Positions 1 to 64,000 of a stretch of 64,000 nucleotides of DNA are shown here, piece by piece. The notes beneath the pieces are model-generated. The model searched no databases and had not been told where the DNA came from. It worked only from the letters and a program-made list of their open reading frames with translations. Source of the DNA: Gammaproteobacteria bacterium (GTDB taxonomy: Bacteria; Pseudomonadota; Gammaproteobacteria; Ga0077536). The DNA lies in the NCBI GenBank assembly GCA_050184115.1, contig JBFXAQ010000013.1, positions 44,674-108,673 on the forward strand, given 5' to 3'. The position numbers and the translations under genes were made by a program. Position 1 is the stretch's first letter; the number at the start of each line of letters is the position of its first letter.

Positions 1-792
1 ACGGACCGGCCCGGTCCGACGTTCGAACAGGTCGTCGACGCCTTCGACCTCGCGCCGCTGCTCGGTCGCGGCGTCGGCGGACTGTCCGGCGGCGAGCGCC
101 AGCGCGTCGCCATCGCCCGCGCGCTCCTCACGCGCCCGCGCCTGCTGCTGATGGACGAACCCTTGTCCGCCATCGACATCCGCCGCAAGGCCGATCTCCT
201 GCCCTACGTACGCGGTCTGCCGGCGCGCTTCGGCGTGCCGGTCGTCTATGTCTCCCATGCCCTCGACGAGGTCGCCTACCTCGCCGATCACGTGCTGGTG
301 ATGGAAGTCGGCCGGATGACCGCGGCGGGGCCGGCCGCGGCCGTGCTCGAACGCCTCGACCTCGGCCGCGGTGCCGGCTGGTACGAAGCCGGCACGGTGC
401 TGAGCGGGCAGGTCGTCGAGCAGGACGAGCGTTTCCAGTTGACCCGCGTGGCGGTTGGTGCGCACCGCATCGCCGTGCCACGGGTCGCGGCAGCGACGGG
501 CACCACGCTGCGCTTGCGGGTGCGCGCGCGCGATGTCGCCCTGGCGGTGCAGGTGCCCGTCGGCATCTCCATCCGCAACGTGCTCGAAGGCCGCCTCATC
601 GACCTTGTCGAGGATGCGGCCAGCGCTTACGCCGAAGCCCTCGTCGATATCGGGGCGGGGCACGTACGCTCGCGCCTCACGCGTGCCGCGGTGGCCGAAC
701 TCGGCCTCGCCGTGGGGGCCCGGGTGTTCGTGCTGGTGCGTTCGGTCACGGTCGACGAGCCGTTCGCGGAGCAGGCGCAGGCCCCGACCTGA
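1..792 (+). CDS. modC: Molybdate ABC transporter ATP-binding protein, 5'-truncated at the window edge (C-terminal part with TOBE domain)
   Basis: Frame 1 reads from nt 1 through the ABC signature LSGGERQRVAIARALLTRPRLLLMDEP, the D-loop region SAIDI and the H-loop VSHA. A C-terminal molybdate-binding TOBE-like domain follows. Stop at 790-792. Confidence 0.8.
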   Translation, partial: TDRPGPTFEQVVDAFDLAPLLGRGVGGLSGGERQRVAIARALLTRPRLLLMDEPLSAIDIRRKADLLPYVRGLPARFGVPVVYVSHALDEVAYLADHVLVMEVGRMTAAGPAAAVLERLDLGRGAGWYEAGTVLSGQVVEQDERFQLTRVAVGAHRIAVPRVAAATGTTLRLRVRARDVALAVQVPVGISIRNVLEGRLIDLVEDAASAYAEALVDIGAGHVRSRLTRAAVAELGLAVGARVFVLVRSVTVDEPFAEQAQAPT

Positions 793-993
793 GCCAGCGC
801 ACCGGGGCGGTAAGCCCGCGCGCGATGACTGACCCGAGTCAGGGGCGGAGACGCCCCGGCCGGGTCAAGATGCACCTTCTTCCATCGGACCCGGAGCCAC
901 CCGGGCCAGGGACTCCGCGATGAGCGCCAGGCGCGCACGGCTACGGTACGCTTTCCCCTGCCTGACCAGGCGCATCGCGCGCACGAGGCGGAC

Positions 994-3492
<2,499 letters not shown>

Positions 3493-3555
3493 GCGCAGCC
3501 GGGCGGTGGCCAGGCCGGCGCACCGGGCCGGGCGCCGGCTGTGCCGGGCGCGGCT

Positions 3556-4716
3556 TCAGTCGAGGAAGCTCTGGTACTTCTCCGAGAAGATGTCGCGGCC
3601 GATGATGAGGCGCATCACCTCCGAACTCCCGGCGTAGATGCGGCTCATGCGCGCGTCGGTGAACAGGCGCGAGATCTCGTATTCCTTCATGTAGCCGGCG
3701 CCGCCGTGCAACTGCAGGCCGAGGTCGACCATGCGCCATTCGATCTCGCTGCCGAGCATCTTGGCCTTGGCGGCGAGGTTGGCGTTCAGGCGCCCGGCGT
3801 TGTGCTCGGCCACGCAGTGATCGACGAAGACCTGCAGCATGTCGATCTCGGCGTCCATCTCGGCCATGCGGAACTGGGTGTTCTGCTGTTCGGACAATGC
3901 CTTGCCGAAGAGCTGGCGCTGCATGACGAATTCGCGCGTGACGTCGAAGGCGCGCCGCGCCGTGGCGAGGTAACCGCAGGCGGCGATGAGGCGTTCTTCG
4001 GCCAGCCCCTCCATCAGGTAGTAGAAGCCCTTGCCGGGTTCGCCGAGCACGTTGGCCTTCGGCACCTTGACGTCCTGGAAGAAGAGCTCGGCGGTGTCCT
4101 GGGCGTGGAGACCGATCTTCTCCAGGTTCCGGCCGCGCTCGAAGCCCGCCATGCCGCGCTCGACGACGAGCAGCACCATGGCGTGGCGGCTCTCGGCGCG
4201 GTGCAGCTTGGCGGCGGTGATGACGACGTCGGCATTGATGCCGTTCGAAATGTAGGTCTTCGAACCGTTGAGGAGGAAATGGTCGCCCATGTCCTTCGCC
4301 GTGGTGCGCATGCCGGCGAGGTCGGAACCGGCGTTGGGCTCGGTCATGCCGACGGCGAGAATGGTCTCGCCCGAGACGCATTTGGGCAGGAAGCGCTCGC
4401 GTTGCTCCGCGTTGCCGAAGCGCTGGAAGTAGGGGCCGACCAGGCGGCTGTGCAGGGTGTTGTACCACTCGCCGCAGCCAGCGCGGACGGTCTCCTCGAT
4501 GATGATCTGCTCGTAGCGGAAGTCGTCGTCGCCCATGCCGCCGTACTGTTCGTCCGGCCAGACCATGAGGAAGCCGAGTTCGCCGGCGCGGCGGAAGATG
4601 TTGCGGTCGACGATGCCTTCGGCGCGCCAGCGCTCCATGTGCGGGGCGACCTCGTTGGCGAGGAAGCGCCGATAGCTGTCGCGGAAGATGTTCTGTTCCT
4701 CGGTGAAGGCTCGCAT
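3556..4716 (-). CDS. Acyl-CoA dehydrogenase
   Basis: ACAD-family pattern (MTEPNAGSD, YISNG, catalytic C-terminal helix region). Start placed at MRAFTEEQ with an AGGA RBS; the longer ORF N-terminus has no RBS. Confidence 0.85.
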   Translation of the reverse strand: MRAFTEEQNIFRDSYRRFLANEVAPHMERWRAEGIVDRNIFRRAGELGFLMVWPDEQYGGMGDDDFRYEQIIIEETVRAGCGEWYNTLHSRLVGPYFQRFGNAEQRERFLPKCVSGETILAVGMTEPNAGSDLAGMRTTAKDMGDHFLLNGSKTYISNGINADVVITAAKLHRAESRHAMVLLVVERGMAGFERGRNLEKIGLHAQDTAELFFQDVKVPKANVLGEPGKGFYYLMEGLAEERLIAACGYLATARRAFDVTREFVMQRQLFGKALSEQQNTQFRMAEMDAEIDMLQVFVDHCVAEHNAGRLNANLAAKAKMLGSEIEWRMVDLGLQLHGGAGYMKEYEISRLFTDARMSRIYAGSSEVMRLIIGRDIFSEKYQSFLD

Positions 4717-4959
4717 GGGGTCTCGTCCTGTCGTGAAAGCGGAACGCGGCGGGCAGAGCCGGCGCGCGGGGGGCAATTATAGGCGACCCCCGCGGCCGCG
4801 GGCTTGCGGCGCGGCCGACCGCAGTGCGCGCGCCGTTGTGGGCGGGTACAACGCGGGCGCCGCGCGCTTGTGGCGTTCGCCGTTGACCCTGCCGACCGGC
4901 CTGTCGAGACTGCATCCCGAGCCGGCGCATGCCGGCGCCCAGCACCGGGGGAGAGCACC

Positions 4960-5796
4960 ATGGAGTTCAATCGCGTCGTCGGCTCGCGCCGCAGCATCCG
5001 CTACTACAAGACCTGGCAACCGGTCGAGGAGGCCAAGATCCAGCGCATCCTCGAGGCGGTGCGCTGGACCACCTGTCCGGGCAACCTGCAGCCCTGGCGG
5101 GCCATCGTCGTCTACCGCGACGAACTCGACGACGACACCCGCGAGCTCCTGCTGCGCGCCGACAACTGGCAGGGCGCCCACGTCCAGGCGCCGGTGTGGA
5201 TCTACTGGTTCGGCGACATGGCCGTGGCGCGGCCCGAGAACTTCGTGCGCAACACCATCGAACTGCTCGGCGCGGGCGCGATCCCCGCCGCCTATGGCTG
5301 GGCCAAGGACACCATCCTGGCCGCCATCGAGGGTGGCGAGGAGACGCCCGAAGGCATGGCCTCGATCCAGGAGATCCTGCACGACATGCCGGAAGAGGTG
5401 TCGCGCGCGATGGCCCACGGCGAGACCGTCGGCGCCTGCGCCGTCGCCACGCTCGCCGCCGTCGACGCGGGGCTCGGCACCTGCCTGCACACGATCGGCC
5501 GCCCGACCATGGTGGCGAAGGTCAAGCAGGCACTCGGCGCCCCGGACAGCTGGATCCCGGTGTGGGTGCAACTCCTCGGCTACCCGGCGGAGAGTGCCGA
5601 GGCGGGCGGGCAACGGCCGCGCAAGCCCTACGAGGAGCTCTACTTCCGCATGAAGTACGGCGAGCCCATGCAACGCGACCCGAAAGTCGTCGCCGAGCTC
5701 GAAGCGGAAGGCCTGCTGCAGGCGCCGGCGCCCCTGCCCGGGCGCGAGGACGAACTGCGCTACCTCGCGCGCATGTACGGCTACCCGGAGGAATGA
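4960..5796 (+). CDS. Nitroreductase-family protein
   Basis: Start at MEFNRVVGSRRSIRYYK, preceded by GGGGAGAG. The motif RRSIRYY/K is typical of NADH oxidase/nitroreductase-fold enzymes. Confidence 0.7.
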   Translation: MEFNRVVGSRRSIRYYKTWQPVEEAKIQRILEAVRWTTCPGNLQPWRAIVVYRDELDDDTRELLLRADNWQGAHVQAPVWIYWFGDMAVARPENFVRNTIELLGAGAIPAAYGWAKDTILAAIEGGEETPEGMASIQEILHDMPEEVSRAMAHGETVGACAVATLAAVDAGLGTCLHTIGRPTMVAKVKQALGAPDSWIPVWVQLLGYPAESAEAGGQRPRKPYEELYFRMKYGEPMQRDPKVVAELEAEGLLQAPAPLPGREDELRYLARMYGYPEE

Positions 5797-6176
5797 GCGC
5801 GCTCAGCGCGCGGACAACACCCATGAGCGACAGCGAACATCCCCTGCTGGCCCACGCCAGCGCGCGCACCTGGATCGAGGCGGGCGGCGCGCCGGGCCTG
5901 CGCCCCGGCGCCGACCGCGCGCGCAAGCTCGAGTGGCTGGCGCAGTACTGCGCCTACGTCGAGGCCGATCCGGACCGCATCATCGCCGCCGCGCGTGGCG
6001 ACGCGGCGACCAAGAACGACTACCTCAAGCGCCTCAAGGCCTGGGCCGATGGCCTGCCCGGCAGCGAACGTGCCCGCCACGACGCCGAGAACGCCATCCG
6101 CGGCTTCTTCATGCGCAACGGTTTCCGCGTCGTCGCGCGGCCCTACCGCGATGTCTACCAACGCCGCGGGAGCTGA
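5793..6176 (+). CDS. Hypothetical protein (127 aa), translationally coupled to the nitroreductase gene
   Basis: The ATG at 5793 overlaps the nitroreductase stop (ATGA) and is preceded by GGAGGA. Good codon usage for this genome. No recognisable domain. Confidence 0.45.
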   Translation: MSALSARTTPMSDSEHPLLAHASARTWIEAGGAPGLRPGADRARKLEWLAQYCAYVEADPDRIIAAARGDAATKNDYLKRLKAWADGLPGSERARHDAENAIRGFFMRNGFRVVARPYRDVYQRRGS

Positions 6177-6215
6177 GCGGGTGGCGCGTGTGCACCGCAT
6201 GGAGTGTGCGCGGCG

Positions 6216-7772
6216 ATGAACGCCGGCGACTTCCTCACCCACACCGCGCGCAGCCTGCCCGGGCGTACCGCCTTCATCTGGGGCGAACGCACGCGCAGCT
6301 ACGCCGAGTGCAACGCGCGTGCGGACGCCTTCGCCCACGAACTCGGCCGGCGCGGGCTGGCGCGCGGCGACCGCGTCGCCCTGCTGCTCGACAACTGCCC
6401 CGAGGTGATGGAGGCGATGTTCGGCTGCTGGAAGGCCGGGCTCGCGGTGGCGCCGCTCAACGCGCGCTTCACGCCGGGCGAGATCGAGTACCACCTCGCC
6501 GATTGCGGCGCGCGGCTGGTGGTGACCTCGCCCCGGCACCTCGCGGCCCTGGCGGCTTTGCGCCCGCGCCTGCCGGCGCTCGAGCACGTCATCGTGTGCG
6601 ACGGCGAGGCGGCCCACGCGGACGCCTGGGAACGCATCGTCGCGGCGCCCGCCGCGCCGTTTGCCAGCATCGCGGTCGAGCCCGACGAGCTGGCCTGGCT
6701 GGCCTACACCTCGGGCACCACCGGCCGCCCCAAGGGCGCCATGCTGACCCACGGCGTGCTCGTCTTCGAAGTGCTCGGCATGCTCGCCGACTTCTTCCCG
6801 CTGGAGGCCGAGCACGTCGGCATCCACGCCGCGCCGCTGACCCACGGCTCCGGGCACGTCGGCCTCGTCTTCACCGCCAAGGGCTGTACCCAGGTCATCC
6901 TCGCGCCGTCCGGCTTCGACCCGGCACGCTTCCTCGAACTGGTCGAGCGGCACCGCGTCAATGCGCTCTTCCTGGTACCGACCATCATCAAGATGGTGGT
7001 CGAGCACCCCGACGTCGCGCGGCGCGACCTGTCCTCGCTGCGCTGGGTCTTCTACGGCGGATCGCCGATGTACGTCGACGACCTGCGCCGCGCCATCGAG
7101 CGCCTCGGGCCGATCTTCATCCAGGGTTTCGGCCAGACCGAATCGCCCATGACCGGCACCTACCTGCCCGCCGCCGAGCACGACCTCGACGGCCTGCACG
7201 CGCACCGCCTGCTGTCCTGCGGGCGGGTCCGCACCGGCATCGACCTGCGCATCCTCGACGCCCGGGACAACGAGCTGTCGGCCGGCGAGATCGGCGAGAT
7301 CTGCATCCGCGGCGGTTCGGTCATGAAGGGTTACTGGCAGCGCCCGGACGAGACCGCCGAGACCCTGCGCAATGGCTGGCTGCACACCGGCGACCTCGGG
7401 CGCATGGATGTCGATGGCTACGTCTACATCCTCGACCGCAGCAAGGACATGGTGATCTCGGGCGGGCTCAACATCTACCCGCGCGAGATCGAGGAGCTGC
7501 TCACCGACCACCCCGACGTCGCCGAGGCCTGCGTCTTCGGCATCCCCGACAGCAAGTGGGGCGAGGCGCTCGCCGCCCACGTCGTCGTCCGTGCCGGCGC
7601 CACGCTCGACGCCGCGCAGCTCCTCGCACACCTCGCCGAGCGTGCGGCCGGCTACAAGAAGCCCAAGCACATCACCTTCGTCGATGCCCTGCCGAAGACG
7701 ACCTACGGCAAGGTCGACAAGAAGGCGGTGCGCGCGCCCTACTGGGAGGGACAGTCGCGCCAGGTGGGCTGA
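6216..7772 (+). CDS. AMP-dependent synthetase/ligase (acyl-CoA ligase)
   Basis: AMP-binding motifs YTSGTTGRPKGAML, GYGQTE-like QGFGQTE, and the TGDLGRMDVDGYVYILDRSKD hinge. C-terminal K at YGKVDK. Confidence 0.85.
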   Translation: MNAGDFLTHTARSLPGRTAFIWGERTRSYAECNARADAFAHELGRRGLARGDRVALLLDNCPEVMEAMFGCWKAGLAVAPLNARFTPGEIEYHLADCGARLVVTSPRHLAALAALRPRLPALEHVIVCDGEAAHADAWERIVAAPAAPFASIAVEPDELAWLAYTSGTTGRPKGAMLTHGVLVFEVLGMLADFFPLEAEHVGIHAAPLTHGSGHVGLVFTAKGCTQVILAPSGFDPARFLELVERHRVNALFLVPTIIKMVVEHPDVARRDLSSLRWVFYGGSPMYVDDLRRAIERLGPIFIQGFGQTESPMTGTYLPAAEHDLDGLHAHRLLSCGRVRTGIDLRILDARDNELSAGEIGEICIRGGSVMKGYWQRPDETAETLRNGWLHTGDLGRMDVDGYVYILDRSKDMVISGGLNIYPREIEELLTDHPDVAEACVFGIPDSKWGEALAAHVVVRAGATLDAAQLLAHLAERAAGYKKPKHITFVDALPKTTYGKVDKKAVRAPYWEGQSRQVG

Positions 7773-7851
7773 GCGCGCGTGGGAGCGGTGCGCGCGCGGC
7801 GGGCTAGAATCGGCCCGGCCACCGCCCGGTCCAATCCACCACGGGGAGCCC

Positions 7852-9015
7852 ATGCCCGACGCCGATGCCCGCTTCACGCGCGCCGTCCAGGCCTTCGAGG
7901 CCGATGCGGCCGCGCTCGCCGAACGCCAGGCCGCGGCGGTGCTCGAACGCTTCGCGTCCTACACCGACGCGGCGGTGCCGCGGGCCTCGCTGGTCGCTTC
8001 GGGACTGCGCAACGTCACGCAGCTCGTCGCCATCCTGCGCTCCGGCGCGCTGCCCGGCGCGGATGAACTCGACGAGGCCCGCCGCGCGCGCGAGCGCACC
8101 GCCCAGGGCGTGCCGGCGGACGATCTCTATGCCGCCTACCGCATGTGCCTGCGCCTGCTCACCGAGGCCTTCGTCGCACACGGTGAGCGCCTGCGCGTGC
8201 CGCGCGAGCGCCTGCTCGACACCATGCGCCTGTTATGGGAGAGCGCCGACCTGCTGACCTCGGCGGTGGTGGTGGCGCGGCTCGCCGCCGAACTCGACCT
8301 CGCCCGCCACGACGAAGGGCGCCGCCTCGACGTGCTCCGCGCCCTCCTGTTCGGCGGCGGCACGACGGTCGAGCGCCGCCAGCGGCTCGCCGCGCTGGGC
8401 CTGCCGCCCGATCGCAGCTACTACGTGCTGCGCGCCCGCGCCGCCACCGCGGCGGCGCGCGAAGCCCTGCGCGCACGGCTCGAAGCGTCGCTCAGGACCT
8501 ACGGTTGTCGCCCGTTGCTCGGCATCGTCGACGGCGACGTCGCCGGTATCGCGCCGCTGCGCCCGCCACGCGACGACCGCGGCTACACCGCCGGCATCGC
8601 CGGCCCCGGCGCCGTCGAGACCCTGCCGCAGGCCTTCGCCACCGCGACCCGCCTGCTCGGGGTCGCGCTGCGCTTCGCCGGCCCGGGGCCGCACGAACTC
8701 GGCGACCTTTCCCTGCGCGTCGCGGTCGCCGCTGACGCCGATCTCGCGCGGCTGCTCGACGAGCGCTACCTCGAGCCACTGCGCGGCGTGGGCGAATTCG
8801 GCGTCCAGGTCGTCGAGACCCTCGACGCCTACCTCGCCGCCGGCGCCCGCATCGGTGAGGCCGCAACCGCACTCGGCCTGCACCCCAACACGGTGCGCCA
8901 TCGCCTCAACCGTTTCACCGATCTCACCGGCGCTGCGCTCGACGACCTCGAAGTGCTGTTCGAACTGTGGTGGGTGCTGACCTGGTCACGCGGTGAGACG
9001 GCCGACCAACCATGA
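7852..9015 (+). CDS. PucR/CdaR-family transcriptional regulator
   Basis: C-terminal helix-turn-helix LDAYLAAGARIGEAATALGLHPNTVRHRLNRFTDLTG typical of PucR_C. Start at MPDADARF after ACGGGGAG. The track ORF starts further upstream, out of RBS context. Confidence 0.65.
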   Translation: MPDADARFTRAVQAFEADAAALAERQAAAVLERFASYTDAAVPRASLVASGLRNVTQLVAILRSGALPGADELDEARRARERTAQGVPADDLYAAYRMCLRLLTEAFVAHGERLRVPRERLLDTMRLLWESADLLTSAVVVARLAAELDLARHDEGRRLDVLRALLFGGGTTVERRQRLAALGLPPDRSYYVLRARAATAAAREALRARLEASLRTYGCRPLLGIVDGDVAGIAPLRPPRDDRGYTAGIAGPGAVETLPQAFATATRLLGVALRFAGPGPHELGDLSLRVAVAADADLARLLDERYLEPLRGVGEFGVQVVETLDAYLAAGARIGEAATALGLHPNTVRHRLNRFTDLTGAALDDLEVLFELWWVLTWSRGETADQP

Positions 9016-9103
9016 CGGTGACCGCGGCGTCCCGCTGGCCTTCCCGCTGCGCCTGCGTCAGGATAGCGGCCCTTGATCAACCCACGAGGAGAGGAACCCA
9101 ACG

Positions 9104-9484
9104 ATGTTTTCGCACATCATGGTCGGCAGCAACGATATCGCGCGTTCGAAGAAGTTCTATGACGCCCTGCTCGGCGCGATTGGCGCGAAGCCCGCCATCA
9201 CCGACGACAAGGGCCGCCTGATCTACATGCACAACGATGGCCTGTTCCTGGTCACCACCCCCATCGACGGCAAGCCGGCGAGCGGCGCCAACGGCGGCAC
9301 CATTGGTTTCGCCTGCACCTCCGAAGACCAGGTCAAGGCCTGGCATGCGGCCGGCGTCGCCAACGGCGGCACCAGCATCGAGGATCCGCCGGGCGTGCGC
9401 GAAGGCGGCTTCGGCAAGCTTTACCTCGCCTACGTGCGTGACCCGGACGGCAACAAGCTCTGCGCGCTGCACCGGGTGGGCTGA
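9104..9484 (+). CDS. VOC (glyoxalase/bleomycin-resistance/dioxygenase) family protein
   Basis: 126 aa with a small beta-alpha-beta-beta-beta VOC-like sequence pattern. Strong RBS GAGGAGAGGAA 8 nt upstream. Confidence 0.75.
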   Translation: MFSHIMVGSNDIARSKKFYDALLGAIGAKPAITDDKGRLIYMHNDGLFLVTTPIDGKPASGANGGTIGFACTSEDQVKAWHAAGVANGGTSIEDPPGVREGGFGKLYLAYVRDPDGNKLCALHRVG

Positions 9485-9561
9485 GTCCCACGCCTGTCGC
9501 CGACGCCCCGCGCGGCGGCGGTGGGCAAAACGCCCCGGGAAGCACGGCGACCGGGGCAGCG

Positions 9562-9592
9562 AAAGGCCACCCTCGCGGTGGCCTTTTCTTTG
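9562..9592 (+). terminator. Putative Rho-independent terminator (shared by the convergent VOC gene and histidine kinase)
   Basis: Hairpin aaaGGCCACCctcgcGGTGGCCttttctttg: a 7-bp GC stem followed by a T-run. Confidence 0.45.
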
Positions 9593-9603
9593 CGTCGGCG
9601 CGC

Positions 9604-11010
9604 TCAGGCCGCGCCGCGTTCGCGGGTCGACGACGGGAACTCGACGACGAAGCGCGTGCCGGGTTCCGCGCCACGGTCCTCGAGCCGTACATCACCACCG
9701 TGGGCGCGCGCAATCTCGCGCACGATCGGCAGGCCGAGGCCACAGCCTTCACCCGGACTGTTCGGTGGGCGGTAGAAGTGATCGAAGATCTGCGGTCGAT
9801 GCTCGGGCGGGATGCCGGGGCCGTCGTCCTCGACCGCGACCTGCACGCCGCGCGGCCCGCGCGCGACGCTGACCCAGACGTGCCCGCGCGGGCGCCCGTA
9901 GACGATCGCGTTCTCGACCAGGTTACGCAGCATCTCGTAGAGCAGGGCAGGGTCGCCCTGGACGTCGAGGCGCGTCTCGGGCGCAATCGCCGCCAGCGTG
10001 ATGCCTTGCTCCTGCGCGCTCGGTTCGAGTTCCTCGCAGCAGGCGTGGACCAGGGCGACCAGGTCGGTCGGCAGCGCGAGCGGTCCGCGGTCGAAGGCGA
10101 TCTCGGCGCGCGCCAGCTTGAGGAGCTGCGAGTTCACGTGCGTCATGTGATCGGCCGCGTTGGCAATCTGCTGCAGCGAGCGGCGCACCGCGTCGGGGTC
10201 GGTCTCACGTAGCGCGATCTGGCATTGCAGCTTGATGCCGGCCAGGGGCGTGCGCACCTGGTGGGCGATGTTGCCGATGAAGGCCTCGTGCGCGGTGAGC
10301 ATGTGGTCGATGCGGCCAAGCAGGCCATTGGTGTTCTCGATCAGCCCGCGGACTTCGAGCGGGGCGTCGTCGGCCGGGAAGGGCGTGAGTTCCCGCGGCG
10401 AGCGGCGCGCCAGCTCGCGCGACAGGCGGCGCAGCGGCGCAAAGCCGCGGTTGACCGCAACGGTGATGGCGACCATCGCCGCCAGCAACAGCAGGCCTTT
10501 CTTGACGGTGACCAGTGTCAGCACTTCGTTGGTCATGCCGCGGCGCTTGCGCAACGTCTCTGCGACCTGCACGACGATCTCGTCCGGCGCGCCGGGGTTG
10601 CTCAGGATCGAAACTGCACGCCCGGCCTGGCCGGCGAGGCGCACGTCGGCGAAGACGGGGCCTTCGCGCAGGCGATCGAGTTCGAACGGCAGGGTCAGCG
10701 GCAGGTCGCCGGCGATCACCGTACCGGCCGGGTCGATGATGCGGAAATAGGTGTCGTCCAGCTCGTCCCACTCGAACATGTCGACCGCATCGGCGGCGGC
10801 GATGAAATGCAGCGCGTCGTCCTCGAAGCGTACCTCCTGGCCGATCGAATGCGCCGAGTCGACCAGCCAGCGATCGAAGACCTGGTTGGCGGTGTGCAGG
10901 CCGACCAGGTAGGACACCACCGTCTCGATCAGGAGCAGCACCAGCAGCGGAATGCCGACCAGCAGCAGCACGTGGGTGCGCAGGGAGAAGTTGTGCATGG
11001 CGATGGGCAC
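9604..11010 (-). CDS. Sensor histidine kinase with a periplasmic sensor domain (TctE/QseC-like architecture)
   Basis: Two TM segments and a HAMP-like linker. HisKA H-box HEAFIGNIAHQVRTPL. HATPase_c motifs (N, G1 DDGPGIP, G2 GLGLPIV). The start could alternatively be MHNFSL at 10998. Confidence 0.85.
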   Translation of the reverse strand: MPIAMHNFSLRTHVLLLVGIPLLVLLLIETVVSYLVGLHTANQVFDRWLVDSAHSIGQEVRFEDDALHFIAAADAVDMFEWDELDDTYFRIIDPAGTVIAGDLPLTLPFELDRLREGPVFADVRLAGQAGRAVSILSNPGAPDEIVVQVAETLRKRRGMTNEVLTLVTVKKGLLLLAAMVAITVAVNRGFAPLRRLSRELARRSPRELTPFPADDAPLEVRGLIENTNGLLGRIDHMLTAHEAFIGNIAHQVRTPLAGIKLQCQIALRETDPDAVRRSLQQIANAADHMTHVNSQLLKLARAEIAFDRGPLALPTDLVALVHACCEELEPSAQEQGITLAAIAPETRLDVQGDPALLYEMLRNLVENAIVYGRPRGHVWVSVARGPRGVQVAVEDDGPGIPPEHRPQIFDHFYRPPNSPGEGCGLGLPIVREIARAHGGDVRLEDRGAEPGTRFVVEFPSSTRERGAA

Positions 11011-11016
11011 GGCGCG

Positions 11017-11682
11017 TCAACCCGTCTCGATGAGGTAGCCGACGCCGCGCAGGGTGCGGATGTTGAGGCCGTGCGCGCCGAGCCGCCGGCGCAGGCGGTG
11101 GATGTAGACCTCGACGGCGTTGTCGCCGATATCGTCGTTGCTCGCCGTCAGGCGCTGCGCGATGCGCGCCTTGGTGACGACCTTGTTGGCGTTCACGGCG
11201 AGGACTTCCAGCACCTCGAATTCGCGCACCGGCAGGTCGAGCAGCACGCCGTCGACGCGGACCTCGCGCGAGAACGGGTTGATGCTCACCACGCCGAGGC
11301 GAAGTTCGTCATCGAAGTCCATCTGGCTGCGGCGGAGCAGGGCGCGCACGCGCGCTTCGAGTTCGCGCAGGTCGAAGGGCTTCTCGAGGTAGTCGTCGGC
11401 ACCCGCGTCCAGTGCCGCGACGCGGTGCTCGACGCCGTCGCGCGCGGTGAGGATCAGCACCGGCAGGGCAAGGCGCCGGCGCCGCAGGTAGCGCAGGATG
11501 TCGAGACCGTCCTCGTCCGGGAGGCCGAGATCGAGGATGACGAGGTCGTAGTCGCCACCGTCGAGTGCGGCGCGTGCCCAGGCACCATCGGGTGCGTGTT
11601 CGACGGCGTAACCCGCTTGCTCGAGCGCGCGCACGAGGCCGGTACCGAGCAGCTTGTCGTCTTCGACGACGAGGATGTTCAT
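11017..11682 (-). CDS. OmpR-family response regulator (receiver plus winged-helix DNA-binding domain)
   Basis: MNILVVEDD...DLVILDLGLPDEDGL...LILTARD...DDYLEKPF receiver, followed by the trans_reg_C domain. Sits 7 nt upstream of the kinase gene. Confidence 0.9.
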   Translation of the reverse strand: MNILVVEDDKLLGTGLVRALEQAGYAVEHAPDGAWARAALDGGDYDLVILDLGLPDEDGLDILRYLRRRRLALPVLILTARDGVEHRVAALDAGADDYLEKPFDLRELEARVRALLRRSQMDFDDELRLGVVSINPFSREVRVDGVLLDLPVREFEVLEVLAVNANKVVTKARIAQRLTASNDDIGDNAVEVYIHRLRRRLGAHGLNIRTLRGVGYLIETG

Positions 11683-11716
11683 GGTCGTGTCGTCCTGAAA
11701 TAGGTGAGGCAGAAAA

Positions 11717-11851
11717 GCAGGCGGAAAGGGGACGGAAAAGGGACAGCAGACAAGGGGACAGATCTATTTTTCTTTATTAAAAAAAAATAAATCTGTCCCC
11801 TTTGCTGTTCCCGTCCCTTTCCGCCTCGCCGTTCTTCCTGCTCCGTTGCCT
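11717..11851. repeat. Long imperfect palindrome with an AT-rich centre, in the divergent regulator/sulP promoter region
   Basis: gcaggcggaaaggggacggaaaagggacagcagacaaggggacagatctattttt CTTTATTAAAAAAAAATAAA tctgtcccctttgctgttcccgtccctttccgcctcgccgttcttcctgc. Inner perfect arms GGGGACAGAT(c/t)TATTTTT lie at 11764-11781 and 11793-11810. Confidence 0.55.
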
Positions 11852-11991
11852 GCGGCGCGCCAGCTTAGCGCATCGTTCCTTGTAAGGTGCGCGTAAGCCA
11901 GGCGAAAGGCAGTCGTAAGCGCGGCCGGTCTACTCTGCCCTCCCGCGCCAGTGGCGCCACACGTTCCAAGCCGAACGGGAGCGAGACCGAC

Positions 11992-13572
11992 ATGTCCAGC
12001 CTGCGCCATCTCAAGCACGACCTGCCCGCGAGCCTCGTGGTGTTCTTCGTCGCCCTGCCGTTGTGTCTCGGCATCGCGCTCGCCTCGGGCGCGCCCCTGT
12101 TCTCGGGGCTCATCGCCGGCGTCATCGGCGGCATCGTGGTCGGCGCCCTGAGCCGTTCGCCGCTCGGTGTGTCGGGACCGGCGGCCGGGCTCGCCGTGAT
12201 CGTGCTGACGGCGATCGAATCCCTCGGCACTTTCGAAGCCTTCCTGCTCGCGGTCGTCCTCGGCGGCCTGCTGCAAATCGCGCTCGGCGCGCTGCGCGCC
12301 GGCGTCCTCGGCTACTTCTTCCCGGCCGCGGTCATCCAGGGCATGTTGTGCGGCATCGGCCTCATCATCGTCCTCAAGCAGATCCCGCACGCGCTCGGCT
12401 ACGACGCCGACCCCACCGGCGACATGGCCTACCAGCAGCCGGACGGCGGCACCACGTTCTCGGCCCTGTCGGACATGCTCGGTTACGTCGACCTGTCGGT
12501 GGTGATGGTGGCGGCGGTGTCCTTCGCCATCCTGCTGCTGTGGGAGCGCGTGCTGGTCAAGCGCCATCGCATCTTCCAGCTCCTGCCGGGACCCTTGGTG
12601 GCGGTGGCGTTCGGCATCACTTGGCAGTTCGTCACCAGCCGCTGGTCGGGCAACCTCGCCCTGTCGCCCGAACACCTGGTGTTCGTGCCGCTCGCGGGCA
12701 GTCTCGACGAGTTCGCCTCGTTGTTCGTGCTGCCGGATTTCAGCCAGTTGACCAACCCCGCGATCTGGACCGTCGCAGTGACCATCGCCGTGGTGGCGAG
12801 CCTGGAGACCCTGCTCTGCGTGGAAGCCACGGACAAGATGGACCCGCGCAAGCGCACCACGCCGACCAACCGCGAGCTGGTCGCGCAGGGTGTCGGCAAC
12901 ACCCTGTCCGGGCTCATCGGCGGACTGCCCATCACCCAGGTCATCGTGCGCAGCTCGGCCAACATCCATGCGGGCGCACGCACGCGGGCCTCGGCCATTG
13001 TTCACGGCGTGCTCCTCCTGGTGTGCGTGGCGACCCTGCCCCACGTGCTCAACCTGATCCCGCTCGGCGTGCTCGCCGCGGTGCTCATCCTCACCGGCTA
13101 CAAGCTGGCCCGGCCGGCCTTGTTCCGCGCCATGTGGCAGCACGGCTTCGAGCAGTTCCTGCCGTTCGTCGTCACCGTCGCCGGGGTCGTGCTGACCGAT
13201 CTCCTGACCGGCGTCGCGCTCGGCATCGCCGTCGCCGTTACCATGACCTTGCAGCGCAGCTACCGTAACTCGCACTTCCTGCACATCGAGACGCGCGACC
13301 CCGACGTCAACCGTCACCTCGTCACCATGCGCCTGGCCGAGGAAGTGACCTTCCTCAACAAGGGCGCGATCAAACAGGAGCTCGCCAACCTGCCGGCCGG
13401 TACGCGGCTGGTCATCGACCAGAGCAACTGCGTCTACATCAACCACGACGTGCGCGAGATCATCGACGACTTCGTCAAGGTCGCGCCGACGCGCAATATC
13501 ACGGTCAGCATCGTCGAGCAGGCGCCGTCGATGCGGGGCCTGGGCGTGCGCGATCTGCGAGTCGCGGCGTGA
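11992..13572 (+). CDS. SulP-family inorganic anion transporter with C-terminal STAS domain
   Basis: Sulfate-transporter signature region in TM helices (PLGVSGPAAG..., QGVGN), then a C-terminal STAS domain (HLVTMRLAEEVTFLNKGAIKQEL). Start at MSSLRHLK after GGGAG. Confidence 0.9.
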   Translation: MSSLRHLKHDLPASLVVFFVALPLCLGIALASGAPLFSGLIAGVIGGIVVGALSRSPLGVSGPAAGLAVIVLTAIESLGTFEAFLLAVVLGGLLQIALGALRAGVLGYFFPAAVIQGMLCGIGLIIVLKQIPHALGYDADPTGDMAYQQPDGGTTFSALSDMLGYVDLSVVMVAAVSFAILLLWERVLVKRHRIFQLLPGPLVAVAFGITWQFVTSRWSGNLALSPEHLVFVPLAGSLDEFASLFVLPDFSQLTNPAIWTVAVTIAVVASLETLLCVEATDKMDPRKRTTPTNRELVAQGVGNTLSGLIGGLPITQVIVRSSANIHAGARTRASAIVHGVLLLVCVATLPHVLNLIPLGVLAAVLILTGYKLARPALFRAMWQHGFEQFLPFVVTVAGVVLTDLLTGVALGIAVAVTMTLQRSYRNSHFLHIETRDPDVNRHLVTMRLAEEVTFLNKGAIKQELANLPAGTRLVIDQSNCVYINHDVREIIDDFVKVAPTRNITVSIVEQAPSMRGLGVRDLRVAA

Positions 13573-13622
13573 AACCCGCGGCACATCACGCCGTCCACGT
13601 ACACCCGAGGGGAGACAACACC

Positions 13623-14588
13623 ATGCGTATCCTGCTAGTCGCCGATGCCCGCACCGAGGCGCGGCTGGTCGCGGCCTACGTCGCCGAGCGCTTCGCCAGC
13701 GCCGCTGTCGACACTGCCATCGAGGTCGATGTCCTCACGGTCGTCGGACGCGGCGCCGACCGTCGTCGTCACGACGTCGACGTGGGTGCCGCGCGCGAAA
13801 CCGCCACCGCGGCCAACGAGGTCGCCGAGCGCTTGCGCGAACTGGTGGCCATCACCCGCATCGACACCCACGTCGAGCAGGCGGACGACGCCGTCACCGC
13901 GATCGCGGCGGCAGCGACGCACCTGCACAGCGATGTCGTGCTGCTGGAGACGGCCCCGCACGGGCTCGTCGCGCGCCTGCGCTCGGCGGGGCTGACCCGC
14001 GGCTTGCTGCGCGCGGCGCCCTGCGCGGTCGAGTTGATCAAGCCGTTTGCGGCCGCGCCGCGCTCGCTGTTCAACGTGCTGGTGCCGATCGCGGGGGATC
14101 GCCTGGCCGATTTTCCACTCCACCGTCTTGCGGCCCTGCCGTGGCCGGTGGCGACCCGCCTGCGCCTGCTCGCGACCCTGCCGGCTGCCGGGCTCGAGTT
14201 GCCGTCGGAGACCAACGTCCTGCGTGTCTTCGACAGCGTGGCGCGCAGCCACGCGGCGGCGAGCCGGACCGGCGCCGTGCTGGGCGAGATGGCGGACGAA
14301 CTTGCACTCGTGTTCGACGGCGCCGTCGAAGTCGATCACGCCATACTCGACACGGGCGGCAACCATGCCGTGCTCGGCGAGGCGGAACGTTACCGCGCCT
14401 CGCTCATCGTGACCTGCACCGCGGCGGTGTCGCCGGCACTCGACGCCGTGGCCTCGTCGCGCGACCCGGCGCTGCGCCTCGCGACCGCGGCGCGTTGCGC
14501 GGTCCTGGTCCTGCGCGAGGACGTGCAGCCTGCGCGCCGTGCACGCGCCCGCGCGCGAACGTTCAGCCCGGCCCTGGTGCGCGCCTGA
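13623..14588 (+). CDS. Universal stress protein, tandem UspA-like domains
   Basis: Two Usp-like halves (MRILLVADAR... and ...FNVLVPIAGD...). Placed immediately downstream of sulP, a common SulP-Usp pairing. Start after GAGGGGAGAC. Confidence 0.65.
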   Translation: MRILLVADARTEARLVAAYVAERFASAAVDTAIEVDVLTVVGRGADRRRHDVDVGAARETATAANEVAERLRELVAITRIDTHVEQADDAVTAIAAAATHLHSDVVLLETAPHGLVARLRSAGLTRGLLRAAPCAVELIKPFAAAPRSLFNVLVPIAGDRLADFPLHRLAALPWPVATRLRLLATLPAAGLELPSETNVLRVFDSVARSHAAASRTGAVLGEMADELALVFDGAVEVDHAILDTGGNHAVLGEAERYRASLIVTCTAAVSPALDAVASSRDPALRLATAARCAVLVLREDVQPARRARARARTFSPALVRA

Positions 14589-14628
14589 GCGCCGCCGGCT
14601 CCACACCGGTGTCGGGTGCGGTGCGCGG

Positions 14629-15270
14629 TCAGCGCGGGCCGGCTGCTTCCTGGCCGCGCACCAGTACCACCATGTAGCTGCCGTCGTAGAAGGCCGGCCG
14701 CGCCGCCGGCGGCAACAGCACGACGCGCGAGAAGGCCGTCACCCCGACCCGTGTCACGCCGGTCCAATACCAGCCCTCGGCGATGTTGGGCAGCATGGGC
14801 GAACCCGTCCGCGGCGGCTCGATGGTGGTCTGCGGCGCGGCATGCGTGAGCTCGGCGGCGGTCGGCAGGCGCCAGTCGTCGTAGCCGCACAGGTCGAGCC
14901 CGTTGATGTGCTCGACGTAAGCCTCGGTGTTGCACGAGCCGCCCGGCATCTCTCCGCGCACGCACTTGCCGCTGGCGGTATCCCGGAAACCGACGTAGCC
15001 ACCGTTGGTCGCCGGGTTGCTGTCGTAGGGCGTGTAGGTCCAGCGGCGGTCGCGCACGCTGCCGTCGAGGGTCTTCACTTCCCACACCAGCCCGGTGGAG
15101 CGGTCGAGCGAACACGACCAGTCTTCACTGCCTGGCGCGACCGCCTGGCCGGCGGCATCGAGTGGCACGAAGCCCGCCTCGGCGCGGGTGTTGCTGCCGG
15201 CGAATCCCAGCCCCAGCACCAGCACGAGGCCGGCGGCCGGCCGTGCCAGCCGCCGTTGCCTGCCCGGCAT
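14629..15270 (-). CDS. Secreted DUF1566 (Lcl C-terminal domain) protein
   Basis: Signal peptide MPGRQRRLARPAAGLVLVLGLGFAGS. DUF1566-like pattern ...WRLPTAAEL.... Its start overlaps the upstream gene stop by 1 nt (TGATG). Confidence 0.55.
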   Translation of the reverse strand: MPGRQRRLARPAAGLVLVLGLGFAGSNTRAEAGFVPLDAAGQAVAPGSEDWSCSLDRSTGLVWEVKTLDGSVRDRRWTYTPYDSNPATNGGYVGFRDTASGKCVRGEMPGGSCNTEAYVEHINGLDLCGYDDWRLPTAAELTHAAPQTTIEPPRTGSPMLPNIAEGWYWTGVTRVGVTAFSRVVLLPPAARPAFYDGSYMVVLVRGQEAAGPR

Positions 15271-16979
15271 CACTTGCCGGCCAGGGCGGTGCTGGCGCGA
15301 TCGCCGGTGTCGATGCAGATGCTCTCGGGCATGCCGCCTTCCAGCGCCGCCGCCGGGATCGGGTTGTTCGACGTGCACACCCAGCCCTTGTCGGTGAAGG
15401 TGAAATCGCGGGTGTAGGTGCCGCGCAGCGGCATCGGGTAGGTGATGAAGCGCTCCTCGGCGGGGATGAAGCGCCAGGCGACGTCGAGCATGGTGTCGTT
15501 GACCCAGACGTCCTGGTTGACCGGGTCGATGGCGAGCGCGTAGGGCGCCGGGATCTCGCCGGGTGCGATCACCGGCAGCTTGTAGATGGTGGCGTCACCA
15601 CTGGCCGGGTCGAAGCGCGCGATGCTGCCGTCGGAGAAACCTGCGATCCACAGGTAACCCGCGCGATCGAAGCGCTGGCGGCGCGGCGCGCGCACCGGTG
15701 AATCGATCTCGGTGACCGCGAGGGTCTCGGGGTCGATGCGCCCGATCTTGTCCGAGGCGAGCTTGGCATACCACACGCTGCCGTCCTTCGGATTGACGTC
15801 GATGCCGTAGGGCACGGCGCCGGCCGGTGCACTGAGCGACGCCGTCTTCGGCAGGGTGATGACCTTCATGTCCTTGGTCTGCGGGTCGAAGCGTCCGACC
15901 TGGTCGGTGAAGGCGATGGTGAACCAGACCACGCCGCCGGGTGCCACGCGCACGGTATGCGGGTAGAGCGCGCCGGCGCCGAGCGGATGACTCTCGAAGG
16001 CTTCGGTCTTCGGATCGAACACGGTCAGCGCCGCACCGATCGAATCAGTGAGGTACCAGCGGCCGTCGGGCCCCTGGGCGAGGCTGTGCGGCGCGCGCGG
16101 CGTGGTCAGGCCGTAGGGCACCGGCAGGCCGTTCTGGGTGAAGGCGCCGCCCGGCGGCAGGCCGTCGGCGGGCAGTTTGAAGTGGCGCGTCGTACCGGTT
16201 TCGAGGTTGGTTTCGAGGATCTCGCCGGCGAACATCTCCGAGGAGTAGATGTGGCCGTTGACGTGATCGAACTCGGCATCGTGCGGGACCACGGTGCCGG
16301 GCAGTGGGAACTGGTAGATGCGCGTGCCGGCGAGCGCCGGTTCGTCGGGCTGGGCCGGGTAATGGTCGAGCGGCGTGCCGTCGAAGGCCGCCGCCAGCAG
16401 TTCCGCGCGGCGCTCGACGAAGGCCATGTCGGCGTTGCCGAAGTACCCGTGCATGCGCTGCACGGTCGGTACCCAGCTCGCCGCCGGCCGCGGCCAGCGC
16501 GTGAAGCTGTTGCCGAGCGAATGACAGCTCAGGCAGTCACGCGCGAAGTTACCGCGTGAGAAGGGCGCGGTCTCGTCGGCATCGAAGGCAATGCGCGAGA
16601 AGTGGCTGAGCGAGGGCGCGGCATCGGACAGCGCCTTCGGATCGGTCAGCGGCGCGAGTTCCAGTGCGAGGTCGCGGACGTCGTCGGCCGCGAGCGTGAG
16701 GTCCTGCAGGACATCGTCGTAGTAGCGCTTGCGCACGCGGAGCGCGAGCTTGCCGGCGAGCGCGGTATCGAGTCGGAAGTGACCGGCGGCGTCGGTGAAG
16801 ACCGATTCGGCGAGCCCGCGCTCGTCGCGCAGGGTGACCATGACGCTTGCAAGGGGTACGGCATCACCGGTGGTGACGGTGCCGCTGACGGTAGCGGCGG
16901 CCACGGCGCCGCTGAACAACGCAGGCAGCAGGACTGCCGCCGTCACCGTAACAGCTGATAGCAGGGGCTGGTGGTTCAT
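15270..16979 (-). CDS. Secreted multidomain protein: CarboxypepD_reg-like domain, cytochrome c motif (CLSCH) and Vgb/streptogramin-lyase-like beta-propeller repeats
   Basis: Signal peptide MNHQPLLSAVTVTAAVLLPALFSGAVAA. VSGTVTT...VMVTLRD...DAAGHFRL resembles CarbopepD_reg. A single CXXCH occurs at ARDCLSCHSL. Repeated ...GRFDP / GRIDP / ARFDP propeller blades follow. RBS GGGAGGAGAC. Confidence 0.65.
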   Translation of the reverse strand: MNHQPLLSAVTVTAAVLLPALFSGAVAAATVSGTVTTGDAVPLASVMVTLRDERGLAESVFTDAAGHFRLDTALAGKLALRVRKRYYDDVLQDLTLAADDVRDLALELAPLTDPKALSDAAPSLSHFSRIAFDADETAPFSRGNFARDCLSCHSLGNSFTRWPRPAASWVPTVQRMHGYFGNADMAFVERRAELLAAAFDGTPLDHYPAQPDEPALAGTRIYQFPLPGTVVPHDAEFDHVNGHIYSSEMFAGEILETNLETGTTRHFKLPADGLPPGGAFTQNGLPVPYGLTTPRAPHSLAQGPDGRWYLTDSIGAALTVFDPKTEAFESHPLGAGALYPHTVRVAPGGVVWFTIAFTDQVGRFDPQTKDMKVITLPKTASLSAPAGAVPYGIDVNPKDGSVWYAKLASDKIGRIDPETLAVTEIDSPVRAPRRQRFDRAGYLWIAGFSDGSIARFDPASGDATIYKLPVIAPGEIPAPYALAIDPVNQDVWVNDTMLDVAWRFIPAEERFITYPMPLRGTYTRDFTFTDKGWVCTSNNPIPAAALEGGMPESICIDTGDRASTALAGK

Positions 16980-17160
16980 GGTCTCCTCCCTTCTTCGATA
17001 CCACGTAACATGTCGGACTGCACGGCGACGCGTGGGCGTCTGCCGCCGGTGCCCGGTGCGGCGGGGATTGTAGCCGGTACACCGCCCACCCGACGCTGGC
17101 ATCACGGTGTGTGCTTGATGCCGATCACGAGAACAGGCGGGCACGGCGAAGGGTGGAGGG

Positions 17161-17254
17161 ACAGGGGCTTCAGACCCCTGTTGCGACCAGCCACCGTAAA
17201 GCAAGGCGTCAGGTTCATTTTTCTTTTGAATTTTTCTCGAGAAATGGACCTGAC
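17161..17254. repeat. Perfect 7-bp-stem hairpin (ACAGGGGcttcagaCCCCTGT) plus AT-rich palindrome GTCAGGTTCATTTTTCTTTTGAATTTTTCTCGAGAAATGGACCTGAC
   Basis: Seen directly. Lies in the divergent promoter region between the Vgb-like gene and the MFS gene. The palindrome is related to the element at 44905-44969. Confidence 0.55.
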
Positions 17255-17299
17255 ACCTTTTTCGTGCCCCCTTTCCCGGATCAACGATCGACGAGTGAC

Positions 17300-18505
17300 A
17301 TGAGCGAACCCGAGACCAACACCCCGGCGCCCGGCACCGCCGCTGCTCCGATCGCACCCCAGCCCCTGCTGAGCACGCCCTTCGTTCTCATCCTGCTCTC
17401 GACGGCGCTCTACGGCATGGCCTTCTCGGCCTATTTCCTCTTCCCGAAGTACATGACCACCGTGTTCGCGGCCGACCCGGCGACCATCGGCGGGTTGAAC
17501 GCGGTGTCGATGTTCATGTCGGTGGTGTTCATGCCCATCGTCGGCGGCGCCGTCGACCGCCGCCGTCGCCGGCCGTTCGCGACCCTGGGCGCGGTGGTGT
17601 TCTGCATCTCCTGTCTTGGTTTCCTGGCCGTCGACGATGTCGGGCCCCTGCTGTGGCTGCTGCGCTCGTTGCAGGGCCTGGCCTTCTCGCTGTTCTTCAT
17701 CTCGCTGTCGACCTTGGCCACCGACCTCGCGCCGCCGCAGCGCATGGGCCAGGCCATCGGCCTGTTCGGCGGCGTCATGATATCGACCAATGCGCTGGGG
17801 CCGGCGCTGGCCGAATGGACGGCCCTGCAGTACGGCTGGCACGCGGTGTTCGCCACCACCGCGGTGTCGTCCGTGCTCGCCGCGCTGCTGACCACGCGCA
17901 TCGCCGAACGGCCGCACGCGCATGCCGAGGAGGCGCCGACCACCATGTGGGCGATGGTCACGCGCAGCGGGCTGCGACGGGTGCTGGTCGTCGCCAGCCT
18001 CGCCGGCGGCGCCATGGGCACGGTGTTCACCTTCTACCAGCCGTGGGCGCTGGAACTGGGCATCACCCACGTTTCCACCTATCTGCTCGGCTTTGCCGGC
18101 TGCGCGATGTTCGTGCGCTTCGGTCTCGGTGGCCTGGCCGACCGCCTCGGCCGGCAGCGCGTGGCGACGGTGTCGTTGTTCTTCTACGTCGCCGCGCCGC
18201 TCGCCTTGATCTGGGTCGACACGGTCGGCTTGCTCTTCGCCGGCTGCCTGCTCGGACTCTCGCATGGGCTGTTCTTTCCGGCGCTCAATGCCGTTGCGCT
18301 CGACCACGCGAGCCTGCGCGAGCGCGGCAAGGCGATGGCGGCCTACCACGGTGGCTTCAACATCGGCTTCGCCGGCGGCAGCTACCTGCTCGGCTTCGCC
18401 GCTGCCGCGCAGGGTTACCCGACCATCTTCGCCGTCGCCGGCGTGGGTTGCGTGGTCGCGTTCGTCCTGCTCGTGACCGCGCCGCGCGCAAGCCACGCGC
18501 ATTAG
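17300..18505 (+). CDS. MFS transporter
   Basis: 12 predicted TM segments and MFS motif-A-like GxLxDRxGRR (GGAVDRRRRRP; GGLADRLGRQR in the second half). Start at MSEPETN. Confidence 0.8.
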   Translation: MSEPETNTPAPGTAAAPIAPQPLLSTPFVLILLSTALYGMAFSAYFLFPKYMTTVFAADPATIGGLNAVSMFMSVVFMPIVGGAVDRRRRRPFATLGAVVFCISCLGFLAVDDVGPLLWLLRSLQGLAFSLFFISLSTLATDLAPPQRMGQAIGLFGGVMISTNALGPALAEWTALQYGWHAVFATTAVSSVLAALLTTRIAERPHAHAEEAPTTMWAMVTRSGLRRVLVVASLAGGAMGTVFTFYQPWALELGITHVSTYLLGFAGCAMFVRFGLGGLADRLGRQRVATVSLFFYVAAPLALIWVDTVGLLFAGCLLGLSHGLFFPALNAVALDHASLRERGKAMAAYHGGFNIGFAGGSYLLGFAAAAQGYPTIFAVAGVGCVVAFVLLVTAPRASHAH

Positions 18506-18569
18506 AGAACGGTGGTCCGCGGTGACCGCGTCGCCGCGAAACGCGGCTGGCGCGGTCGCTGATACGGTC

Positions 18570-19040
18570 TCAGGCCGGCGCGCTGTCGTCGGTCGGCCGC
18601 TTCATCATCATGCCCAGGCGCGTCGCTTCGCACACCACTTCGCCCTTCTGGTTGTAGCCCACGTGCTTGAAGGTGACGATGCCGGCCTGTGGGTACTTCT
18701 TCGACTCGCGGCGATCGACGATCTCCGTCTTCGTCGTGACGGTGTCGCCGGGGAACAGCGGGTTGGGGAACTTGATGCCCTCGAAGCCGAGGTTGCCCAT
18801 GGTCGTACCCTGGGTCAGTTCGCCGACGGTCACGCCGCAGATCAGCGCGAGCGTGAACATGCTGTTGATGATGCGCCCGCCGTACATGGTGGTCTTCGAG
18901 TATTCCTCGTCGAGGTGCAGCGGCGCCAGGTTGTGGGTGATGGCAGAGAACAGGGTGTTGTCGTACTCGCTGACGGTGCGGCGGATCGAGTGCTCGACGA
19001 CGAGCCCCGGGGTGAGCTCTTCGAAGTATTTGCCGGCCAT
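18570..19040 (-). CDS. MaoC-like (R)-specific enoyl-CoA hydratase/dehydratase (hot-dog fold)
   Basis: 156 aa with a hot-dog hydratase pattern (...HxDxxYA-like HLDEEYSKTTMYGGRIINSM...). Strong RBS GAGAGGAGA. Confidence 0.8.
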   Translation of the reverse strand: MAGKYFEELTPGLVVEHSIRRTVSEYDNTLFSAITHNLAPLHLDEEYSKTTMYGGRIINSMFTLALICGVTVGELTQGTTMGNLGFEGIKFPNPLFPGDTVTTKTEIVDRRESKKYPQAGIVTFKHVGYNQKGEVVCEATRLGMMMKRPTDDSAPA

Positions 19041-19070
19041 GGGAATCTCCTCTCAGGTTGGGTGGAAATT

Positions 19071-19090
19071 GGTGACAGTTACCGATTCAG
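19071..19090. promoter_or_regulatory. Candidate operator, copy 1: GGTGACAGTTACCGATTCAG
   Basis: Near-palindrome GGTGACaGTtACC, 30 bp upstream of the maoC-like start. A direct repeat of the site at 19194-19214. Confidence 0.4.
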
Positions 19091-19193
19091 ATAGAAATCC
19101 GTGACGCGGAAATGGATGACATTTACCTATTCGCGACCAGCTGCACGTCACACACTTGCGGCCGAGCAGAACCCATAAACGGGTGCATAAATA

Positions 19194-19214
19194 GGTGACT
19201 GTCACCGATTACAG
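19194..19214. promoter_or_regulatory. Candidate operator, copy 2: GGTGACTGTCACCGATTACAG (perfect palindrome GGTGAC-T-GTCACC)
   Basis: Seen directly. Lies 11 bp downstream of the CoA-transferase stop. The two sites bracket about 100 bp of AT-richer DNA. Confidence 0.4.
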
Positions 19215-19224
19215 TGCTGTTGCG

Positions 19225-20367
19225 TCAACCGATTGCGCCCGCCGTGCGCAGCGCCGCGATTGCATCGGGCGCGAAGCCCCAGTCGGCGAGCGACTCGTCG
19301 GTGTGCTGCCCGGGCCTGGGCGCACCGCGTTGGATGGCCGGCGCGGTGCGGCTGAAGCGCGGCGCCGGCGCCGGCTGCACGATGCCGTCGAACTCGACGA
19401 AGGTATTGCGTGCCGCGAGGTGCGGATGTTCGGGTGCTTCGCGCATCGACAGCACGGGTGCGAAACACACCTCCTCGCCGTCCATCAGCGCACACCATTC
19501 GTCACGTGTGCGAGTCTTGAACACGGCGGCAAACTTCTCGCGCATGGCTGGCCAGTGTGCGCGGTCTTCCTGGCCGGGCAGGTCTGTATCGGCGAGGCCG
19601 AGCAATTCGAGCGTGCGGCGGTAGAACTTGGGTTCGTTGGAGCCGAGCGCGACGTGCCTGCCGTCGCTGGTCTCGTAGACGTTGTAGTAGGGTGCGCCGG
19701 AGTCGAGCCGGTTCGAACCGCGCTGGTCGACCCACAGCCCGCCGGCGAGCATGCCGTACATGAGGGACATCAGGGAGGCGGCGCCGTCGACCATCGCCGC
19801 ATCGATGACCTGGCCCTGGCCGCTGCGCTGGCATTCCAGCAACGCGCTGACCATGCCGAGCGCGAGGTAGAGCGCACCGCCGCCGAAATCGCCGGTGAGA
19901 TTGAGGGGTGGTACCGGCGGCCCGCCGGGCGAGCCGATGGCGTGGAGCACGCCGGTCAGCGCGATGTAGTTGATGTCGTGGCCCGGCGTCTCGGCCAGCG
20001 GCCCGCCCTGGCCCCAGCCGGTCATGCGGCCGTAGACCAGGCGCGGGTTGGTCGCGAGGCAGTCGTCCGGGCCGATACCGAGGCGCTCGGCGACCCCAGG
20101 GCGGAAGCCCTCGATGACGGCATCGGCCTTGCAGAGCAGCTCGTGCAGGGCGGCAATCGCTTCCGGTTTCTTCAAGTCCATCGCCACCGAGCGCATGCCG
20201 CGATGGAGCAGCATGTACTTCGGATCCATCGCCAGCACGCCCTCGTTGGCGACGATGCGGTCGATGCGGATGACGTCTGCGCCGAGATCGGCGAGCAGCG
20301 CGGCGGCGAACGGCCCCGGACCAATGCCGCCGAGTTCGATGATGCGGATGCCTGCCAATGGGCCCAT
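19225..20367 (-). CDS. Family III CoA-transferase (CaiB/BaiF family)
   Basis: N-terminal GIRIIELGGIGPGPFAAALLADLGADVIRID and a conserved Asp region, with full-length collinearity to the family. Confidence 0.9.
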   Translation of the reverse strand: MGPLAGIRIIELGGIGPGPFAAALLADLGADVIRIDRIVANEGVLAMDPKYMLLHRGMRSVAMDLKKPEAIAALHELLCKADAVIEGFRPGVAERLGIGPDDCLATNPRLVYGRMTGWGQGGPLAETPGHDINYIALTGVLHAIGSPGGPPVPPLNLTGDFGGGALYLALGMVSALLECQRSGQGQVIDAAMVDGAASLMSLMYGMLAGGLWVDQRGSNRLDSGAPYYNVYETSDGRHVALGSNEPKFYRRTLELLGLADTDLPGQEDRAHWPAMREKFAAVFKTRTRDEWCALMDGEEVCFAPVLSMREAPEHPHLAARNTFVEFDGIVQPAPAPRFSRTAPAIQRGAPRPGQHTDESLADWGFAPDAIAALRTAGAIG

Positions 20368-20413
20368 GTCGGTCTCCGTACTGGATGTCGGGAATGCAGC
20401 GCGCGAAACGGGA

Positions 20414-21499
20414 TCAAGCGGCGATGACGAGACGTTCGCGCGCCTGGCGCAAGGCGGTGACCGTCTCCTCGACCAGGCGACGCAGCACCTCGCCAGCCGG
20501 CAGCACGTCGCGGATCAGGCTCGAACCCTGGCCGGCCGGCAGCGCCTGGTGCTCCTTGAGATCGGCTTCGGCGGCGGCGAAGCGGGTCGGGCTCTGCGCC
20601 ATGCGCTGCAGCGGGTAGGGCAGCATCTCGTCCTCGTGACCCTCCCACACCTCGGTGAAGCGGTTACGGATCTGGCGCACGTAGAGGCCATCGAAGAGCA
20701 GTGAGCGGATGGTCTGGTCGTAGCCGGCGTCGACAATGGACTGCTTGTAGTTGGGGCCCACCGTCGATTCGTTGGTCCCGATGAAACGCGTGCCGAGCCA
20801 CACGCCTTGCGCGCCCTGGGTGAGGAGCCCAGCGATCTGCGCGCCGTTGACGATGCCGCCGGCGGCGATCACCGGGACGGTGGCGAATTCCAGTACTTCG
20901 GCGAGCAGGGTGACGAGGCCGACGTCGCCGGTATGACCGCCACCCTCGGTGCCCTGCACGACGACGATGTCGGCGCCGTTGCGGATGGCCGAGCGCGCAT
21001 GGCGGGCGCTGCCGACCACGCCGATGACCTTGACGCCATGTTCGTGGCAGGCATCGACCGCCCACTTCGGCGTGCCCAGCGCGCAGGCCACGACTTCGAC
21101 CCGGTGGCGGAAGCAGATGTCGAGCTTCTCCTTGGCATCCTCGACGGCCATGGCCTGGTCGTCGACCGGTTTGACCGCTACGCCCAGAGCCTCGATCTCG
21201 AACTGCAACTGCCGGATCGGTCCCGGTACCGCGTCGAGTTTCAGTTCGGCGAGATCCTTCGGCGCGCGCGCCGGGAAGCCGATGTCGACGCAGAGCGGTT
21301 TGTCGGTGTGGCTGCGTACGAGCAGGATCTCCTGCTCGACCCGCTGCGGGGTCGGCGAGATGGCGGCGATGGTGCCGAGCCCGCCGGCCGCGGACACCGC
21401 CGCGGCCAGCGGCCCGAAGGCGACGCCGCCCATACCGGCCTGCAGGATGGGGTAGTCGATGCCGAGCAGATCACAGAGGGGCGTTCTCAAGGTCGTCAT
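20414..21499 (-). CDS. Nitronate monooxygenase (NMO/2-nitropropane dioxygenase-like FMN enzyme)
   Basis: GIDYPILQAGMGGVA N-terminal motif and TIM-barrel FMN pattern. Start at MTTLRTPL after AAGGA. The long upstream extension of the track ORF has no support. Confidence 0.75.
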   Translation of the reverse strand: MTTLRTPLCDLLGIDYPILQAGMGGVAFGPLAAAVSAAGGLGTIAAISPTPQRVEQEILLVRSHTDKPLCVDIGFPARAPKDLAELKLDAVPGPIRQLQFEIEALGVAVKPVDDQAMAVEDAKEKLDICFRHRVEVVACALGTPKWAVDACHEHGVKVIGVVGSARHARSAIRNGADIVVVQGTEGGGHTGDVGLVTLLAEVLEFATVPVIAAGGIVNGAQIAGLLTQGAQGVWLGTRFIGTNESTVGPNYKQSIVDAGYDQTIRSLLFDGLYVRQIRNRFTEVWEGHEDEMLPYPLQRMAQSPTRFAAAEADLKEHQALPAGQGSSLIRDVLPAGEVLRRLVEETVTALRQARERLVIAA

Positions 21500-21728
21500 C
21501 GTCGTGTCCTTGCTCGCGTGATGGGAACCGACGTTACGAGATCGCGATGCCCCGATCACGCGAGTTCTCGCGAGGACGCGCTTCGCCAACCGCGAATCGA
21601 CCCGACGCCGCGGCGCCGGCACACTGTGCGCCCATCGAAGGATGGTCGCACCGTCCGGCGCGGCCAGTGGAAGATCGCGGCGAACGCCGTCCGGCCGTGC
21701 CGCCGGTGAATTGCCCGAGGAGGCCTTG

Positions 21729-22022
21729 ATGACCTGCATGGTTCACATCGAGTTTCGCGCCAGCGCCGAAACCATCGACCAGATGCTCGCCTGGCTGCGC
21801 GAGATCCTGCCGGACACCCGCGCACGTGAAGGCTGCGTCTCGGTCGCGGTGACGCGCAACCAGGACGACCCGACCAACTTCGCCTTCGTCGAGCTGTGGG
21901 AGAGCCGCGCGCACTACGAGCGCTACTTCGCCTGGCGCGAGGAGACCGGTGTGCTGGCGGAGCTCGCCAAGCTGGTCGACGGCGAGGCGAGTTTCCGCTT
22001 CTTCGACATCGTCGGGTTGTAG
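21729..22022 (+). CDS. Antibiotic-biosynthesis-monooxygenase (ABM) domain protein
   Basis: About 97 aa with a ferredoxin-like ABM pattern (MVHIEF...FVELWESRAHYERYFAW). GAGGAGG RBS before the ATG at 21729. Confidence 0.65.
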   Translation: MTCMVHIEFRASAETIDQMLAWLREILPDTRAREGCVSVAVTRNQDDPTNFAFVELWESRAHYERYFAWREETGVLAELAKLVDGEASFRFFDIVGL

Positions 22023-22036
22023 CAGCTGTTCTGCCC

Positions 22037-22783
22037 GTGACGCACGATTTCGCCGGGCAGGTCGCGCTGGTCAACGCGGCGGCGGGCTCGGGGATCGGCG
22101 CGGCCATCGTGCGCGCCTTCCTCGCACGCGGCGCGCGGGTGATGGCGACGGATCTCAGCGCCTCGCGCATCGCGCGCCTGCACGAAGCGTTGTCTGTACA
22201 GTACGACACGTCGCGCTTCGCGACGCGGGTGGCCGATGCCGGCGACGAGGCGAGCGTGGCGGACGCGATCGCGGCGACCGTCGCGACCTTCGGCTGTCTC
22301 GACCTCTTGGTCAACAACGTCGGTTTCAATCGTCTCACCAGCCTGGCCGAGACCGGCCTCGCGGACTGGCGCGCGGTGCTCGACACCTCACTGACCGCCC
22401 ATTTTCTCCACATCAAGCATGCCTGGCCGCACCTGCTCGTGTCTGACGCGGCCAGCGTGGTCAACATCGCTTCGCTCGCGGGCGAGGCGCCGACCGCCAT
22501 GGGCGAGGCGGCCTATGCCGCGGCCAAGGCCGGGGTACTCGGCCTCACCCGGGCCGCTGCCGCCGAGGGCGCACCGCGTATCCGGGTGAACGCAGTGATG
22601 CCGGGTCTGATCTGGAACAAGAACCTGTCGCGCGGCGTGGCCGAGGATTACATCGAGGCCTACCGTTCGCGTTCCCCGCTGGGGCGCGCCGGCACGCCCG
22701 ACGAGGTCGCCGAGGTGGTGATGTTCCTGTGCTCGGCGGCCAGCACGCACGTCAGCGGCAGCGTGGTACGCGTCGCCTGTTGA
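22037..22783 (+). CDS. SDR-family oxidoreductase
   Basis: Glycine-rich AAAGSGIGAAI, NNVG, and catalytic S...Y..AAK (YAAAKAG). GTG start chosen because the only in-frame ATG overlaps the ABM gene by 126 nt. Weak RBS. Confidence 0.7.
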   Translation: MTHDFAGQVALVNAAAGSGIGAAIVRAFLARGARVMATDLSASRIARLHEALSVQYDTSRFATRVADAGDEASVADAIAATVATFGCLDLLVNNVGFNRLTSLAETGLADWRAVLDTSLTAHFLHIKHAWPHLLVSDAASVVNIASLAGEAPTAMGEAAYAAAKAGVLGLTRAAAAEGAPRIRVNAVMPGLIWNKNLSRGVAEDYIEAYRSRSPLGRAGTPDEVAEVVMFLCSAASTHVSGSVVRVAC

Positions 22784-23004
22784 GCCGGCGACGGCGGCGC
22801 GGCAAGCTCGCTCGCGCCGCACCGGACGTCGCTTCGTGGTGACCGCGGTGCGGTCGATCGTGCGGCTCGGCCCATCACCCCGCGCCGCTCGTCAGCAGCG
22901 CCCGGTCGAGTCACCGGCGACAACGACGAACGCGTTGTGGCCACGCCGTACCCATTCGTGCGACGAGTGGGTATCGTGTCCGCCTCGTACCAGGGGAGAA
23001 CACC

Positions 23005-23985
23005 ATGCATCCGCCACGTTTCGGCCTGTTCCTGCTGCCCGACGACGTCAAGATCGCCATCGAAGCCGCGCGCCGCGCCGAGGGTGACGGCTTCTACTCG
23101 GTCTCGGTCAACGACCACTTCTATTCGCCGTTCGGCGGTCCGCGCACACCGCAGCTCGAATGCTTCACCGTGCTGACCGCGATGGCGATGGTCACCGAGC
23201 GGGTCAAGCTCGCGCCGGCCGTGGTAGCGGCATCCTTCCGTACCCCGGCGCTCCTTGCGAAGTGCGCGACCACGCTGGACCACGCCAGTGAAGGGCGGCT
23301 CATTCTCGGTGTTGGCGCCGGCTGGCAGGTCAGCGAGTACGAGGCGCACGGCTACCCGTTCCCACCCGTTGCGCAGCGCGTCGAGGAACTGGCCGAGCAG
23401 ATCCAGGTCCTGAAGGCCCTGTGGACCCAGGATGAACCGGCCTTCGCCGGCAAGTATTTCCAGATGAAGAACGGCGGCAACCTGCCCCTGCCGGTGCAGC
23501 GACCGGGGCCGCCGATCATGCTGGGCGGCTCGGCGCCCTCGATCCTGGCGCTGGCCGCGGCCGAGGCCAGCGTGCTCAACATCATCCCACCGACCTCGAA
23601 CGGCAAGGATTTCCCCAACGACCCGGTCGCCACGCGGCGTTTCGACATGGCCGTGATGAAGAAGAAGATCGCGCGTCTGCACGAGCTCGAGCGCGAACAC
23701 GGCCGCAAGGCCGGCGATATCGAACTCGGCGGCCTCTTGCTGCTCGGCATGTCGCGTGACGAACACGACAGCGGTCTGCGCGAGATGGCGCGCCAGCTCG
23801 GCTTCGACGACTACGAAGCCGCAAGGCGCGCGCCGGTGGCCCTGCTCGGCACGCCGTCGCAGGTGCGCGACACCCTCGAGGAGCGCATTGCCGATACCGG
23901 TGTCACCTACTACATGATGTTCGCCGCCAACGACCAGTCGTGGTCGCTGTTCGCGAAAGAGGTGCTGCCGCACTTCACGAGCTGA
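23005..23985 (+). CDS. LLM-class (luciferase-like) flavin-dependent oxidoreductase
   Basis: TIM-barrel LLM pattern (FGLFLLP..., GRLILGVGAGW). RBS CAGGGGAGAA. Confidence 0.8.
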   Translation: MHPPRFGLFLLPDDVKIAIEAARRAEGDGFYSVSVNDHFYSPFGGPRTPQLECFTVLTAMAMVTERVKLAPAVVAASFRTPALLAKCATTLDHASEGRLILGVGAGWQVSEYEAHGYPFPPVAQRVEELAEQIQVLKALWTQDEPAFAGKYFQMKNGGNLPLPVQRPGPPIMLGGSAPSILALAAAEASVLNIIPPTSNGKDFPNDPVATRRFDMAVMKKKIARLHELEREHGRKAGDIELGGLLLLGMSRDEHDSGLREMARQLGFDDYEAARRAPVALLGTPSQVRDTLEERIADTGVTYYMMFAANDQSWSLFAKEVLPHFTS

Positions 23986-24027
23986 CGCGACGTCGAACAG
24001 GGCGCTGATTCAACCAGGAACGATCCG

Positions 24028-26091
24028 ATGGTCGAGGAATCCCGAAATCCTGGCACGAAGGTCGTTTCCGGTAAGGCCTCGTCGCCGGGTTCGAGCGCGG
24101 CTGGGGCGAGGCGCGAGTCGCGTGGCGACCGTGAAGCTCTCGAAGCCCGCGCGCGCCGCGTGCCGCCGGCAATGAGCTACGAGGACTTGTCCCGTGCCAT
24201 TGCCAAGTCGTTGAACGCCTTCGACGCCGTCGACGAGAACGGCCTGTTCGTCTACGTCAACGAAGCCTACGTGAACCTTTGGGGCTACGACAGTGCCGAC
24301 GAGATCATCGGCACCTCACCGGCGAGTCACTGCGCCGACGCGACAATGCCCGGCCGCATCATCGCCGAAGTCAGCGAAAAGGGTTCCGGAGACTTCTATT
24401 TCGACGCCCTGCGCAAGGACGGTTCGACGTTCAAGTGCCACATGCGGGTGTCCGTCCTGGACCGACCGGATGGAAGCCGCATCTACCACGGTTTCTCGCA
24501 AGACATCACCGAACTCGTCGCCGCCGAAGCCGAGCTCGCGAAGAGCCGCGATCGCCTGAAAGCCGCGGCGTCGGCAGGCGTCATCGGCGTGTGGGACTGG
24601 GACATCCTCGCCAACGATCTCTATTGGGACGACGTCATGTACCGGCTCTACGGCGGGTCCGCGGACGATTACCACTGCGCCTATGACGCCTGGTTCGCGA
24701 CGCTGCACCCGGACGACCAACCCGTCGTGGCTGCCGCGGTCGATGCCGCACTGCGCAAAGGAACGCAGTACGCGTCCGAGTTCCGCATCGTGTTGCCGTC
24801 CGGAGCGATGCGCTACATCCAGGCGAAAGCCCGGGTCGAATGTGACGACGACGGACGTCCGGTGCGCATGATCGGGGTGAACTACGACATCACTGAGCAG
24901 AAGACGGCGAGCGCAGCGGCCGAGGCTGCCAGCCGGGCCAAGAGCCGCTTCCTGGCGACCATGAGTCACGAGCTGCGCACGCCGATGAACGGTGTGCTCG
25001 GCATGGCGCACCTGTTGCGGCGCGGTGCGACCGAGCAGCAACTGCGGCGGCTCGATACGCTGGAAGCGTCGGGTCGGCACATGGTCGCCCTGATCAATGA
25101 CATCCTCGACCTCGCGAAGATCGATGAAGATCGGTTGCAGCTACACGAGACCGCGGTCGACGTCCGTGAAGTGGTGCAGGAGGCCATCCAGGGGGTAAGC
25201 GAAGAGGCGAGGGCGAAAGGCCTGGCCTTGCGCGTCGAGCTGCCGGAGCAGCTGCCACCAGTCCGGGTCGACGCGACGCGACTTCGCCAGGGGCTGTTCA
25301 ACTACCTGTCCAACGCGGTCAAGTTCACCGAGAGCGGGAGCATCGTCGCGAGGGTGACGTGCGAGATTCTCGCCAACGGTGACCGCAGGCTGCGCTTCGA
25401 GGTGGAAGATACCGGTTGCGGTATCAGCCTGGACGATCAAGGCCGGCTGTTTCAACGCTTTCAGCAAATCGACGATTCCGCGACGCGGATGTTCGGGGGT
25501 AGCGGCCTCGGCCTCGCCATCACCCGCGAGCTCGCGAGACTGATGGGCGGCGACGTCGGGGTGGAGAGCACGCCGGGTGTCGGCTCGATGTTCTGGTTCA
25601 CCGTGGTTGCGCAGCCAGCTGCGCAGTCGTCGTTGCCTGCGGAGCAGTCGATCAGCGATGCGGAAGAACGCTTGCGTGCCCTTCATGCGGGGCGGCGCAT
25701 CCTCGTCGCCGAGGACGATCCCATCAACCAGAAGCTCATTGAGGAGCTGCTCGCGGTGGCGAACCTCGAGGTCGACATCGTCGAGAACGGGCAGGCAGCC
25801 CTCGACAGGGTGGCCAAGGATTCCTACGACCTGGTCCTGATGGACATGTTGATGCCCGGGATGGGCGGCCTCGAGGCGGCGCGACGAATCCGCGCGCTGC
25901 CCGACATGGACAGCCTGCCGATCATCGCCTTCACCGCGAACGTACTGCCCGAACAGCGTTCCCGCTATCTCGCCGAAGGCGTGAACGACGTGCTGGAAAA
26001 GCCGGTCGATGTCGCGGCGCTGTACGCGACGATCAGGTATTGGTTGGATGCCGGGAAAGACCGGGCCGGGACGAGTTCCAGCGTCCGATGA
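24028..26091 (+). CDS. Hybrid sensor histidine kinase/response regulator with PAS domains
   Basis: Two PAS-like segments. HisKA SHELRTPMNGVLGMAHLL. HATPase_c (DTGCGISLDDQ, GGSGLGLAI). C-terminal receiver (ILVAEDDPINQ...DLVLMDMLMPGMGG). Confidence 0.85.
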   Translation: MVEESRNPGTKVVSGKASSPGSSAAGARRESRGDREALEARARRVPPAMSYEDLSRAIAKSLNAFDAVDENGLFVYVNEAYVNLWGYDSADEIIGTSPASHCADATMPGRIIAEVSEKGSGDFYFDALRKDGSTFKCHMRVSVLDRPDGSRIYHGFSQDITELVAAEAELAKSRDRLKAAASAGVIGVWDWDILANDLYWDDVMYRLYGGSADDYHCAYDAWFATLHPDDQPVVAAAVDAALRKGTQYASEFRIVLPSGAMRYIQAKARVECDDDGRPVRMIGVNYDITEQKTASAAAEAASRAKSRFLATMSHELRTPMNGVLGMAHLLRRGATEQQLRRLDTLEASGRHMVALINDILDLAKIDEDRLQLHETAVDVREVVQEAIQGVSEEARAKGLALRVELPEQLPPVRVDATRLRQGLFNYLSNAVKFTESGSIVARVTCEILANGDRRLRFEVEDTGCGISLDDQGRLFQRFQQIDDSATRMFGGSGLGLAITRELARLMGGDVGVESTPGVGSMFWFTVVAQPAAQSSLPAEQSISDAEERLRALHAGRRILVAEDDPINQKLIEELLAVANLEVDIVENGQAALDRVAKDSYDLVLMDMLMPGMGGLEAARRIRALPDMDSLPIIAFTANVLPEQRSRYLAEGVNDVLEKPVDVAALYATIRYWLDAGKDRAGTSSSVR

Positions 26092-26122
26092 GCGGGCATC
26101 AGGCCGTCCCTCGTCCAGCCCC

Positions 26123-27739
26123 TCAGGCCACCTCGAACTCCCGGTACCCGCCGGCCTTGATGTCGTCACAACGCTGCCGGTAGACGTCGACGCCGCCGGC
26201 ATAGGCCAGCAGGCTGCGGCGCTTGCCAGCGATGTTCGAGCCCATGTACCAGGAGTTGGCCTTGGAGACGAGGATGGCGTTGGCCACTTCTTCGTGGTGG
26301 GCGACCCATTCGGCTTCGGCCTTGGCCGTCGGTTCGATCGAGTGACCCTGGCGGTCACGTACGAACTCGATGCAGTCGGTGATCCAGTCGAGCTGCTGCT
26401 GGATGCAGGTCGGCACGTTGCAGAAGGCCGCGGCCGGCGACAGCGGTGCGCCGCACAGGAACATGTTCGGGAAGCCGTGCACCTGCAGGCCGAGCAGCGC
26501 GCGTACGCCGTCGGCCCAGGCATCGCGCAGGAGGACGCCGTCACGCCCGCGGATGTCGATGTGGGTCAGTGCACCGGTACCGGCGTCGAAGCCGGTGGCA
26601 TAAATCAGCATGTCCAGATCGTGCTCGCCGGCGGTGGTCCTGACCCCGCGCGGTGTGATGCACTCGACAGGGGTTTCGCGTAGGTCGACCAGGTCGACAT
26701 TGTCACGGTTGTAGGCTTCGTAGTAGCCCATTTCGAGCGGTACCCGGCGCGTGCCGAAGCCATAGCTGGTCGGTACGAGCTTCTCGGCCAGCTTCGGATC
26801 CTTGATCCGCGCGCGGATTTTCTCGCGCGCGAACTCGGAGAACTCCGCGCTGGCGCGTTCGTCGGTGAAGACGTCACGGAACGAGCCCACCCAGTAGGCC
26901 AGCGAGCCGTCCTCCCACAGTTCCTCCATGCGCTGGCGCCGTGCGGCTGCGTCCAGTTCGAAGAAGCTGCGCGCGTCGAAATCGAACTCGGCGCCGGAGA
27001 AGGTCTGGTGTACGCGCGCCTTGAGATCGCGGTAACGCGCGCGCTGCGCGGCACGCCCGGCATCGTCGTACTTCGGGTTCTTCATCGGGATGGTGTAGGT
27101 CGGCGTGCGCTGGAACACCGTCAGGTGACCGACTTCGGCGGCGATGGTCTGGACGACCTGGATGCCGGTCGCGCCGGTGCCGAAGAGCCCGACCCGCTTG
27201 TTGGCGAACGTGACCGGTTCCTTCGGCCAGCGCGCGGTGTGGTGCCACTCGCCGGCGAAGCTGTCGATGCCGGGATAGTCGGGCAGGACCGGTTCGGTCA
27301 GGGGCCCCGAACACATGACGAGGAAGCGTGCGCCCAACTGTTCGCCGGCCTCGGTGGTCACGGTCCAGTGGTCGCCCGAGGCATCGAGGTCTGCCGCCAC
27401 CACGCGGGTCTTGAACTGGATGTCGCGGCGCAGAGCGAACTTGTCGGCGACGAAATTCAGGTAGCGTTCGGTTTCCTCCTGTGCGGCGAAGCGCTCGCTC
27501 CAGTTCCATTCGTCGAGCAGTTCGTCGGAGAACCAGTACTGGTAGACGTCGGTGGTCGAGTCGGTGCGGGCACCGGGGTAGCGGTTCCAGTACCAGGTGC
27601 CGCCGACGTTCTCCGCCCGGTCCAGTACGCGGACGCGCAGGCCGCGTTCGCGCAGTTGGTAGAGCGCGTACAGCCCGCTGAATCCCGCCCCGATCACGAT
27701 CGCGTCGAATTCGCGATCCGTCCCTTGTACGTCGCCCAT
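26123..27739 (-). CDS. Baeyer-Villiger monooxygenase (type I, FAD/NADPH, cyclohexanone-monooxygenase-like)
   Basis: Rossmann GAGFSG. BVMO fingerprint FAGEWHHTARW (FxGxxxHxxxW). Second nucleotide-binding GTGATG. RBS GGAGGAGG. Confidence 0.9.
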   Translation of the reverse strand: MGDVQGTDREFDAIVIGAGFSGLYALYQLRERGLRVRVLDRAENVGGTWYWNRYPGARTDSTTDVYQYWFSDELLDEWNWSERFAAQEETERYLNFVADKFALRRDIQFKTRVVAADLDASGDHWTVTTEAGEQLGARFLVMCSGPLTEPVLPDYPGIDSFAGEWHHTARWPKEPVTFANKRVGLFGTGATGIQVVQTIAAEVGHLTVFQRTPTYTIPMKNPKYDDAGRAAQRARYRDLKARVHQTFSGAEFDFDARSFFELDAAARRQRMEELWEDGSLAYWVGSFRDVFTDERASAEFSEFAREKIRARIKDPKLAEKLVPTSYGFGTRRVPLEMGYYEAYNRDNVDLVDLRETPVECITPRGVRTTAGEHDLDMLIYATGFDAGTGALTHIDIRGRDGVLLRDAWADGVRALLGLQVHGFPNMFLCGAPLSPAAAFCNVPTCIQQQLDWITDCIEFVRDRQGHSIEPTAKAEAEWVAHHEEVANAILVSKANSWYMGSNIAGKRRSLLAYAGGVDVYRQRCDDIKAGGYREFEVA

Positions 27740-27801
27740 CGAATGAACCTCCTCCGGTTGAGTCGCTACCTGCGCAGTGCTTCGCGCTTGACGTTGCGTA
27801 A

Positions 27802-27823
27802 TAAGAATATAAGGATATTCTTA
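27802..27823. promoter_or_regulatory. Perfect 9-4-9 inverted repeat TAAGAATAT-aagg-ATATTCTTA in the divergent BVMO / ArsR-rhodanese promoter region
   Basis: Seen directly. Lies in the only AT-rich stretch of this intergenic region. A likely operator of the adjacent ArsR-type regulator. Confidence 0.45.
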
Positions 27824-27929
27824 AGTTCTTAAGGCAGAGTCAATTGCATCCGTCAGCTGATCGCTGCTGTGCAAGTGGCTCTGAGCAGAAGCCTGGCAGG
27901 GCATTCCTGTCGCAAGACGGAGGATCGGC

Positions 27930-28607
27930 ATGAAGAAACTCGACCGCAGCCTGACCGAATCCATCTTCGAGCAACTGGCGCGGATCGGTAAGGCCGTGGC
28001 GAGTCCCAAGCGCCTGGAGGTGCTGTACCTGTTGAGCCAGGCGCCGCGCACGGTCGATGTCCTGGCCGAGGCCACCCACACCAGCCAGGCCGGCATGTCG
28101 CAGCACCTGCGCGCGTTGCGCGAGGCCAACCTGATCGTCGGCGAGCGCGACGGCAACTTCATGCGTTACCGCATCGCCGACGAGCGCGTGGCGGAGTTCT
28201 ACCGCACCCTGGGTCTGCTGGCCGTGACCCACCTCGCCGATCTCGATCGCATCACGGGCGCCTATTTCACCGGCCAGGAAGCCGTCGAGCCGGTCGATCG
28301 CGAACAGCTGCTCGAGCGTGTGCGCAACGACGAGGCCACCATCATCGACGTGCGGCCGCACGTCGAGTACCAGAACGGTCACATCGAGGGCGCGGTATCG
28401 ATGCCGCTCGACGATCTCGAAGCGCGCCTGGCGGAACTGCCGCGGGACCAGGAGATCGTCGCCTACTGCCGGGGCCCTTACTGCGTGTGGTCCGGCCAGG
28501 CGGTGGCGTACCTGCTCGAACAGGGCTTCCGTGCCAGGCATCTCAGGGACGGCGTACTCGATTGGCGTGCGCATGGTCTGCCGGTGTCCGAGGAGGCCCG
28601 GCACTAG
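27930..28607 (+). CDS. ArsR/SmtB-family transcriptional regulator fused to a C-terminal rhodanese domain
   Basis: The N-terminal HTH_20 region (LARIGKAVASPKRLEVLYLLSQAPRTVDVLAEATHTSQAGMSQHLRALREANLI) and the C-terminal rhodanese region (TIIDVRPHVEYQNGHIEGAVSMP...IVAYCRGPYCVWS) with its active-site Cys loop are both recognisable. Confidence 0.85.
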   Translation: MKKLDRSLTESIFEQLARIGKAVASPKRLEVLYLLSQAPRTVDVLAEATHTSQAGMSQHLRALREANLIVGERDGNFMRYRIADERVAEFYRTLGLLAVTHLADLDRITGAYFTGQEAVEPVDREQLLERVRNDEATIIDVRPHVEYQNGHIEGAVSMPLDDLEARLAELPRDQEIVAYCRGPYCVWSGQAVAYLLEQGFRARHLRDGVLDWRAHGLPVSEEARH

Positions 28608-28608
28608 T

Positions 28609-28763
28609 GGGCTGTCCCGCAATCAACTTGCAATTCTCGCTGGTCCTTTTGCCGCGATACGTCGTTGCTCGTCGCTCACACGCCGAGCATGTCATCCGCT
28701 CCTCGCGCCTTGTTTCGCGACAAAGGTCCTGCGCGATTTATCGAACTTGATTGCGGGACAGCA
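28609..28763. repeat. About 155-bp element bounded by perfect 16-bp terminal inverted repeats GCTGTCCCGCAATCAA / TTGATTGCGGGACAGC (repeat family C, copy 1)
   Basis: TIRs at 28612-28627 and 28746-28761. The internal sequence is about 75 % identical to the element at 62879-63022. Confidence 0.6.
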
Positions 28764-28880
28764 CACAAGCGCGCGGAACGATTTCTACGGCGACGGGGTC
28801 GTGCCAACGGGCGCGGCCGCGTCGGAATTCTTGCCGGCCACACCCATCGATGGCCGGCTGCTCAAGGGGAGAACAGTGCA

Positions 28881-30707
28881 ATGAGTCAGGTCAGAAGCGA
28901 AGCCGGGGCGGTCGACGCCCTCGATCCGTCGGTGCTGGGATTCGATCCGGCGGAGGTTCGCCGCAAGTACGCCGAGGAGCGCGAGAAGCGCCTGCGGCCG
29001 GACGCCGGCGACCAGTTCGTCGAGGTCGTCGGTGAGAACGCCCATTACGAGGACGATCCCTACGTCGAACCGGGTTTCACCCGCGCAGCCATCCACGAGG
29101 ACATCGACGTCGCCATCCTCGGCGGCGGTTTCGGCGGGCTGCTCGCCGCGGCACGGCTGAAGGAAGCCGGCGTGACGAACGTCCGCATCATCGAGAAGGC
29201 CGGCGACTTCGGCGGCACCTGGTACTGGAACCGCTACCCCGGCGCGCAATGCGACATCGAGTCCTACATCTACCTGCCGCTGCTCGACGAGACCGGCTAC
29301 GTGCCGAAGGAGAAGTATTCCTTCCAGCCGGAGATCTTCGAACATGCCCAGCGCGTCGGCCGGTTCTACGATCTCTACCCGCGCGCCTGCTTCCAGACCC
29401 AGGTGAAAGACGCCCGCTGGTCGGACGAGGACGGCCGCTGGACGGTGACGACGGATCGCGATGACGTCTTCCGCGCCCGCTTTCTCGTCATGTCGAGCGG
29501 GCCGCTCAACCGGCCGCGGCTGCCCGGCATTCCCGGGCTGAACACGTTCAAGGGCCATGCATTCCATACCAGCCGCTGGGACTACGACTACACAGGCGGC
29601 AGTTCGGACGGCGTCCTCGACAAGCTCGGCGACAAGCGCGTCGCCATCATCGGCACCGGCGCGACCGCGGTACAGGCGGTGCCGCGCGTGGCCAGGTCGG
29701 CGCAGAAGCTCTACGTGTTCCAACGCACGCCATCCTTTGTCGACGAGCGCTGGAACCGGCCGACCGACCCAGCGTGGGCGAAATCACTGAAACCCGGCTG
29801 GCAGGCCGAACGCAACGAGAATTTCTGCACGATCCTGGCCGGTCTGCCGGTCGACGAAGACATGGTCGCCGACAAGTGGACCGACTTCTTCCGCCTCACC
29901 TACGAGATTCTCGCCTCGCATATGGGCGAGGTGTCCGACGAGCGCATGAAGCTGATCTCCGAAGTGGCCGATTACAAGAAGGGCAACGACGTGCGCGATC
30001 GCGTTGCGCGCACGGTCAGCGATCCGCAAACGGCCGAAGCGCTCAAACCCTGGTTCGGCCAGTGGTGCAAGCGGCCGCTGTTCAACGACGAGTACCTGCC
30101 GTGCTTCAACCAGCCAAACGTCGAACTGGTCGACACCCATGGCCAGGGTGTCGAGCGCATCACCGAGAACGGCGTGGTGGTCGACGGCGTCGAGTACGAA
30201 GTCGACTGCATCGTTTTCGCCACCGGCTTCGAGGTCAGCACGGCCTACACGCGCCGTTCAGAGTGTGAGGTCTACGGCCGCGACGGCGTGACCCTGACCG
30301 ACTACTGGGCCGACGGCATGAAGACCTTCCATGGTTTCCTGAGCCAGGGCTTTCCGAACTGCTTCCACATGGGCCTCACCCAGACCGGGCTCGCCTTCAA
30401 CTTCACTTACTCGTTGGGCGGCCAGGCGCGCCACATCGCCTACCTCGTCAAGCAGGTCTTCGACCGCGATGCCAAGTCGATCGAACCGACCGCGAAGGCC
30501 GAGGCCGACTGGGTGAAGCTCGTCACCGGGCCGAGCCCGATGCGCGACTACCAGGCGACCTGCACGCCCGGTTACTACAACCAGGAGGGTAAGAACGAGG
30601 GCCAGGGCTTCCTCGACAACCTCTACCCGGAAGGCGCGGTGCCGTTCTTCAGGTTGTTGAAGGCGTGGCGCGAGCAGGGGACCCTCGACGGCATCGACCT
30701 GCGCTGA
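28881..30707 (+). CDS. Baeyer-Villiger monooxygenase with N-terminal extension (HAPMO/CPDMO-like type I BVMO)
   Basis: GGGFGG Rossmann. FKGHAFHTSRW fingerprint. GTGATA second site. Start at MSQVRSEAG after AAGGGGAGAA. Confidence 0.9.
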   Translation: MSQVRSEAGAVDALDPSVLGFDPAEVRRKYAEEREKRLRPDAGDQFVEVVGENAHYEDDPYVEPGFTRAAIHEDIDVAILGGGFGGLLAAARLKEAGVTNVRIIEKAGDFGGTWYWNRYPGAQCDIESYIYLPLLDETGYVPKEKYSFQPEIFEHAQRVGRFYDLYPRACFQTQVKDARWSDEDGRWTVTTDRDDVFRARFLVMSSGPLNRPRLPGIPGLNTFKGHAFHTSRWDYDYTGGSSDGVLDKLGDKRVAIIGTGATAVQAVPRVARSAQKLYVFQRTPSFVDERWNRPTDPAWAKSLKPGWQAERNENFCTILAGLPVDEDMVADKWTDFFRLTYEILASHMGEVSDERMKLISEVADYKKGNDVRDRVARTVSDPQTAEALKPWFGQWCKRPLFNDEYLPCFNQPNVELVDTHGQGVERITENGVVVDGVEYEVDCIVFATGFEVSTAYTRRSECEVYGRDGVTLTDYWADGMKTFHGFLSQGFPNCFHMGLTQTGLAFNFTYSLGGQARHIAYLVKQVFDRDAKSIEPTAKAEADWVKLVTGPSPMRDYQATCTPGYYNQEGKNEGQGFLDNLYPEGAVPFFRLLKAWREQGTLDGIDLR

Positions 30708-30804
30708 GACCGCGCGTGGTGCCGGGCCTGGCGTCCGGCACCGCCGTTCCCGATCGCGTTCGGTGACAGTTTCCTTTTTGCGGCCCTGATGTTCCTGCCT
30801 TTCC

Positions 30805-30861
30805 GGGACAGACCACGGTTTGCGGACCACGGCGAGGCAACGCAAACCGTGGTCCGTCCCC
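30805..30861. repeat. MITE/REP-like element, family A copy 1: GGGACAGACCACGGTTTGCG ... CGCAAACCGTGGTCCGTCCCC
   Basis: 20-bp terminal inverted repeats (1 mismatch) with a 16-bp spacer. Lies between the BVMO and the benE-like gene. Confidence 0.6.
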
Positions 30862-30905
30862 GAATGAGAAGCTGTCCGTCACCGATTCTCCGATAAGCTT
30901 CCCGC

Positions 30906-32132
30906 ATGAGCCTCGAACGTCCCTCGGCGCCGCCGCCGGGTCTCCATGACATCGTCGCCGCTGCCGATCGGCACATCCTCGCCAATGCCCTGGTCGGTTT
31001 CCTGTTCGCGGCGACGGGGCCACTGGCCATCCTCATCGCCATCGGTACCGGCGGGGGACTCACCAGCGACGACATCGCGAGCTGGGTGTTCGGCTCCTAT
31101 GGCCTCACCGGGGTCATCACCATCGCGCTGAGCTGGTTGTGGCGCATGCCGCTGCCCATCGCCTGGACCATTCCCGGTGCCGTCCTGCTGATCCCCGCCT
31201 TCGGTCACCTGGGCTTCGCCGAGATCGTTGGCGCCACCCTGGTCTCCGGCGTGTTGATGACGGTGCTGGGGATCACCGGCTGGGTCGGTTGGCTCATGGC
31301 GCGTATCCCGATGCCCGTCGTCATGGGCATGGTGGCCGGGGTGTTCCTGCCGTTCGGCCTCGGCATCATCAAGGCATTCGAGGCCGAACCCGTGGTCGCC
31401 ACGGTTACCACGGTGGTATTCGTCGCACTGGCACGGGTCGCGCGCCTCGGACGCATCGTCCCGCCCGTGCTCGGCGCGCTGGCGGCAGGGTTCGTGCTGA
31501 TCTGGGCGACCGGTCGCTTCGAGGTCGGCGCGCTGGCCGGGGAGGTGTTGGTGAGGCCGCACTTCTACACTCCCCAATTCACACTGGAAGCGCTGATCGA
31601 GCTGGTTGTGCCGCTCGCGCTCACCGTGATCACCATCCAGAACGCGCAGGGCATTTCGATCCTGCGCATGGCGGGCTTTCCGCCGCCCACCAACCTACTA
31701 ACCGTCGCGTGTGGCCTCGGTACGTTGGCCGTGGGTGTCGTCGGCTCGGTACCGGCCTGTGTCACCGGCCCCTCCAACGCGATGATCAACGCCTCCGGAG
31801 CGCGCGACGATCGCTACGTGGGCGGCATGGCCTTCGGTGCGCTCATGCTGATGCTGGGGCTGTTCTCGCCGCTCGCGATCAGCTTCGCCCTTGCCCTGCC
31901 CAAGGCCTTCGTCGCGCTGCTCGGTGGGCTCGCCATGCTCCGCGTACTCGAATCCGCCTTCCTCGCAGCCTTCGGCGGCGGCTTCAGCTTTGGCGCGCTG
32001 GTGGCCTTCCTGGTGACCGTGGCCGATATCACCCTCTTCAACGTCGGCGCCGCTTTCTGGGGCCTGGTGTTCGGGTTTGCCACGGCCTGGGTGTTCGAGC
32101 GCAAGGACTTCGCGGTACCACGTTCACCGTAG
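30906..32132 (+). CDS. BenE-family (benzoate/H+ symporter-like) membrane transporter
   Basis: About 12 TM segments and family-typical glycine-rich helices. 408 aa. Confidence 0.75.
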   Translation: MSLERPSAPPPGLHDIVAAADRHILANALVGFLFAATGPLAILIAIGTGGGLTSDDIASWVFGSYGLTGVITIALSWLWRMPLPIAWTIPGAVLLIPAFGHLGFAEIVGATLVSGVLMTVLGITGWVGWLMARIPMPVVMGMVAGVFLPFGLGIIKAFEAEPVVATVTTVVFVALARVARLGRIVPPVLGALAAGFVLIWATGRFEVGALAGEVLVRPHFYTPQFTLEALIELVVPLALTVITIQNAQGISILRMAGFPPPTNLLTVACGLGTLAVGVVGSVPACVTGPSNAMINASGARDDRYVGGMAFGALMLMLGLFSPLAISFALALPKAFVALLGGLAMLRVLESAFLAAFGGGFSFGALVAFLVTVADITLFNVGAAFWGLVFGFATAWVFERKDFAVPRSP

Positions 32133-32143
32133 CCCCGTTCAAC

Positions 32144-33469
32144 TCATGCCATGTGAACCTGGCACCTCGAACCACGATGCCGGCCTCGAGCCAGCCTGCT
32201 CACCGGCCACATCGCCGACCCGAGCAGTGCCAGCGAAGGTGGTATGGGAACGGGTTCTGCCGTGACGGCCAGGATGCCACTGGTTGCAGTTGTCGTGAAA
32301 TCGAAATGCAGGCCCGCAATATCAGGAAACTGGATGGTGTCGAAAGCGCCCGTGATGGCTTGGGCCAACAGTATCGTGAAGACGTCGCCGGGAGCGGGCG
32401 TGTAGCCGTGGAGAAGAGAAACATCGAGAGTGCCATCGAGATTCAGGACATTCTCGACGTCGAGCACCGTGAACTCCCCGTCGTCTGCGCCGCTCAACCC
32501 GATGCGCACGGTGGCGGTCTCCAGAATGTCGAGATCTCCGGCGACATCGAACCCGCCGGTGTAATAGGTCGAGTCGCCAACCTGGAACTCTCCTGCCACG
32601 GTCACGTGACCGACCGCCGTTGCCGAGTCTCCGTGCAGGCGTGCGAACCGGTCGACGAAGATCTCGTCCGCAAGCAATTGGGCGCCGGGGCCAAGGTAGA
32701 TATTGTGAAACGCGAAGTCGTCCAGGGGTTGGTTGGACTCGAATCGAAACAGCGTTCCCGCGTCGAGTAATGAGGCGGGCTCGGTGACACGGATTTCGAC
32801 GAAGCGATCCGCGTCCGCGTTGACGACCAAGGCCGGGACGCTCATCTGTCCACCGTAGCTGATCGAAAGCGAATCGTTGCTCAGGTTGAATTGCCCGGAG
32901 CCACTGAACTGACCGTCATAGTCGATGTTCAGGAAAAGGCTGCTATCCATCGAGCCGTCGTTGACGATCGTGCCGTAGGTCAGACGGATAGCCGAGTCGT
33001 TGTCGATCGTTCCGCTGTTGGTGAGTGCGCGGTCGCCGGAAATTAGGACGTATCCCGGTGGGTGAAAGATCAACTCGCCGGCGTTCTCCAGGTGGCCGGA
33101 GTCGATCACGACGTTTCCGTAGTTGTCGACCAAACCATGATTTACCAGGGTTTGCCCAGACCGGATCTTGATGGCACCGTGATTGGTCAACGTACCTTGG
33201 TTGATGACGCGCCCGTTCCGTATCGTGAGCTCGCCGTGAGTATTGATTCCGTCATTGAGGATGGTGACGGTGTCGGCGGCCGAAATCGTCCAGTTGGTGT
33301 CGATGAAAGTCGGTTGATCGATGACGAAGTCCGTCGCGATGGCGGTATGCGTTACAAGCAGCGCAACGCTCGTGACGGCGGATGGCCACCACGCCGGGCG
33401 CTCGTGTCGGCGCGGCCTAGCAGTATCGCGAAGAGCTTTGGACGACGTAATGCCGGTCCGCTGGCGCAT
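32144..33469 (-). CDS. Secreted repeat protein with a PEP-CTERM sorting signal
   Basis: N-terminal signal. Body of degenerate beta-helix-like repeats (INTHGEL / INQGTL / VNHGLV / IDNDSA ...). C-terminus ...TAEPVPIPPSLALLGSAMWPVSRLARGRHRG = P-x-P, hydrophobic helix, Arg-rich tail, a divergent VPIP variant of the PEP motif. Confidence 0.55.
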   Translation of the reverse strand: MRQRTGITSSKALRDTARPRRHERPAWWPSAVTSVALLVTHTAIATDFVIDQPTFIDTNWTISAADTVTILNDGINTHGELTIRNGRVINQGTLTNHGAIKIRSGQTLVNHGLVDNYGNVVIDSGHLENAGELIFHPPGYVLISGDRALTNSGTIDNDSAIRLTYGTIVNDGSMDSSLFLNIDYDGQFSGSGQFNLSNDSLSISYGGQMSVPALVVNADADRFVEIRVTEPASLLDAGTLFRFESNQPLDDFAFHNIYLGPGAQLLADEIFVDRFARLHGDSATAVGHVTVAGEFQVGDSTYYTGGFDVAGDLDILETATVRIGLSGADDGEFTVLDVENVLNLDGTLDVSLLHGYTPAPGDVFTILLAQAITGAFDTIQFPDIAGLHFDFTTTATSGILAVTAEPVPIPPSLALLGSAMWPVSRLARGRHRGSRCQVHMA

Positions 33470-33629
33470 CGGTCATTCCACGAATGTGAGGCGGGGCACC
33501 AATCGTATACCGGCGATCGCGCCAGTGGGAATCCGTGTGCGCCGTCGAAACAGCGTATGACCGCAGACTAACAGCCGCTATTCGAGCGGGAGGGGCTGCC
33601 AGGCGGCCGGGTCCGTTTGCGCAATTTGA

Positions 33630-33750
33630 GGACAGACCACGGTTTGCGTAGCAGCGGCATAGCCGGCGAACGAGGGGGGGAGGCCGCTTTACTGAACCGT
33701 CGGCTGGCAAACGGATGAGCCGGCGTGTCGCTAAATCGTGGTCTGTCCCC
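33630..33750. repeat. MITE/REP-like element, family A copy 2: GGACAGACCACGGTTTGCG ... GCTAAATCGTGGTCTGTCCCC
   Basis: 19-21-bp terminal inverted repeats flanking about 80 bp. Lies between the PEP-CTERM gene start and the cupin gene end. Confidence 0.6.
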
Positions 33751-33768
33751 GAATAAATTCCGCAGGCG

Positions 33769-34254
33769 CTATTTCTCGAGGTACTGATCGAACGCCGCGT
33801 CGAAATGACTGCCGTCACCGAGCGGCTGCGCGCGTATGACCACTCCCAGCATGACGGCCGGTTCGTCGCCGATGGCCGACCAGCTGTGCATGACGCCGCG
33901 ATCGACAACGACGTCGCCGGCAGCGAGCTCGACCTCGCCTGCTTCGAGCGCGAGCCGCACCCGACCGGTCAGCACGACCACGTAGTCGAGCGTATCGGTC
34001 TGGTGCCAGGCCGGCGGCGTACCGGGTTGCTGCGTGAACAGCACGCAGAAACTCGACTTCTTGAAGGTGTCGAGGGTGAGGGGCGTGGCGGCTTCGGCAT
34101 TGCCGGCGTTGCTGGGCGGATAGTCGTCGCTCTGCCAGACGATCGCGGGATCGCCGCCACAGGCTGCGATCTGCTCGAGCGCGGCATCGGAAATCACGCA
34201 CGATTTCCCGTTGTCGTCGAGGCCGGTGACTACCCGGCGATTCTTGAAGGTCAT
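33769..34254 (-). CDS. Cupin-domain protein
   Basis: Conserved cupin barrel region (WHQTDTLDYVVVLTGRVRLALEAGEVELAAGDVVVDRGVMHSW). Start at MTFKNRRVV with a GGAGA RBS. Confidence 0.65.
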   Translation of the reverse strand: MTFKNRRVVTGLDDNGKSCVISDAALEQIAACGGDPAIVWQSDDYPPSNAGNAEAATPLTLDTFKKSSFCVLFTQQPGTPPAWHQTDTLDYVVVLTGRVRLALEAGEVELAAGDVVVDRGVMHSWSAIGDEPAVMLGVVIRAQPLGDGSHFDAAFDQYLEK

Positions 34255-34303
34255 GGGCTCATCTCCACTTGCCAATCGAGTCGGCGATACCGACGGGGAA
34301 TCC

Positions 34304-34387
34304 GCGGGAATCCGGGGACAGACCACGATTTATCCGGCCCAGGATTGACCCGGCCGGGGCCGGTGGAATCCGGGGACGAATATCGTG
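34304..34387. repeat. MITE/REP-like element, family A copy 3: GGGGACAGACCACGATTTAT ... GAATATCGTGGTCTGTCCCC
   Basis: 20-bp terminal inverted repeats (2 mismatches) flanking 44 bp. Lies inside the operon between the SDR and cupin genes. Confidence 0.6.
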
Positions 34388-34438
34388 GTCTGTCCCCGAT
34401 TAAAAGACGGGCGGACGTCGGACGCGACTGCGAACTGC

Positions 34439-35242
34439 TCAGGTATCCAACTCGATCGTCGCCAGATCGACCGCGCTGCCGCCGCCGTCGACGACCATCG
34501 TGTGGCCGGTCACCATGGCGGCATCGCTGGACGCCAGGAAGGCGCACACGGCGGCGATCTCTTCGGGCTGCGAGATGCGTCGCAGCGGGATGTGGCGGGT
34601 CGAGCGGGCCAGGGCTTCCTCGACGGTGATGCCGTCGCGCTGGGCGAGGTAGGCGATGGTGCCGTCGGCGAGCGCGGTCTTGGTCCAACCCGGGCACAGC
34701 GCATTCACGCGCACACCTTGTGGGCCGAACTCGCGCGCCAGCCAGCGCGCGAGCCCGACGATGCCGTGCTTGGCCGCGGTATAGCCGAGGCCGCCGACCG
34801 GGCCGGCGAAGAGCCCGGCGGTGGAGGCGATCAGCACCGCCGAGCCCTTGCGCTCGACCAGGTGCGGCATGGCCTCGCTGACCAGGTAGTAGGGGCCACT
34901 CAGGTTCACGTCCAGCCCGCGCAGCCACTTCTTGTCGCCGCGCGCGGTGGGTACGTCGCCGGTCACCGCGCCCTGGGTGGCGATGACGGCGTCGAGGCCG
35001 CCGTAGGTCGCGACGGTCTTGGTCACCACTTCGTTGAGCGCTTCGCGCGAAGTGCCGTCGGCGGGCAGCGCGAGGGCGCCGATGTCGTCAGCGAGCGCCG
35101 TGAGTGCCTCGGCGTTGATGTCGGTCACGGCGAGCTTGACGCCTTCGGCGGCGAAGCGGCGCGCGGTGGCCGAGCCGATGCCGCCAGCGGCGCCGCTGAC
35201 CAGGGCGACCGCGGGCATGGTGCGGCGATAGGGGTCGTTCAT
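34439..35242 (-). CDS. SDR-family oxidoreductase
   Basis: GAAGGIG, NAL, and catalytic S..Y...K (YTAAKHG). Confidence 0.85.
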   Translation of the reverse strand: MNDPYRRTMPAVALVSGAAGGIGSATARRFAAEGVKLAVTDINAEALTALADDIGALALPADGTSREALNEVVTKTVATYGGLDAVIATQGAVTGDVPTARGDKKWLRGLDVNLSGPYYLVSEAMPHLVERKGSAVLIASTAGLFAGPVGGLGYTAAKHGIVGLARWLAREFGPQGVRVNALCPGWTKTALADGTIAYLAQRDGITVEEALARSTRHIPLRRISQPEEIAAVCAFLASSDAAMVTGHTMVVDGGGSAVDLATIELDT

Positions 35243-35279
35243 GGGTTCTGCTCCAGGTGGGGCGGCGTACCGTCGGGCA

Positions 35280-35603
35280 TCAGCTCACGCGTTCGGTGAT
35301 GGCGGTGAACATCTGCATCGAGATGCTGGCGCGATCGAGGGTGTCGCTCATGTGCAGATGCGGCAGGGCGGCCTTGAGGGCGTCGAGTGCCGCGGCCGGA
35401 TCGCCTTCCACCTCGTACAGGGCGAGGTAGCCGTGCGCACCCGCGCCGCCCATCTGCGCCGGCGCGAGCGCGAAGCGTTGCGCGGCGACGAAGCCCGGCA
35501 CCGCGACGACTTCCTGGATGTGCACGTTCGAGTACCAATCGTTGAAGGCCTCTTCCTGGCCGGGGACCGGGTTCGTCAGCACCATCAATACACTCTTGCT
35601 CAT
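35280..35603 (-). CDS. EthD-family small protein (dimeric alpha+beta barrel)
   Basis: 107 aa. N-terminal MSKSVLMVLTNPVPGQEEAFNDWYSNVHIQEVVAVPGFVAAQRF matches the EthD pattern (EEF..W...H......PG...RF). RBS AGGAGA. The track ORF extends upstream without support. Confidence 0.5.
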   Translation of the reverse strand: MSKSVLMVLTNPVPGQEEAFNDWYSNVHIQEVVAVPGFVAAQRFALAPAQMGGAGAHGYLALYEVEGDPAAALDALKAALPHLHMSDTLDRASISMQMFTAITERVS

Positions 35604-35652
35604 GGATGTCTCCTGCAGGCGGTCAGGGTGTTCGGTTGCGTGTTCGACGACG

Positions 35653-36897
35653 CTAGATGACCTTGGCTGCGCGTAACTCGGCGAGCTCGTCGACGTCGAG
35701 GCCGAGCAGGCCGCCGTAGACGGCGCCATTGGCCGAGCCGAGCACGGGCGCAGGTTCGTCGAACTGGGCATGGCAGGCGGAGAAGTGGATCGGCAGGCCC
35801 ATGCCGGCAGCGCCCATCGCGCCGTGCGTCGGGTGTTCGAGATCGACCACCGCGCCGCGTGCGCGCAGCTGCGGGTCGTGCAGCACCTCGTCGGGGGTGC
35901 GCACCGGGGCACAGGGGATGCGACGCTTGTCCTGGAGCTCGGCCAGGATCTCGGCATTGGTGTGCGTGCGCGTCCAGGCCTCGACGATGGCATTCAATTC
36001 GGCGGCATGTTTCATGCGCGGCCCGCGGGTGGCGAAGCGCGGGTCCGCGGCCAGTTCGCTGCGACCGAGCACGTCGAGCAGGCCGGCGAACCACTCGGCG
36101 GTCATGGCCGCGATGGCGACGTAGCCGTCCTTGCTCGGATAGACCCCGAACGGCACCAGGCGGTCGTGGTAGTTGCCCGAGCGCCGCGCGTAGCCCGCTT
36201 GCTCGAAGACGTCGAAGTGCTCCTCGGCGAGCAGCGAGGCGAGACAGTCGAGCATCGAAACCTCGACATACTGGCCTTCGCCGGTGCGGCCACGGTGGAT
36301 CAGCGCGGCGAGGATGCCGTTGACGGCGAACAGCGGCGCGATGAGATCGGCGAATGGTACACCGCAGCGGGTCGGCGGGCCGTCGGCGAAACCGGTCACC
36401 TCCATCAGGCCGCTCAAGGCCTGCACGATGATGTCCATGCCCTTCAGGCCCGGTACCACGCTGGGATCGCCGAAAGCGCTGATCGAGGCATAGACGATGC
36501 GCGGGTTGTGTGCCTTGAGCGCTTCGTAACCGACGCCGAGGCGCTTCGCCGTGCCCTCGCTCATGTTCTCGACCACGACGTCGACTTCCTGCGCCAGCCG
36601 GTAGAGCAGTTCGCGGCCGCGCTCGCTCTTGAGATCGAGCGTGATGCTCTGCTTGTTGCGCGAGCGGTTGAGGTAGGAGATGGAGACGTCGTCGGCTTCC
36701 GCCACGCCGAAGTGGATGCCGTCGGCGCCGACGAAGGGCGGGTTGGTGCGCGCGATGTCGCTGCCACCCGGCGCCTCGACGCGGATGACCTCGGCACCCA
36801 GGCCGCCGAGCAGCATGGTGCCGTAGGGACCGGCCAGCGCCACGGTGAGATCGAGGACGCGGATGCCGGCAAGGGGGCGGGCGAGGGCGGGGATCAT
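35653..36897 (-). CDS. Family III CoA-transferase (CaiB/BaiF family; itaconate/succinyl-CoA transferase-like)
   Basis: LAGIRVLDLTVALAGPYGTMLLGGLGAEVIRVE N-terminus and full-length family collinearity. Confidence 0.9.
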   Translation of the reverse strand: MIPALARPLAGIRVLDLTVALAGPYGTMLLGGLGAEVIRVEAPGGSDIARTNPPFVGADGIHFGVAEADDVSISYLNRSRNKQSITLDLKSERGRELLYRLAQEVDVVVENMSEGTAKRLGVGYEALKAHNPRIVYASISAFGDPSVVPGLKGMDIIVQALSGLMEVTGFADGPPTRCGVPFADLIAPLFAVNGILAALIHRGRTGEGQYVEVSMLDCLASLLAEEHFDVFEQAGYARRSGNYHDRLVPFGVYPSKDGYVAIAAMTAEWFAGLLDVLGRSELAADPRFATRGPRMKHAAELNAIVEAWTRTHTNAEILAELQDKRRIPCAPVRTPDEVLHDPQLRARGAVVDLEHPTHGAMGAAGMGLPIHFSACHAQFDEPAPVLGSANGAVYGGLLGLDVDELAELRAAKVI

Positions 36898-36930
36898 GCG
36901 GATTGCTCCCGTGCTGGCACTGGCCTGGCG

Positions 36931-38121
36931 TCAGTAGGACTTCGGCAGGCCCAGCACCTTGTTCGAAATGAAGTTCAGCACCATCTCCTGCGACACCGGC
37001 GCCAAGCGGAGCAGGCGCACTTCGCGCCACAGGCGCTCGATGTGGTACTCCTTGGCGTAAGCGTAACCGCCATGCGTCTGCATGGCCTGGTCGCAGGCCT
37101 GGAAGCCGGCATCGGCGCCGAGGAACTTGGCAGCGTTCGATTCGGGTCCGCACGGCTTGCGCGCATCGTAGAGTTCCGCCGCGCGCATGGCGATGGCCTC
37201 GGCCGCCTCGAGCCGGATCCAGCGCTCGGCGAGCGGGTGGGCGACGGCCTGGTTCTTGCCGATGGGGCGATCGAAGACGATGCGCGAGTTGGCGTACTCG
37301 CAGGCGAGATCGAGCGCCGCGCGGCCGATACCGGTGCCTTCCACGCCGACCACGATGCGCTCGGGATTCAAGCCGTCGATGAGGTACTCGAAACCCTTGC
37401 CGACCTCGCCGACGACGTCCTCGTGGGCGACTTCGAGGCCGTCGATGAAGACCTCGTTGGAATCGACCGGCGCGCGGCCGAGCTTGTCGATCACGCGCAC
37501 GTCGCAGGCCTTGCGGTCGAGGTCGGCGACGAACAGCGTCATGCCGTCGAACGGGCGCTTCTCGTCGCGCGGCGAGGTGCGGGCGAGGAGCAGGATCTTG
37601 TTGGCGTTCTGCGCGTTGGTGGTCCACACCTTCTGGCCGTTGATGATCCAGCGATCACCCTTGCGTTCGGCGCGGGTGGTGATGCGCGAGGTGTCGACCC
37701 CGGCGGTCGGCTCGGTGACGCCGAAAGCCAGCAGCAGCTTGCCCTGCGCCATGCGCGGCAGGATGCGCGCTTTGAGGTCGGCCGAGCCGTGGCGCAGGAT
37801 GGGCTGCGGCGGAAAGACGTAGAAATGCACCGCCGAGGCGCCGCTCATGCCGGCGCCGGAACGCGCGATCTCGTGCAGCATGATGGCCGCTTCGGTCACG
37901 CCGAGATCCATGCCGCCGTATTCCTCCGGCAGCAGGATGCCGAGCCAGCCGCCGTCGGCGAAGGCGTTGACGAAGTCCCAGGGGTATTTCTCGGCCTTGT
38001 CGCACTCGCGCCAGTAGCTCAAGGGAAAGCTGCGCGCGAGCTTGGCCGCGGCTTCGCGGATTTCGTTCAACTCGGCGGCGCGCGCCTCGGCGGCGCGGGC
38101 GTAGTCGGTGGCGGTCGTCAT
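36931..38121 (-). CDS. Acyl-CoA dehydrogenase
   Basis: ACAD motifs (FGVTEPTAGVD, INGQKVWTTN, catalytic Glu region YAKEYHIERLWRE). Start at MTTATDYARA. The track ORF runs 330 codons further upstream, which is unsupported. Confidence 0.9.
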   Translation of the reverse strand: MTTATDYARAAEARAAELNEIREAAAKLARSFPLSYWRECDKAEKYPWDFVNAFADGGWLGILLPEEYGGMDLGVTEAAIMLHEIARSGAGMSGASAVHFYVFPPQPILRHGSADLKARILPRMAQGKLLLAFGVTEPTAGVDTSRITTRAERKGDRWIINGQKVWTTNAQNANKILLLARTSPRDEKRPFDGMTLFVADLDRKACDVRVIDKLGRAPVDSNEVFIDGLEVAHEDVVGEVGKGFEYLIDGLNPERIVVGVEGTGIGRAALDLACEYANSRIVFDRPIGKNQAVAHPLAERWIRLEAAEAIAMRAAELYDARKPCGPESNAAKFLGADAGFQACDQAMQTHGGYAYAKEYHIERLWREVRLLRLAPVSQEMVLNFISNKVLGLPKSY

Positions 38122-38162
38122 GGTGTGGCTCCGGGTTCGATTGCTGTCTGGGTGCGCATGAC

Positions 38163-39053
38163 TCACGCGCTCATCGAGGCGGCGAGTTCGATGACTTCGC
38201 GCGCGGTGGCGACGTGGGCGATGTCGATGTGCTCGCCGTCGTACATGCACGAAGCCCGGCCTTCGGCGACCGCTTTCTCGTGCGCTTCGATCATGCCCCG
38301 GTAGTAGGCGACCTCGTCGGCCGAGGGGCTGAAGGCCTGGTTGGCGATGGCGACGTTGGAGGGATGCAGCAACAGTTCGCCGGTCATGCCGAGTTCGCGG
38401 CTGGCAAGGAGAAAGTCGCGCAGGCCGTCGAGGTTCTTGACCTGCTGCCAGATGCCGCCGATGGGCAGCTTGCCGGCGGCACGCGCGGCCATCACCACGC
38501 GCGACTTGAAGTACAGCGATTCGCGCCCGCCGGCCGTCCACACGTAGCCGAGGGCGCGTTCGGTGTCGGCGTTCTTCGCCGTCGCGCCGACCAGGAAGGC
38601 GACGCGGTCGATCTGCGCGATCTCGTAGCAGAGTTCCATCGAGCGCGCCGTCTCGAGCAGCGGCGCGACCCGCGTGGTACCTATCGCCATGCCCTGGCGG
38701 AACTCGGCCTCGGCCAGCATCATCGAGATGCAATGGACGTCCTCGGGGCCGTTGGTCTTGGAGATGAACACACCTTCGAGATGCGGGCCGACGACGGCGA
38801 GGACGTCGTCGAAGTCGTACATGTGCGGGCTGCGGTTGACGCGCACCCAGGTGCGCTGACCCTGCGCGGCCAGCCACGGCAGCTTGTCGGTGACGATGGC
38901 GCGCGCTTCGAGCTTCTGGTCCAGCGGCACGCTGTCCTCGAGGTCGAGGATGAGGGCATCGGCGCCGGCTCCGACCGCCTTCTCGATCATCGAGGCCTTG
39001 TTGCCGGGCACGAACAGGAAGGATCGGACACGTTTCGTCGTTGCGGTGCTCAT
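38163..39053 (-). CDS. HpcH/HpaI aldolase / citrate-lyase-beta (CitE)-like CoA-ester lyase (citramalyl/malyl-CoA lyase family)
   Basis: RSFLFVPGNK...ADALILDLEDSV...ISKTNGPEDV motifs of CitE-like lyases. RBS GAGGAG. Confidence 0.8.
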   Translation of the reverse strand: MSTATTKRVRSFLFVPGNKASMIEKAVGAGADALILDLEDSVPLDQKLEARAIVTDKLPWLAAQGQRTWVRVNRSPHMYDFDDVLAVVGPHLEGVFISKTNGPEDVHCISMMLAEAEFRQGMAIGTTRVAPLLETARSMELCYEIAQIDRVAFLVGATAKNADTERALGYVWTAGGRESLYFKSRVVMAARAAGKLPIGGIWQQVKNLDGLRDFLLASRELGMTGELLLHPSNVAIANQAFSPSADEVAYYRGMIEAHEKAVAEGRASCMYDGEHIDIAHVATAREVIELAASMSA

Positions 39054-39349
39054 CGGTTGCGGTACTCCTCTGCGGGCGTGGTGCGCAGCACCCGGGTGGC
39101 GCAATGCACGTCGTCAAAGCTAGCGAGCCCTACCGCGTGCGCCAAGCGCAAAGTGGAGAAACGGGGATTCTTCGATGGCGAAGTCGTGGCCGCGCCGGTG
39201 CGCGGCACGATTCGCGTTCGGCGAAGCAGGCGGTTTCGAATCGGCAATTGCCAGCCGTGCGGTCGCTTCCTAAGCTGCGCCAGGTGGTTGTGCCGACGCC
39301 AAGCCCGACCGGCCAACGAACAATCCCGGGAGCCGCACTCTTGAGCGCC

Positions 39350-40756
39350 ATGCAAGCCGTTTCGAGCCCCACGCCAGATTGCCCGCCGCTCGAAGCGGCG
39401 GTGGTCGGCCTCGTCCAGAACCTGGCCTTCGAGCATCTCGACGCGGCGGCCCACGCCGGGGTCAACCGCCTCATGCGCGACCAGCTCGCGCTGCAGGTCG
39501 GCATCGCGCAGATGCCGTGGTCGCAGCAGCTCCTCGCCTACGCCCGCGCCCAGCTCCGCCCCGGGACGAGCCGGGTGGTCGCGAGCGACCTTACCCTGGC
39601 GCCCGCCGATGCCGCCTTCGTCAACGCGAGCTACGGCCACGGGTTCGAGTACGACGATGCCCACGGGCCCAGTGCCAGTCACCCTGGCAGCTGCGTGATC
39701 CCAGCCGCGCTCGCCATCGGGGAAGCACTCGACGCCACCCTCGCCGAGGTCATCACGGCGATGGTCGCCGGTTACGAGGTCTACGCGCGTATCGGCGTGC
39801 TGGCCGCGCCGGATCTCCTCAAGCGCGGTTTCCACCCGCACGCCGTCTTGTCGAACTTCGGCGCCGCGGCCGTCGCCGCACGGCTGCGCGGGCTCGACGC
39901 CGAGGCCACCCTGCATGCGCTCGCCATCGCGCTCAGCCACGCCTCGGGTACGACCGAGTACTCTTCGACCGGCGGTTCGATCAAGCGTCTGCATGCCGGC
40001 ATCGGCACCCGCAACGGCATGCTCGCCGCCGACATGGCCGCCGCCGGCATCACCGGTCCGCGCGCTTTCCTCGGTGGTAACAAGGGCTTCTTCCGCACCT
40101 TCCTGCAGCGCGGTGCGGGCGACGACGCACCGGCCGCCTTCGCCCTCGAGCGGCCGTTCGAAGTCGGCACGGCGTGGCTCAAGGCCTATTGCGCCTGCTA
40201 TTGCACGCATGCCTACATCGACGCCCTGCGCCCGTTCGCCGCGCGGGTCGACGCAGTGAGCGCGATCGAAGCGCGCATCCACCCGGCGTTCGACGTCGTC
40301 GTCGGTTCCGGCAATGCCAACGCCTACCGACCCCGCAACATCGAGCAGGTCCAGTTCAGCCTGCCGGCGCAAGCCGCCTTCACCCTGCTCGGATACGGCA
40401 ATGGTTACCGTGTCCATCGCGACTACCTCGACGGCAAGCTGGACATGGGCCCGGTGCTCGAGCTGGCCGAGCGCGTTGCCATCACGGCCGCGCCGGATCT
40501 CGAGGCGCGCTACCCGGGCAAGTTCGTCGCCGACGTCACCGTGCGCTTCCGCGACGGCGGTGCGGAGCAGGTTTTCGTCGAGGACCCCATCGGCACCGAC
40601 CTCAACCCGATGCCGGCGGCCGAGCAGGATGCCAAGTTCCTCGAACTGACCACCGACGTGCTCGGCGCCGGGCGCGCCGAGGCCCTGCTGGGCGTGCTCC
40701 ACGATCTCGACCCAACGATGCGCGTGAGCGATCTCATGGCCATGTGCATGCCCTGA
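39350..40756 (+). CDS. MmgE/PrpD-family protein
   Basis: 468 aa collinear with 2-methylcitrate-dehydratase/IRG1-family proteins (GHGFEYDDAHGPSASHPGS...). The start is uncertain: first in-frame ATG after a distant GGGAG. Divergent from the CitE-like gene. Confidence 0.75.
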   Translation: MQAVSSPTPDCPPLEAAVVGLVQNLAFEHLDAAAHAGVNRLMRDQLALQVGIAQMPWSQQLLAYARAQLRPGTSRVVASDLTLAPADAAFVNASYGHGFEYDDAHGPSASHPGSCVIPAALAIGEALDATLAEVITAMVAGYEVYARIGVLAAPDLLKRGFHPHAVLSNFGAAAVAARLRGLDAEATLHALAIALSHASGTTEYSSTGGSIKRLHAGIGTRNGMLAADMAAAGITGPRAFLGGNKGFFRTFLQRGAGDDAPAAFALERPFEVGTAWLKAYCACYCTHAYIDALRPFAARVDAVSAIEARIHPAFDVVVGSGNANAYRPRNIEQVQFSLPAQAAFTLLGYGNGYRVHRDYLDGKLDMGPVLELAERVAITAAPDLEARYPGKFVADVTVRFRDGGAEQVFVEDPIGTDLNPMPAAEQDAKFLELTTDVLGAGRAEALLGVLHDLDPTMRVSDLMAMCMP

Positions 40757-40796
40757 ACGTCGCGCCGGGTCGTCACGGCCCGATCATGCGCCCGCC

Positions 40797-41867
40797 TCAG
40801 AACTCGAACACCGCCTTGCCGCGGGTCTGTTTGTCGAACTCGGCATAGGCCTGCGCGGCGTCCTCCAGCTGCCAGCGATCGCTGAACAGGCGGTCGACGT
40901 CGATGCCGTGGTCGGCGACGAAGCGCACGCATTCGCCGAGACCGACGTTGGAGAACGTGTAGGAGCCGAAGATGGTGACCTGCTTGATGACGATGTCCGG
41001 CGAGGCATCGAGTTCGAGGTTGCCGCCGAGCCCGACCAGCACCACCCGGCCCCAGCGCCCGAGCGCCTTGGTCGCCGCGGCGCGCGCCGCCGGCACCCCG
41101 GCGCACTCGAGCGCGACGCTGGCGCCCTGGCCGCCGGTCAGTTCGCGGATCGCCGCCACCGGGTCGTCGTGGCTGGCATCGACGACGTGATGCGCCCCGA
41201 GCGCCTGCGCGGTGGCGAGGCGTTCGGCGGCGACGTCGACGGCGATGACCCGCGCGCCCATCACGCGTGCGAACTGGATCGCCGACTGCCCGATGGGGCC
41301 GAGGCCGAACACCGCCAGCGTGTCGAGGCCGTTGACGTCGGCGCGGCGCAGCGCGGCGAAGGCCGTGCCCGTGCCGCAGCCGATCGCGGCGCCGGCCGCA
41401 AAGCTGATTTCGTCCGGCAGGTGGACCAGGGTGTTGGCGGGGGCGAGCATGTAGTGGGCGTGTCCGCCGTGCGCGGTGGCGCCGTAGATGGTGGCGCCGG
41501 TCGCGCACATCTGTGTCCAGCCGCCGCGGCAGGAATCGCACACGCCGCAACCGCTGTAGTGGAACTGCACGACGCGGTCGCCGACCTTGAACGTGCGCGG
41601 GTCGACTCCGGTGCCGACCGCGGCGACGATGCCGCAGGGCTCGTGACCGGCGATGATCGGCGGCACCTCGGCCAGCCCGCGCGCAGCGAAGTCCTTGAAG
41701 CCGAGTGCGGCCAGCACGACCTCGGGCGGTTCGCGGTAGAATTTGAGATCGCTGCCGCAGAGGCCCGAGGCCTTGATCTCGATCACGACCTCGTTCGGGC
41801 CCGGCGTGGGGTCGGGAAAATCTCGCACCTCCAGCACGCGGTTGCCCTTGAACACCACCCCGCGCAT
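40797..41867 (-). CDS. Zinc-dependent alcohol dehydrogenase (MDR family)
   Basis: GHEPCGIV catalytic-Zn motif. Structural-Zn cysteines CGVCDSC. Rossmann GLGPIGQ. Confidence 0.9.
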   Translation of the reverse strand: MRGVVFKGNRVLEVRDFPDPTPGPNEVVIEIKASGLCGSDLKFYREPPEVVLAALGFKDFAARGLAEVPPIIAGHEPCGIVAAVGTGVDPRTFKVGDRVVQFHYSGCGVCDSCRGGWTQMCATGATIYGATAHGGHAHYMLAPANTLVHLPDEISFAAGAAIGCGTGTAFAALRRADVNGLDTLAVFGLGPIGQSAIQFARVMGARVIAVDVAAERLATAQALGAHHVVDASHDDPVAAIRELTGGQGASVALECAGVPAARAAATKALGRWGRVVLVGLGGNLELDASPDIVIKQVTIFGSYTFSNVGLGECVRFVADHGIDVDRLFSDRWQLEDAAQAYAEFDKQTRGKAVFEF

Positions 41868-42403
41868 CAGCGCACCCCCTTCATCATCGTGGCGACGACC
41901 ACGCAGGGCTCGTTGGTGCGGTTGCTCCAGATGTGCCGCACACCGCGGTTGACGATGGTGTCACCGGCCTTGAGCAGGGTTTCGGCGCCCTCGAGCACTG
42001 CGTAGACCTCGCCCGAGATCACGGTGACGACGTCGACGGTGTCGGTCTGGTGCCACAGGCCGCCGCCGTCGGCTGCCGCGGACTCGCCGTGCGCATCCTC
42101 GCCGTGGAAGGCGTCGAGGGAGGCTGCGTAGGCCGCCGGGTCGAACTCCGAGTCCGGCGGGAAAGCGGCCACACGCACGACCAGGCCCTGCGGCGGCGGG
42201 TCGATCACGGGCTCCGTGCCCAGCGTCGATGTGCCCATGAGCGGCGTCGGCAGGCGGTCGACCTGCCACAACTCGCAGACGGTGAAACCGGGCGTGGCCA
42301 CGCGCACCGCCGAATCGGCGTCGCTGACGATGGTCGATCGGCCATCCTCGTCGAGTCCCGAGACGACCAGTCGCGCCTGGGTGTCGAGGTGTGCTCCTGC
42401 CAT
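41867..42403 (-). CDS. Cupin-domain protein
   Basis: Cupin barrel (WHQTDTVDVVTVISGEVYAVLEGAETLLKAGDTIVNRGVRHIW). Paralogous to the cupin at 33769. Stop overlaps the ADH start by 1 nt. RBS AAGGAG. Confidence 0.65.
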   Translation of the reverse strand: MAGAHLDTQARLVVSGLDEDGRSTIVSDADSAVRVATPGFTVCELWQVDRLPTPLMGTSTLGTEPVIDPPPQGLVVRVAAFPPDSEFDPAAYAASLDAFHGEDAHGESAAADGGGLWHQTDTVDVVTVISGEVYAVLEGAETLLKAGDTIVNRGVRHIWSNRTNEPCVVVATMMKGVR

Positions 42404-42559
42404 GGTGGGGCTCCTTGTGCGGGTAGGGCCGGCCGCGGGGCGTGCGGGCGGATCGTGCGCAGGGCAATCTAGTTTTCACCGCCCGGGCTGCCAAGCGTCG
42501 ATCGAAGAAGCACGGATTCTCCGAACGCGAAGGCTCGGTTCGTCGACGACGGAGCCGGC

Positions 42560-42650
42560 AAGCTGGCGGAAATGGGGCGTTCGGAAAACGGCCGGAACGG
42601 GGAGGGGCGCGGAAATGGCAGAAAAATGAGTGCGTCCCCATTTTCCGCTT
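42560..42650. repeat. Hairpin-forming element GGCGGAAATGGGG ... CCCCATTTTCCGC with internal CGGAAAA/CGGAAAT direct repeats
   Basis: Seen directly in the divergent cupin / epoxide-hydrolase region. Shares the GCGGAAA(g/t)GGG motif with the palindrome at 11717-11851. Confidence 0.45.
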
Positions 42651-42734
42651 CGCCCACGAGCCCCTCGGCACCCGGCGCTGCGCAGTGGATAGCCTGCTAC
42701 CCTGCCTGCCGACCACGTCCGGGAGTACGCGACC

Positions 42735-43874
42735 ATGACCACCGACATCACCCCGTTCCGTATCGCCATACCCCAGCGCGCCCTCGACGACCTTGCGCAG
42801 CGCCTGGCGTTGACGCGCTGGCCGGAACCGGAGTTGGTCGCGGACTGGAGCCAGGGCGTGCCAGCGGCGTGGCTGCGGCGGGTATTCGACTACTGGCGGG
42901 ACGATTACGACTGGCGCGCGCGCGAGGCGGCGCTCAACCGTTTCGATCACTACACCACGCCTGTTGACGGTCTCGACATCCATTTCATCCACCAGCGCTC
43001 GCCGCACCCGGGCGCCCGACCGCTGCTGATCACGCACGGCTGGCCGGGTTCGATCGTCGAGTTCCACAAGGTCATCGAGCCGCTGGTCGACCCGGTCGCG
43101 CACGGCGGTGACGCCGCCGACGCCTTCCATGTCATCTGTCCGAGCCTGCCGGGCTACGGCTTCTCGGGTAAACCGGCGGTGCCGGGCTGGGGCGTGGAGC
43201 GCATCGCCGGGGCCTGGGCGGCGCTGATGGCCCGCCTCGGCTACTCGAGCTACCTCGCCCAGGGCGGCGACTGGGGCTCGGCGGTGACCCAGGTGCTCGG
43301 CTGGCAGGACGCCGCGCACTGCGCCGGCATCCACGTCACCCTCGCCATGAGCACGCGCCCCGCCATCGAGGGCGAACCAACGCCCGCGGAACAGCGCGCG
43401 CTCGACGGCCTCGCCTACTACCGCCAGTGGGATGCCGGTTATTCGAAGGAACAGGCGACGCGGCCGCAGACGATTGGCTATGCCCTGACCGATTCGCCGC
43501 TCGGCCAGGCGGCCTGGATCCTGGAGAAGTTCTGGGCCTGGACCGATTGCGACGGCGACCCCTTGAACGTCCTGTCGCTGGACGAACTCCTCGACAACCT
43601 CATGCTGTACTGGTTGACCGCCTCGGCGGCCTCCTCGGCGCGGCTCTACTGGCAGAGCTTCGGCCGCGTCGAGCGCAAACCCATCGAAGTGCCGACCGGG
43701 GTCGCGGTCTATCCGAAGGAGATCGTGCCGCCGGTGCGCGCCTGGATGGAGGCCGGTGACTACCGCAACATCGTGCACTGGGCGGAGATGCCGCGCGGCG
43801 GGCATTTCGCGGCCTTCGAGCAGCCGGCGCTGTACGTCGACGACGTGCGGGCGTGGGCGCGCAAACTGCGTTGA
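42735..43874 (+). CDS. Epoxide hydrolase (microsomal-EH-type N-terminal domain plus alpha/beta-hydrolase fold)
   Basis: EH_N domain (IAIPQRALDDLAQRLALTRWP). HGWPGS oxyanion motif. Nucleophile GGDWGS. Confidence 0.9.
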   Translation: MTTDITPFRIAIPQRALDDLAQRLALTRWPEPELVADWSQGVPAAWLRRVFDYWRDDYDWRAREAALNRFDHYTTPVDGLDIHFIHQRSPHPGARPLLITHGWPGSIVEFHKVIEPLVDPVAHGGDAADAFHVICPSLPGYGFSGKPAVPGWGVERIAGAWAALMARLGYSSYLAQGGDWGSAVTQVLGWQDAAHCAGIHVTLAMSTRPAIEGEPTPAEQRALDGLAYYRQWDAGYSKEQATRPQTIGYALTDSPLGQAAWILEKFWAWTDCDGDPLNVLSLDELLDNLMLYWLTASAASSARLYWQSFGRVERKPIEVPTGVAVYPKEIVPPVRAWMEAGDYRNIVHWAEMPRGGHFAAFEQPALYVDDVRAWARKLR

Positions 43875-44033
43875 AGGGCGGCGCGGCCAGTCAGCACGGC
43901 AGGCGCGGCCCGCTGCCCTGAGGATTGCTCGCCGCCGTTGCGGCGGGCGGCGTGACGCCGCACACTCCGACCACCGCGTGGCGGCCCCCGCCGGCGCCGG
44001 TTGTCGCTGTTCACCACACGAGGAGGAGCGTCC

Positions 44034-44891
44034 GTGAACCGTCTGAGCCCAGCCCTGTTCGCCACCCTGGCCCTGCTGTTACTGAGCCTCGCCGCCGTCC
44101 CGGCGCTGGCCGACGGCACCATCAAGCTCTACCAGGTCTCGAGCGGTACGCTCAAGCTCGACAAGGGCTATCTCACCGCCATGCGCGACGTCGGCAAGAT
44201 CGTCGAAGTACCGGTCGCCATGTACATCATCGATCACCCGCGCGGGCTGGTGGTCTACGACACCGGCAACAACGTCGCCGTCTCCGACGGCCAGTGCGAG
44301 CAGCACTGGGGCAAGATGTGCAGCTCGTCCTACCCGACCCAGAAGCGCGCCGACGTCATCGACAAGCAGTTGGAGCGCTTTGGCTACAAGACCAGCGACG
44401 TCAAGTACGTCATCGTCTCGCACATGCATCTCGACCACGGCGGCAACATCGAGATGTTCCCCAACGCGACCATCGTCGTGCAGAAGGACGAGATGAAGAC
44501 CGCGTGGTGGCCGGAGAAATACCAGCGCGGGGTGTTCGTGCTGGCCGATTACGACGACGCGCGTAACTTCAACTACCTGGAGCTGACCGGCGACTTCGAC
44601 CTCTTCGGCGACGGATCGCTGGTGGTGCTCGACACCAAGGGCCATACCCAGGGCCACCAGTCGCTGATGGTGAAGTTGAAGAACACCGGCACGCTGCTGC
44701 TCGCGGGTGACGCGGTCTACACGCCGGAGAACGAGGCCGGGGTGATTCCGGGCATCACCTGGAACACCTACATGTCGATGGAATCGATCAACCGCCTGAA
44801 GATGCTGCGCGATGCTCACCAGGGCGAGCTGTGGTTCTCACACGGCGCCGAGCAGTACGACCAGCACAAGCACGACGCCTACTACGACTGA
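44034..44891 (+). CDS. Secreted MBL-fold metallo-hydrolase, N-acyl-homoserine-lactonase-like
   Basis: Signal peptide VNRLSPALFATLALLLLSLAAVPALA. Zn motif SHMHLDHGG (HxHxDH). GTG start 5 nt after AGGAGGAG. The track ORF begins at an upstream TTG. Confidence 0.7.
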   Translation: MNRLSPALFATLALLLLSLAAVPALADGTIKLYQVSSGTLKLDKGYLTAMRDVGKIVEVPVAMYIIDHPRGLVVYDTGNNVAVSDGQCEQHWGKMCSSSYPTQKRADVIDKQLERFGYKTSDVKYVIVSHMHLDHGGNIEMFPNATIVVQKDEMKTAWWPEKYQRGVFVLADYDDARNFNYLELTGDFDLFGDGSLVVLDTKGHTQGHQSLMVKLKNTGTLLLAGDAVYTPENEAGVIPGITWNTYMSMESINRLKMLRDAHQGELWFSHGAEQYDQHKHDAYYD

Positions 44892-44904
44892 GCGCCCCGA
44901 TGGC

Positions 44905-44969
44905 GTCGAAAAGTAAAACGGGGTCAGGTTTGCTTTTGTGAGAGAAATAGACCTGCCCCCGCTTTCGAC
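44905..44969. terminator. Nested palindrome GTCGAAAAGtaaaacGGGGTCAGGTTTGCTTTTGTGAGAGAAATAGACCTGCCCCcGCTTTCGAC followed by CCCTTTTTACC: a likely bidirectional terminator (repeat family B)
   Basis: Sits between the convergent lactonase-like and LysR genes. The core is related to the palindrome at 17208-17254. Confidence 0.5.
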
Positions 44970-44983
44970 CCCTTTTTACCGCA

Positions 44984-45925
44984 TCACGACGGCGTGTCGG
45001 GCGTGCGCGCGGAGGCCGTGATCTGGGCGACGAAGGCCTCCGCGGCCGGTGACAGGGCCTGCCCGGCGAGGTAACCGATGCGGTAGCTGCGTTCGGCCCA
45101 CTCGCCCTCGACCGGCAGGGTCACGACCTGGTCGCGATCGTCGGCCGTGGCCATGCTGGCCGGTTGCAGGGCGACGCCGAGGCCGGCGCGTACGAGGCTG
45201 CGCGCGGCATCGACCGTGCTCACGGTGAAGCGCACGCGCGGTTCGCGGCCGACGGTGAGCGCGGCGTGGCGCAGCTGACTCATGATGGTCGTGCTCTCGC
45301 CGAGGCTGACGAGATCCTGGTCGAGCAGGTCGGCCAGGGTCACGCCGGCCGCCTGTGCGAGCGGGTGGCCGAGCGGCACCACCGCGGCAAGGCGGTCGCT
45401 GCGGCACTCGAAGCTCTCGATGCCCTCGTAGGCCGCGCCCTCGACGTGGGAGAAGAGGGCGAAATCGACCTCGCCGTCGCGCAGCGCGCGCAGCACCTCG
45501 GCATTGGTCGCGTTGAGCAGGGTGACTTCGACCTGCGGAAAGCGCTGGGCGAACTCGCCGAGTTCGCGGGCCAGGAACTGCACGATCATGATGCCCGGCG
45601 CGGCCACGCCGACATGGCCGCGCACGCCTTCGGACAATTCGGCGAGGTCGCGCCGCAGGTCCTCCAGGGTCGCCAGCATGTTGCGCACGTGGCGCTCCAC
45701 CACCCGCCCGGCCGGGCTCGGCACCACGCCGCGCGCGGAGCGATCGAAGAGCTTCAAGCCGAGCAGGTCCTCGAGATCCTGGATGCGCTTGGTCGCCGCC
45801 GAGGCGGCGAGGTGCTCGCGGAAGGCCGCGCGCCCGATCTGGCCTTCCTCGACGGCGGCGAGGAACAGTTTCAGCGTGAACAGGTCGACGCGGCGGATGA
45901 GGGACTGCACGGACAGGTTGGACAT
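44984..45925 (-). CDS. LysR-family transcriptional regulator
   Basis: N-terminal HTH (LFTLKLFLAAVEEGQIGRAAFREHLAASAATKRIQDLEDLLGLKLFDRS) followed by the LysR substrate-binding domain. Divergent from the operon at 46211. Confidence 0.9.
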   Translation of the reverse strand: MSNLSVQSLIRRVDLFTLKLFLAAVEEGQIGRAAFREHLAASAATKRIQDLEDLLGLKLFDRSARGVVPSPAGRVVERHVRNMLATLEDLRRDLAELSEGVRGHVGVAAPGIMIVQFLARELGEFAQRFPQVEVTLLNATNAEVLRALRDGEVDFALFSHVEGAAYEGIESFECRSDRLAAVVPLGHPLAQAAGVTLADLLDQDLVSLGESTTIMSQLRHAALTVGREPRVRFTVSTVDAARSLVRAGLGVALQPASMATADDRDQVVTLPVEGEWAERSYRIGYLAGQALSPAAEAFVAQITASARTPDTPS

Positions 45926-46210
45926 GACAGTGGTTGCCGTGAGGCGGGCGTCCTCGGATAGCGAGCGGCTTGCTGCGCTGCACGCATCGCACGGATTCGT
46001 CGTCGGCGAAGCAGCGCTTCGCGGGTGGGCGGTTGCCCGGCTTCGCCGCGCTCAGCAGAATGCGGTCGGAGTGCGATAGTAGCGCCATCGGTCAGCAGGA
46101 CGCGATGGCGCGCGTCCGGCGGCGCCGGGCGCTGCACGCGCGATGACGCCGCGGCCCGGCCGCACCACCCGTCATCCCGACCTTGGCCACGCAGGAGTTG
46201 ACGGTAAGCC

Positions 46211-47779
46211 ATGGGCACGAGCCTCGCCTGGATCACCGATGCCGTCACCGGCCAGGCGCCGGTCGTGGCGGCCGGTTGCCCGGCCCTGGCCTTCGACGAC
46301 CAGCCGCCACTGAGTTATGCCGCACTGCGCGAAGCCGAACTGGCCGCGGCGCGCGCCCTGGCCCGGGCCGGCGTCACGCGCGGCGACCGCGTCGGCCTGC
46401 TGCTGCGCAATTCCATCGACTACGTGGTGTTGTACCTCGCGCTGGCGCGCCTCGGGGCGATCTCGGTACGACTCAATTTCCGCCTCACCGCACCCGAGGT
46501 AGCCTTCATCCTCGGCGACTCGGGGGCGAAGGTGCTGATCTTCGACACCGACTTCGTCGGCAGCGTGGCGCCGGTGCTGGACGAACTCGCCGTCGTCACC
46601 TACGTCGCGCGCGAGGAGAGTGGGCCGGGGCCGGACTGGGCGGTACCGCTCGACGAGTTCCTGGCTGCCGGCGCCGGCCACGAGGTCACGTTCCCGGTGC
46701 TCGGCGCGGACGACGCGGTGACCCTGCTCTACACCTCGGGCACGACCGGAAGCCCCAAGGGCGCGATCTGGACCCATGGCAACACGCTGTGGTTCGCGGC
46801 CATGCAGAGCATGAAATGGGGCATCGACGGCGGTGCGGTCGCCTTCACCCCGGGGCCGCTGTTCCACGCCGGCAGCCTGGAGGTCCTGATCCTGCCGGCG
46901 CTGGTCAACCACGGCGTCGGCGTCACCTTCTCGTCCGGCGGCGTGACCCTCGAACGCCTGCTCGACGTGGCGCGCGCGCAGTCGGCCACCGTGCTGCTGC
47001 TCTACTCCTTCATGGTCTACGACTTCCTGCGCCTGCCCGACCTCGAAACCCGGGTGCCGGCGACGCTCCGGCGCATCATCTGCGGCGGCGACACCCTCAT
47101 GCCCTGGGTCTACGACGTGCTCGCCGAACGCCTGCCGCAGATCGAACTGGTGCAGGTCTACGGCCTGACCGAGGGCGGCGCCATCAGCACCTGTCTCGAC
47201 CACGGCTTCGCCCAGGCGCGCGCCGGCAGCGTCGGCCGGCCACTGCCGCTGTCCGAGGTGAAGATCCTCGACGAGCAGGGCCGGCCGGTGGCGACGGGCG
47301 CGGTCGGCGAGATCCACGTACGCAGCCCGAGCGTGAGTCCGGGCTACTGGCAGCGGCCGGAGGCGAACGCGGAGACCTTCGTCGACGGCTGGTGCCGGAC
47401 CGGCGACCTCGGCAGCGTCGACGCCGACGGCTTCCTCACCCTCGGCGGGCGCGCCAAGGACATGATTCGCAGCGGCGGCGAGAACGTCTACCCGGCCGAG
47501 ATCGAAGCGGTACTGACCAAGGCCCCCGGGGTCGCCGATGCCGCGGTGTTCGCGGTGCCCGACGCGAAGTACAACGAGGTCGGTTGCGCGGTGCTCATCG
47601 CCATCGAAGGCGCGACCCTCGATCTCGACGCGGTGCGCGCCTACTGCGGCGAGCGCCTCGCGCGTTTCAAGATCCCGAAGTACTTCGTCGTCGGCGACAC
47701 CCTGCCGCGTACCGCTTCGGGCAAGGTCAAGAAATTCGAATTGCGCGCGGCCTACGCCGCCATCGGCGACACCGCCTGA
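46211..47779 (+). CDS. AMP-dependent synthetase/ligase (acyl-CoA ligase)
   Basis: YTSGTTGSPKGAIWTH, the QVYGLTEGG motif, the TGDLGSVDADGFLTLGGRAKD hinge, and C-terminal GKVKK. Confidence 0.85.
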   Translation: MGTSLAWITDAVTGQAPVVAAGCPALAFDDQPPLSYAALREAELAAARALARAGVTRGDRVGLLLRNSIDYVVLYLALARLGAISVRLNFRLTAPEVAFILGDSGAKVLIFDTDFVGSVAPVLDELAVVTYVAREESGPGPDWAVPLDEFLAAGAGHEVTFPVLGADDAVTLLYTSGTTGSPKGAIWTHGNTLWFAAMQSMKWGIDGGAVAFTPGPLFHAGSLEVLILPALVNHGVGVTFSSGGVTLERLLDVARAQSATVLLLYSFMVYDFLRLPDLETRVPATLRRIICGGDTLMPWVYDVLAERLPQIELVQVYGLTEGGAISTCLDHGFAQARAGSVGRPLPLSEVKILDEQGRPVATGAVGEIHVRSPSVSPGYWQRPEANAETFVDGWCRTGDLGSVDADGFLTLGGRAKDMIRSGGENVYPAEIEAVLTKAPGVADAAVFAVPDAKYNEVGCAVLIAIEGATLDLDAVRAYCGERLARFKIPKYFVVGDTLPRTASGKVKKFELRAAYAAIGDTA

Positions 47780-47817
47780 CGGCGACGCCGCGCCGCGGGA
47801 ACCGAACGGGGAGCAAC

Positions 47818-48162
47818 ATGACGACCAAGCGCCTGCCAGCGGGCTTCGAGGACCTCGAGCCCTTTCTCGACGCCTGGGATCGACCGACGTCCCACGCACG
47901 CTGGATCCACCGCAACCAGGCGCCTTACGCCGAGGTCCTGCGCTTCTACGAGGCCATGCTGGCGCGCGTCGAGGAAGCGACCGCACTGGTCGAACGCCAC
48001 CCGCTCGACGCGCTGCCGGACGATGTCGCGCGGCTGTTCCGCCTCGTGCTGGCGCTGGCCCATGCCGCCATCGCCGTCGAACTGCACCAGGCCTCGCATT
48101 CGCCGTGGTCGCCGACCGAGCACGGCCTGCGCCTCGAGGCCGGCATCCAGCCCTGCGGCTGA
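47818..48162 (+). CDS. Hypothetical protein (114 aa)
   Basis: ATG after GGGGAGCAAC. Sits in-operon between the ligase and the Rieske oxygenase. No recognisable domain. Confidence 0.4.
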   Translation: MTTKRLPAGFEDLEPFLDAWDRPTSHARWIHRNQAPYAEVLRFYEAMLARVEEATALVERHPLDALPDDVARLFRLVLALAHAAIAVELHQASHSPWSPTEHGLRLEAGIQPCG

Positions 48163-48190
48163 CGTTGGCGACAGCATCCGGAGGATCACC

Positions 48191-49435
48191 GTGAACCGAC
48201 CGACCAGCACCCGGCCCAGCCTCACCGAGGCCTGCGGCCTCGACACCGGCCCGGTGCCGAGCCGTCTCTACACCGACCCGGCGCAGTACGAACTCGAGCG
48301 CGAGCGCATTTTCCGCCGCGCCTGGCTCAAGGTCGGACGGGTCGAGCAGATCCCTGACGCCGGCGACTACTTCGTCAAGGACATCGCCGTGTGCGCCGCC
48401 TCGATCCTGGTCACGCGGACGAAGGGCGGGGCGCTCAAGGCCTTCCACAACGTCTGCTCGCATCGCGGCAACCTCGTCGCGCTGTCGCCCTGCGGCAACG
48501 CCAGCCGCTTCACCTGCCGTTACCACAGCTGGACCTACGACAACGCCGGCAAGCTGGTCGGCGTGCCGGACGAGGCCGGCTTCTTCGGTCTCGACAAGAA
48601 GAGATGCGGCCTGACGCCGGTCGCGCTCGACACCTGGGAAGGCTGGATCTTCGTCAACCTGCAACCGGTGCCCGAAGTTTCGCTGGCCGAGTTCCTCGGC
48701 CCCTTCGGCACGGCCTTCAGCGGTGTCGATTACCCCTACGCCGACCATGCGCTGGTCATGCGGGGCGAGTTCAAGGCCAACTGGAAGGCCGTCGCCGACG
48801 CCTTCAGCGAGGCCTACCACATCGCCTCGATCCACCCGCGTACCTTCGCGCCGATCTACGCCGGGCGCGACAATCCGGGCAGCCGCCCGGTCAGCGCCAA
48901 CGTCTACGGCGCGCACCGCGCGTTCTCCACCTGGCTCAACGTCGACTACCAACCCGGGCCCAACGCACGCTTCGAGCGCTGGGTCTACCCGGCCGTCGCG
49001 ACCTTGACCGGCACGCGCCAGGAAGGCCAGGTCAACCCGCTCACCGAGCACCCCGCGATCAACCCGAGCAAGAGCACGACCTGGGCCAGCGACGTCAACT
49101 GGATCTTCCCCAACTGGCACATCCAGATCTCGGCCAACCGTTTCTGGTCGCACGAGTTCTGGCCGCTGAGCGCGGATACCACCCTGTGGGAAGGACGCTT
49201 CTACCAGCCGCGGCCGCAGAGCGCGCGCGAACGCATCCAGCTCGAACACTTCACCGCGCAGATGGCCGACGGCATGCTCGAAGATCTCTCCAACATCGAG
49301 AGCACCCAGCGCGGCATGGCCTCGGGCGCGAAGTCGCATCTGCACCTGCAGGATGGCGAGATTGCCATCCGCCACCAGCTCGCACAGGTGGTCAAGTGGT
49401 GCGAGGCGGCGACGGTGGCGGAGGCACTGGCGTGA
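48191..49435 (+). CDS. Rieske [2Fe-2S] non-heme-iron oxygenase, alpha subunit (KshA-like, alpha-only type)
   Basis: Rieske motif CSHRGNLV...CRYHSWTYD. Mononuclear-iron ligands in the catalytic domain (E..H..H-like AYHIASIHP). GTG start after GGAGGA. Confidence 0.8.
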   Translation: MNRPTSTRPSLTEACGLDTGPVPSRLYTDPAQYELERERIFRRAWLKVGRVEQIPDAGDYFVKDIAVCAASILVTRTKGGALKAFHNVCSHRGNLVALSPCGNASRFTCRYHSWTYDNAGKLVGVPDEAGFFGLDKKRCGLTPVALDTWEGWIFVNLQPVPEVSLAEFLGPFGTAFSGVDYPYADHALVMRGEFKANWKAVADAFSEAYHIASIHPRTFAPIYAGRDNPGSRPVSANVYGAHRAFSTWLNVDYQPGPNARFERWVYPAVATLTGTRQEGQVNPLTEHPAINPSKSTTWASDVNWIFPNWHIQISANRFWSHEFWPLSADTTLWEGRFYQPRPQSARERIQLEHFTAQMADGMLEDLSNIESTQRGMASGAKSHLHLQDGEIAIRHQLAQVVKWCEAATVAEALA

Positions 49436-51432
49436 CGCCAGCGGCCGCCGTCGATACGCCCGCCGGCGTCGCCTGGCAGCCCTCGGCGCGGCACCTTGCC
49501 GAGTCCGGGGTGGCGCGGCTGGTTCGCGCCCTGGGCGTGGACGACTACGATGCCCTGCTCGACATGGCCACCACCGATCCGGCGCGCTACTGGCAGACGG
49601 TCTGCGCGTTCTGCGACATCGCCTGGGACGTCGCGCCGAGCGGTTACGTCGATCTCGCAGGCGGGCGCGAATTCCCGCGCTGGTTCCCGGGCGGGCGCCT
49701 GAACTGGGTCAACACCGTGCTCGCCTGGGGTGAGCGCGCGGCCACCGCGGACGGTATCGCCATCGCGTCCGAAGACGAGCGCGGCGCGGTTGAATCGGTC
49801 ACCTACTCAGAACTCGGTCCGCGCGTGCGGCGCTTCGCCGCGGCGCTCGGTGCGCTCGGTGTCGAGGCCGGCGATCGCGTCGGCCTGTTCATGGAGAACG
49901 GTCTCGACGCCACCGTCGCGCTGCTCGCCATCGCCTACCGCGGTGCCGTCGCCGTGCCGCTGTTCAGCGGCTTCGGCGCCGAGGCCGTGGTCGCGCGCCT
50001 CGGCGCGGCGGAAGCGCGGGTGCTGCTCGCCGCGCCGTCGTTCGAGCGTCGCGGCCGCGCGGTCGAACTCGAAGGCATCGTGCGCGAAGCCTGGACGCAA
50101 TTGCCGGCGCTCGAGCGCGTGGTGTGGAAAGGCGGGCCGGCCGCGGTGCGCGGCGCGCGCGAGCTGGCCTGGGACGCGTTCCTCGCCGCCGGCGCGGGCG
50201 CCGCGGCCGCGCCGGCCAGCGTCGACCCCGACCATCCGTTCCTGCTCATCTACACCTCGGGCACGACCGGCAAGCCCAAGGGCATCGTGCACGTGCACGG
50301 CGGCTTCCCGCTCAAGATCGCCCACGACGCCGTCGTCCATCTCGACATCGGCCCGGGTGATGCCTTCTCCTGGCCGGCCGACATCGGCTGGATCGCCGGC
50401 ACCCTGGTGGCGAGCTGCGCCCTGCTGCGCGGGGCGAAACTGGTGTGCTACACCGGCGCGCCCGACGTGCCCGACTTCTCGCGCATGGCGCGCCTCATCG
50501 AGCGCCACCGCGTCACCCACTACGGCGCCGCGCCGACCCTCATTCGCAGCCTCGCCAGCCACGAGGCCGAAGCACTCGCCGGCGACCGGTCGAGCATCCG
50601 CCTGTTGATGACGGCGGGCGAGGGCATCGATCCCGAGCACTTCGGCTGGTTCCAGCGCCACTTCGGCGCCGGTACCGCGCCGCTCGTCAACTACACCGGC
50701 GGCACCGAGGTGTCCGGCGCGCTGCTCGCCTCGGTGGTGGTGCGGCCGATCGTGGCGAGCGCCTTCAACAGTACCTCGCCCGGGGTCGCGGTCGACGTCG
50801 TCGGGCCGGACGGCGCGCCGCTCACCGATGCCGTCGGTGAACTCGCCGTGCGCGCGCCCTTCGTCGGCATGACACGGTCGTTCTGGCGCGACGACGAGCG
50901 CTATCTCGAGACCTACTGGCAGACCGTTCCGGGCCTCTGGATCCACGGCGACCTCGCGCTGCGCCGCGGCGACGGCCAGCTCTTCCTGCGCGGGCGCTCC
51001 GACGACACCCTCAAGGTCGCCGGCAAGCGCCTCGGCCCGGCCGAGGTCGAGGAAGCCGTGCTCCGGGTCGAGGGCGTGGTCGAGGCCGCCGCCATCGGCG
51101 TGGCCGACCCAGCCAAGGGCGAACGCCTGGTGGTGTTCGTCACCGCCAGCGCCGGCATCGCCGCTGCCGGCGATGCGCTCGCGGCGCGGGTGACCGATGC
51201 CGTCGCGGCGGCCCTCGGCCGCGCCTTCCGCCCGGCCGCCGTGCATGTCGTCACGCAATTGCCCAAGACCCGTAGCGGCAAGATCCTGCGCCGCGTGGTG
51301 CGCAATCTCTACGCCGGCCTGCCGCCCGGCGACCTGTCCTCGCTCGACGACCCGGCCGCGCTCGACGAAGTGCGCCGCGCCGCCGCGCACGTCACTCAGA
51401 TTCCTGCCCAGTCCCAGGGGAGCAAGCCATGA
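49432..51432 (+). CDS. Acetoacetyl-CoA synthetase-like acyl-CoA synthetase (ACS family with N-terminal ACAS_N-like region)
   Basis: 666 aa. AMP-binding motifs YTSGTTGKPKGIVH and YTGGTEV... C-terminal KTRSGKILRR. GTG start overlaps the Rieske stop (GTGA) after GGAGG. Confidence 0.75.
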   Translation: MTPAAAVDTPAGVAWQPSARHLAESGVARLVRALGVDDYDALLDMATTDPARYWQTVCAFCDIAWDVAPSGYVDLAGGREFPRWFPGGRLNWVNTVLAWGERAATADGIAIASEDERGAVESVTYSELGPRVRRFAAALGALGVEAGDRVGLFMENGLDATVALLAIAYRGAVAVPLFSGFGAEAVVARLGAAEARVLLAAPSFERRGRAVELEGIVREAWTQLPALERVVWKGGPAAVRGARELAWDAFLAAGAGAAAAPASVDPDHPFLLIYTSGTTGKPKGIVHVHGGFPLKIAHDAVVHLDIGPGDAFSWPADIGWIAGTLVASCALLRGAKLVCYTGAPDVPDFSRMARLIERHRVTHYGAAPTLIRSLASHEAEALAGDRSSIRLLMTAGEGIDPEHFGWFQRHFGAGTAPLVNYTGGTEVSGALLASVVVRPIVASAFNSTSPGVAVDVVGPDGAPLTDAVGELAVRAPFVGMTRSFWRDDERYLETYWQTVPGLWIHGDLALRRGDGQLFLRGRSDDTLKVAGKRLGPAEVEEAVLRVEGVVEAAAIGVADPAKGERLVVFVTASAGIAAAGDALAARVTDAVAAALGRAFRPAAVHVVTQLPKTRSGKILRRVVRNLYAGLPPGDLSSLDDPAALDEVRRAAAHVTQIPAQSQGSKP

Positions 51433-52889
51433 GCAGAACGATCGTCGAACAACTGGCCGATTTCACCACCGCGTGCACCTTCGACGCCCTGCCGGACGCG
51501 GTCGTCCACGAGTGCAAGCGCATCGTGCTCGATTCGCTCGGTTGCGCGCTCGCCGCCGTCGAGGAACCCAAGGGCCGCATCGGCATCCAGTACGGGCGCC
51601 TGCTCGGCGGCGCAGCGGGCGATGCGACCATCATCGGCTCGCCCGGGCGCACCTCGCTCTTCGGCGCCGCCTTCGCCAACGGCGAACTCATCAATACCCT
51701 CGACTACGATTGCGTGCTGCCGCCGGGCCATGTCACGCCCTACGTGCTGCCGGGTGCGCTGGCTTCAGCCGAGAGCGCCGGGCAATCGGGGCGCGAGCTC
51801 ATCACCGCCATGGCGCTGTCGCACGAGATGTCCTACCGCCTCGGCAAGGCCATGGACTACCTGCGCGATACCAAGGACGGCAAGGTCAACCCGCCGCCGG
51901 TGTACGGGTACAGCAGCACCATCTTCGGCGCCACCGCGGCCATCGCGAAGCTCAAGGGCTACGACAGCGCCGTCACCGCCCACGCGCTCGGCATCGCCGG
52001 CTGCATCTCGCCGGTGCAGTCGCAGGTGGCCTGGTTCCAGCACGCGCCGAGTTCGACCATCAAGTACCTGCTCGCCGGCACCCTGGTCCAGGAAGCGCTG
52101 ACCGCGGCGCACATGGCCGAGTTCGGGCATCGCGGCGACGTCCAGGTGCTCGACGATCGCGAGTACGGCTGGGCGCGCTTCATCGGTACGCGGCGCTGGG
52201 AAGCCGAGCGCATCACGCCGGGACTCGGCAGCGAGTGGCTGTTCACGCGCGAACAGGCCTACAAGCCCTACCCGCACTGCCGCATCCTGCACGCGCTGCT
52301 CGACGCCCAGCGCGAGATCATGGAGACGAACGACATCGCGCCGGACGAGATCGACGGCATGAAGGCCTGGGTCGAGGGCTTCGTCGAGCAGCCGGTGTGG
52401 GAGAACCGCAGCATCGAGCACGTCCACGACGCGCAGTTCAGCATTGCCCACGGCCTCGCCTTCGGCGCCATGGGCGTGCCGCCCGGCCGTGCCTGGCAGG
52501 AACCGGAGCGGGTGTTCGATCCGGCCGTGCTGGCGCTGATGGACAAGACCAGCTACGAGGTCCATCCGGACTACGTCGAGCTGCTGCTGAGCCAGGGCGC
52601 GAGCCGCCCGGCGCGGATCGAGATCCAGGCCCGCGGCGAGACCTTCGTCGGCGAGCGGCGCTACCCCAAGGGCAGCCCGTCGCCCGAGCCGGGCTCGGCC
52701 ATGAGCGACGAGGAACTCGTCGCCAAGTTCCGCCACAACGCCGAGGGCGCGATCGCCGCGGCCGACGCCGAGCGCGTGGTCGAGGCGGTGTTCGCGCTCG
52801 AGTCGATCGGTGACATCGGCGAGGTCATGCAACTCGTTGCCGGCGGTGACACGGCCGGCGCGACACGCCGCCCGCACCAGGCGGCATGA
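51429..52889 (+). CDS. MmgE/PrpD-family protein
   Basis: Full-length collinearity with the PrpD/MmgE/IRG1 family. ATG overlaps the upstream stop (ATGA). Confidence 0.85.
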   Translation: MSRTIVEQLADFTTACTFDALPDAVVHECKRIVLDSLGCALAAVEEPKGRIGIQYGRLLGGAAGDATIIGSPGRTSLFGAAFANGELINTLDYDCVLPPGHVTPYVLPGALASAESAGQSGRELITAMALSHEMSYRLGKAMDYLRDTKDGKVNPPPVYGYSSTIFGATAAIAKLKGYDSAVTAHALGIAGCISPVQSQVAWFQHAPSSTIKYLLAGTLVQEALTAAHMAEFGHRGDVQVLDDREYGWARFIGTRRWEAERITPGLGSEWLFTREQAYKPYPHCRILHALLDAQREIMETNDIAPDEIDGMKAWVEGFVEQPVWENRSIEHVHDAQFSIAHGLAFGAMGVPPGRAWQEPERVFDPAVLALMDKTSYEVHPDYVELLLSQGASRPARIEIQARGETFVGERRYPKGSPSPEPGSAMSDEELVAKFRHNAEGAIAAADAERVVEAVFALESIGDIGEVMQLVAGGDTAGATRRPHQAA

Positions 52890-53800
52890 GCGGGACGGTC
52901 GCGCCAGGCGCCACGGGCGCCGGCGGGGCGGCGGGCGACCGTCGCCGCCTGCCCGGCACGCCGGAACCGACGCAATGCTGGGTCACACCCGCCGGCCTGC
53001 GTCTGTGTGGCGATGCCTGGGGACCGGAACAAGGCCCCCAGGTCCTGATGATCCACGGCGGCGGCCAGAACCGGCATGCCTGGGCGCGTTCGGGGAAAGC
53101 CCTGGGCGCCGCCGGCTGGCGCGCCATCGCGCTCGATTCGCGCGGGCACGGCGATTCGGACTGGGCGCCGGATGGCGACTACGGTCAGGATGCCTTCATC
53201 GCCGACCTCGCTGCCGTCGTTGCCGCACTCGGCGATCGCAGCCCGGTGTTGGTCGGCGCCTCGCTCGGTGGCTTGAACGCCCTGCTCGCGGTCGGCGAGG
53301 GTCGCGTCCACGCGCGCGCCCTGGTCCTGGTCGACATCGCACCGCGCACCGAACGCGCCGGTTCCGAGCGAGTGCGCGATTTCCTCGCCGCCCATGCAGC
53401 GGGCTTCGAATCGCTGGACGCGGTGGCCGAGGCGATCGCGGCCTTCCGTCCCGGCAGCCCGCGCAAGGCCAACCCGCAGAGCCTCGCCCGCAACGTGCGC
53501 GAAGGCGCCGACGGGCGCTACTACTGGCACTGGGATCCGCGTTTCCTCGACGGCCGCGAGCACGATCTCGCGACGCGCTACGAACGCCTGGTGCCGGCGG
53601 CACGCGGCCTGACCATCCCGACCCTGCTGGTGCGCGGTGGAAGTTCGGATGTCGTCAGCCGCGAGGCGGTCGACGAGTTCCTCGAACTCTGTCCGCACGC
53701 CGAGTACGTCGACATCCTCGACGCCGGGCACATGATCACCGGGGACAGCAACGAGCGCTTCGGCCAGGCGATGGGGGAGTTCCTCGCGCGCCTGGACTGA
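52886..53800 (+). CDS. Alpha/beta-hydrolase fold protein
   Basis: HGGGQN oxyanion region. Nucleophile elbow GASLGG. C-terminal His in DAGHM. ATG overlaps the upstream stop (ATGA). Confidence 0.8.
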   Translation: MSGTVAPGATGAGGAAGDRRRLPGTPEPTQCWVTPAGLRLCGDAWGPEQGPQVLMIHGGGQNRHAWARSGKALGAAGWRAIALDSRGHGDSDWAPDGDYGQDAFIADLAAVVAALGDRSPVLVGASLGGLNALLAVGEGRVHARALVLVDIAPRTERAGSERVRDFLAAHAAGFESLDAVAEAIAAFRPGSPRKANPQSLARNVREGADGRYYWHWDPRFLDGREHDLATRYERLVPAARGLTIPTLLVRGGSSDVVSREAVDEFLELCPHAEYVDILDAGHMITGDSNERFGQAMGEFLARLD

Positions 53801-53965
53801 GCCAGCGCGCATCCGCTGGTCGCGGCGCCAGTTCGCACGAGGAGAAGTCCGGATTCACCCATGTCCGCTTGATCGGGCCGAGGAGCCGCCCCACCATCCA
53901 TGCCACGCCATTTCCGTTAGCATCGGCGCCACGGCGGGCCCGCCGCGCCACCAGGGGAGAACACG

Positions 53966-54199
53966 ATGAGCAATTTCCAGTTTCCACGGCCGGTCGAGGA
54001 ACGCCCGGTCCAGGCGCGCGAGCCGGTCGCGGGCCGCTGTGCCGAATGCGGCGCCGAGCACCTCGCCCGTTACCCGGTGCTGTCGGAAGGCGGCTGGTTC
54101 ATGGCCGTGAAATGCCAGGACTGCCTCGCCTCGCAGAGCCGCGAGAAGTGGCACCGGCTCGGCCACGTCGTGCTCGCCACCGATTCACTGCCGCGCTGA
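53966..54199 (+). CDS. Small Cys4 zinc-ribbon protein (77 aa)
   Basis: CAECG-n26-CQDC. RBS CAGGGGAGAA. Lies 52 bp upstream of the hydantoinase A-family gene. Confidence 0.5.
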   Translation: MSNFQFPRPVEERPVQAREPVAGRCAECGAEHLARYPVLSEGGWFMAVKCQDCLASQSREKWHRLGHVVLATDSLPR

Positions 54200-54251
54200 A
54201 CGCACACACCATCCGGTCCGATACGGGACCGCACCACGAGGGGAACAACAC

Positions 54252-56291
54252 ATGATGGCAGTCGATGTAGGCGGCACGTTCACCGATGTCGTCGCGGTCG
54301 TCGATGGCAACATCCGCACCGCCAAGGTCTCCACCCGGGTCGGCGAGGTCGACGCCGGCGTGGTCGAGGGCGCGGCCGAACTCGGCGTCGCCGAGGTGCC
54401 GGTCTTCAACCACGCCAGCACCCACGGCCTGAACGCGATCATCACCCGCGCCCTGCCCAAGATCGGTTTCCTCACCACCGCCGGGCACCGCGACATGCTC
54501 GACATCGGGCGCTGCTGGCGCCCGGCCGAGGCGCTCACCGACCCGAGCTGGCGGCGCGGCTTCGGCGATGCCGCGCGGCCGCTGGTGCAGCGTTACCTGC
54601 GCCGCGGCGTGCTCGAACGCATCAAGGCCGATGGCAGCGTGTTCACGCCGCTCGACGAAGCCCAGGCGCGCGCTCAGCTGCAGGTGCTGAAACGCTGCAA
54701 CGTGCAGGGCGTCGCCATCTGCCTGCTCAACGCCTACACCAATGGCAGCCATGAACAGCGCCTGCGCGAACTCGTACGCGAGGAACTCGGTGACGTTCCG
54801 TGCTCGGTGTCGAGCGACATCTCGCCGCTGGCCAAGGAGTACGCGCGCGCCTCGACCACCGTGGTCGACGTGTTCATGAAGATCATCTACGACGATTACA
54901 CCCGGCGCCTCGACGCCGGCTTACGCGCCAACGGCTTCCAGGGTCAGCTCAACTTCGCCGACTGCACGGCCAACCTGATCCCGGCCGAGGACGCGATGGA
55001 GGCGCCGTTCCGCGTGGTCTTCGCCGGACCGGCCGCGGGCACCATGGGCAGCGCCCACTTCGGCGCCATGATCGACCTGCCCAACCTGCTCTGCGCCGAC
55101 GTCGGCGGCACCTCCTGCGACATCAGCGTGGTCACCGCCGGGCAGCCCTTCGTCAACACCACCTTCGAGCTCGAGCACGACCTCATCGTCAACGCCCTGT
55201 CGAACGACATCTCGAGCATCGGCGCCGGCGGCGGCAGCATCGTCGCCATCTCGCCCTCGGGCGACATCACGGTGGGCCCCGACTCGGCCGGTGCCGCGCC
55301 CGGCCCGGCCTGCTACGGTCGCGGCGGCACGCGCCCGACCATGACCGACATCTGCCTGCTGGCCGGCCTGCTCGACCCGGACGGCTTCGCCGGCGGCAAG
55401 ATGAAGCTCGACGTCAATCTCTCGCGCCAGGCCTTCGAGGGCCTGGCCACACCGCTGTCGTTCGAGCACCGCGTGCGCTACGCCTGGGACATCGGGTTGA
55501 ACAACATCGCCGAGGGCATCTTCAACATCGCCATCAAGCACGGCATCGATCCGCGCGACTACGCACTGATGGCCTTCGGCGCCGCGGGGCCGCTGCTGTT
55601 GCCGGCACTGGCCGATCTCATCAACGTGCGCAGCGTGATCGTGCCGCCGCACCCGGGCCTCTTCTCGGCGCTCGGCCTGCTCTCGGCCGACCAGGCCTAT
55701 TCGATCAGCCAGAGCGCCTACACCGTGCTCACGCCGGATGCCGCCGGCGGCATCGCGCGCATCTTCGACGACATGGAACGGCGCCTGCGCAAGCGTCTCG
55801 GCCGGCATTCGCACGTCGAACTGGTGCGCTCCTTCGATGGTCAGCTGGTCGGTCAGACCTGGGAGACGCCGTTCGTGCCGGTGCCGTCGGGACCGATCAC
55901 GGCGGCGGCCATCGAGGCCATGATCGCGAACTTCCACGACGCCTACGCCGCGCGCAACGGCAACCGTTTCGAGGCCATCCCGGTGCAGGGCGTGACCTAC
56001 CGCCTGAGCGCCATGGTGCGCACCGACAAGGTCAGCTACGGCGAGCTGCCGGCGCGCGGTGCGGAGCCGCTGCGCCCGGTCGGCACCAGCCGCCTGCGCT
56101 ACCTCGCCGACGCCGAGCAGCTGGCCCAGGTCTATGCCCGCGAGGCGCTGTGCGCGGGCGACGAGATCCGCGGGCCGGCGATCGTGCGCGAAGCATTGTC
56201 GACCACCTACATCACCCAGAACCAGGTCGCGTGGATCGGGCGCTACGGCGAGATGGTCATCCGCCGCGCGAGCGCGGGAGAGCAGCCATGA
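54252..56291 (+). CDS. Hydantoinase A / oxoprolinase / acetone-carboxylase-family ATPase subunit (HyuA-like)
   Basis: Hydant_A_N (MMAVDVGGTFTDVV) and Hydantoinase_A domains (ADVGGTSCDISVV), full length 679 aa. Confidence 0.9.
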   Translation: MMAVDVGGTFTDVVAVVDGNIRTAKVSTRVGEVDAGVVEGAAELGVAEVPVFNHASTHGLNAIITRALPKIGFLTTAGHRDMLDIGRCWRPAEALTDPSWRRGFGDAARPLVQRYLRRGVLERIKADGSVFTPLDEAQARAQLQVLKRCNVQGVAICLLNAYTNGSHEQRLRELVREELGDVPCSVSSDISPLAKEYARASTTVVDVFMKIIYDDYTRRLDAGLRANGFQGQLNFADCTANLIPAEDAMEAPFRVVFAGPAAGTMGSAHFGAMIDLPNLLCADVGGTSCDISVVTAGQPFVNTTFELEHDLIVNALSNDISSIGAGGGSIVAISPSGDITVGPDSAGAAPGPACYGRGGTRPTMTDICLLAGLLDPDGFAGGKMKLDVNLSRQAFEGLATPLSFEHRVRYAWDIGLNNIAEGIFNIAIKHGIDPRDYALMAFGAAGPLLLPALADLINVRSVIVPPHPGLFSALGLLSADQAYSISQSAYTVLTPDAAGGIARIFDDMERRLRKRLGRHSHVELVRSFDGQLVGQTWETPFVPVPSGPITAAAIEAMIANFHDAYAARNGNRFEAIPVQGVTYRLSAMVRTDKVSYGELPARGAEPLRPVGTSRLRYLADAEQLAQVYAREALCAGDEIRGPAIVREALSTTYITQNQVAWIGRYGEMVIRRASAGEQP

Positions 56292-58258
56292 GCACACGTC
56301 CCGACTTCCAGGCCGAGTTCGACGAGCGGCGTCCGGCGCGCCTGCGCGACTGGAGCGAAGCGCAGTTCGAGCGCTTCTACCACTGCGATCGCTTCACCGC
56401 GATGGTGCTGACCAACCGCTTCCGCTACACCGTCGATCACATGAGCACGGGGCTCATGTTCAGCGCCTTCTCGCCGATCATCCGCGATTGGTACGACTTC
56501 GCCATCACCATCTCCGGCCCGCCCGACATGGACTACCCGATGACGGCGGTGTCGAACTCGCTGGTGGTGTTCCTCGGCACGATGGAGGACGGCGTGCGCA
56601 ACGTCGTCGAGGAATACGGTCTCGAACGCCTGAAGCCCGGCGACGTGCTGCTGTGCAACGACCCCTACCGCAGCGGCAACCACGTCAACGACGCCCTGTT
56701 CATCCGCCCGGTGTTCCACGACGGCCGCGTCATCGCCTTCGTCAACGCTCGCGCCCACCAGCTCGACATGGGCGGCATCGCCGCTGGCGGCTTCAGCGGG
56801 TCGAAGGCGAACATCTACGAGAACGGCCTGGTCATCGGCCCGACGCTGCTCTTCGAGCACGACCGCCCGGTGCGTTCCACCTTCAGCCTGGTGTTCGACA
56901 ACACCCGTTTCCCGGGGCTCCTCGCACCCGACTTCATGACCATGGCCGAGCAGCTCAAGCTCGGCGAGCGCCTGGTCGCCGAGAGCATCGCGCGCTACGG
57001 CGAGGCGGCCTACCGTGGCGCCGTGCGCTACGTCTGCGACGCCTCGGCCGAGGCCATGGGCGACGCCATCGAGCGCATTCCGGACGGCGACTACGCCTTC
57101 GAAGAACCGCTCGATGCCGACGGCGCCGGCGACGACGAACCGCTGGTCGTGCGCGGCACCCTCTACAAGCGTGGGCGGCGCGTCGAACTCGACTGCAGCG
57201 GCTCCTCGCGCCAGGCGCGCACCTGCATCAATGCCGGCGCGCTCGACGCCAAGACCGCCGTCGGCGTCGCGCTCAAGTTCCTCGTCGACCGCGAAACGCC
57301 GTTCACCTCCGGTTCCTACCGGCCCATCGACGTCGTCGTGCCGCCGGGCACGCTGGTCTCCGCCATGCCGCCTGACGGCGCCATCATGATCTACTGGGAG
57401 GTCACCCAGGCGCTCCTGTCCGGCATCCTGCGCGAGGTCGGCCGCGCCATCGGCGACGAGGCCTTCGGCGGCGACATGGGCGGCATCTCGGTGCACAACG
57501 CGCACGGCATGAACGACGACGGCACGCCGTGGGCCAACATCGGTCTGGTCGGCGGCGAACACGGCCCGTGGGGTGCCGACCGTCATCACGATGCTGACAG
57601 CTACGTCGTCACCTACATGATCGACGGCCTCGACCCGGCGGCCGAGGGCATGGAGCAGGATTCTCCCGTGCTCCTGCTGCGCAAGGAGTTCGTCACCGAC
57701 AGCGCCGGCCCGGGCTACAACCGCGGCGGTGCCGCGGTGATCAAGGACGCCCACTGGGAGACCGCGGGCACGCATTACTCGGTGCCACTGCGTTTCAAGC
57801 AGCCGGCCGGATTCGGCGCGGCCGGTGGTGGGGCAGGTGCCACCGGCGGTTGCTGGTTGTTCGAGCCGGACGACCCGGGCCGCGCCAACGCCGGCAGCAT
57901 CATTGGCCTGGATGCCGGCGCCTACGCGCACTCGACCCCCATCGCGGGGGTCGTCGACCCGCAGACGCGGGCACTCGACCCCGCGGGTGAGTACGCCTAC
58001 TACGGCCGCCAGCCGACCTGGCACACGCGCCCGGGCGCCTATTCGCGCTATATCACCAACGGTGGCGGCGGCTGGGGCGATCCGTTCACACGCGAGCCCG
58101 AGCGCGTGCTGGCCGATGTGCGCAACGAGTACGTCAGCATCGCCGGCGCGGCGCGGGACTACGGTGTGGTGGTGATCGGCGATCCGGCCAACGACCCGGA
58201 AGGCCTGCGTATCGACGCGCCAGCAACCGCGGAACTGCGTGCCGCCCGCCGCGGCTGA
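56288..58258 (+). CDS. Hydantoinase B / oxoprolinase-family subunit (HyuB-like)
   Basis: 656 aa collinear with the Hydantoinase_B family. ATG overlaps the hyuA-like stop (ATGA). Confidence 0.9.
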   Translation: MSTRPDFQAEFDERRPARLRDWSEAQFERFYHCDRFTAMVLTNRFRYTVDHMSTGLMFSAFSPIIRDWYDFAITISGPPDMDYPMTAVSNSLVVFLGTMEDGVRNVVEEYGLERLKPGDVLLCNDPYRSGNHVNDALFIRPVFHDGRVIAFVNARAHQLDMGGIAAGGFSGSKANIYENGLVIGPTLLFEHDRPVRSTFSLVFDNTRFPGLLAPDFMTMAEQLKLGERLVAESIARYGEAAYRGAVRYVCDASAEAMGDAIERIPDGDYAFEEPLDADGAGDDEPLVVRGTLYKRGRRVELDCSGSSRQARTCINAGALDAKTAVGVALKFLVDRETPFTSGSYRPIDVVVPPGTLVSAMPPDGAIMIYWEVTQALLSGILREVGRAIGDEAFGGDMGGISVHNAHGMNDDGTPWANIGLVGGEHGPWGADRHHDADSYVVTYMIDGLDPAAEGMEQDSPVLLLRKEFVTDSAGPGYNRGGAAVIKDAHWETAGTHYSVPLRFKQPAGFGAAGGGAGATGGCWLFEPDDPGRANAGSIIGLDAGAYAHSTPIAGVVDPQTRALDPAGEYAYYGRQPTWHTRPGAYSRYITNGGGGWGDPFTREPERVLADVRNEYVSIAGAARDYGVVVIGDPANDPEGLRIDAPATAELRAARRG

Positions 58259-58262
58259 GTCT

Positions 58263-59762
58263 TCAGCCGGCGTCGAGGCTGGCGCGGTTCAAGCCGCTGG
58301 CCGGATCGTAATCGAGGCGCACGCGACGACCGATGACGTTGTCGCCAGTCAGCGCGGCGAAGGTGGCGTCGTTCTCGTCGCTGTTGGCGACGAAGCGCAG
58401 GCCTTCGTCGGTGCGGCCGTAGACGATGCCGCGCGACGGTGATTGGTCGCGCGCGTAGACCACTGTCCAGGTTTCGATGACGCCGCCGCCGCTGGCCTGC
58501 TCGGTACGCGCGACCGGGCCGTCGCCGGCGAGCGGCGCGGCGGCATCGTCGAGATCGTGCCGGCCGAGATCGGTGTCGCCGGGGGTGTCGGCGTAGATGC
58601 CGACGGCGTGCTTGTGCATGAACCAACCCAAGGCCGTCGCCATGGCGCTGTGCAGACGACCGGCGGCGATGTTCTCCGCCAGGCTGGCGATGCCGTGCAG
58701 GGCGTAGTTGCTGCCCGGTCCGCCGAAGTAGCCGAGACCGCCGGTCTGGGTCAGCGGGCGCGGGTCGTCGTCGCCAATGCCGAGCTCGCCGCGGGCGACG
58801 TTGACCGCGCAGGGGAAGCAACTGTAGAGATCGAAACCCTCGAGCTCGGATACGCGCAGGCCGGCGCGGGCCTGGGCCTTGGCAGCCGCCTGCGCCAGCG
58901 GTGGGCTGCGCGTGTAGTCGGCCTTGTCGACGAGGAAGCGCTGGCGATCCTTGGCGAAGCCGCCGCCGCGGAAATACACCGCGCGGCCGGCACCGTCGCG
59001 CAGGGAGCGTGCGATCTCGTCGGTCGTCATCAGTACCGCCGCGCCGAGATCGGCCATCACCAGCGAGACCATGCGCTTGGTGTAGGGGAAGCAGATGGGG
59101 CGGTTGTCGGGTGCGGGCGTGGTGATCGCCGCGGCGCCCAGCGGCGCACGAGTCCAGGCGTTGGGATGACCGGCGGCGACCTCGCTGAAGCGCGCGAGTT
59201 GGCCTCCGACCTTGGCCAGCCAGGCGTCGAGCGGCAGGCCGGAGCGCGCCCACAGCGCGTTCTCGAACAGTGGGAAACCATGGATGGGCAGGGTCACGCC
59301 ATGGCGCTGTTCGTAGTCGTCGCTGCCGACCGCGTCCTCGGCGTCGTAGTCCGCGGGGATGCCCTGGATGAGGGCGGCCTCGCCACGCACGTCGGTGTCG
59401 GCGCGCGGGTAGAAGGTCTCCGCGCCGCAGATGAGCACCGCGCGGGCCTCGCCGCGGGCGAGCATGCCGGCGGCCTGGTTGACGAAGTTCTGCGGCACCT
59501 CGCCGCCGATCCCGGAGATCCTCACGTGGGCCGGGTCGATGCCGAGGCGGCGCGCGATCTCCGTGCCCGGCTCGACGAGCATGCGGCTCTGTGTGCGGAC
59601 CACCAGCAGGGCGTCGACCAGCGGCCAGATGCCGGCCCCGGCGACGGCACCGGCATCGCGCGCGGCGCGTTCCATCATGTCGATCGGATCGAGGTAAGGT
59701 GGCGTGGCGGACTTCGGCTGCGTGACCTGGCCCCAGCCGACGATGACGACGTGTTCTGGCAT
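58263..59762 (-). CDS. Thiolase-like (SCP2-thiolase-type) protein fused to a C-terminal DUF35/OB-fold domain
   Basis: N-terminal thiolase fold with Cys in the LICGAETF region. C-terminal OB-fold-like segment (GGGVIETWTVVYARD...GIVYGRTDEGLRFVAN). RBS GAGGAG. Confidence 0.7.
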   Translation of the reverse strand: MPEHVVIVGWGQVTQPKSATPPYLDPIDMMERAARDAGAVAGAGIWPLVDALLVVRTQSRMLVEPGTEIARRLGIDPAHVRISGIGGEVPQNFVNQAAGMLARGEARAVLICGAETFYPRADTDVRGEAALIQGIPADYDAEDAVGSDDYEQRHGVTLPIHGFPLFENALWARSGLPLDAWLAKVGGQLARFSEVAAGHPNAWTRAPLGAAAITTPAPDNRPICFPYTKRMVSLVMADLGAAVLMTTDEIARSLRDGAGRAVYFRGGGFAKDRQRFLVDKADYTRSPPLAQAAAKAQARAGLRVSELEGFDLYSCFPCAVNVARGELGIGDDDPRPLTQTGGLGYFGGPGSNYALHGIASLAENIAAGRLHSAMATALGWFMHKHAVGIYADTPGDTDLGRHDLDDAAAPLAGDGPVARTEQASGGGVIETWTVVYARDQSPSRGIVYGRTDEGLRFVANSDENDATFAALTGDNVIGRRVRLDYDPASGLNRASLDAG

Positions 59763-59923
59763 GACTTTCTCCTCACCACGGCAAGCCGCGACTATAGCGC
59801 AAGCGGTTCTGTCTCAGGCCGTAAGGCCGACACTTGCGGCGTGTAAATCGCCTGCACAGAATACCGCCAGCACGTGACGGCCGTGGTCGCATTCTGTACC
59901 ACGCACACGCGGGGGGAGTGGCG

Positions 59924-60865
59924 ATGGCCATGTTCGTTCAGGACGCAACGACGACGACCGGCGACGCGCGCATCGCGCACTTTTCCTATGCGTCGTGGCT
60001 CTCGCTGTTCGCCGGCGTGTGGCTGCTCATCGTCGACCAGCGCCTGCAGACGGTGCTCACCACAGTGGCCGGCCGTGGCGCTGCACATCCGCTGTCGAGT
60101 CCGAGCCGGCTACTGCCACTGCTGTGCGTTGCGTATGTCTGCTTCCGGCTCGTGCGACCCTTTCCCTTCCTGGCGCCGCGCGCCGCTGAGCCATCGGGCG
60201 GCCTCTACGTTCTCGGTGTGGCCCTGACGAGGGCAGCCGCGCTCTCCGCGTTGGCCTGCGCTACCTGGATCGTCGCCCTGCCTTACCTTGTCGCGGGATT
60301 GGCCATGATGCAGATCGCTCTGCCGATTCTCGTGTTAGGCGGTTTTCTGTGCGTCGAAGCGGCAGTGCGGCGGGCACCCGCGGCGCAGCGTCGGAACGCG
60401 CGCTACCTCGACGGCGGACTCGTGGCGGCGCTGTTCATGACGACCGCGCTCAGTGTCTGGTTCGTGCTGCATCTGGCTCCACGCTCCGGCGTGGCTTTGC
60501 TGGTGTTGAGGACCTTGAGCAATCCGACTGACGCGATCCTCGTGATCATCGGTACCGGCATGGCATTCGGATTCCTATGGACCTTGCTCGAGCGACCGCG
60601 ACGCGTGCTGCGACGGTACGCGTTATGGCGCGCGATCGTCTGCGGATGCTGGGTTCCTGCGATTTACGCGTTCGCGGTCCTGGGCGTCGGCGCTCACCAC
60701 CGGCAGCTCGATTCGAGCTTCGGTTCCGATAGGCTGTGGCGTGGGTTGTACGAGGCGCTTGGTGGCGGTACACACGTGCCGACGCCCGTTCTCATTGCCT
60801 GGGGCGTCGTGACGTTTGCTGCCTTGCTTGTTCATCTGGCGCAGCGGCGCGAGGTTCGGTCATGA
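59924..60865 (+). CDS. Hypothetical polytopic membrane protein (about 8 TM helices)
   Basis: Hydrophobic helices throughout. Start at MAMFVQ after GGGGGGAGTGG. No recognisable domain. Confidence 0.5.
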   Translation: MAMFVQDATTTTGDARIAHFSYASWLSLFAGVWLLIVDQRLQTVLTTVAGRGAAHPLSSPSRLLPLLCVAYVCFRLVRPFPFLAPRAAEPSGGLYVLGVALTRAAALSALACATWIVALPYLVAGLAMMQIALPILVLGGFLCVEAAVRRAPAAQRRNARYLDGGLVAALFMTTALSVWFVLHLAPRSGVALLVLRTLSNPTDAILVIIGTGMAFGFLWTLLERPRRVLRRYALWRAIVCGCWVPAIYAFAVLGVGAHHRQLDSSFGSDRLWRGLYEALGGGTHVPTPVLIAWGVVTFAALLVHLAQRREVRS

Positions 60866-62847
60866 GCGGACGTGTATTGCTCATTGCGATCTGTGCGTTG
60901 GTGTTCGTGGCCGCCATCGAGGCCACCACCGGGCGCGCTGCGTTGACGCGGAGTTTTCCCAACGGCGTAGCGCTGCAGGATTATGTCCGCGACGAGGGCG
61001 AAACAAGGGCGACCTGCCAGGCGGTCAACGAGTTCGAGATAGCCGCGCTGCCATTGAGAGGCCGCGTCGTACACGTCAGTGGCCGTGCGCAAGAGGTCCA
61101 CAAGGCCGAGATCAAGCGAATCATCGAACAGCGCTTTCGCGACAGCGAGGTCTACGTCGATGACGTTCAACAGCGTGCTATCCGGGGCATCGTGTCGCAT
61201 TACATGCGAGGTGGCGTCCCGGTGGAAGCCGTCACCGTGGAAGTCGAGGAGCGTGGGCTCAATCCGCCGCGCAAACTCGCGCGCCAGCGTACGCTCAGCA
61301 CCTACCATCAGGTGACTATCCGGGCTGCCGGCAGTGCAGTGACGGCGCGTTGGCAAGGCGTCCTCGGCAACACATGTGGCGAACTGCACGAGGTCACCCC
61401 GTTCGCAAAGTTCATCGAAGCTGCCGCAGCGGCAGCAGGTGACACCAGTCCACCGAATTTTGCTGAGCTTTACGGCGCCTCACTGGAAGCGGAACTGGTC
61501 ACCATCGATGCCGACTACGTGGCGCGCCGCGATGAATTCTCCGCGCCTCTGGTCGCCGATGACTGCCTCGCCTACATCAGTGACAGCGAGAAGCGTCGCG
61601 CGAAACGGCTGACGGTGCCGACGACGGGCGGGACCGTCACGCTCGAACCTGTCGCGACCGAGCCAGTACCGCCCGCGGTGGTGTGCAGTGCGGGGCGTAC
61701 GGTGCTCGTCGTGCGGAACCTCGACCGGATCGCTGTCGTCGCTGTGGACCGCGATGGCAGCTTGCTGGGTGCGACCGAGTTGAAAGTGGCGAACGTCGGT
61801 CTGCGCGAGGCATTCAGGGACGCGCAGGTCGATGGCGACCGGGTCTCGGTGGCGCTGGTAGCCTATGCCGTCAACGACGACGGTCGTCTCGTCGCCACGA
61901 GCACGCACGGCTTGAATGTCTACCTCCCGCCGCCAGTCGCGGCGGACCCGGGCGAAGTGCCCAAGGCCCAGCGCGCCTGCCTGGCAGCGCCGTTGCCCGA
62001 ACTCGCTCGAATTCCCCTCCACGAGTTCCAGCTGAACGCGCTGGGCGGCAGCGGCTTGGTCCGACCCGCCGACCACCGTCCGATATCGCTGCGGTACCTG
62101 GTGGTCGACGCGCTCTACGAGGACCTGGCGTTGTCGATCCGCGGCCTGGAATCGCCCAGCGTGTTCTACGTCACCGTCGTGCCGGGTACCAGGCTGCGCT
62201 ATATCGAAGTCGTTGGTCGTGGTGAGCAGATCGTGGTGGTCGACGATGCAGAGACGATCGTGAACGTGGCAACGGCGCCAGACTGCCCGAGCTACATCGA
62301 CGCCGAGGGCCGCGCGCGGGATTCTCGTGTCGAGCGCGTGAGTGCCGCCGCGCAGCGCAGTCCACGCAAGGTGATGCGCGTGGTGGGTGCAACGCGTAGT
62401 GACCCCGCTGCGGACTGGCAGGCAGTCGATTCGGCCCTGCAAAAGCTCGGCTACACCCGCTTTCGGGACAGCGCTGACTATTTTTCGACGTTGGCGCGCA
62501 GTGGGCTTCTGGTCGAGCCGAGCGGCAAGGATTTTGTCAGACTGCGGCAGCTGTATTATGAGGGTCTGCCCACGCGTGAAAAGCTGTGGTCGTGGTTCAG
62601 CGCGCGCCCGGGCCTCGACTTGCGGGCACACTTCCGGGTGGACCAGATGCGCCTGGTCAAGGCGCCGCTGGCGTTGCCCGACCTCGGCAAGTCCTTCGTC
62701 CCGCTCTCCGAGCCGGTGTTCATCATCGAGGCCGGGGTGCCGCTCCCCGACGGCGATGTCTACCGGTACATGGTCCTGGATGTCACTACGCTGAGTTGCA
62801 AGGGGCAGGTCGACCGCTGCCCCTGGCGGGGTGGTGCACGCGATTGA
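60862..62847 (+). CDS. Hypothetical 661-aa protein with N-terminal signal anchor, no recognisable domain
   Basis: ATG overlaps the upstream stop (ATGA). N-terminal MSGRVLLIAICALVFVAAIEA. Coding-like composition throughout. Confidence 0.5.
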   Translation: MSGRVLLIAICALVFVAAIEATTGRAALTRSFPNGVALQDYVRDEGETRATCQAVNEFEIAALPLRGRVVHVSGRAQEVHKAEIKRIIEQRFRDSEVYVDDVQQRAIRGIVSHYMRGGVPVEAVTVEVEERGLNPPRKLARQRTLSTYHQVTIRAAGSAVTARWQGVLGNTCGELHEVTPFAKFIEAAAAAAGDTSPPNFAELYGASLEAELVTIDADYVARRDEFSAPLVADDCLAYISDSEKRRAKRLTVPTTGGTVTLEPVATEPVPPAVVCSAGRTVLVVRNLDRIAVVAVDRDGSLLGATELKVANVGLREAFRDAQVDGDRVSVALVAYAVNDDGRLVATSTHGLNVYLPPPVAADPGEVPKAQRACLAAPLPELARIPLHEFQLNALGGSGLVRPADHRPISLRYLVVDALYEDLALSIRGLESPSVFYVTVVPGTRLRYIEVVGRGEQIVVVDDAETIVNVATAPDCPSYIDAEGRARDSRVERVSAAAQRSPRKVMRVVGATRSDPAADWQAVDSALQKLGYTRFRDSADYFSTLARSGLLVEPSGKDFVRLRQLYYEGLPTREKLWSWFSARPGLDLRAHFRVDQMRLVKAPLALPDLGKSFVPLSEPVFIIEAGVPLPDGDVYRYMVLDVTTLSCKGQVDRCPWRGGARD

Positions 62848-62878
62848 GATAGATCGACCATGACTGGCGTTCAGGTCG

Positions 62879-63022
62879 GTGGGCAGCCCGCAATTCTCGC
62901 CGGTACGCTGGTTGCGATATGTCGTCGTTCGTTGCTGGTACGGCGCGCCTGAACAGTGCTCCTCGTGCTTTGTCTCGCGCCAAGTAGGATGCGCGGCTCA
63001 TCGATCTTGCTCGTGAGGCAGG
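62879..63022. repeat. Repeat family C, copy 2 (about 75 % identical to 28609-28763), overlapping the 3' end of the methyltransferase gene
   Basis: Shared blocks CCCGCAAT..TCTCGC, TGCGATAyGTCGTyGTTyG and GCTCCTCGyGCyTTGTyTCGCG, plus an ATCGAaCTTG-like terminus. Confidence 0.55.
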
Positions 63023-63798
63023 ACGCTCGCGGGGCGGACGAAGCGCAGCACGAAGCGATCGGTGCGATGCCTGATGGCGTCTTCGAATACGTTGAGGCTG
63101 CGGTCGTCATCCGGATTGCGCAGGACGTCGCTTCGCGCGGCGAGCTCGAAGCCGGCGCGCTGCCAGTCGGCGATGGCGTAGTCCTCGTCGATACGGTGAA
63201 GTTGCTGTGCGGCGATCGCGCCGCTGCGGGCCATCGCGGCATGATCGACGATGACCACGCTGCCACCCGGCTTGAGCGCGCGCATGACCTGGCCGAAGAA
63301 CCACTCCCGCCCCGGCAGCGGCGAGAAGTCGGCGAAGAAATAGAGGTCGTGGTAGCCGAGGCCGATGAAGATCAGGTCGAAGCGTGCTTCGCCGAGGCCG
63401 AGGTCGTTGATCTCGGCATCGTGCACCGTCACGCCGGGCACGCGCCCGCCGTCGAAGCGGGCGTCGAGCAACCTGCCCGCGAAGTTGCGGTAGGCGGTAT
63501 TGGTATGGGCGACGACGCTGCCGGCGGAGCCGACGGCGCGGGCGAAGAGTTCCGCCCAGTAGCCGCCGCCGGTGAACAGATCGAGCACCCTCATACCCGG
63601 CTGGACGCCGGCGAAGGCGAGAATCGCGGCGGGCTCGTCGTATGCATCGCGCTGGCGGTCGCGCTGCCAGCGGGCGTCGTCGTCCACAGCCGTGGCGATG
63701 TGCGACGGGGTTTCGGCGCGCGCGCCGAGCGGTACACACAGGCCAACGCTCAGGGCGAGGGCGAACAGGAGCAGGGTTCGTCGTTGAAGGCGGGGCAT
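62998..63798 (-). CDS. Secreted class I SAM-dependent methyltransferase
   Basis: Signal peptide MPRLQRRTLLLFALALSVGLCVPLGARA. SAM motif I VLDLFTGGGYW and post-I acidic residue. RBS GGAGAG. Confidence 0.7.
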   Translation of the reverse strand: MPRLQRRTLLLFALALSVGLCVPLGARAETPSHIATAVDDDARWQRDRQRDAYDEPAAILAFAGVQPGMRVLDLFTGGGYWAELFARAVGSAGSVVAHTNTAYRNFAGRLLDARFDGGRVPGVTVHDAEINDLGLGEARFDLIFIGLGYHDLYFFADFSPLPGREWFFGQVMRALKPGGSVVIVDHAAMARSGAIAAQQLHRIDEDYAIADWQRAGFELAARSDVLRNPDDDRSLNVFEDAIRHRTDRFVLRFVRPASVLPHEQDR

Positions 63799-64000
63799 GA
63801 CGGTGCTCTCCGAGAGTGCTATGGCGGCCGCACCCATGATAAGGGGGTGAGGGACAGCGCGGGTCATGGCAACGGTGCACCGCGGACCCGCCGCGACGCT
63901 AGATTCGATGTTGCGCGCCAGAAGCGGGTGACGCTTGCCGTATCGCGCCAGACGCCCCCGGCATCGGCTGGCGCTGGCGTGGCGCGATGGCTATCTTGAA

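What the first reader, a model, noticed from the sequence alone, without database searches (positions are those of the whole stretch)
33769..40756. C5-dicarboxylate (itaconate/mesaconate/methylsuccinate-like) CoA-ester catabolic cluster with an accessory EthD-SDR-cupin module
Minus-strand operon: CitE-like lyase, acyl-CoA dehydrogenase, family III CoA-transferase, EthD, SDR, (MITE), cupin. A divergent MmgE/PrpD-family gene lies upstream. Established knowledge (from memory): the Pseudomonas aeruginosa itaconate locus PA0878-PA0883 combines a MaoC-like hydratase (Ich), a family III CoA-transferase (Ict), a CitE-like citramalyl-CoA lyase (Ccl), an acyl-CoA dehydrogenase and an MmgE/PrpD-family protein. 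Here the MaoC-like hydratase is absent from the cluster but a MaoC / CoA-transferase / NMO unit lies at 18570-21499. Inference: the split arrangement and extra redox genes suggest a variant pathway, for example for a substituted or alkylated dicarboxylate.
Basis: partly seen in the sequence, partly recalled or inferred. Interest (0 to 1): 0.5.

Follow-up and report, generated by a model that had tools for sequence, protein, structure and literature searches.

The report
Rearranged branched-dicarboxylate CoA-ester catabolic gene cluster
This is an ordinary-looking bacterial gene cluster for breaking down a small dicarboxylic acid through CoA esters; it is a scrambled copy of a widespread but uncharacterised sister of the known itaconate/methylsuccinate pathway, so its exact substrate is unknown.

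Summary
The minus strand carries a CitE-like lyase, an acyl-CoA dehydrogenase, a family III CoA-transferase, a 107-aa protein, an SDR and a cupin. An MmgE/PrpD gene lies divergently upstream.

Two labels need softening:
- "EthD" holds only at fold level. There is no Pfam hit; the AlphaFold model is a ferredoxin-like barrel whose best match is an EthD-family structure.
- The "MITE" is a REP-like palindrome. It has three copies in the window, and two of them bracket the cupin.

The proteins are paralogues, not orthologues, of the P. aeruginosa itaconate/methylsuccinate enzymes: 30-44% identity, and no NCBIfam cutoff is reached.

They are orthologues (61-87%) of a conserved uncharacterised operon, lyase-MaoC-dehydrogenase-transferase with a LysR regulator. 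That operon occurs in Cupriavidus, Paraburkholderia, Pseudomonas and gammaproteobacterial MAGs.

The window has lost the in-operon MaoC. The regulator, a CoA ligase and a second PrpD paralogue are also dispersed.

The SDR is conserved in one close relative. The 107-aa protein and the cupin are not conserved in any locus examined.

Verdict: a rearranged member of a known kind of pathway, substrate undetermined, modest interest.

The parts
38163..39053 (-). CitE-like acyl-CoA lyase (296 aa), first gene of the operon
   Evidence: Pfam HpcH_HpaI, 4.6e-33. DLEDSV and HPS motifs align with malyl-CoA lyase and CitE. 68-85% identical orthologues in L003, L005, L007, L008 and L016. Forms its own clade in the NJ tree.
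36931..38121 (-). Acyl-CoA dehydrogenase (396 aa) of the Mcd-like subfamily
   Evidence: Three ACAD Pfam domains. 44% identical to PA0879 Mcd. Shares LNxER and APxS (in place of YEGT) with PA0879. 77-87% identical orthologues in the same operon elsewhere.
35653..36897 (-). Family III CoA-transferase (414 aa)
   Evidence: Pfam CoA_transf_3, 2.7e-113. 35% identical to Ict PA0882. Best NCBIfam hits are succinate-glutarate and succinyl-CoA:mesaconate transferases, both far below cutoff. 61-77% identical orthologues in the operon.
35280..35603 (-). 107-aa ferredoxin-like (Dabb superfamily, EthD-like fold) protein; a lineage-specific insertion
   Evidence: No Pfam hit; DUF4286 is sub-threshold. 22 homologues, all annotated as hypothetical. 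AF2 pLDDT 92.5. Foldseek top hit is the EthD-family structure 2ftr. Absent from all related loci.
34439..35242 (-). Short-chain dehydrogenase/reductase (267 aa)
   Evidence: Pfam adh_short_C2, 7e-54. No NCBIfam cutoff reached. A 78% identical orthologue follows the transferase in L007.
34314..34397 (.). REP/MITE-like palindromic element, copy B, between SDR and cupin
   Evidence: 17-nt perfect inverted arms. Hairpin -67.3 kcal/mol, z -7.2. Core motif recurs 8 times against 0.68 expected.
33769..34254 (-). Cupin_2 protein (161 aa), bracketed by two palindromic elements; a lineage-specific addition
   Evidence: Pfam Cupin_2, 1.9e-9. 31% identical to the second cupin at 41867-42403. No homologue in related loci.
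33628..33750 (.). REP/MITE-like palindromic element, copy A, downstream of the cupin
   Evidence: hairpin z -2.9.
39142..39186 (.). Conserved 45-nt block with dyad CTTCGCCATCGAAG, 89-133 bp upstream of the lyase start; candidate LysR operator/promoter
   Evidence: About 85% identical to the block upstream of the lyase in L007, with weaker matches in L016 and L003. The rest of the intergenic region does not align.
39350..40756 (+). MmgE/PrpD-family protein (468 aa), divergent from the operon
   Evidence: Pfam MmgE_PrpD_N and _C. 30% identical to Msi PA0881. Keeps the equivalents of H88, E91, H102, H152, K202 and K266 but lacks Tyr148. 73% identical orthologues lie next to the same operon in Cupriavidus (L003) and next to a canonical Mcd-Ich-Ict-Ccl cluster in Caballeronia RPE67 (L012). 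Nearest solved relatives are IDS epimerase and cis-aconitate decarboxylase.
40797..41867 (-). Zn-dependent alcohol dehydrogenase (356 aa), in the segment between the regulator and the operon
   Evidence: Pfam ADH_N and ADH_zinc_N. Not found in related loci.
41867..42403 (-). Second Cupin_2 protein (178 aa), paralogue of the first; its stop codon overlaps the ADH start by one base
42735..43874 (+). Epoxide-hydrolase-like alpha/beta hydrolase (379 aa)
   Evidence: Pfam EHN, 7.7e-42.
44001..44891 (+). MBL-fold lactonase-like protein (296 aa)
   Evidence: Pfam Lactamase_B. NCBIfam AttM/AiiA lactonase models, 191 and 152 bits, both below cutoff.
44984..45925 (-). LysR-type regulator, orthologue of the regulator directly upstream of the lyase in close relatives
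   Evidence: Pfam HTH_1 and LysR_substrate. 78% identical to the L007 regulator, 70% to L016 and 48% to L003, all adjacent to the lyase operon. 30% identical to PaItcR.
18570..19040 (-). Single-domain MaoC (R)-hydratase (156 aa), the displaced hydratase of the pathway
   Evidence: Pfam MaoC_dehydratas and MC_hydratase. 61% identical to the in-operon hydratase of L003, 77% to L016 and 85% to L007. The same hydratase type abuts even distant CitE-like lyases in six metagenome loci. Nearest characterised relatives are RipB/Ich and beta-methylmalyl-CoA dehydratase.
19225..20367 (-). Second family III CoA-transferase (380 aa)
   Evidence: Pfam CoA_transf_3, 2.5e-89. 53-67% identical orthologues next to or near the operon in L005, L008, L007, L003 and L012.
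20414..21739 (-). NMO/FabK-like flavoprotein upstream of the second transferase; membership of the pathway is uncertain
   Evidence: Pfam NMO, 3e-71. No counterpart in related loci.
49438..51432 (+). Acs-like CoA ligase, orthologue of the ligase at the 3' end of the Pseudomonas cluster
   Evidence: Pfam ACAS_N and AMP-binding. 60% identical to the ligase at L005 16108-18018.
51429..52889 (+). Second MmgE/PrpD paralogue (486 aa); its start overlaps the ligase stop by 4 bp
   Evidence: Pfam. 79% identical orthologue lies divergently next to the LysR-lyase operon in L007, and a 68% orthologue lies near the operon in L005. Lacks the H88 and H152 equivalents.

Best explanation
The locus encodes a LysR-controlled, CoA-dependent route for a small dicarboxylic acid built on a succinate backbone. 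The substrate is methylsuccinate- or mesaconate-like, and its exact identity is unknown.

Proposed steps:
1. The 414-aa family III transferase moves CoA from succinyl-CoA onto the acid.
2. The Mcd-like acyl-CoA dehydrogenase introduces the 2,3-double bond.
3. A single-domain MaoC hydratase adds water. In this genome it has been displaced 15 kb away, to 18570-19040, next to a second transferase.
4. The CitE-like lyase splits the 3-hydroxyacyl-CoA into a short acyl-CoA plus a 2-oxo acid (pyruvate or glyoxylate).

The divergent MmgE/PrpD protein most likely converts a related free acid into the form the transferase accepts.

What is shown: protein family membership, orthology to a conserved operon, the displaced hydratase, and the dispersal of the gene set. 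What is inferred: every chemical step and the substrate class.

The locus is a rearranged member of a widespread but uncharacterised paralogue of the itaconate/methylsuccinate cluster, not that cluster itself. The SDR belongs to the operon in at least one relative. The 107-aa EthD-like-fold protein and the cupin are lineage-specific additions of unknown role.
For: - Family assignments.
- Tight 33-49 bp spacing and ATG/SD starts from lyase to SDR.
- Conserved operon lyase-MaoC-ACAD-transferase, with 61-87% identical orthologues, in Cupriavidus (L003), Paraburkholderia (L004), Pseudomonas (L005) and MAGs (L007, L008, L016).
- The regulator orthologue (70-78%) sits directly upstream of the lyase in L007 and L016, and a 45-nt upstream block is retained in the window.
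- The ACAD is 44% identical to the biochemically characterised methylsuccinyl-C4-CoA dehydrogenase PA0879 and shares its unusual active-site motifs; enzyme data in PMC12290011.
- The hydratase is nearest to mesaconyl-CoA hydratases and RipB/Ich.
- The lyase carries the CitE-family catalytic motifs.
- The PrpD protein keeps the six residues that bind a 1,4-dicarboxylate in this family (PMC12290011). Its 73% orthologue sits beside a canonical Mcd-Ich-Ict-Ccl cluster in Caballeronia.
- Carboxylate transporters (TctC, MFS, OprD) flank the operon in other genomes.
Against: - No protein reaches an equivalog cutoff, and none is closer than 44% to a characterised enzyme. The substrate therefore rests on analogy.
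- The hydratase is not in the operon, and co-regulation with the distal unit is untested.
- No promoter or terminator signal stands out above background.
- The lyase is equidistant from Ccl, malyl-CoA lyases and CitE, so the cleavage products cannot be predicted.
- The PrpD protein lacks the second catalytic base (Tyr148) proposed for methylsuccinate isomerase.
- The presence of an SDR in the operon, and of MaoC-ACAD-SDR-transferase clusters with a 74% identical ACAD but no lyase (L010), shows that this dehydrogenase type also works in lyase-free, beta-oxidation-like contexts.
Confidence: 0.6

Rival explanations
1. It is a genuine itaconate/methylsuccinate degradation cluster, functionally the same as PA0878-PA0883 and C. 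necator operon1, in a different gene order.
For: - Same five protein families plus a LysR regulator.
- The ACAD is 44% identical to Mcd with shared motifs.
- The hydratase's best NCBIfam model is RipB/Ich.
- In C. necator, residual itaconate and methylsuccinate conversion persists after all close Ict/Ich/Ccl homologues are deleted, so unidentified enzymes exist (PMC13491972).
- The Cupriavidus orthologous operon lies three genes from a LysR that is 51% identical to PaItcR.
Against: - Identity to Ict, Ccl, Msi and ItcR is only 30-35%, and there is no detectable similarity to Ich PA0878.
- RipC_Ccl scores 102 bits against a cutoff of 375, and RipB_Ich 105 against 340.
- Genomes such as Cupriavidus and Caballeronia carry both this operon type or its PrpD and a canonical cluster (PMC12290011). 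That argues for a different specificity.
- The Tyr148 of Msi is missing.
Confidence: 0.15
2. The operon is the lower pathway of a larger island for alicyclic, terpenoid or lactone compounds. Baeyer-Villiger monooxygenases, lactonase, epoxide hydrolase, alcohol dehydrogenases and hydantoinase-like enzymes would open rings to give branched dicarboxylates. The CoA-transferase, dehydrogenase, hydratase and lyase set would then dismantle those dicarboxylates.
For: - The window is dense in such genes: two FMO/BVMO-like proteins (26123-27739 and 28665-30707), a luciferase-like monooxygenase, an MBL lactonase-like protein, an epoxide hydrolase, a Zn-ADH, SDRs, a Rieske oxygenase, two CoA ligases and HyuA/HyuB.
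- HyuA/HyuB and the PrpD2-hydrolase genes stay within 1-15 kb of this lyase lineage in three genomes: the window, L007 and L014.
Against: - In Cupriavidus and Pseudomonas the core operon occurs without BVMO, lactonase, epoxide hydrolase or HyuAB, and with dicarboxylate-type transporters instead.
- The ADH, cupins, epoxide hydrolase and lactonase-like genes have no counterparts in related loci.
- Co-location in a catabolic island is weak evidence of a shared pathway.
Confidence: 0.2
3. The lyase and its neighbours serve central metabolism, for example as a malyl-CoA/beta-methylmalyl-CoA lyase for glyoxylate or acetate assimilation, or as citrate lyase.
For: The best solved-structure hits of the lyase are malyl-CoA lyases and D. 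radiodurans CitE (96-106 bits), slightly above PA0883 Ccl (74 bits).
Against: - Identity to those enzymes is only 29-33%, and the lyase falls outside their clade.
- TIGR01588 citE scores 147 bits against a cutoff of 443, and the haloarchaeal malyl-CoA lyase model 54 against 500.
- No citrate lyase alpha or gamma subunits, crotonyl-CoA carboxylase/reductase or mutases are nearby.
- The operon is LysR-linked and patchily distributed, as catabolic operons typically are.
Confidence: 0.05

Closest known systems
Pseudomonas aeruginosa PA0878-PA0883 / Cupriavidus necator operon1 itaconate-methylsuccinate degradation cluster (Ich, Mcd, Msi, Ict, Ccl; Sasikaran 2014 from memory; PMC9875883; PMC12290011; PMC13491972)
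   Same: Same protein families and same predicted order of reactions: family III CoA-transferase, FAD acyl-CoA dehydrogenase, MaoC-type hydratase, CitE-like lyase, MmgE/PrpD protein and LysR regulator. The dehydrogenase shares the LNxER / APxS motifs of PA0879.
   Different: Identities are 35% (Ict), 44% (Mcd), 30% (Ccl), 30% (Msi) and 30% (ItcR). The hydratase is a 156-aa single hot-dog protein, not the 275-aa PA0878 type, and shows no BLAST hit to it. It is not in the operon. The PrpD protein lacks Tyr148. There is no VOC/2-hydroxyparaconate lactonase. Extra SDR, Dabb-fold protein and cupin genes are present.
Uncharacterised operon lyase-MaoC-ACAD-CoA-transferase(-second transferase) with LysR and MmgE/PrpD neighbours in Cupriavidus (L003), Paraburkholderia (L004), Pseudomonas (L005) and proteobacterial MAGs (L007, L008, L016)
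   Same: Orthologous proteins: lyase 68-85%, ACAD 77-87%, transferase 61-75%, hydratase 55-85%, second transferase 53-59%, LysR 48-78%, PrpD 73% and PrpD2 68-79%. A shared block lies upstream of the lyase.
   Different: In the window the set is dispersed over about 34 kb. The hydratase and second transferase lie 15 kb away. The regulator is separated from the lyase by a 5.9-kb segment carrying PrpD, ADH, cupin, epoxide hydrolase and lactonase-like genes. The ligase and PrpD2 lie 10-13 kb on the other side. A Dabb-fold gene and a cupin have been added.
Mesaconyl-CoA module of the 3-hydroxypropionate bi-cycle, ethylmalonyl-CoA pathway and methylaspartate cycle (Mch/Meh hydratases, Mct or succinyl-CoA:mesaconate transferase, Mcl lyase; PMC5592240 and own knowledge)
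   Same: The hydratase's best solved relatives are beta-methylmalyl-CoA dehydratase/mesaconyl-CoA hydratase. The lyase's best solved relatives are malyl-CoA/beta-methylmalyl-CoA lyases. Family III transferases are involved in both.
   Different: The hydratase is single-domain rather than a fused double hot-dog. All equivalog cutoffs are missed by a wide margin. The context is catabolic and LysR-linked, and no carboxylases or mutases are present.
Benzylsuccinate beta-oxidation (bbs operon: BbsEF transferase, BbsG dehydrogenase, BbsH hydratase, BbsCD SDR, BbsAB thiolase; own knowledge)
   Same: Activation of a substituted succinate by a family III transferase, then an ACAD, a hydratase and an SDR. 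BbsF is among the solved relatives of the transferase (177 bits). An SDR is present in the operon.
   Different: The operon has a CitE-like lyase and no thiolase. The hydratase is MaoC-type rather than crotonase-type. The relation is distant.

Membership tests
P. aeruginosa-type itaconate/methylsuccinate degradation cluster | (S)-citramalyl-CoA lyase Ccl (PA0883/RipC equivalog) | tested here: not met
   NCBIfam NF038242 RipC_Ccl scores 102.4 bits against a cutoff of 375. 30% identity to PA0883. Falls outside the Ccl clade.
P. aeruginosa-type itaconate/methylsuccinate degradation cluster | Itaconyl-CoA hydratase Ich encoded in the cluster | tested here: not met
   There is no MaoC gene between 33769 and 40756. 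The distal MaoC156 gives no BLAST hit to PA0878 at 1e-3. RipB_Ich scores 104.9 bits against a cutoff of 340.
P. aeruginosa-type itaconate/methylsuccinate degradation cluster | Itaconate CoA-transferase Ict orthologue (Pa and Cn enzymes are 60% identical, PMC12290011) | tested here: not met
   35% identity to PA0882. By contrast, the Caballeronia canonical cluster has a 66% orthologue.
P. aeruginosa-type itaconate/methylsuccinate degradation cluster | (RS)-methylsuccinyl-C4-CoA dehydrogenase Mcd | tested here: inconclusive
   44% identity to PA0879, the best characterised relative. Shares the LNxER and APxS motifs. True orthologues are 73-79% identical (PMC13491972). Activity is not testable here.
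P. aeruginosa-type itaconate/methylsuccinate degradation cluster | (S)-(R)-methylsuccinate isomerase Msi with the catalytic pair His102/Tyr148 | tested here: not met
   30% identity to PA0881. The His102 equivalent is present, but Tyr148 is replaced by Leu, Lys or Gln in the window protein and its 73% orthologues.
Conserved uncharacterised lyase-MaoC-ACAD-transferase operon (Cupriavidus/Pseudomonas/MAG type) | Orthologous lyase, dehydrogenase and 414-aa transferase in that order on one strand | tested here: met
   68-85%, 77-87% and 61-75% identity respectively, in the same order, in L003, L005, L007 and L008. L016 has the lyase and dehydrogenase in that order but no transferase orthologue above 36%.
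Conserved uncharacterised lyase-MaoC-ACAD-transferase operon (Cupriavidus/Pseudomonas/MAG type) | Single-domain MaoC hydratase inside the operon | tested here: not met
   Only 41 bp separate lyase and dehydrogenase. The orthologue (61-85%) lies at 18570-19040.
Conserved uncharacterised lyase-MaoC-ACAD-transferase operon (Cupriavidus/Pseudomonas/MAG type) | LysR regulator adjacent to the lyase | tested here: inconclusive
   The orthologue (78% to L007) is present but lies 5.9 kb from the lyase, at 44984-45925. The conserved upstream block is retained at 39142-39186.
CitE / HpcH_HpaI acyl-CoA lyase superfamily | Full-length Pfam PF03328 match with the Mg-binding DLED motif | tested here: met
   114.8 bits against a cutoff of 25, covering profile positions 1-221 of 221. 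DLEDSV aligns with DLEDAV and DLEDSV of the solved lyases.
EthD family (Pfam PF07110) | Sequence match to the EthD profile | tested here: not met
   No EthD hit even at E <= 10; only DUF4286 at 19.3 bits, below its cutoff of 25.8. Fold-level similarity only: 2ftr, E 7e-5, TM 0.62.
MITE (miniature inverted-repeat transposable element) | Terminal inverted repeats, multiple genomic copies and target-site duplications | tested here: inconclusive
   Inverted arms and three copies in the window are shown. No target-site duplication or empty site was identified. The element is equally compatible with a REP-type element.

The most novel reading that the evidence does not exclude
The widespread lyase-MaoC-ACAD-transferase operon is found in Cupriavidus, Paraburkholderia, Caballeronia, Pseudomonas and this MAG lineage. 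Together with its two Tyr-less MmgE/PrpD companions, it may encode a pathway for a branched or hydroxylated dicarboxylate that is not itaconate, methylsuccinate, mesaconate or citramalate. Candidates include a C6 homologue or a lactone/epoxide-derived acid such as a paraconate- or itatartarate-type compound. In that case the MmgE/PrpD proteins would catalyse a reaction new to that family. In this lineage the pathway would be fed by the neighbouring lactonase-like, epoxide-hydrolase, cupin and HyuAB genes.
Probability: 0.3. Interest if true: 0.55.

Novelty: new variant of a known kind. Interest (0 to 1): 0.3.

Why it matters
Branched C5-dicarboxylates such as itaconate and methylsuccinate matter in immunometabolism, in soil carbon turnover and as bio-based monomers. 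Recent work shows that C. necator still converts them after every recognisable Ict, Ich and Ccl homologue is deleted (PMC13491972).

The operon family identified here is a plausible home for such hidden activities, or for a sister substrate. It is present in cultured, genetically tractable bacteria, so the question can be tested directly.

The window itself adds little beyond showing how such a gene set can be scattered by rearrangement. That scattering is a caution for annotation pipelines that score pathways by gene adjacency.

Tried and rejected
- **Genome-contig scan** with the lyase. It returned only 3 loci, because the peptide patterns were too specific.
- **Metagenome-contig scan** with a 24-sequence alignment. 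It was useful only for showing the recurrent lyase-MaoC pairing.
- **Promoter/terminator scan** of 33300-46200. Counts were at or below shuffle expectation, so it is uninformative in this 68% GC DNA.
- **Direct look-up of the window transferase**. It gave only a 2-kb contig of the same organism.
- **Pfam and NCBIfam for the 107-aa protein**. No family was found, and contexts of its homologues (L017, L018) show no consistent link to CoA-ester genes. One of them is again followed by an SDR.
- **Mapping the Cupriavidus orthologous operon onto the H16 locus tags of PMC13491972.** A neighbouring LysR is 51% identical to PaItcR, as described for H16_RS25575. The supplementary tables are not held, so whether the operon responds to itaconate, methylsuccinate or mesaconate could not be read. 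The operon's ACAD is not Mcd2 (45% rather than 79% identical to PA0879).
- **Idea that the 387-aa ACAD group at 70-74% identity is canonical Mcd.** Rejected: its context is MaoC-ACAD-SDR-transferase without PrpD or lyase.
- **Idea of recent horizontal acquisition.** Rejected: GC is 0.68-0.70 across the cluster, like the rest of the window.

Full report
**Source and gene map.** The window is 65-72% GC. It comes from a gammaproteobacterial MAG: exact matches of its lyase and dehydrogenase are NCBI proteins on a 372,611-bp contig. GC3 periodicity and ORF analysis, together with Pfam, give the following genes.

- Minus strand:
  - cupin, 33769-34254
  - SDR, 34439-35242
  - 107-aa ORF, 35280-35603
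  - family III CoA-transferase, 35653-36897
  - acyl-CoA dehydrogenase, 36931-38121
  - CitE-like lyase, 38163-39053
- Plus strand: MmgE/PrpD protein, 39350-40756.

All six minus-strand genes start with ATG behind a GGAG-like site. The gaps from lyase to SDR are 41, 33, 49 and 37 bp, and the cupin follows after 184 bp. The distal MaoC (18570-19040), second CoA-transferase (19225-20367) and NMO-family gene (20414-21739) are also real.

**Two labels that need correcting.**

- *"EthD".* The 107-aa protein has no Pfam or NCBIfam match; only DUF4286 appears, below threshold. It is a genuine conserved gene with 22 homologues, all annotated as hypothetical. An AlphaFold2 model built on that alignment (pLDDT 92.5) is a beta-alpha-beta x2 ferredoxin-like fold. 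Its best PDB match is an EthD-family protein (2ftr, E 7e-5, TM 0.62). ABM monooxygenases, MhuD and 4-methylmuconolactone methylisomerase follow. "EthD-like fold, dimeric alpha/beta-barrel superfamily" is as far as the evidence goes.
- *"MITE".* The element is an imperfect palindrome with core GGGGACAGACCACGAT. Three copies lie in the window, at 30804-30861, 33628-33750 and 34314-34397. That gives eight core matches against 0.68 expected. The hairpins are very stable (-67 kcal/mol, z -7.2; -41 kcal/mol, z -5.9). Two copies bracket the cupin gene. No target-site duplication or empty site was found, so it could equally be a REP-type element.

**Comparison with the known itaconate/methylsuccinate system.** I recovered the P. 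aeruginosa locus (ItcR and PA0878-PA0883) from a P. aeruginosa record in the plasmid collection and compared proteins.

| Window protein | P. aeruginosa protein | Identity |
|---|---|---|
| 414-aa transferase | Ict PA0882 | 35% |
| Acyl-CoA dehydrogenase | Mcd PA0879 | 44% |
| CitE-like lyase | Ccl PA0883 | 30% |
| MmgE/PrpD | Msi PA0881 | 30% |
| LysR | ItcR | 30% |
| MaoC156 | Ich PA0878 | no hit |

No NCBIfam equivalog cutoff is approached: RipC_Ccl 102 of 375, citE 147 of 443, succinyl-CoA:mesaconate transferase 286 of 700, and RipB_Ich 105 of 340.

In a neighbour-joining tree the lyase and its orthologues form their own clade. That clade is 29-33% identical to Ccl, to malyl-CoA/beta-methylmalyl-CoA lyases and to D. 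radiodurans CitE alike. Orthology to Ccl is not met either.

The dehydrogenase is the one protein with a meaningful link to a characterised enzyme.

- It scores higher against PA0879 (308 bits) than against any solved ACAD (at most 215 bits).
- Like PA0879, it has APxS in place of the canonical YEGT catalytic-Glu motif, and a Glu in LNxER. From my own knowledge of ACADs, that Glu sits at the isovaleryl-CoA-dehydrogenase-type base position. This point is an inference.
- PA0879 and its C. necator counterpart are biochemically (RS)-methylsuccinyl-C4-CoA dehydrogenases (PMC12290011).

The MmgE/PrpD protein keeps the equivalents of H88, E91, H102, H152, K202 and K266. In this family those residues bind a 1,4-dicarboxylate (PMC12290011). 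The protein and its orthologues lack Tyr148, the proposed second base of the isomerase. Its nearest solved relatives are IDS epimerase and cis-aconitate decarboxylases, not 2-methylcitrate dehydratase.

**What the cluster really is.** The lyase has about 68-72% identical orthologues in Cupriavidus, Paraburkholderia, Caballeronia, Ramlibacter, Sphingobium and Pseudomonas. Gene contexts and tblastn with the window proteins show a conserved operon.

| Locus | Arrangement |
|---|---|
| Cupriavidus L003 | PrpD (73%) divergent; then LysR (48%), MaoC, lyase (68%), MaoC (61% to window MaoC156), ACAD (79%), transferase (67%), TctC |
| Pseudomonas L005 | lyase (69%), MaoC (55%), ACAD (77%), transferase (61%), second transferase (53% to the window's 380-aa enzyme), enoyl-CoA hydratase, Acs-like ligase (60% to window 49438-51432); a PrpD2 orthologue (68%) upstream |
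| MAG L007 (closest complete relative) | PrpD2 (79%) divergent; then LysR (78%), lyase (80%), ACAD (83%), transferase (75%), SDR (78%), MaoC (85%); second transferase (57%) convergent |
| MAG L016 | LysR (70%), lyase (85%), ACAD (87%), MaoC (77%), then other dehydrogenases |

This MaoC type also sits next to much more distant CitE-like lyases in six metagenome loci.

The adjacent 380-aa transferase belongs to the same conserved set.

**The window is a scattered version of that set.**

- The LysR orthologue (44984-45925) lies 5.9 kb from the lyase. The intervening segment carries PrpD, a Zn-ADH, a second cupin, an epoxide-hydrolase-like gene and an MBL lactonase-like gene. None of these except PrpD has a counterpart in related loci.
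- A 45-nt block with the dyad CTTCGCCATCGAAG survives at 39142-39186 upstream of the lyase. It is shared with L007, while the rest of the intergenic DNA does not align. It is a candidate operator.
- The ligase and PrpD2 lie at 49438-52889. In L007 the PrpD2-hydrolase pair and the 77-aa/HyuA/HyuB genes flank the operon. In L014 the HyuAB genes abut the lyase.

A gene set that spans about 16 kb in Pseudomonas is thus spread from 18.5 to 52.9 kb here. The region appears prone to rearrangement, possibly through the palindromic repeats; that last point is an inference.

**Mechanism.** The best-supported reading has four steps.

1. CoA is transferred from succinyl-CoA to a succinate-backbone dicarboxylate.
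2. The Mcd-like flavoenzyme carries out alpha,beta-dehydrogenation.
3. The displaced MaoC hydratase adds water.
4. The CitE-like enzyme performs a retro-aldol/Claisen-type cleavage, giving a short acyl-CoA and a 2-oxo acid.

A PrpD-family enzyme would tailor the free acid beforehand. Every chemical step is inferred from family membership and analogy; only the homology, the synteny and the dispersal are shown. The substrate cannot be named, for three reasons:

- The enzymes are paralogues of the itaconate/methylsuccinate enzymes.
- Genomes that carry this operon or its PrpD also carry a canonical cluster (PMC12290011).
- A 74% identical dehydrogenase also occurs in lyase-free MaoC-ACAD-SDR-transferase clusters.

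The operon SDR hints at an extra oxidation step. The Dabb-fold protein and the cupin have no assignable role.

**Rivals.**

- *True itaconate/methylsuccinate cluster, about 0.15.* It is kept alive by the unexplained residual C5-dicarboxylate conversion in C. necator deletion strains (PMC13491972).
- *Lower pathway of an alicyclic/lactone degradation island, about 0.2.* This is suggested by the BVMO, lactonase-like, epoxide hydrolase, ADH and HyuAB genes in the window. It is weakened by their absence from the Cupriavidus and Pseudomonas loci.
- *Central-metabolism malyl-CoA or citrate lyase, about 0.05.*

**Novelty and interest.** This is a new variant of a known kind of system. The enzyme families and pathway logic are familiar, and the specific operon family is widespread but uncharacterised. 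The window's copy is unusual only in being fragmented and decorated. A specialist would not be surprised.

The useful product is a pointer to a tractable uncharacterised operon in cultured Cupriavidus and Pseudomonas, with two Tyr-less MmgE/PrpD companions. That operon could explain residual branched-dicarboxylate metabolism or reveal a sister substrate.

Noticed in passing
window 30804-30861, 33628-33750, 34314-34397: A family of REP/MITE-like palindromic elements with core GGGGACAGACCACGAT and hairpins down to -67 kcal/mol. Two copies bracket the cupin gene, and one lies between a BVMO-like gene and the BenE transporter gene. They may mark rearrangement or insertion points.
   Followed up: partly
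window 51429-58258; L007 6255-8580 and 16028-20355; L014 11623-15911: A PrpD2, alpha/beta-hydrolase, 77-aa ORF, HyuA, HyuB string (hydantoinase/oxoprolinase family) stays within 1-15 kb of this lyase lineage in three gammaproteobacterial genomes, in different orders. A functional link to the CoA-ester operon is possible but unexplained.
   Followed up: partly
window 32144-33469 (-): A 441-aa protein with no Pfam hit. It contains repetitive G/N/D-rich beta-helix-like repeats and a C-terminus (…EPVPIPPSLALLGSA…RLARGRHR) that resembles a PEP-CTERM sorting signal. It sits in the lowest-GC stretch of the window (0.61).
   Followed up: no
window 23005-30707: A dense oxygenase block: a luciferase-like monooxygenase, a hybrid PAS histidine kinase/response regulator, two FMO/Baeyer-Villiger-like monooxygenases and an ArsR-rhodanese fusion regulator. 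It separates the displaced MaoC unit from the main cluster.
   Followed up: no
L012 (Caballeronia/Burkholderia sp. RPE67 plasmid p1, AP014579.1 831975-841032): A canonical-type cluster: Mcd 73%, Ich 45%, Ict 66% and Ccl 46% identical to the P. aeruginosa proteins, with ETF and ETF-QO genes inserted. The MmgE/PrpD gene beside it is an orthologue (73%) of the window's Tyr-less PrpD, not an Msi-like protein. This suggests that PrpD type also serves C5-dicarboxylate metabolism.
   Followed up: partly
L010/L011 8001-12301: A MaoC-ACAD-SDR-CoA-transferase-acetyl-CoA-hydrolase-family cluster whose ACAD is 74% identical to the window ACAD but which has no lyase. This dehydrogenase subfamily also works in beta-oxidation-like contexts.
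   Followed up: no
L002 13344-14804: In one Cupriavidus assembly an IS (DDE transposase) interrupts the 414-aa transferase gene of the orthologous operon. The gene is intact in a second assembly (L003).
   Followed up: no
window 35280-35603 and L018 8001-9237: The 107-aa Dabb-fold protein is followed by an SDR both in the window (37-bp gap) and in an unrelated metagenome contig, where a 43% identical homologue overlaps the SDR start. This may be a recurrent Dabb-SDR pair.
   Followed up: partly
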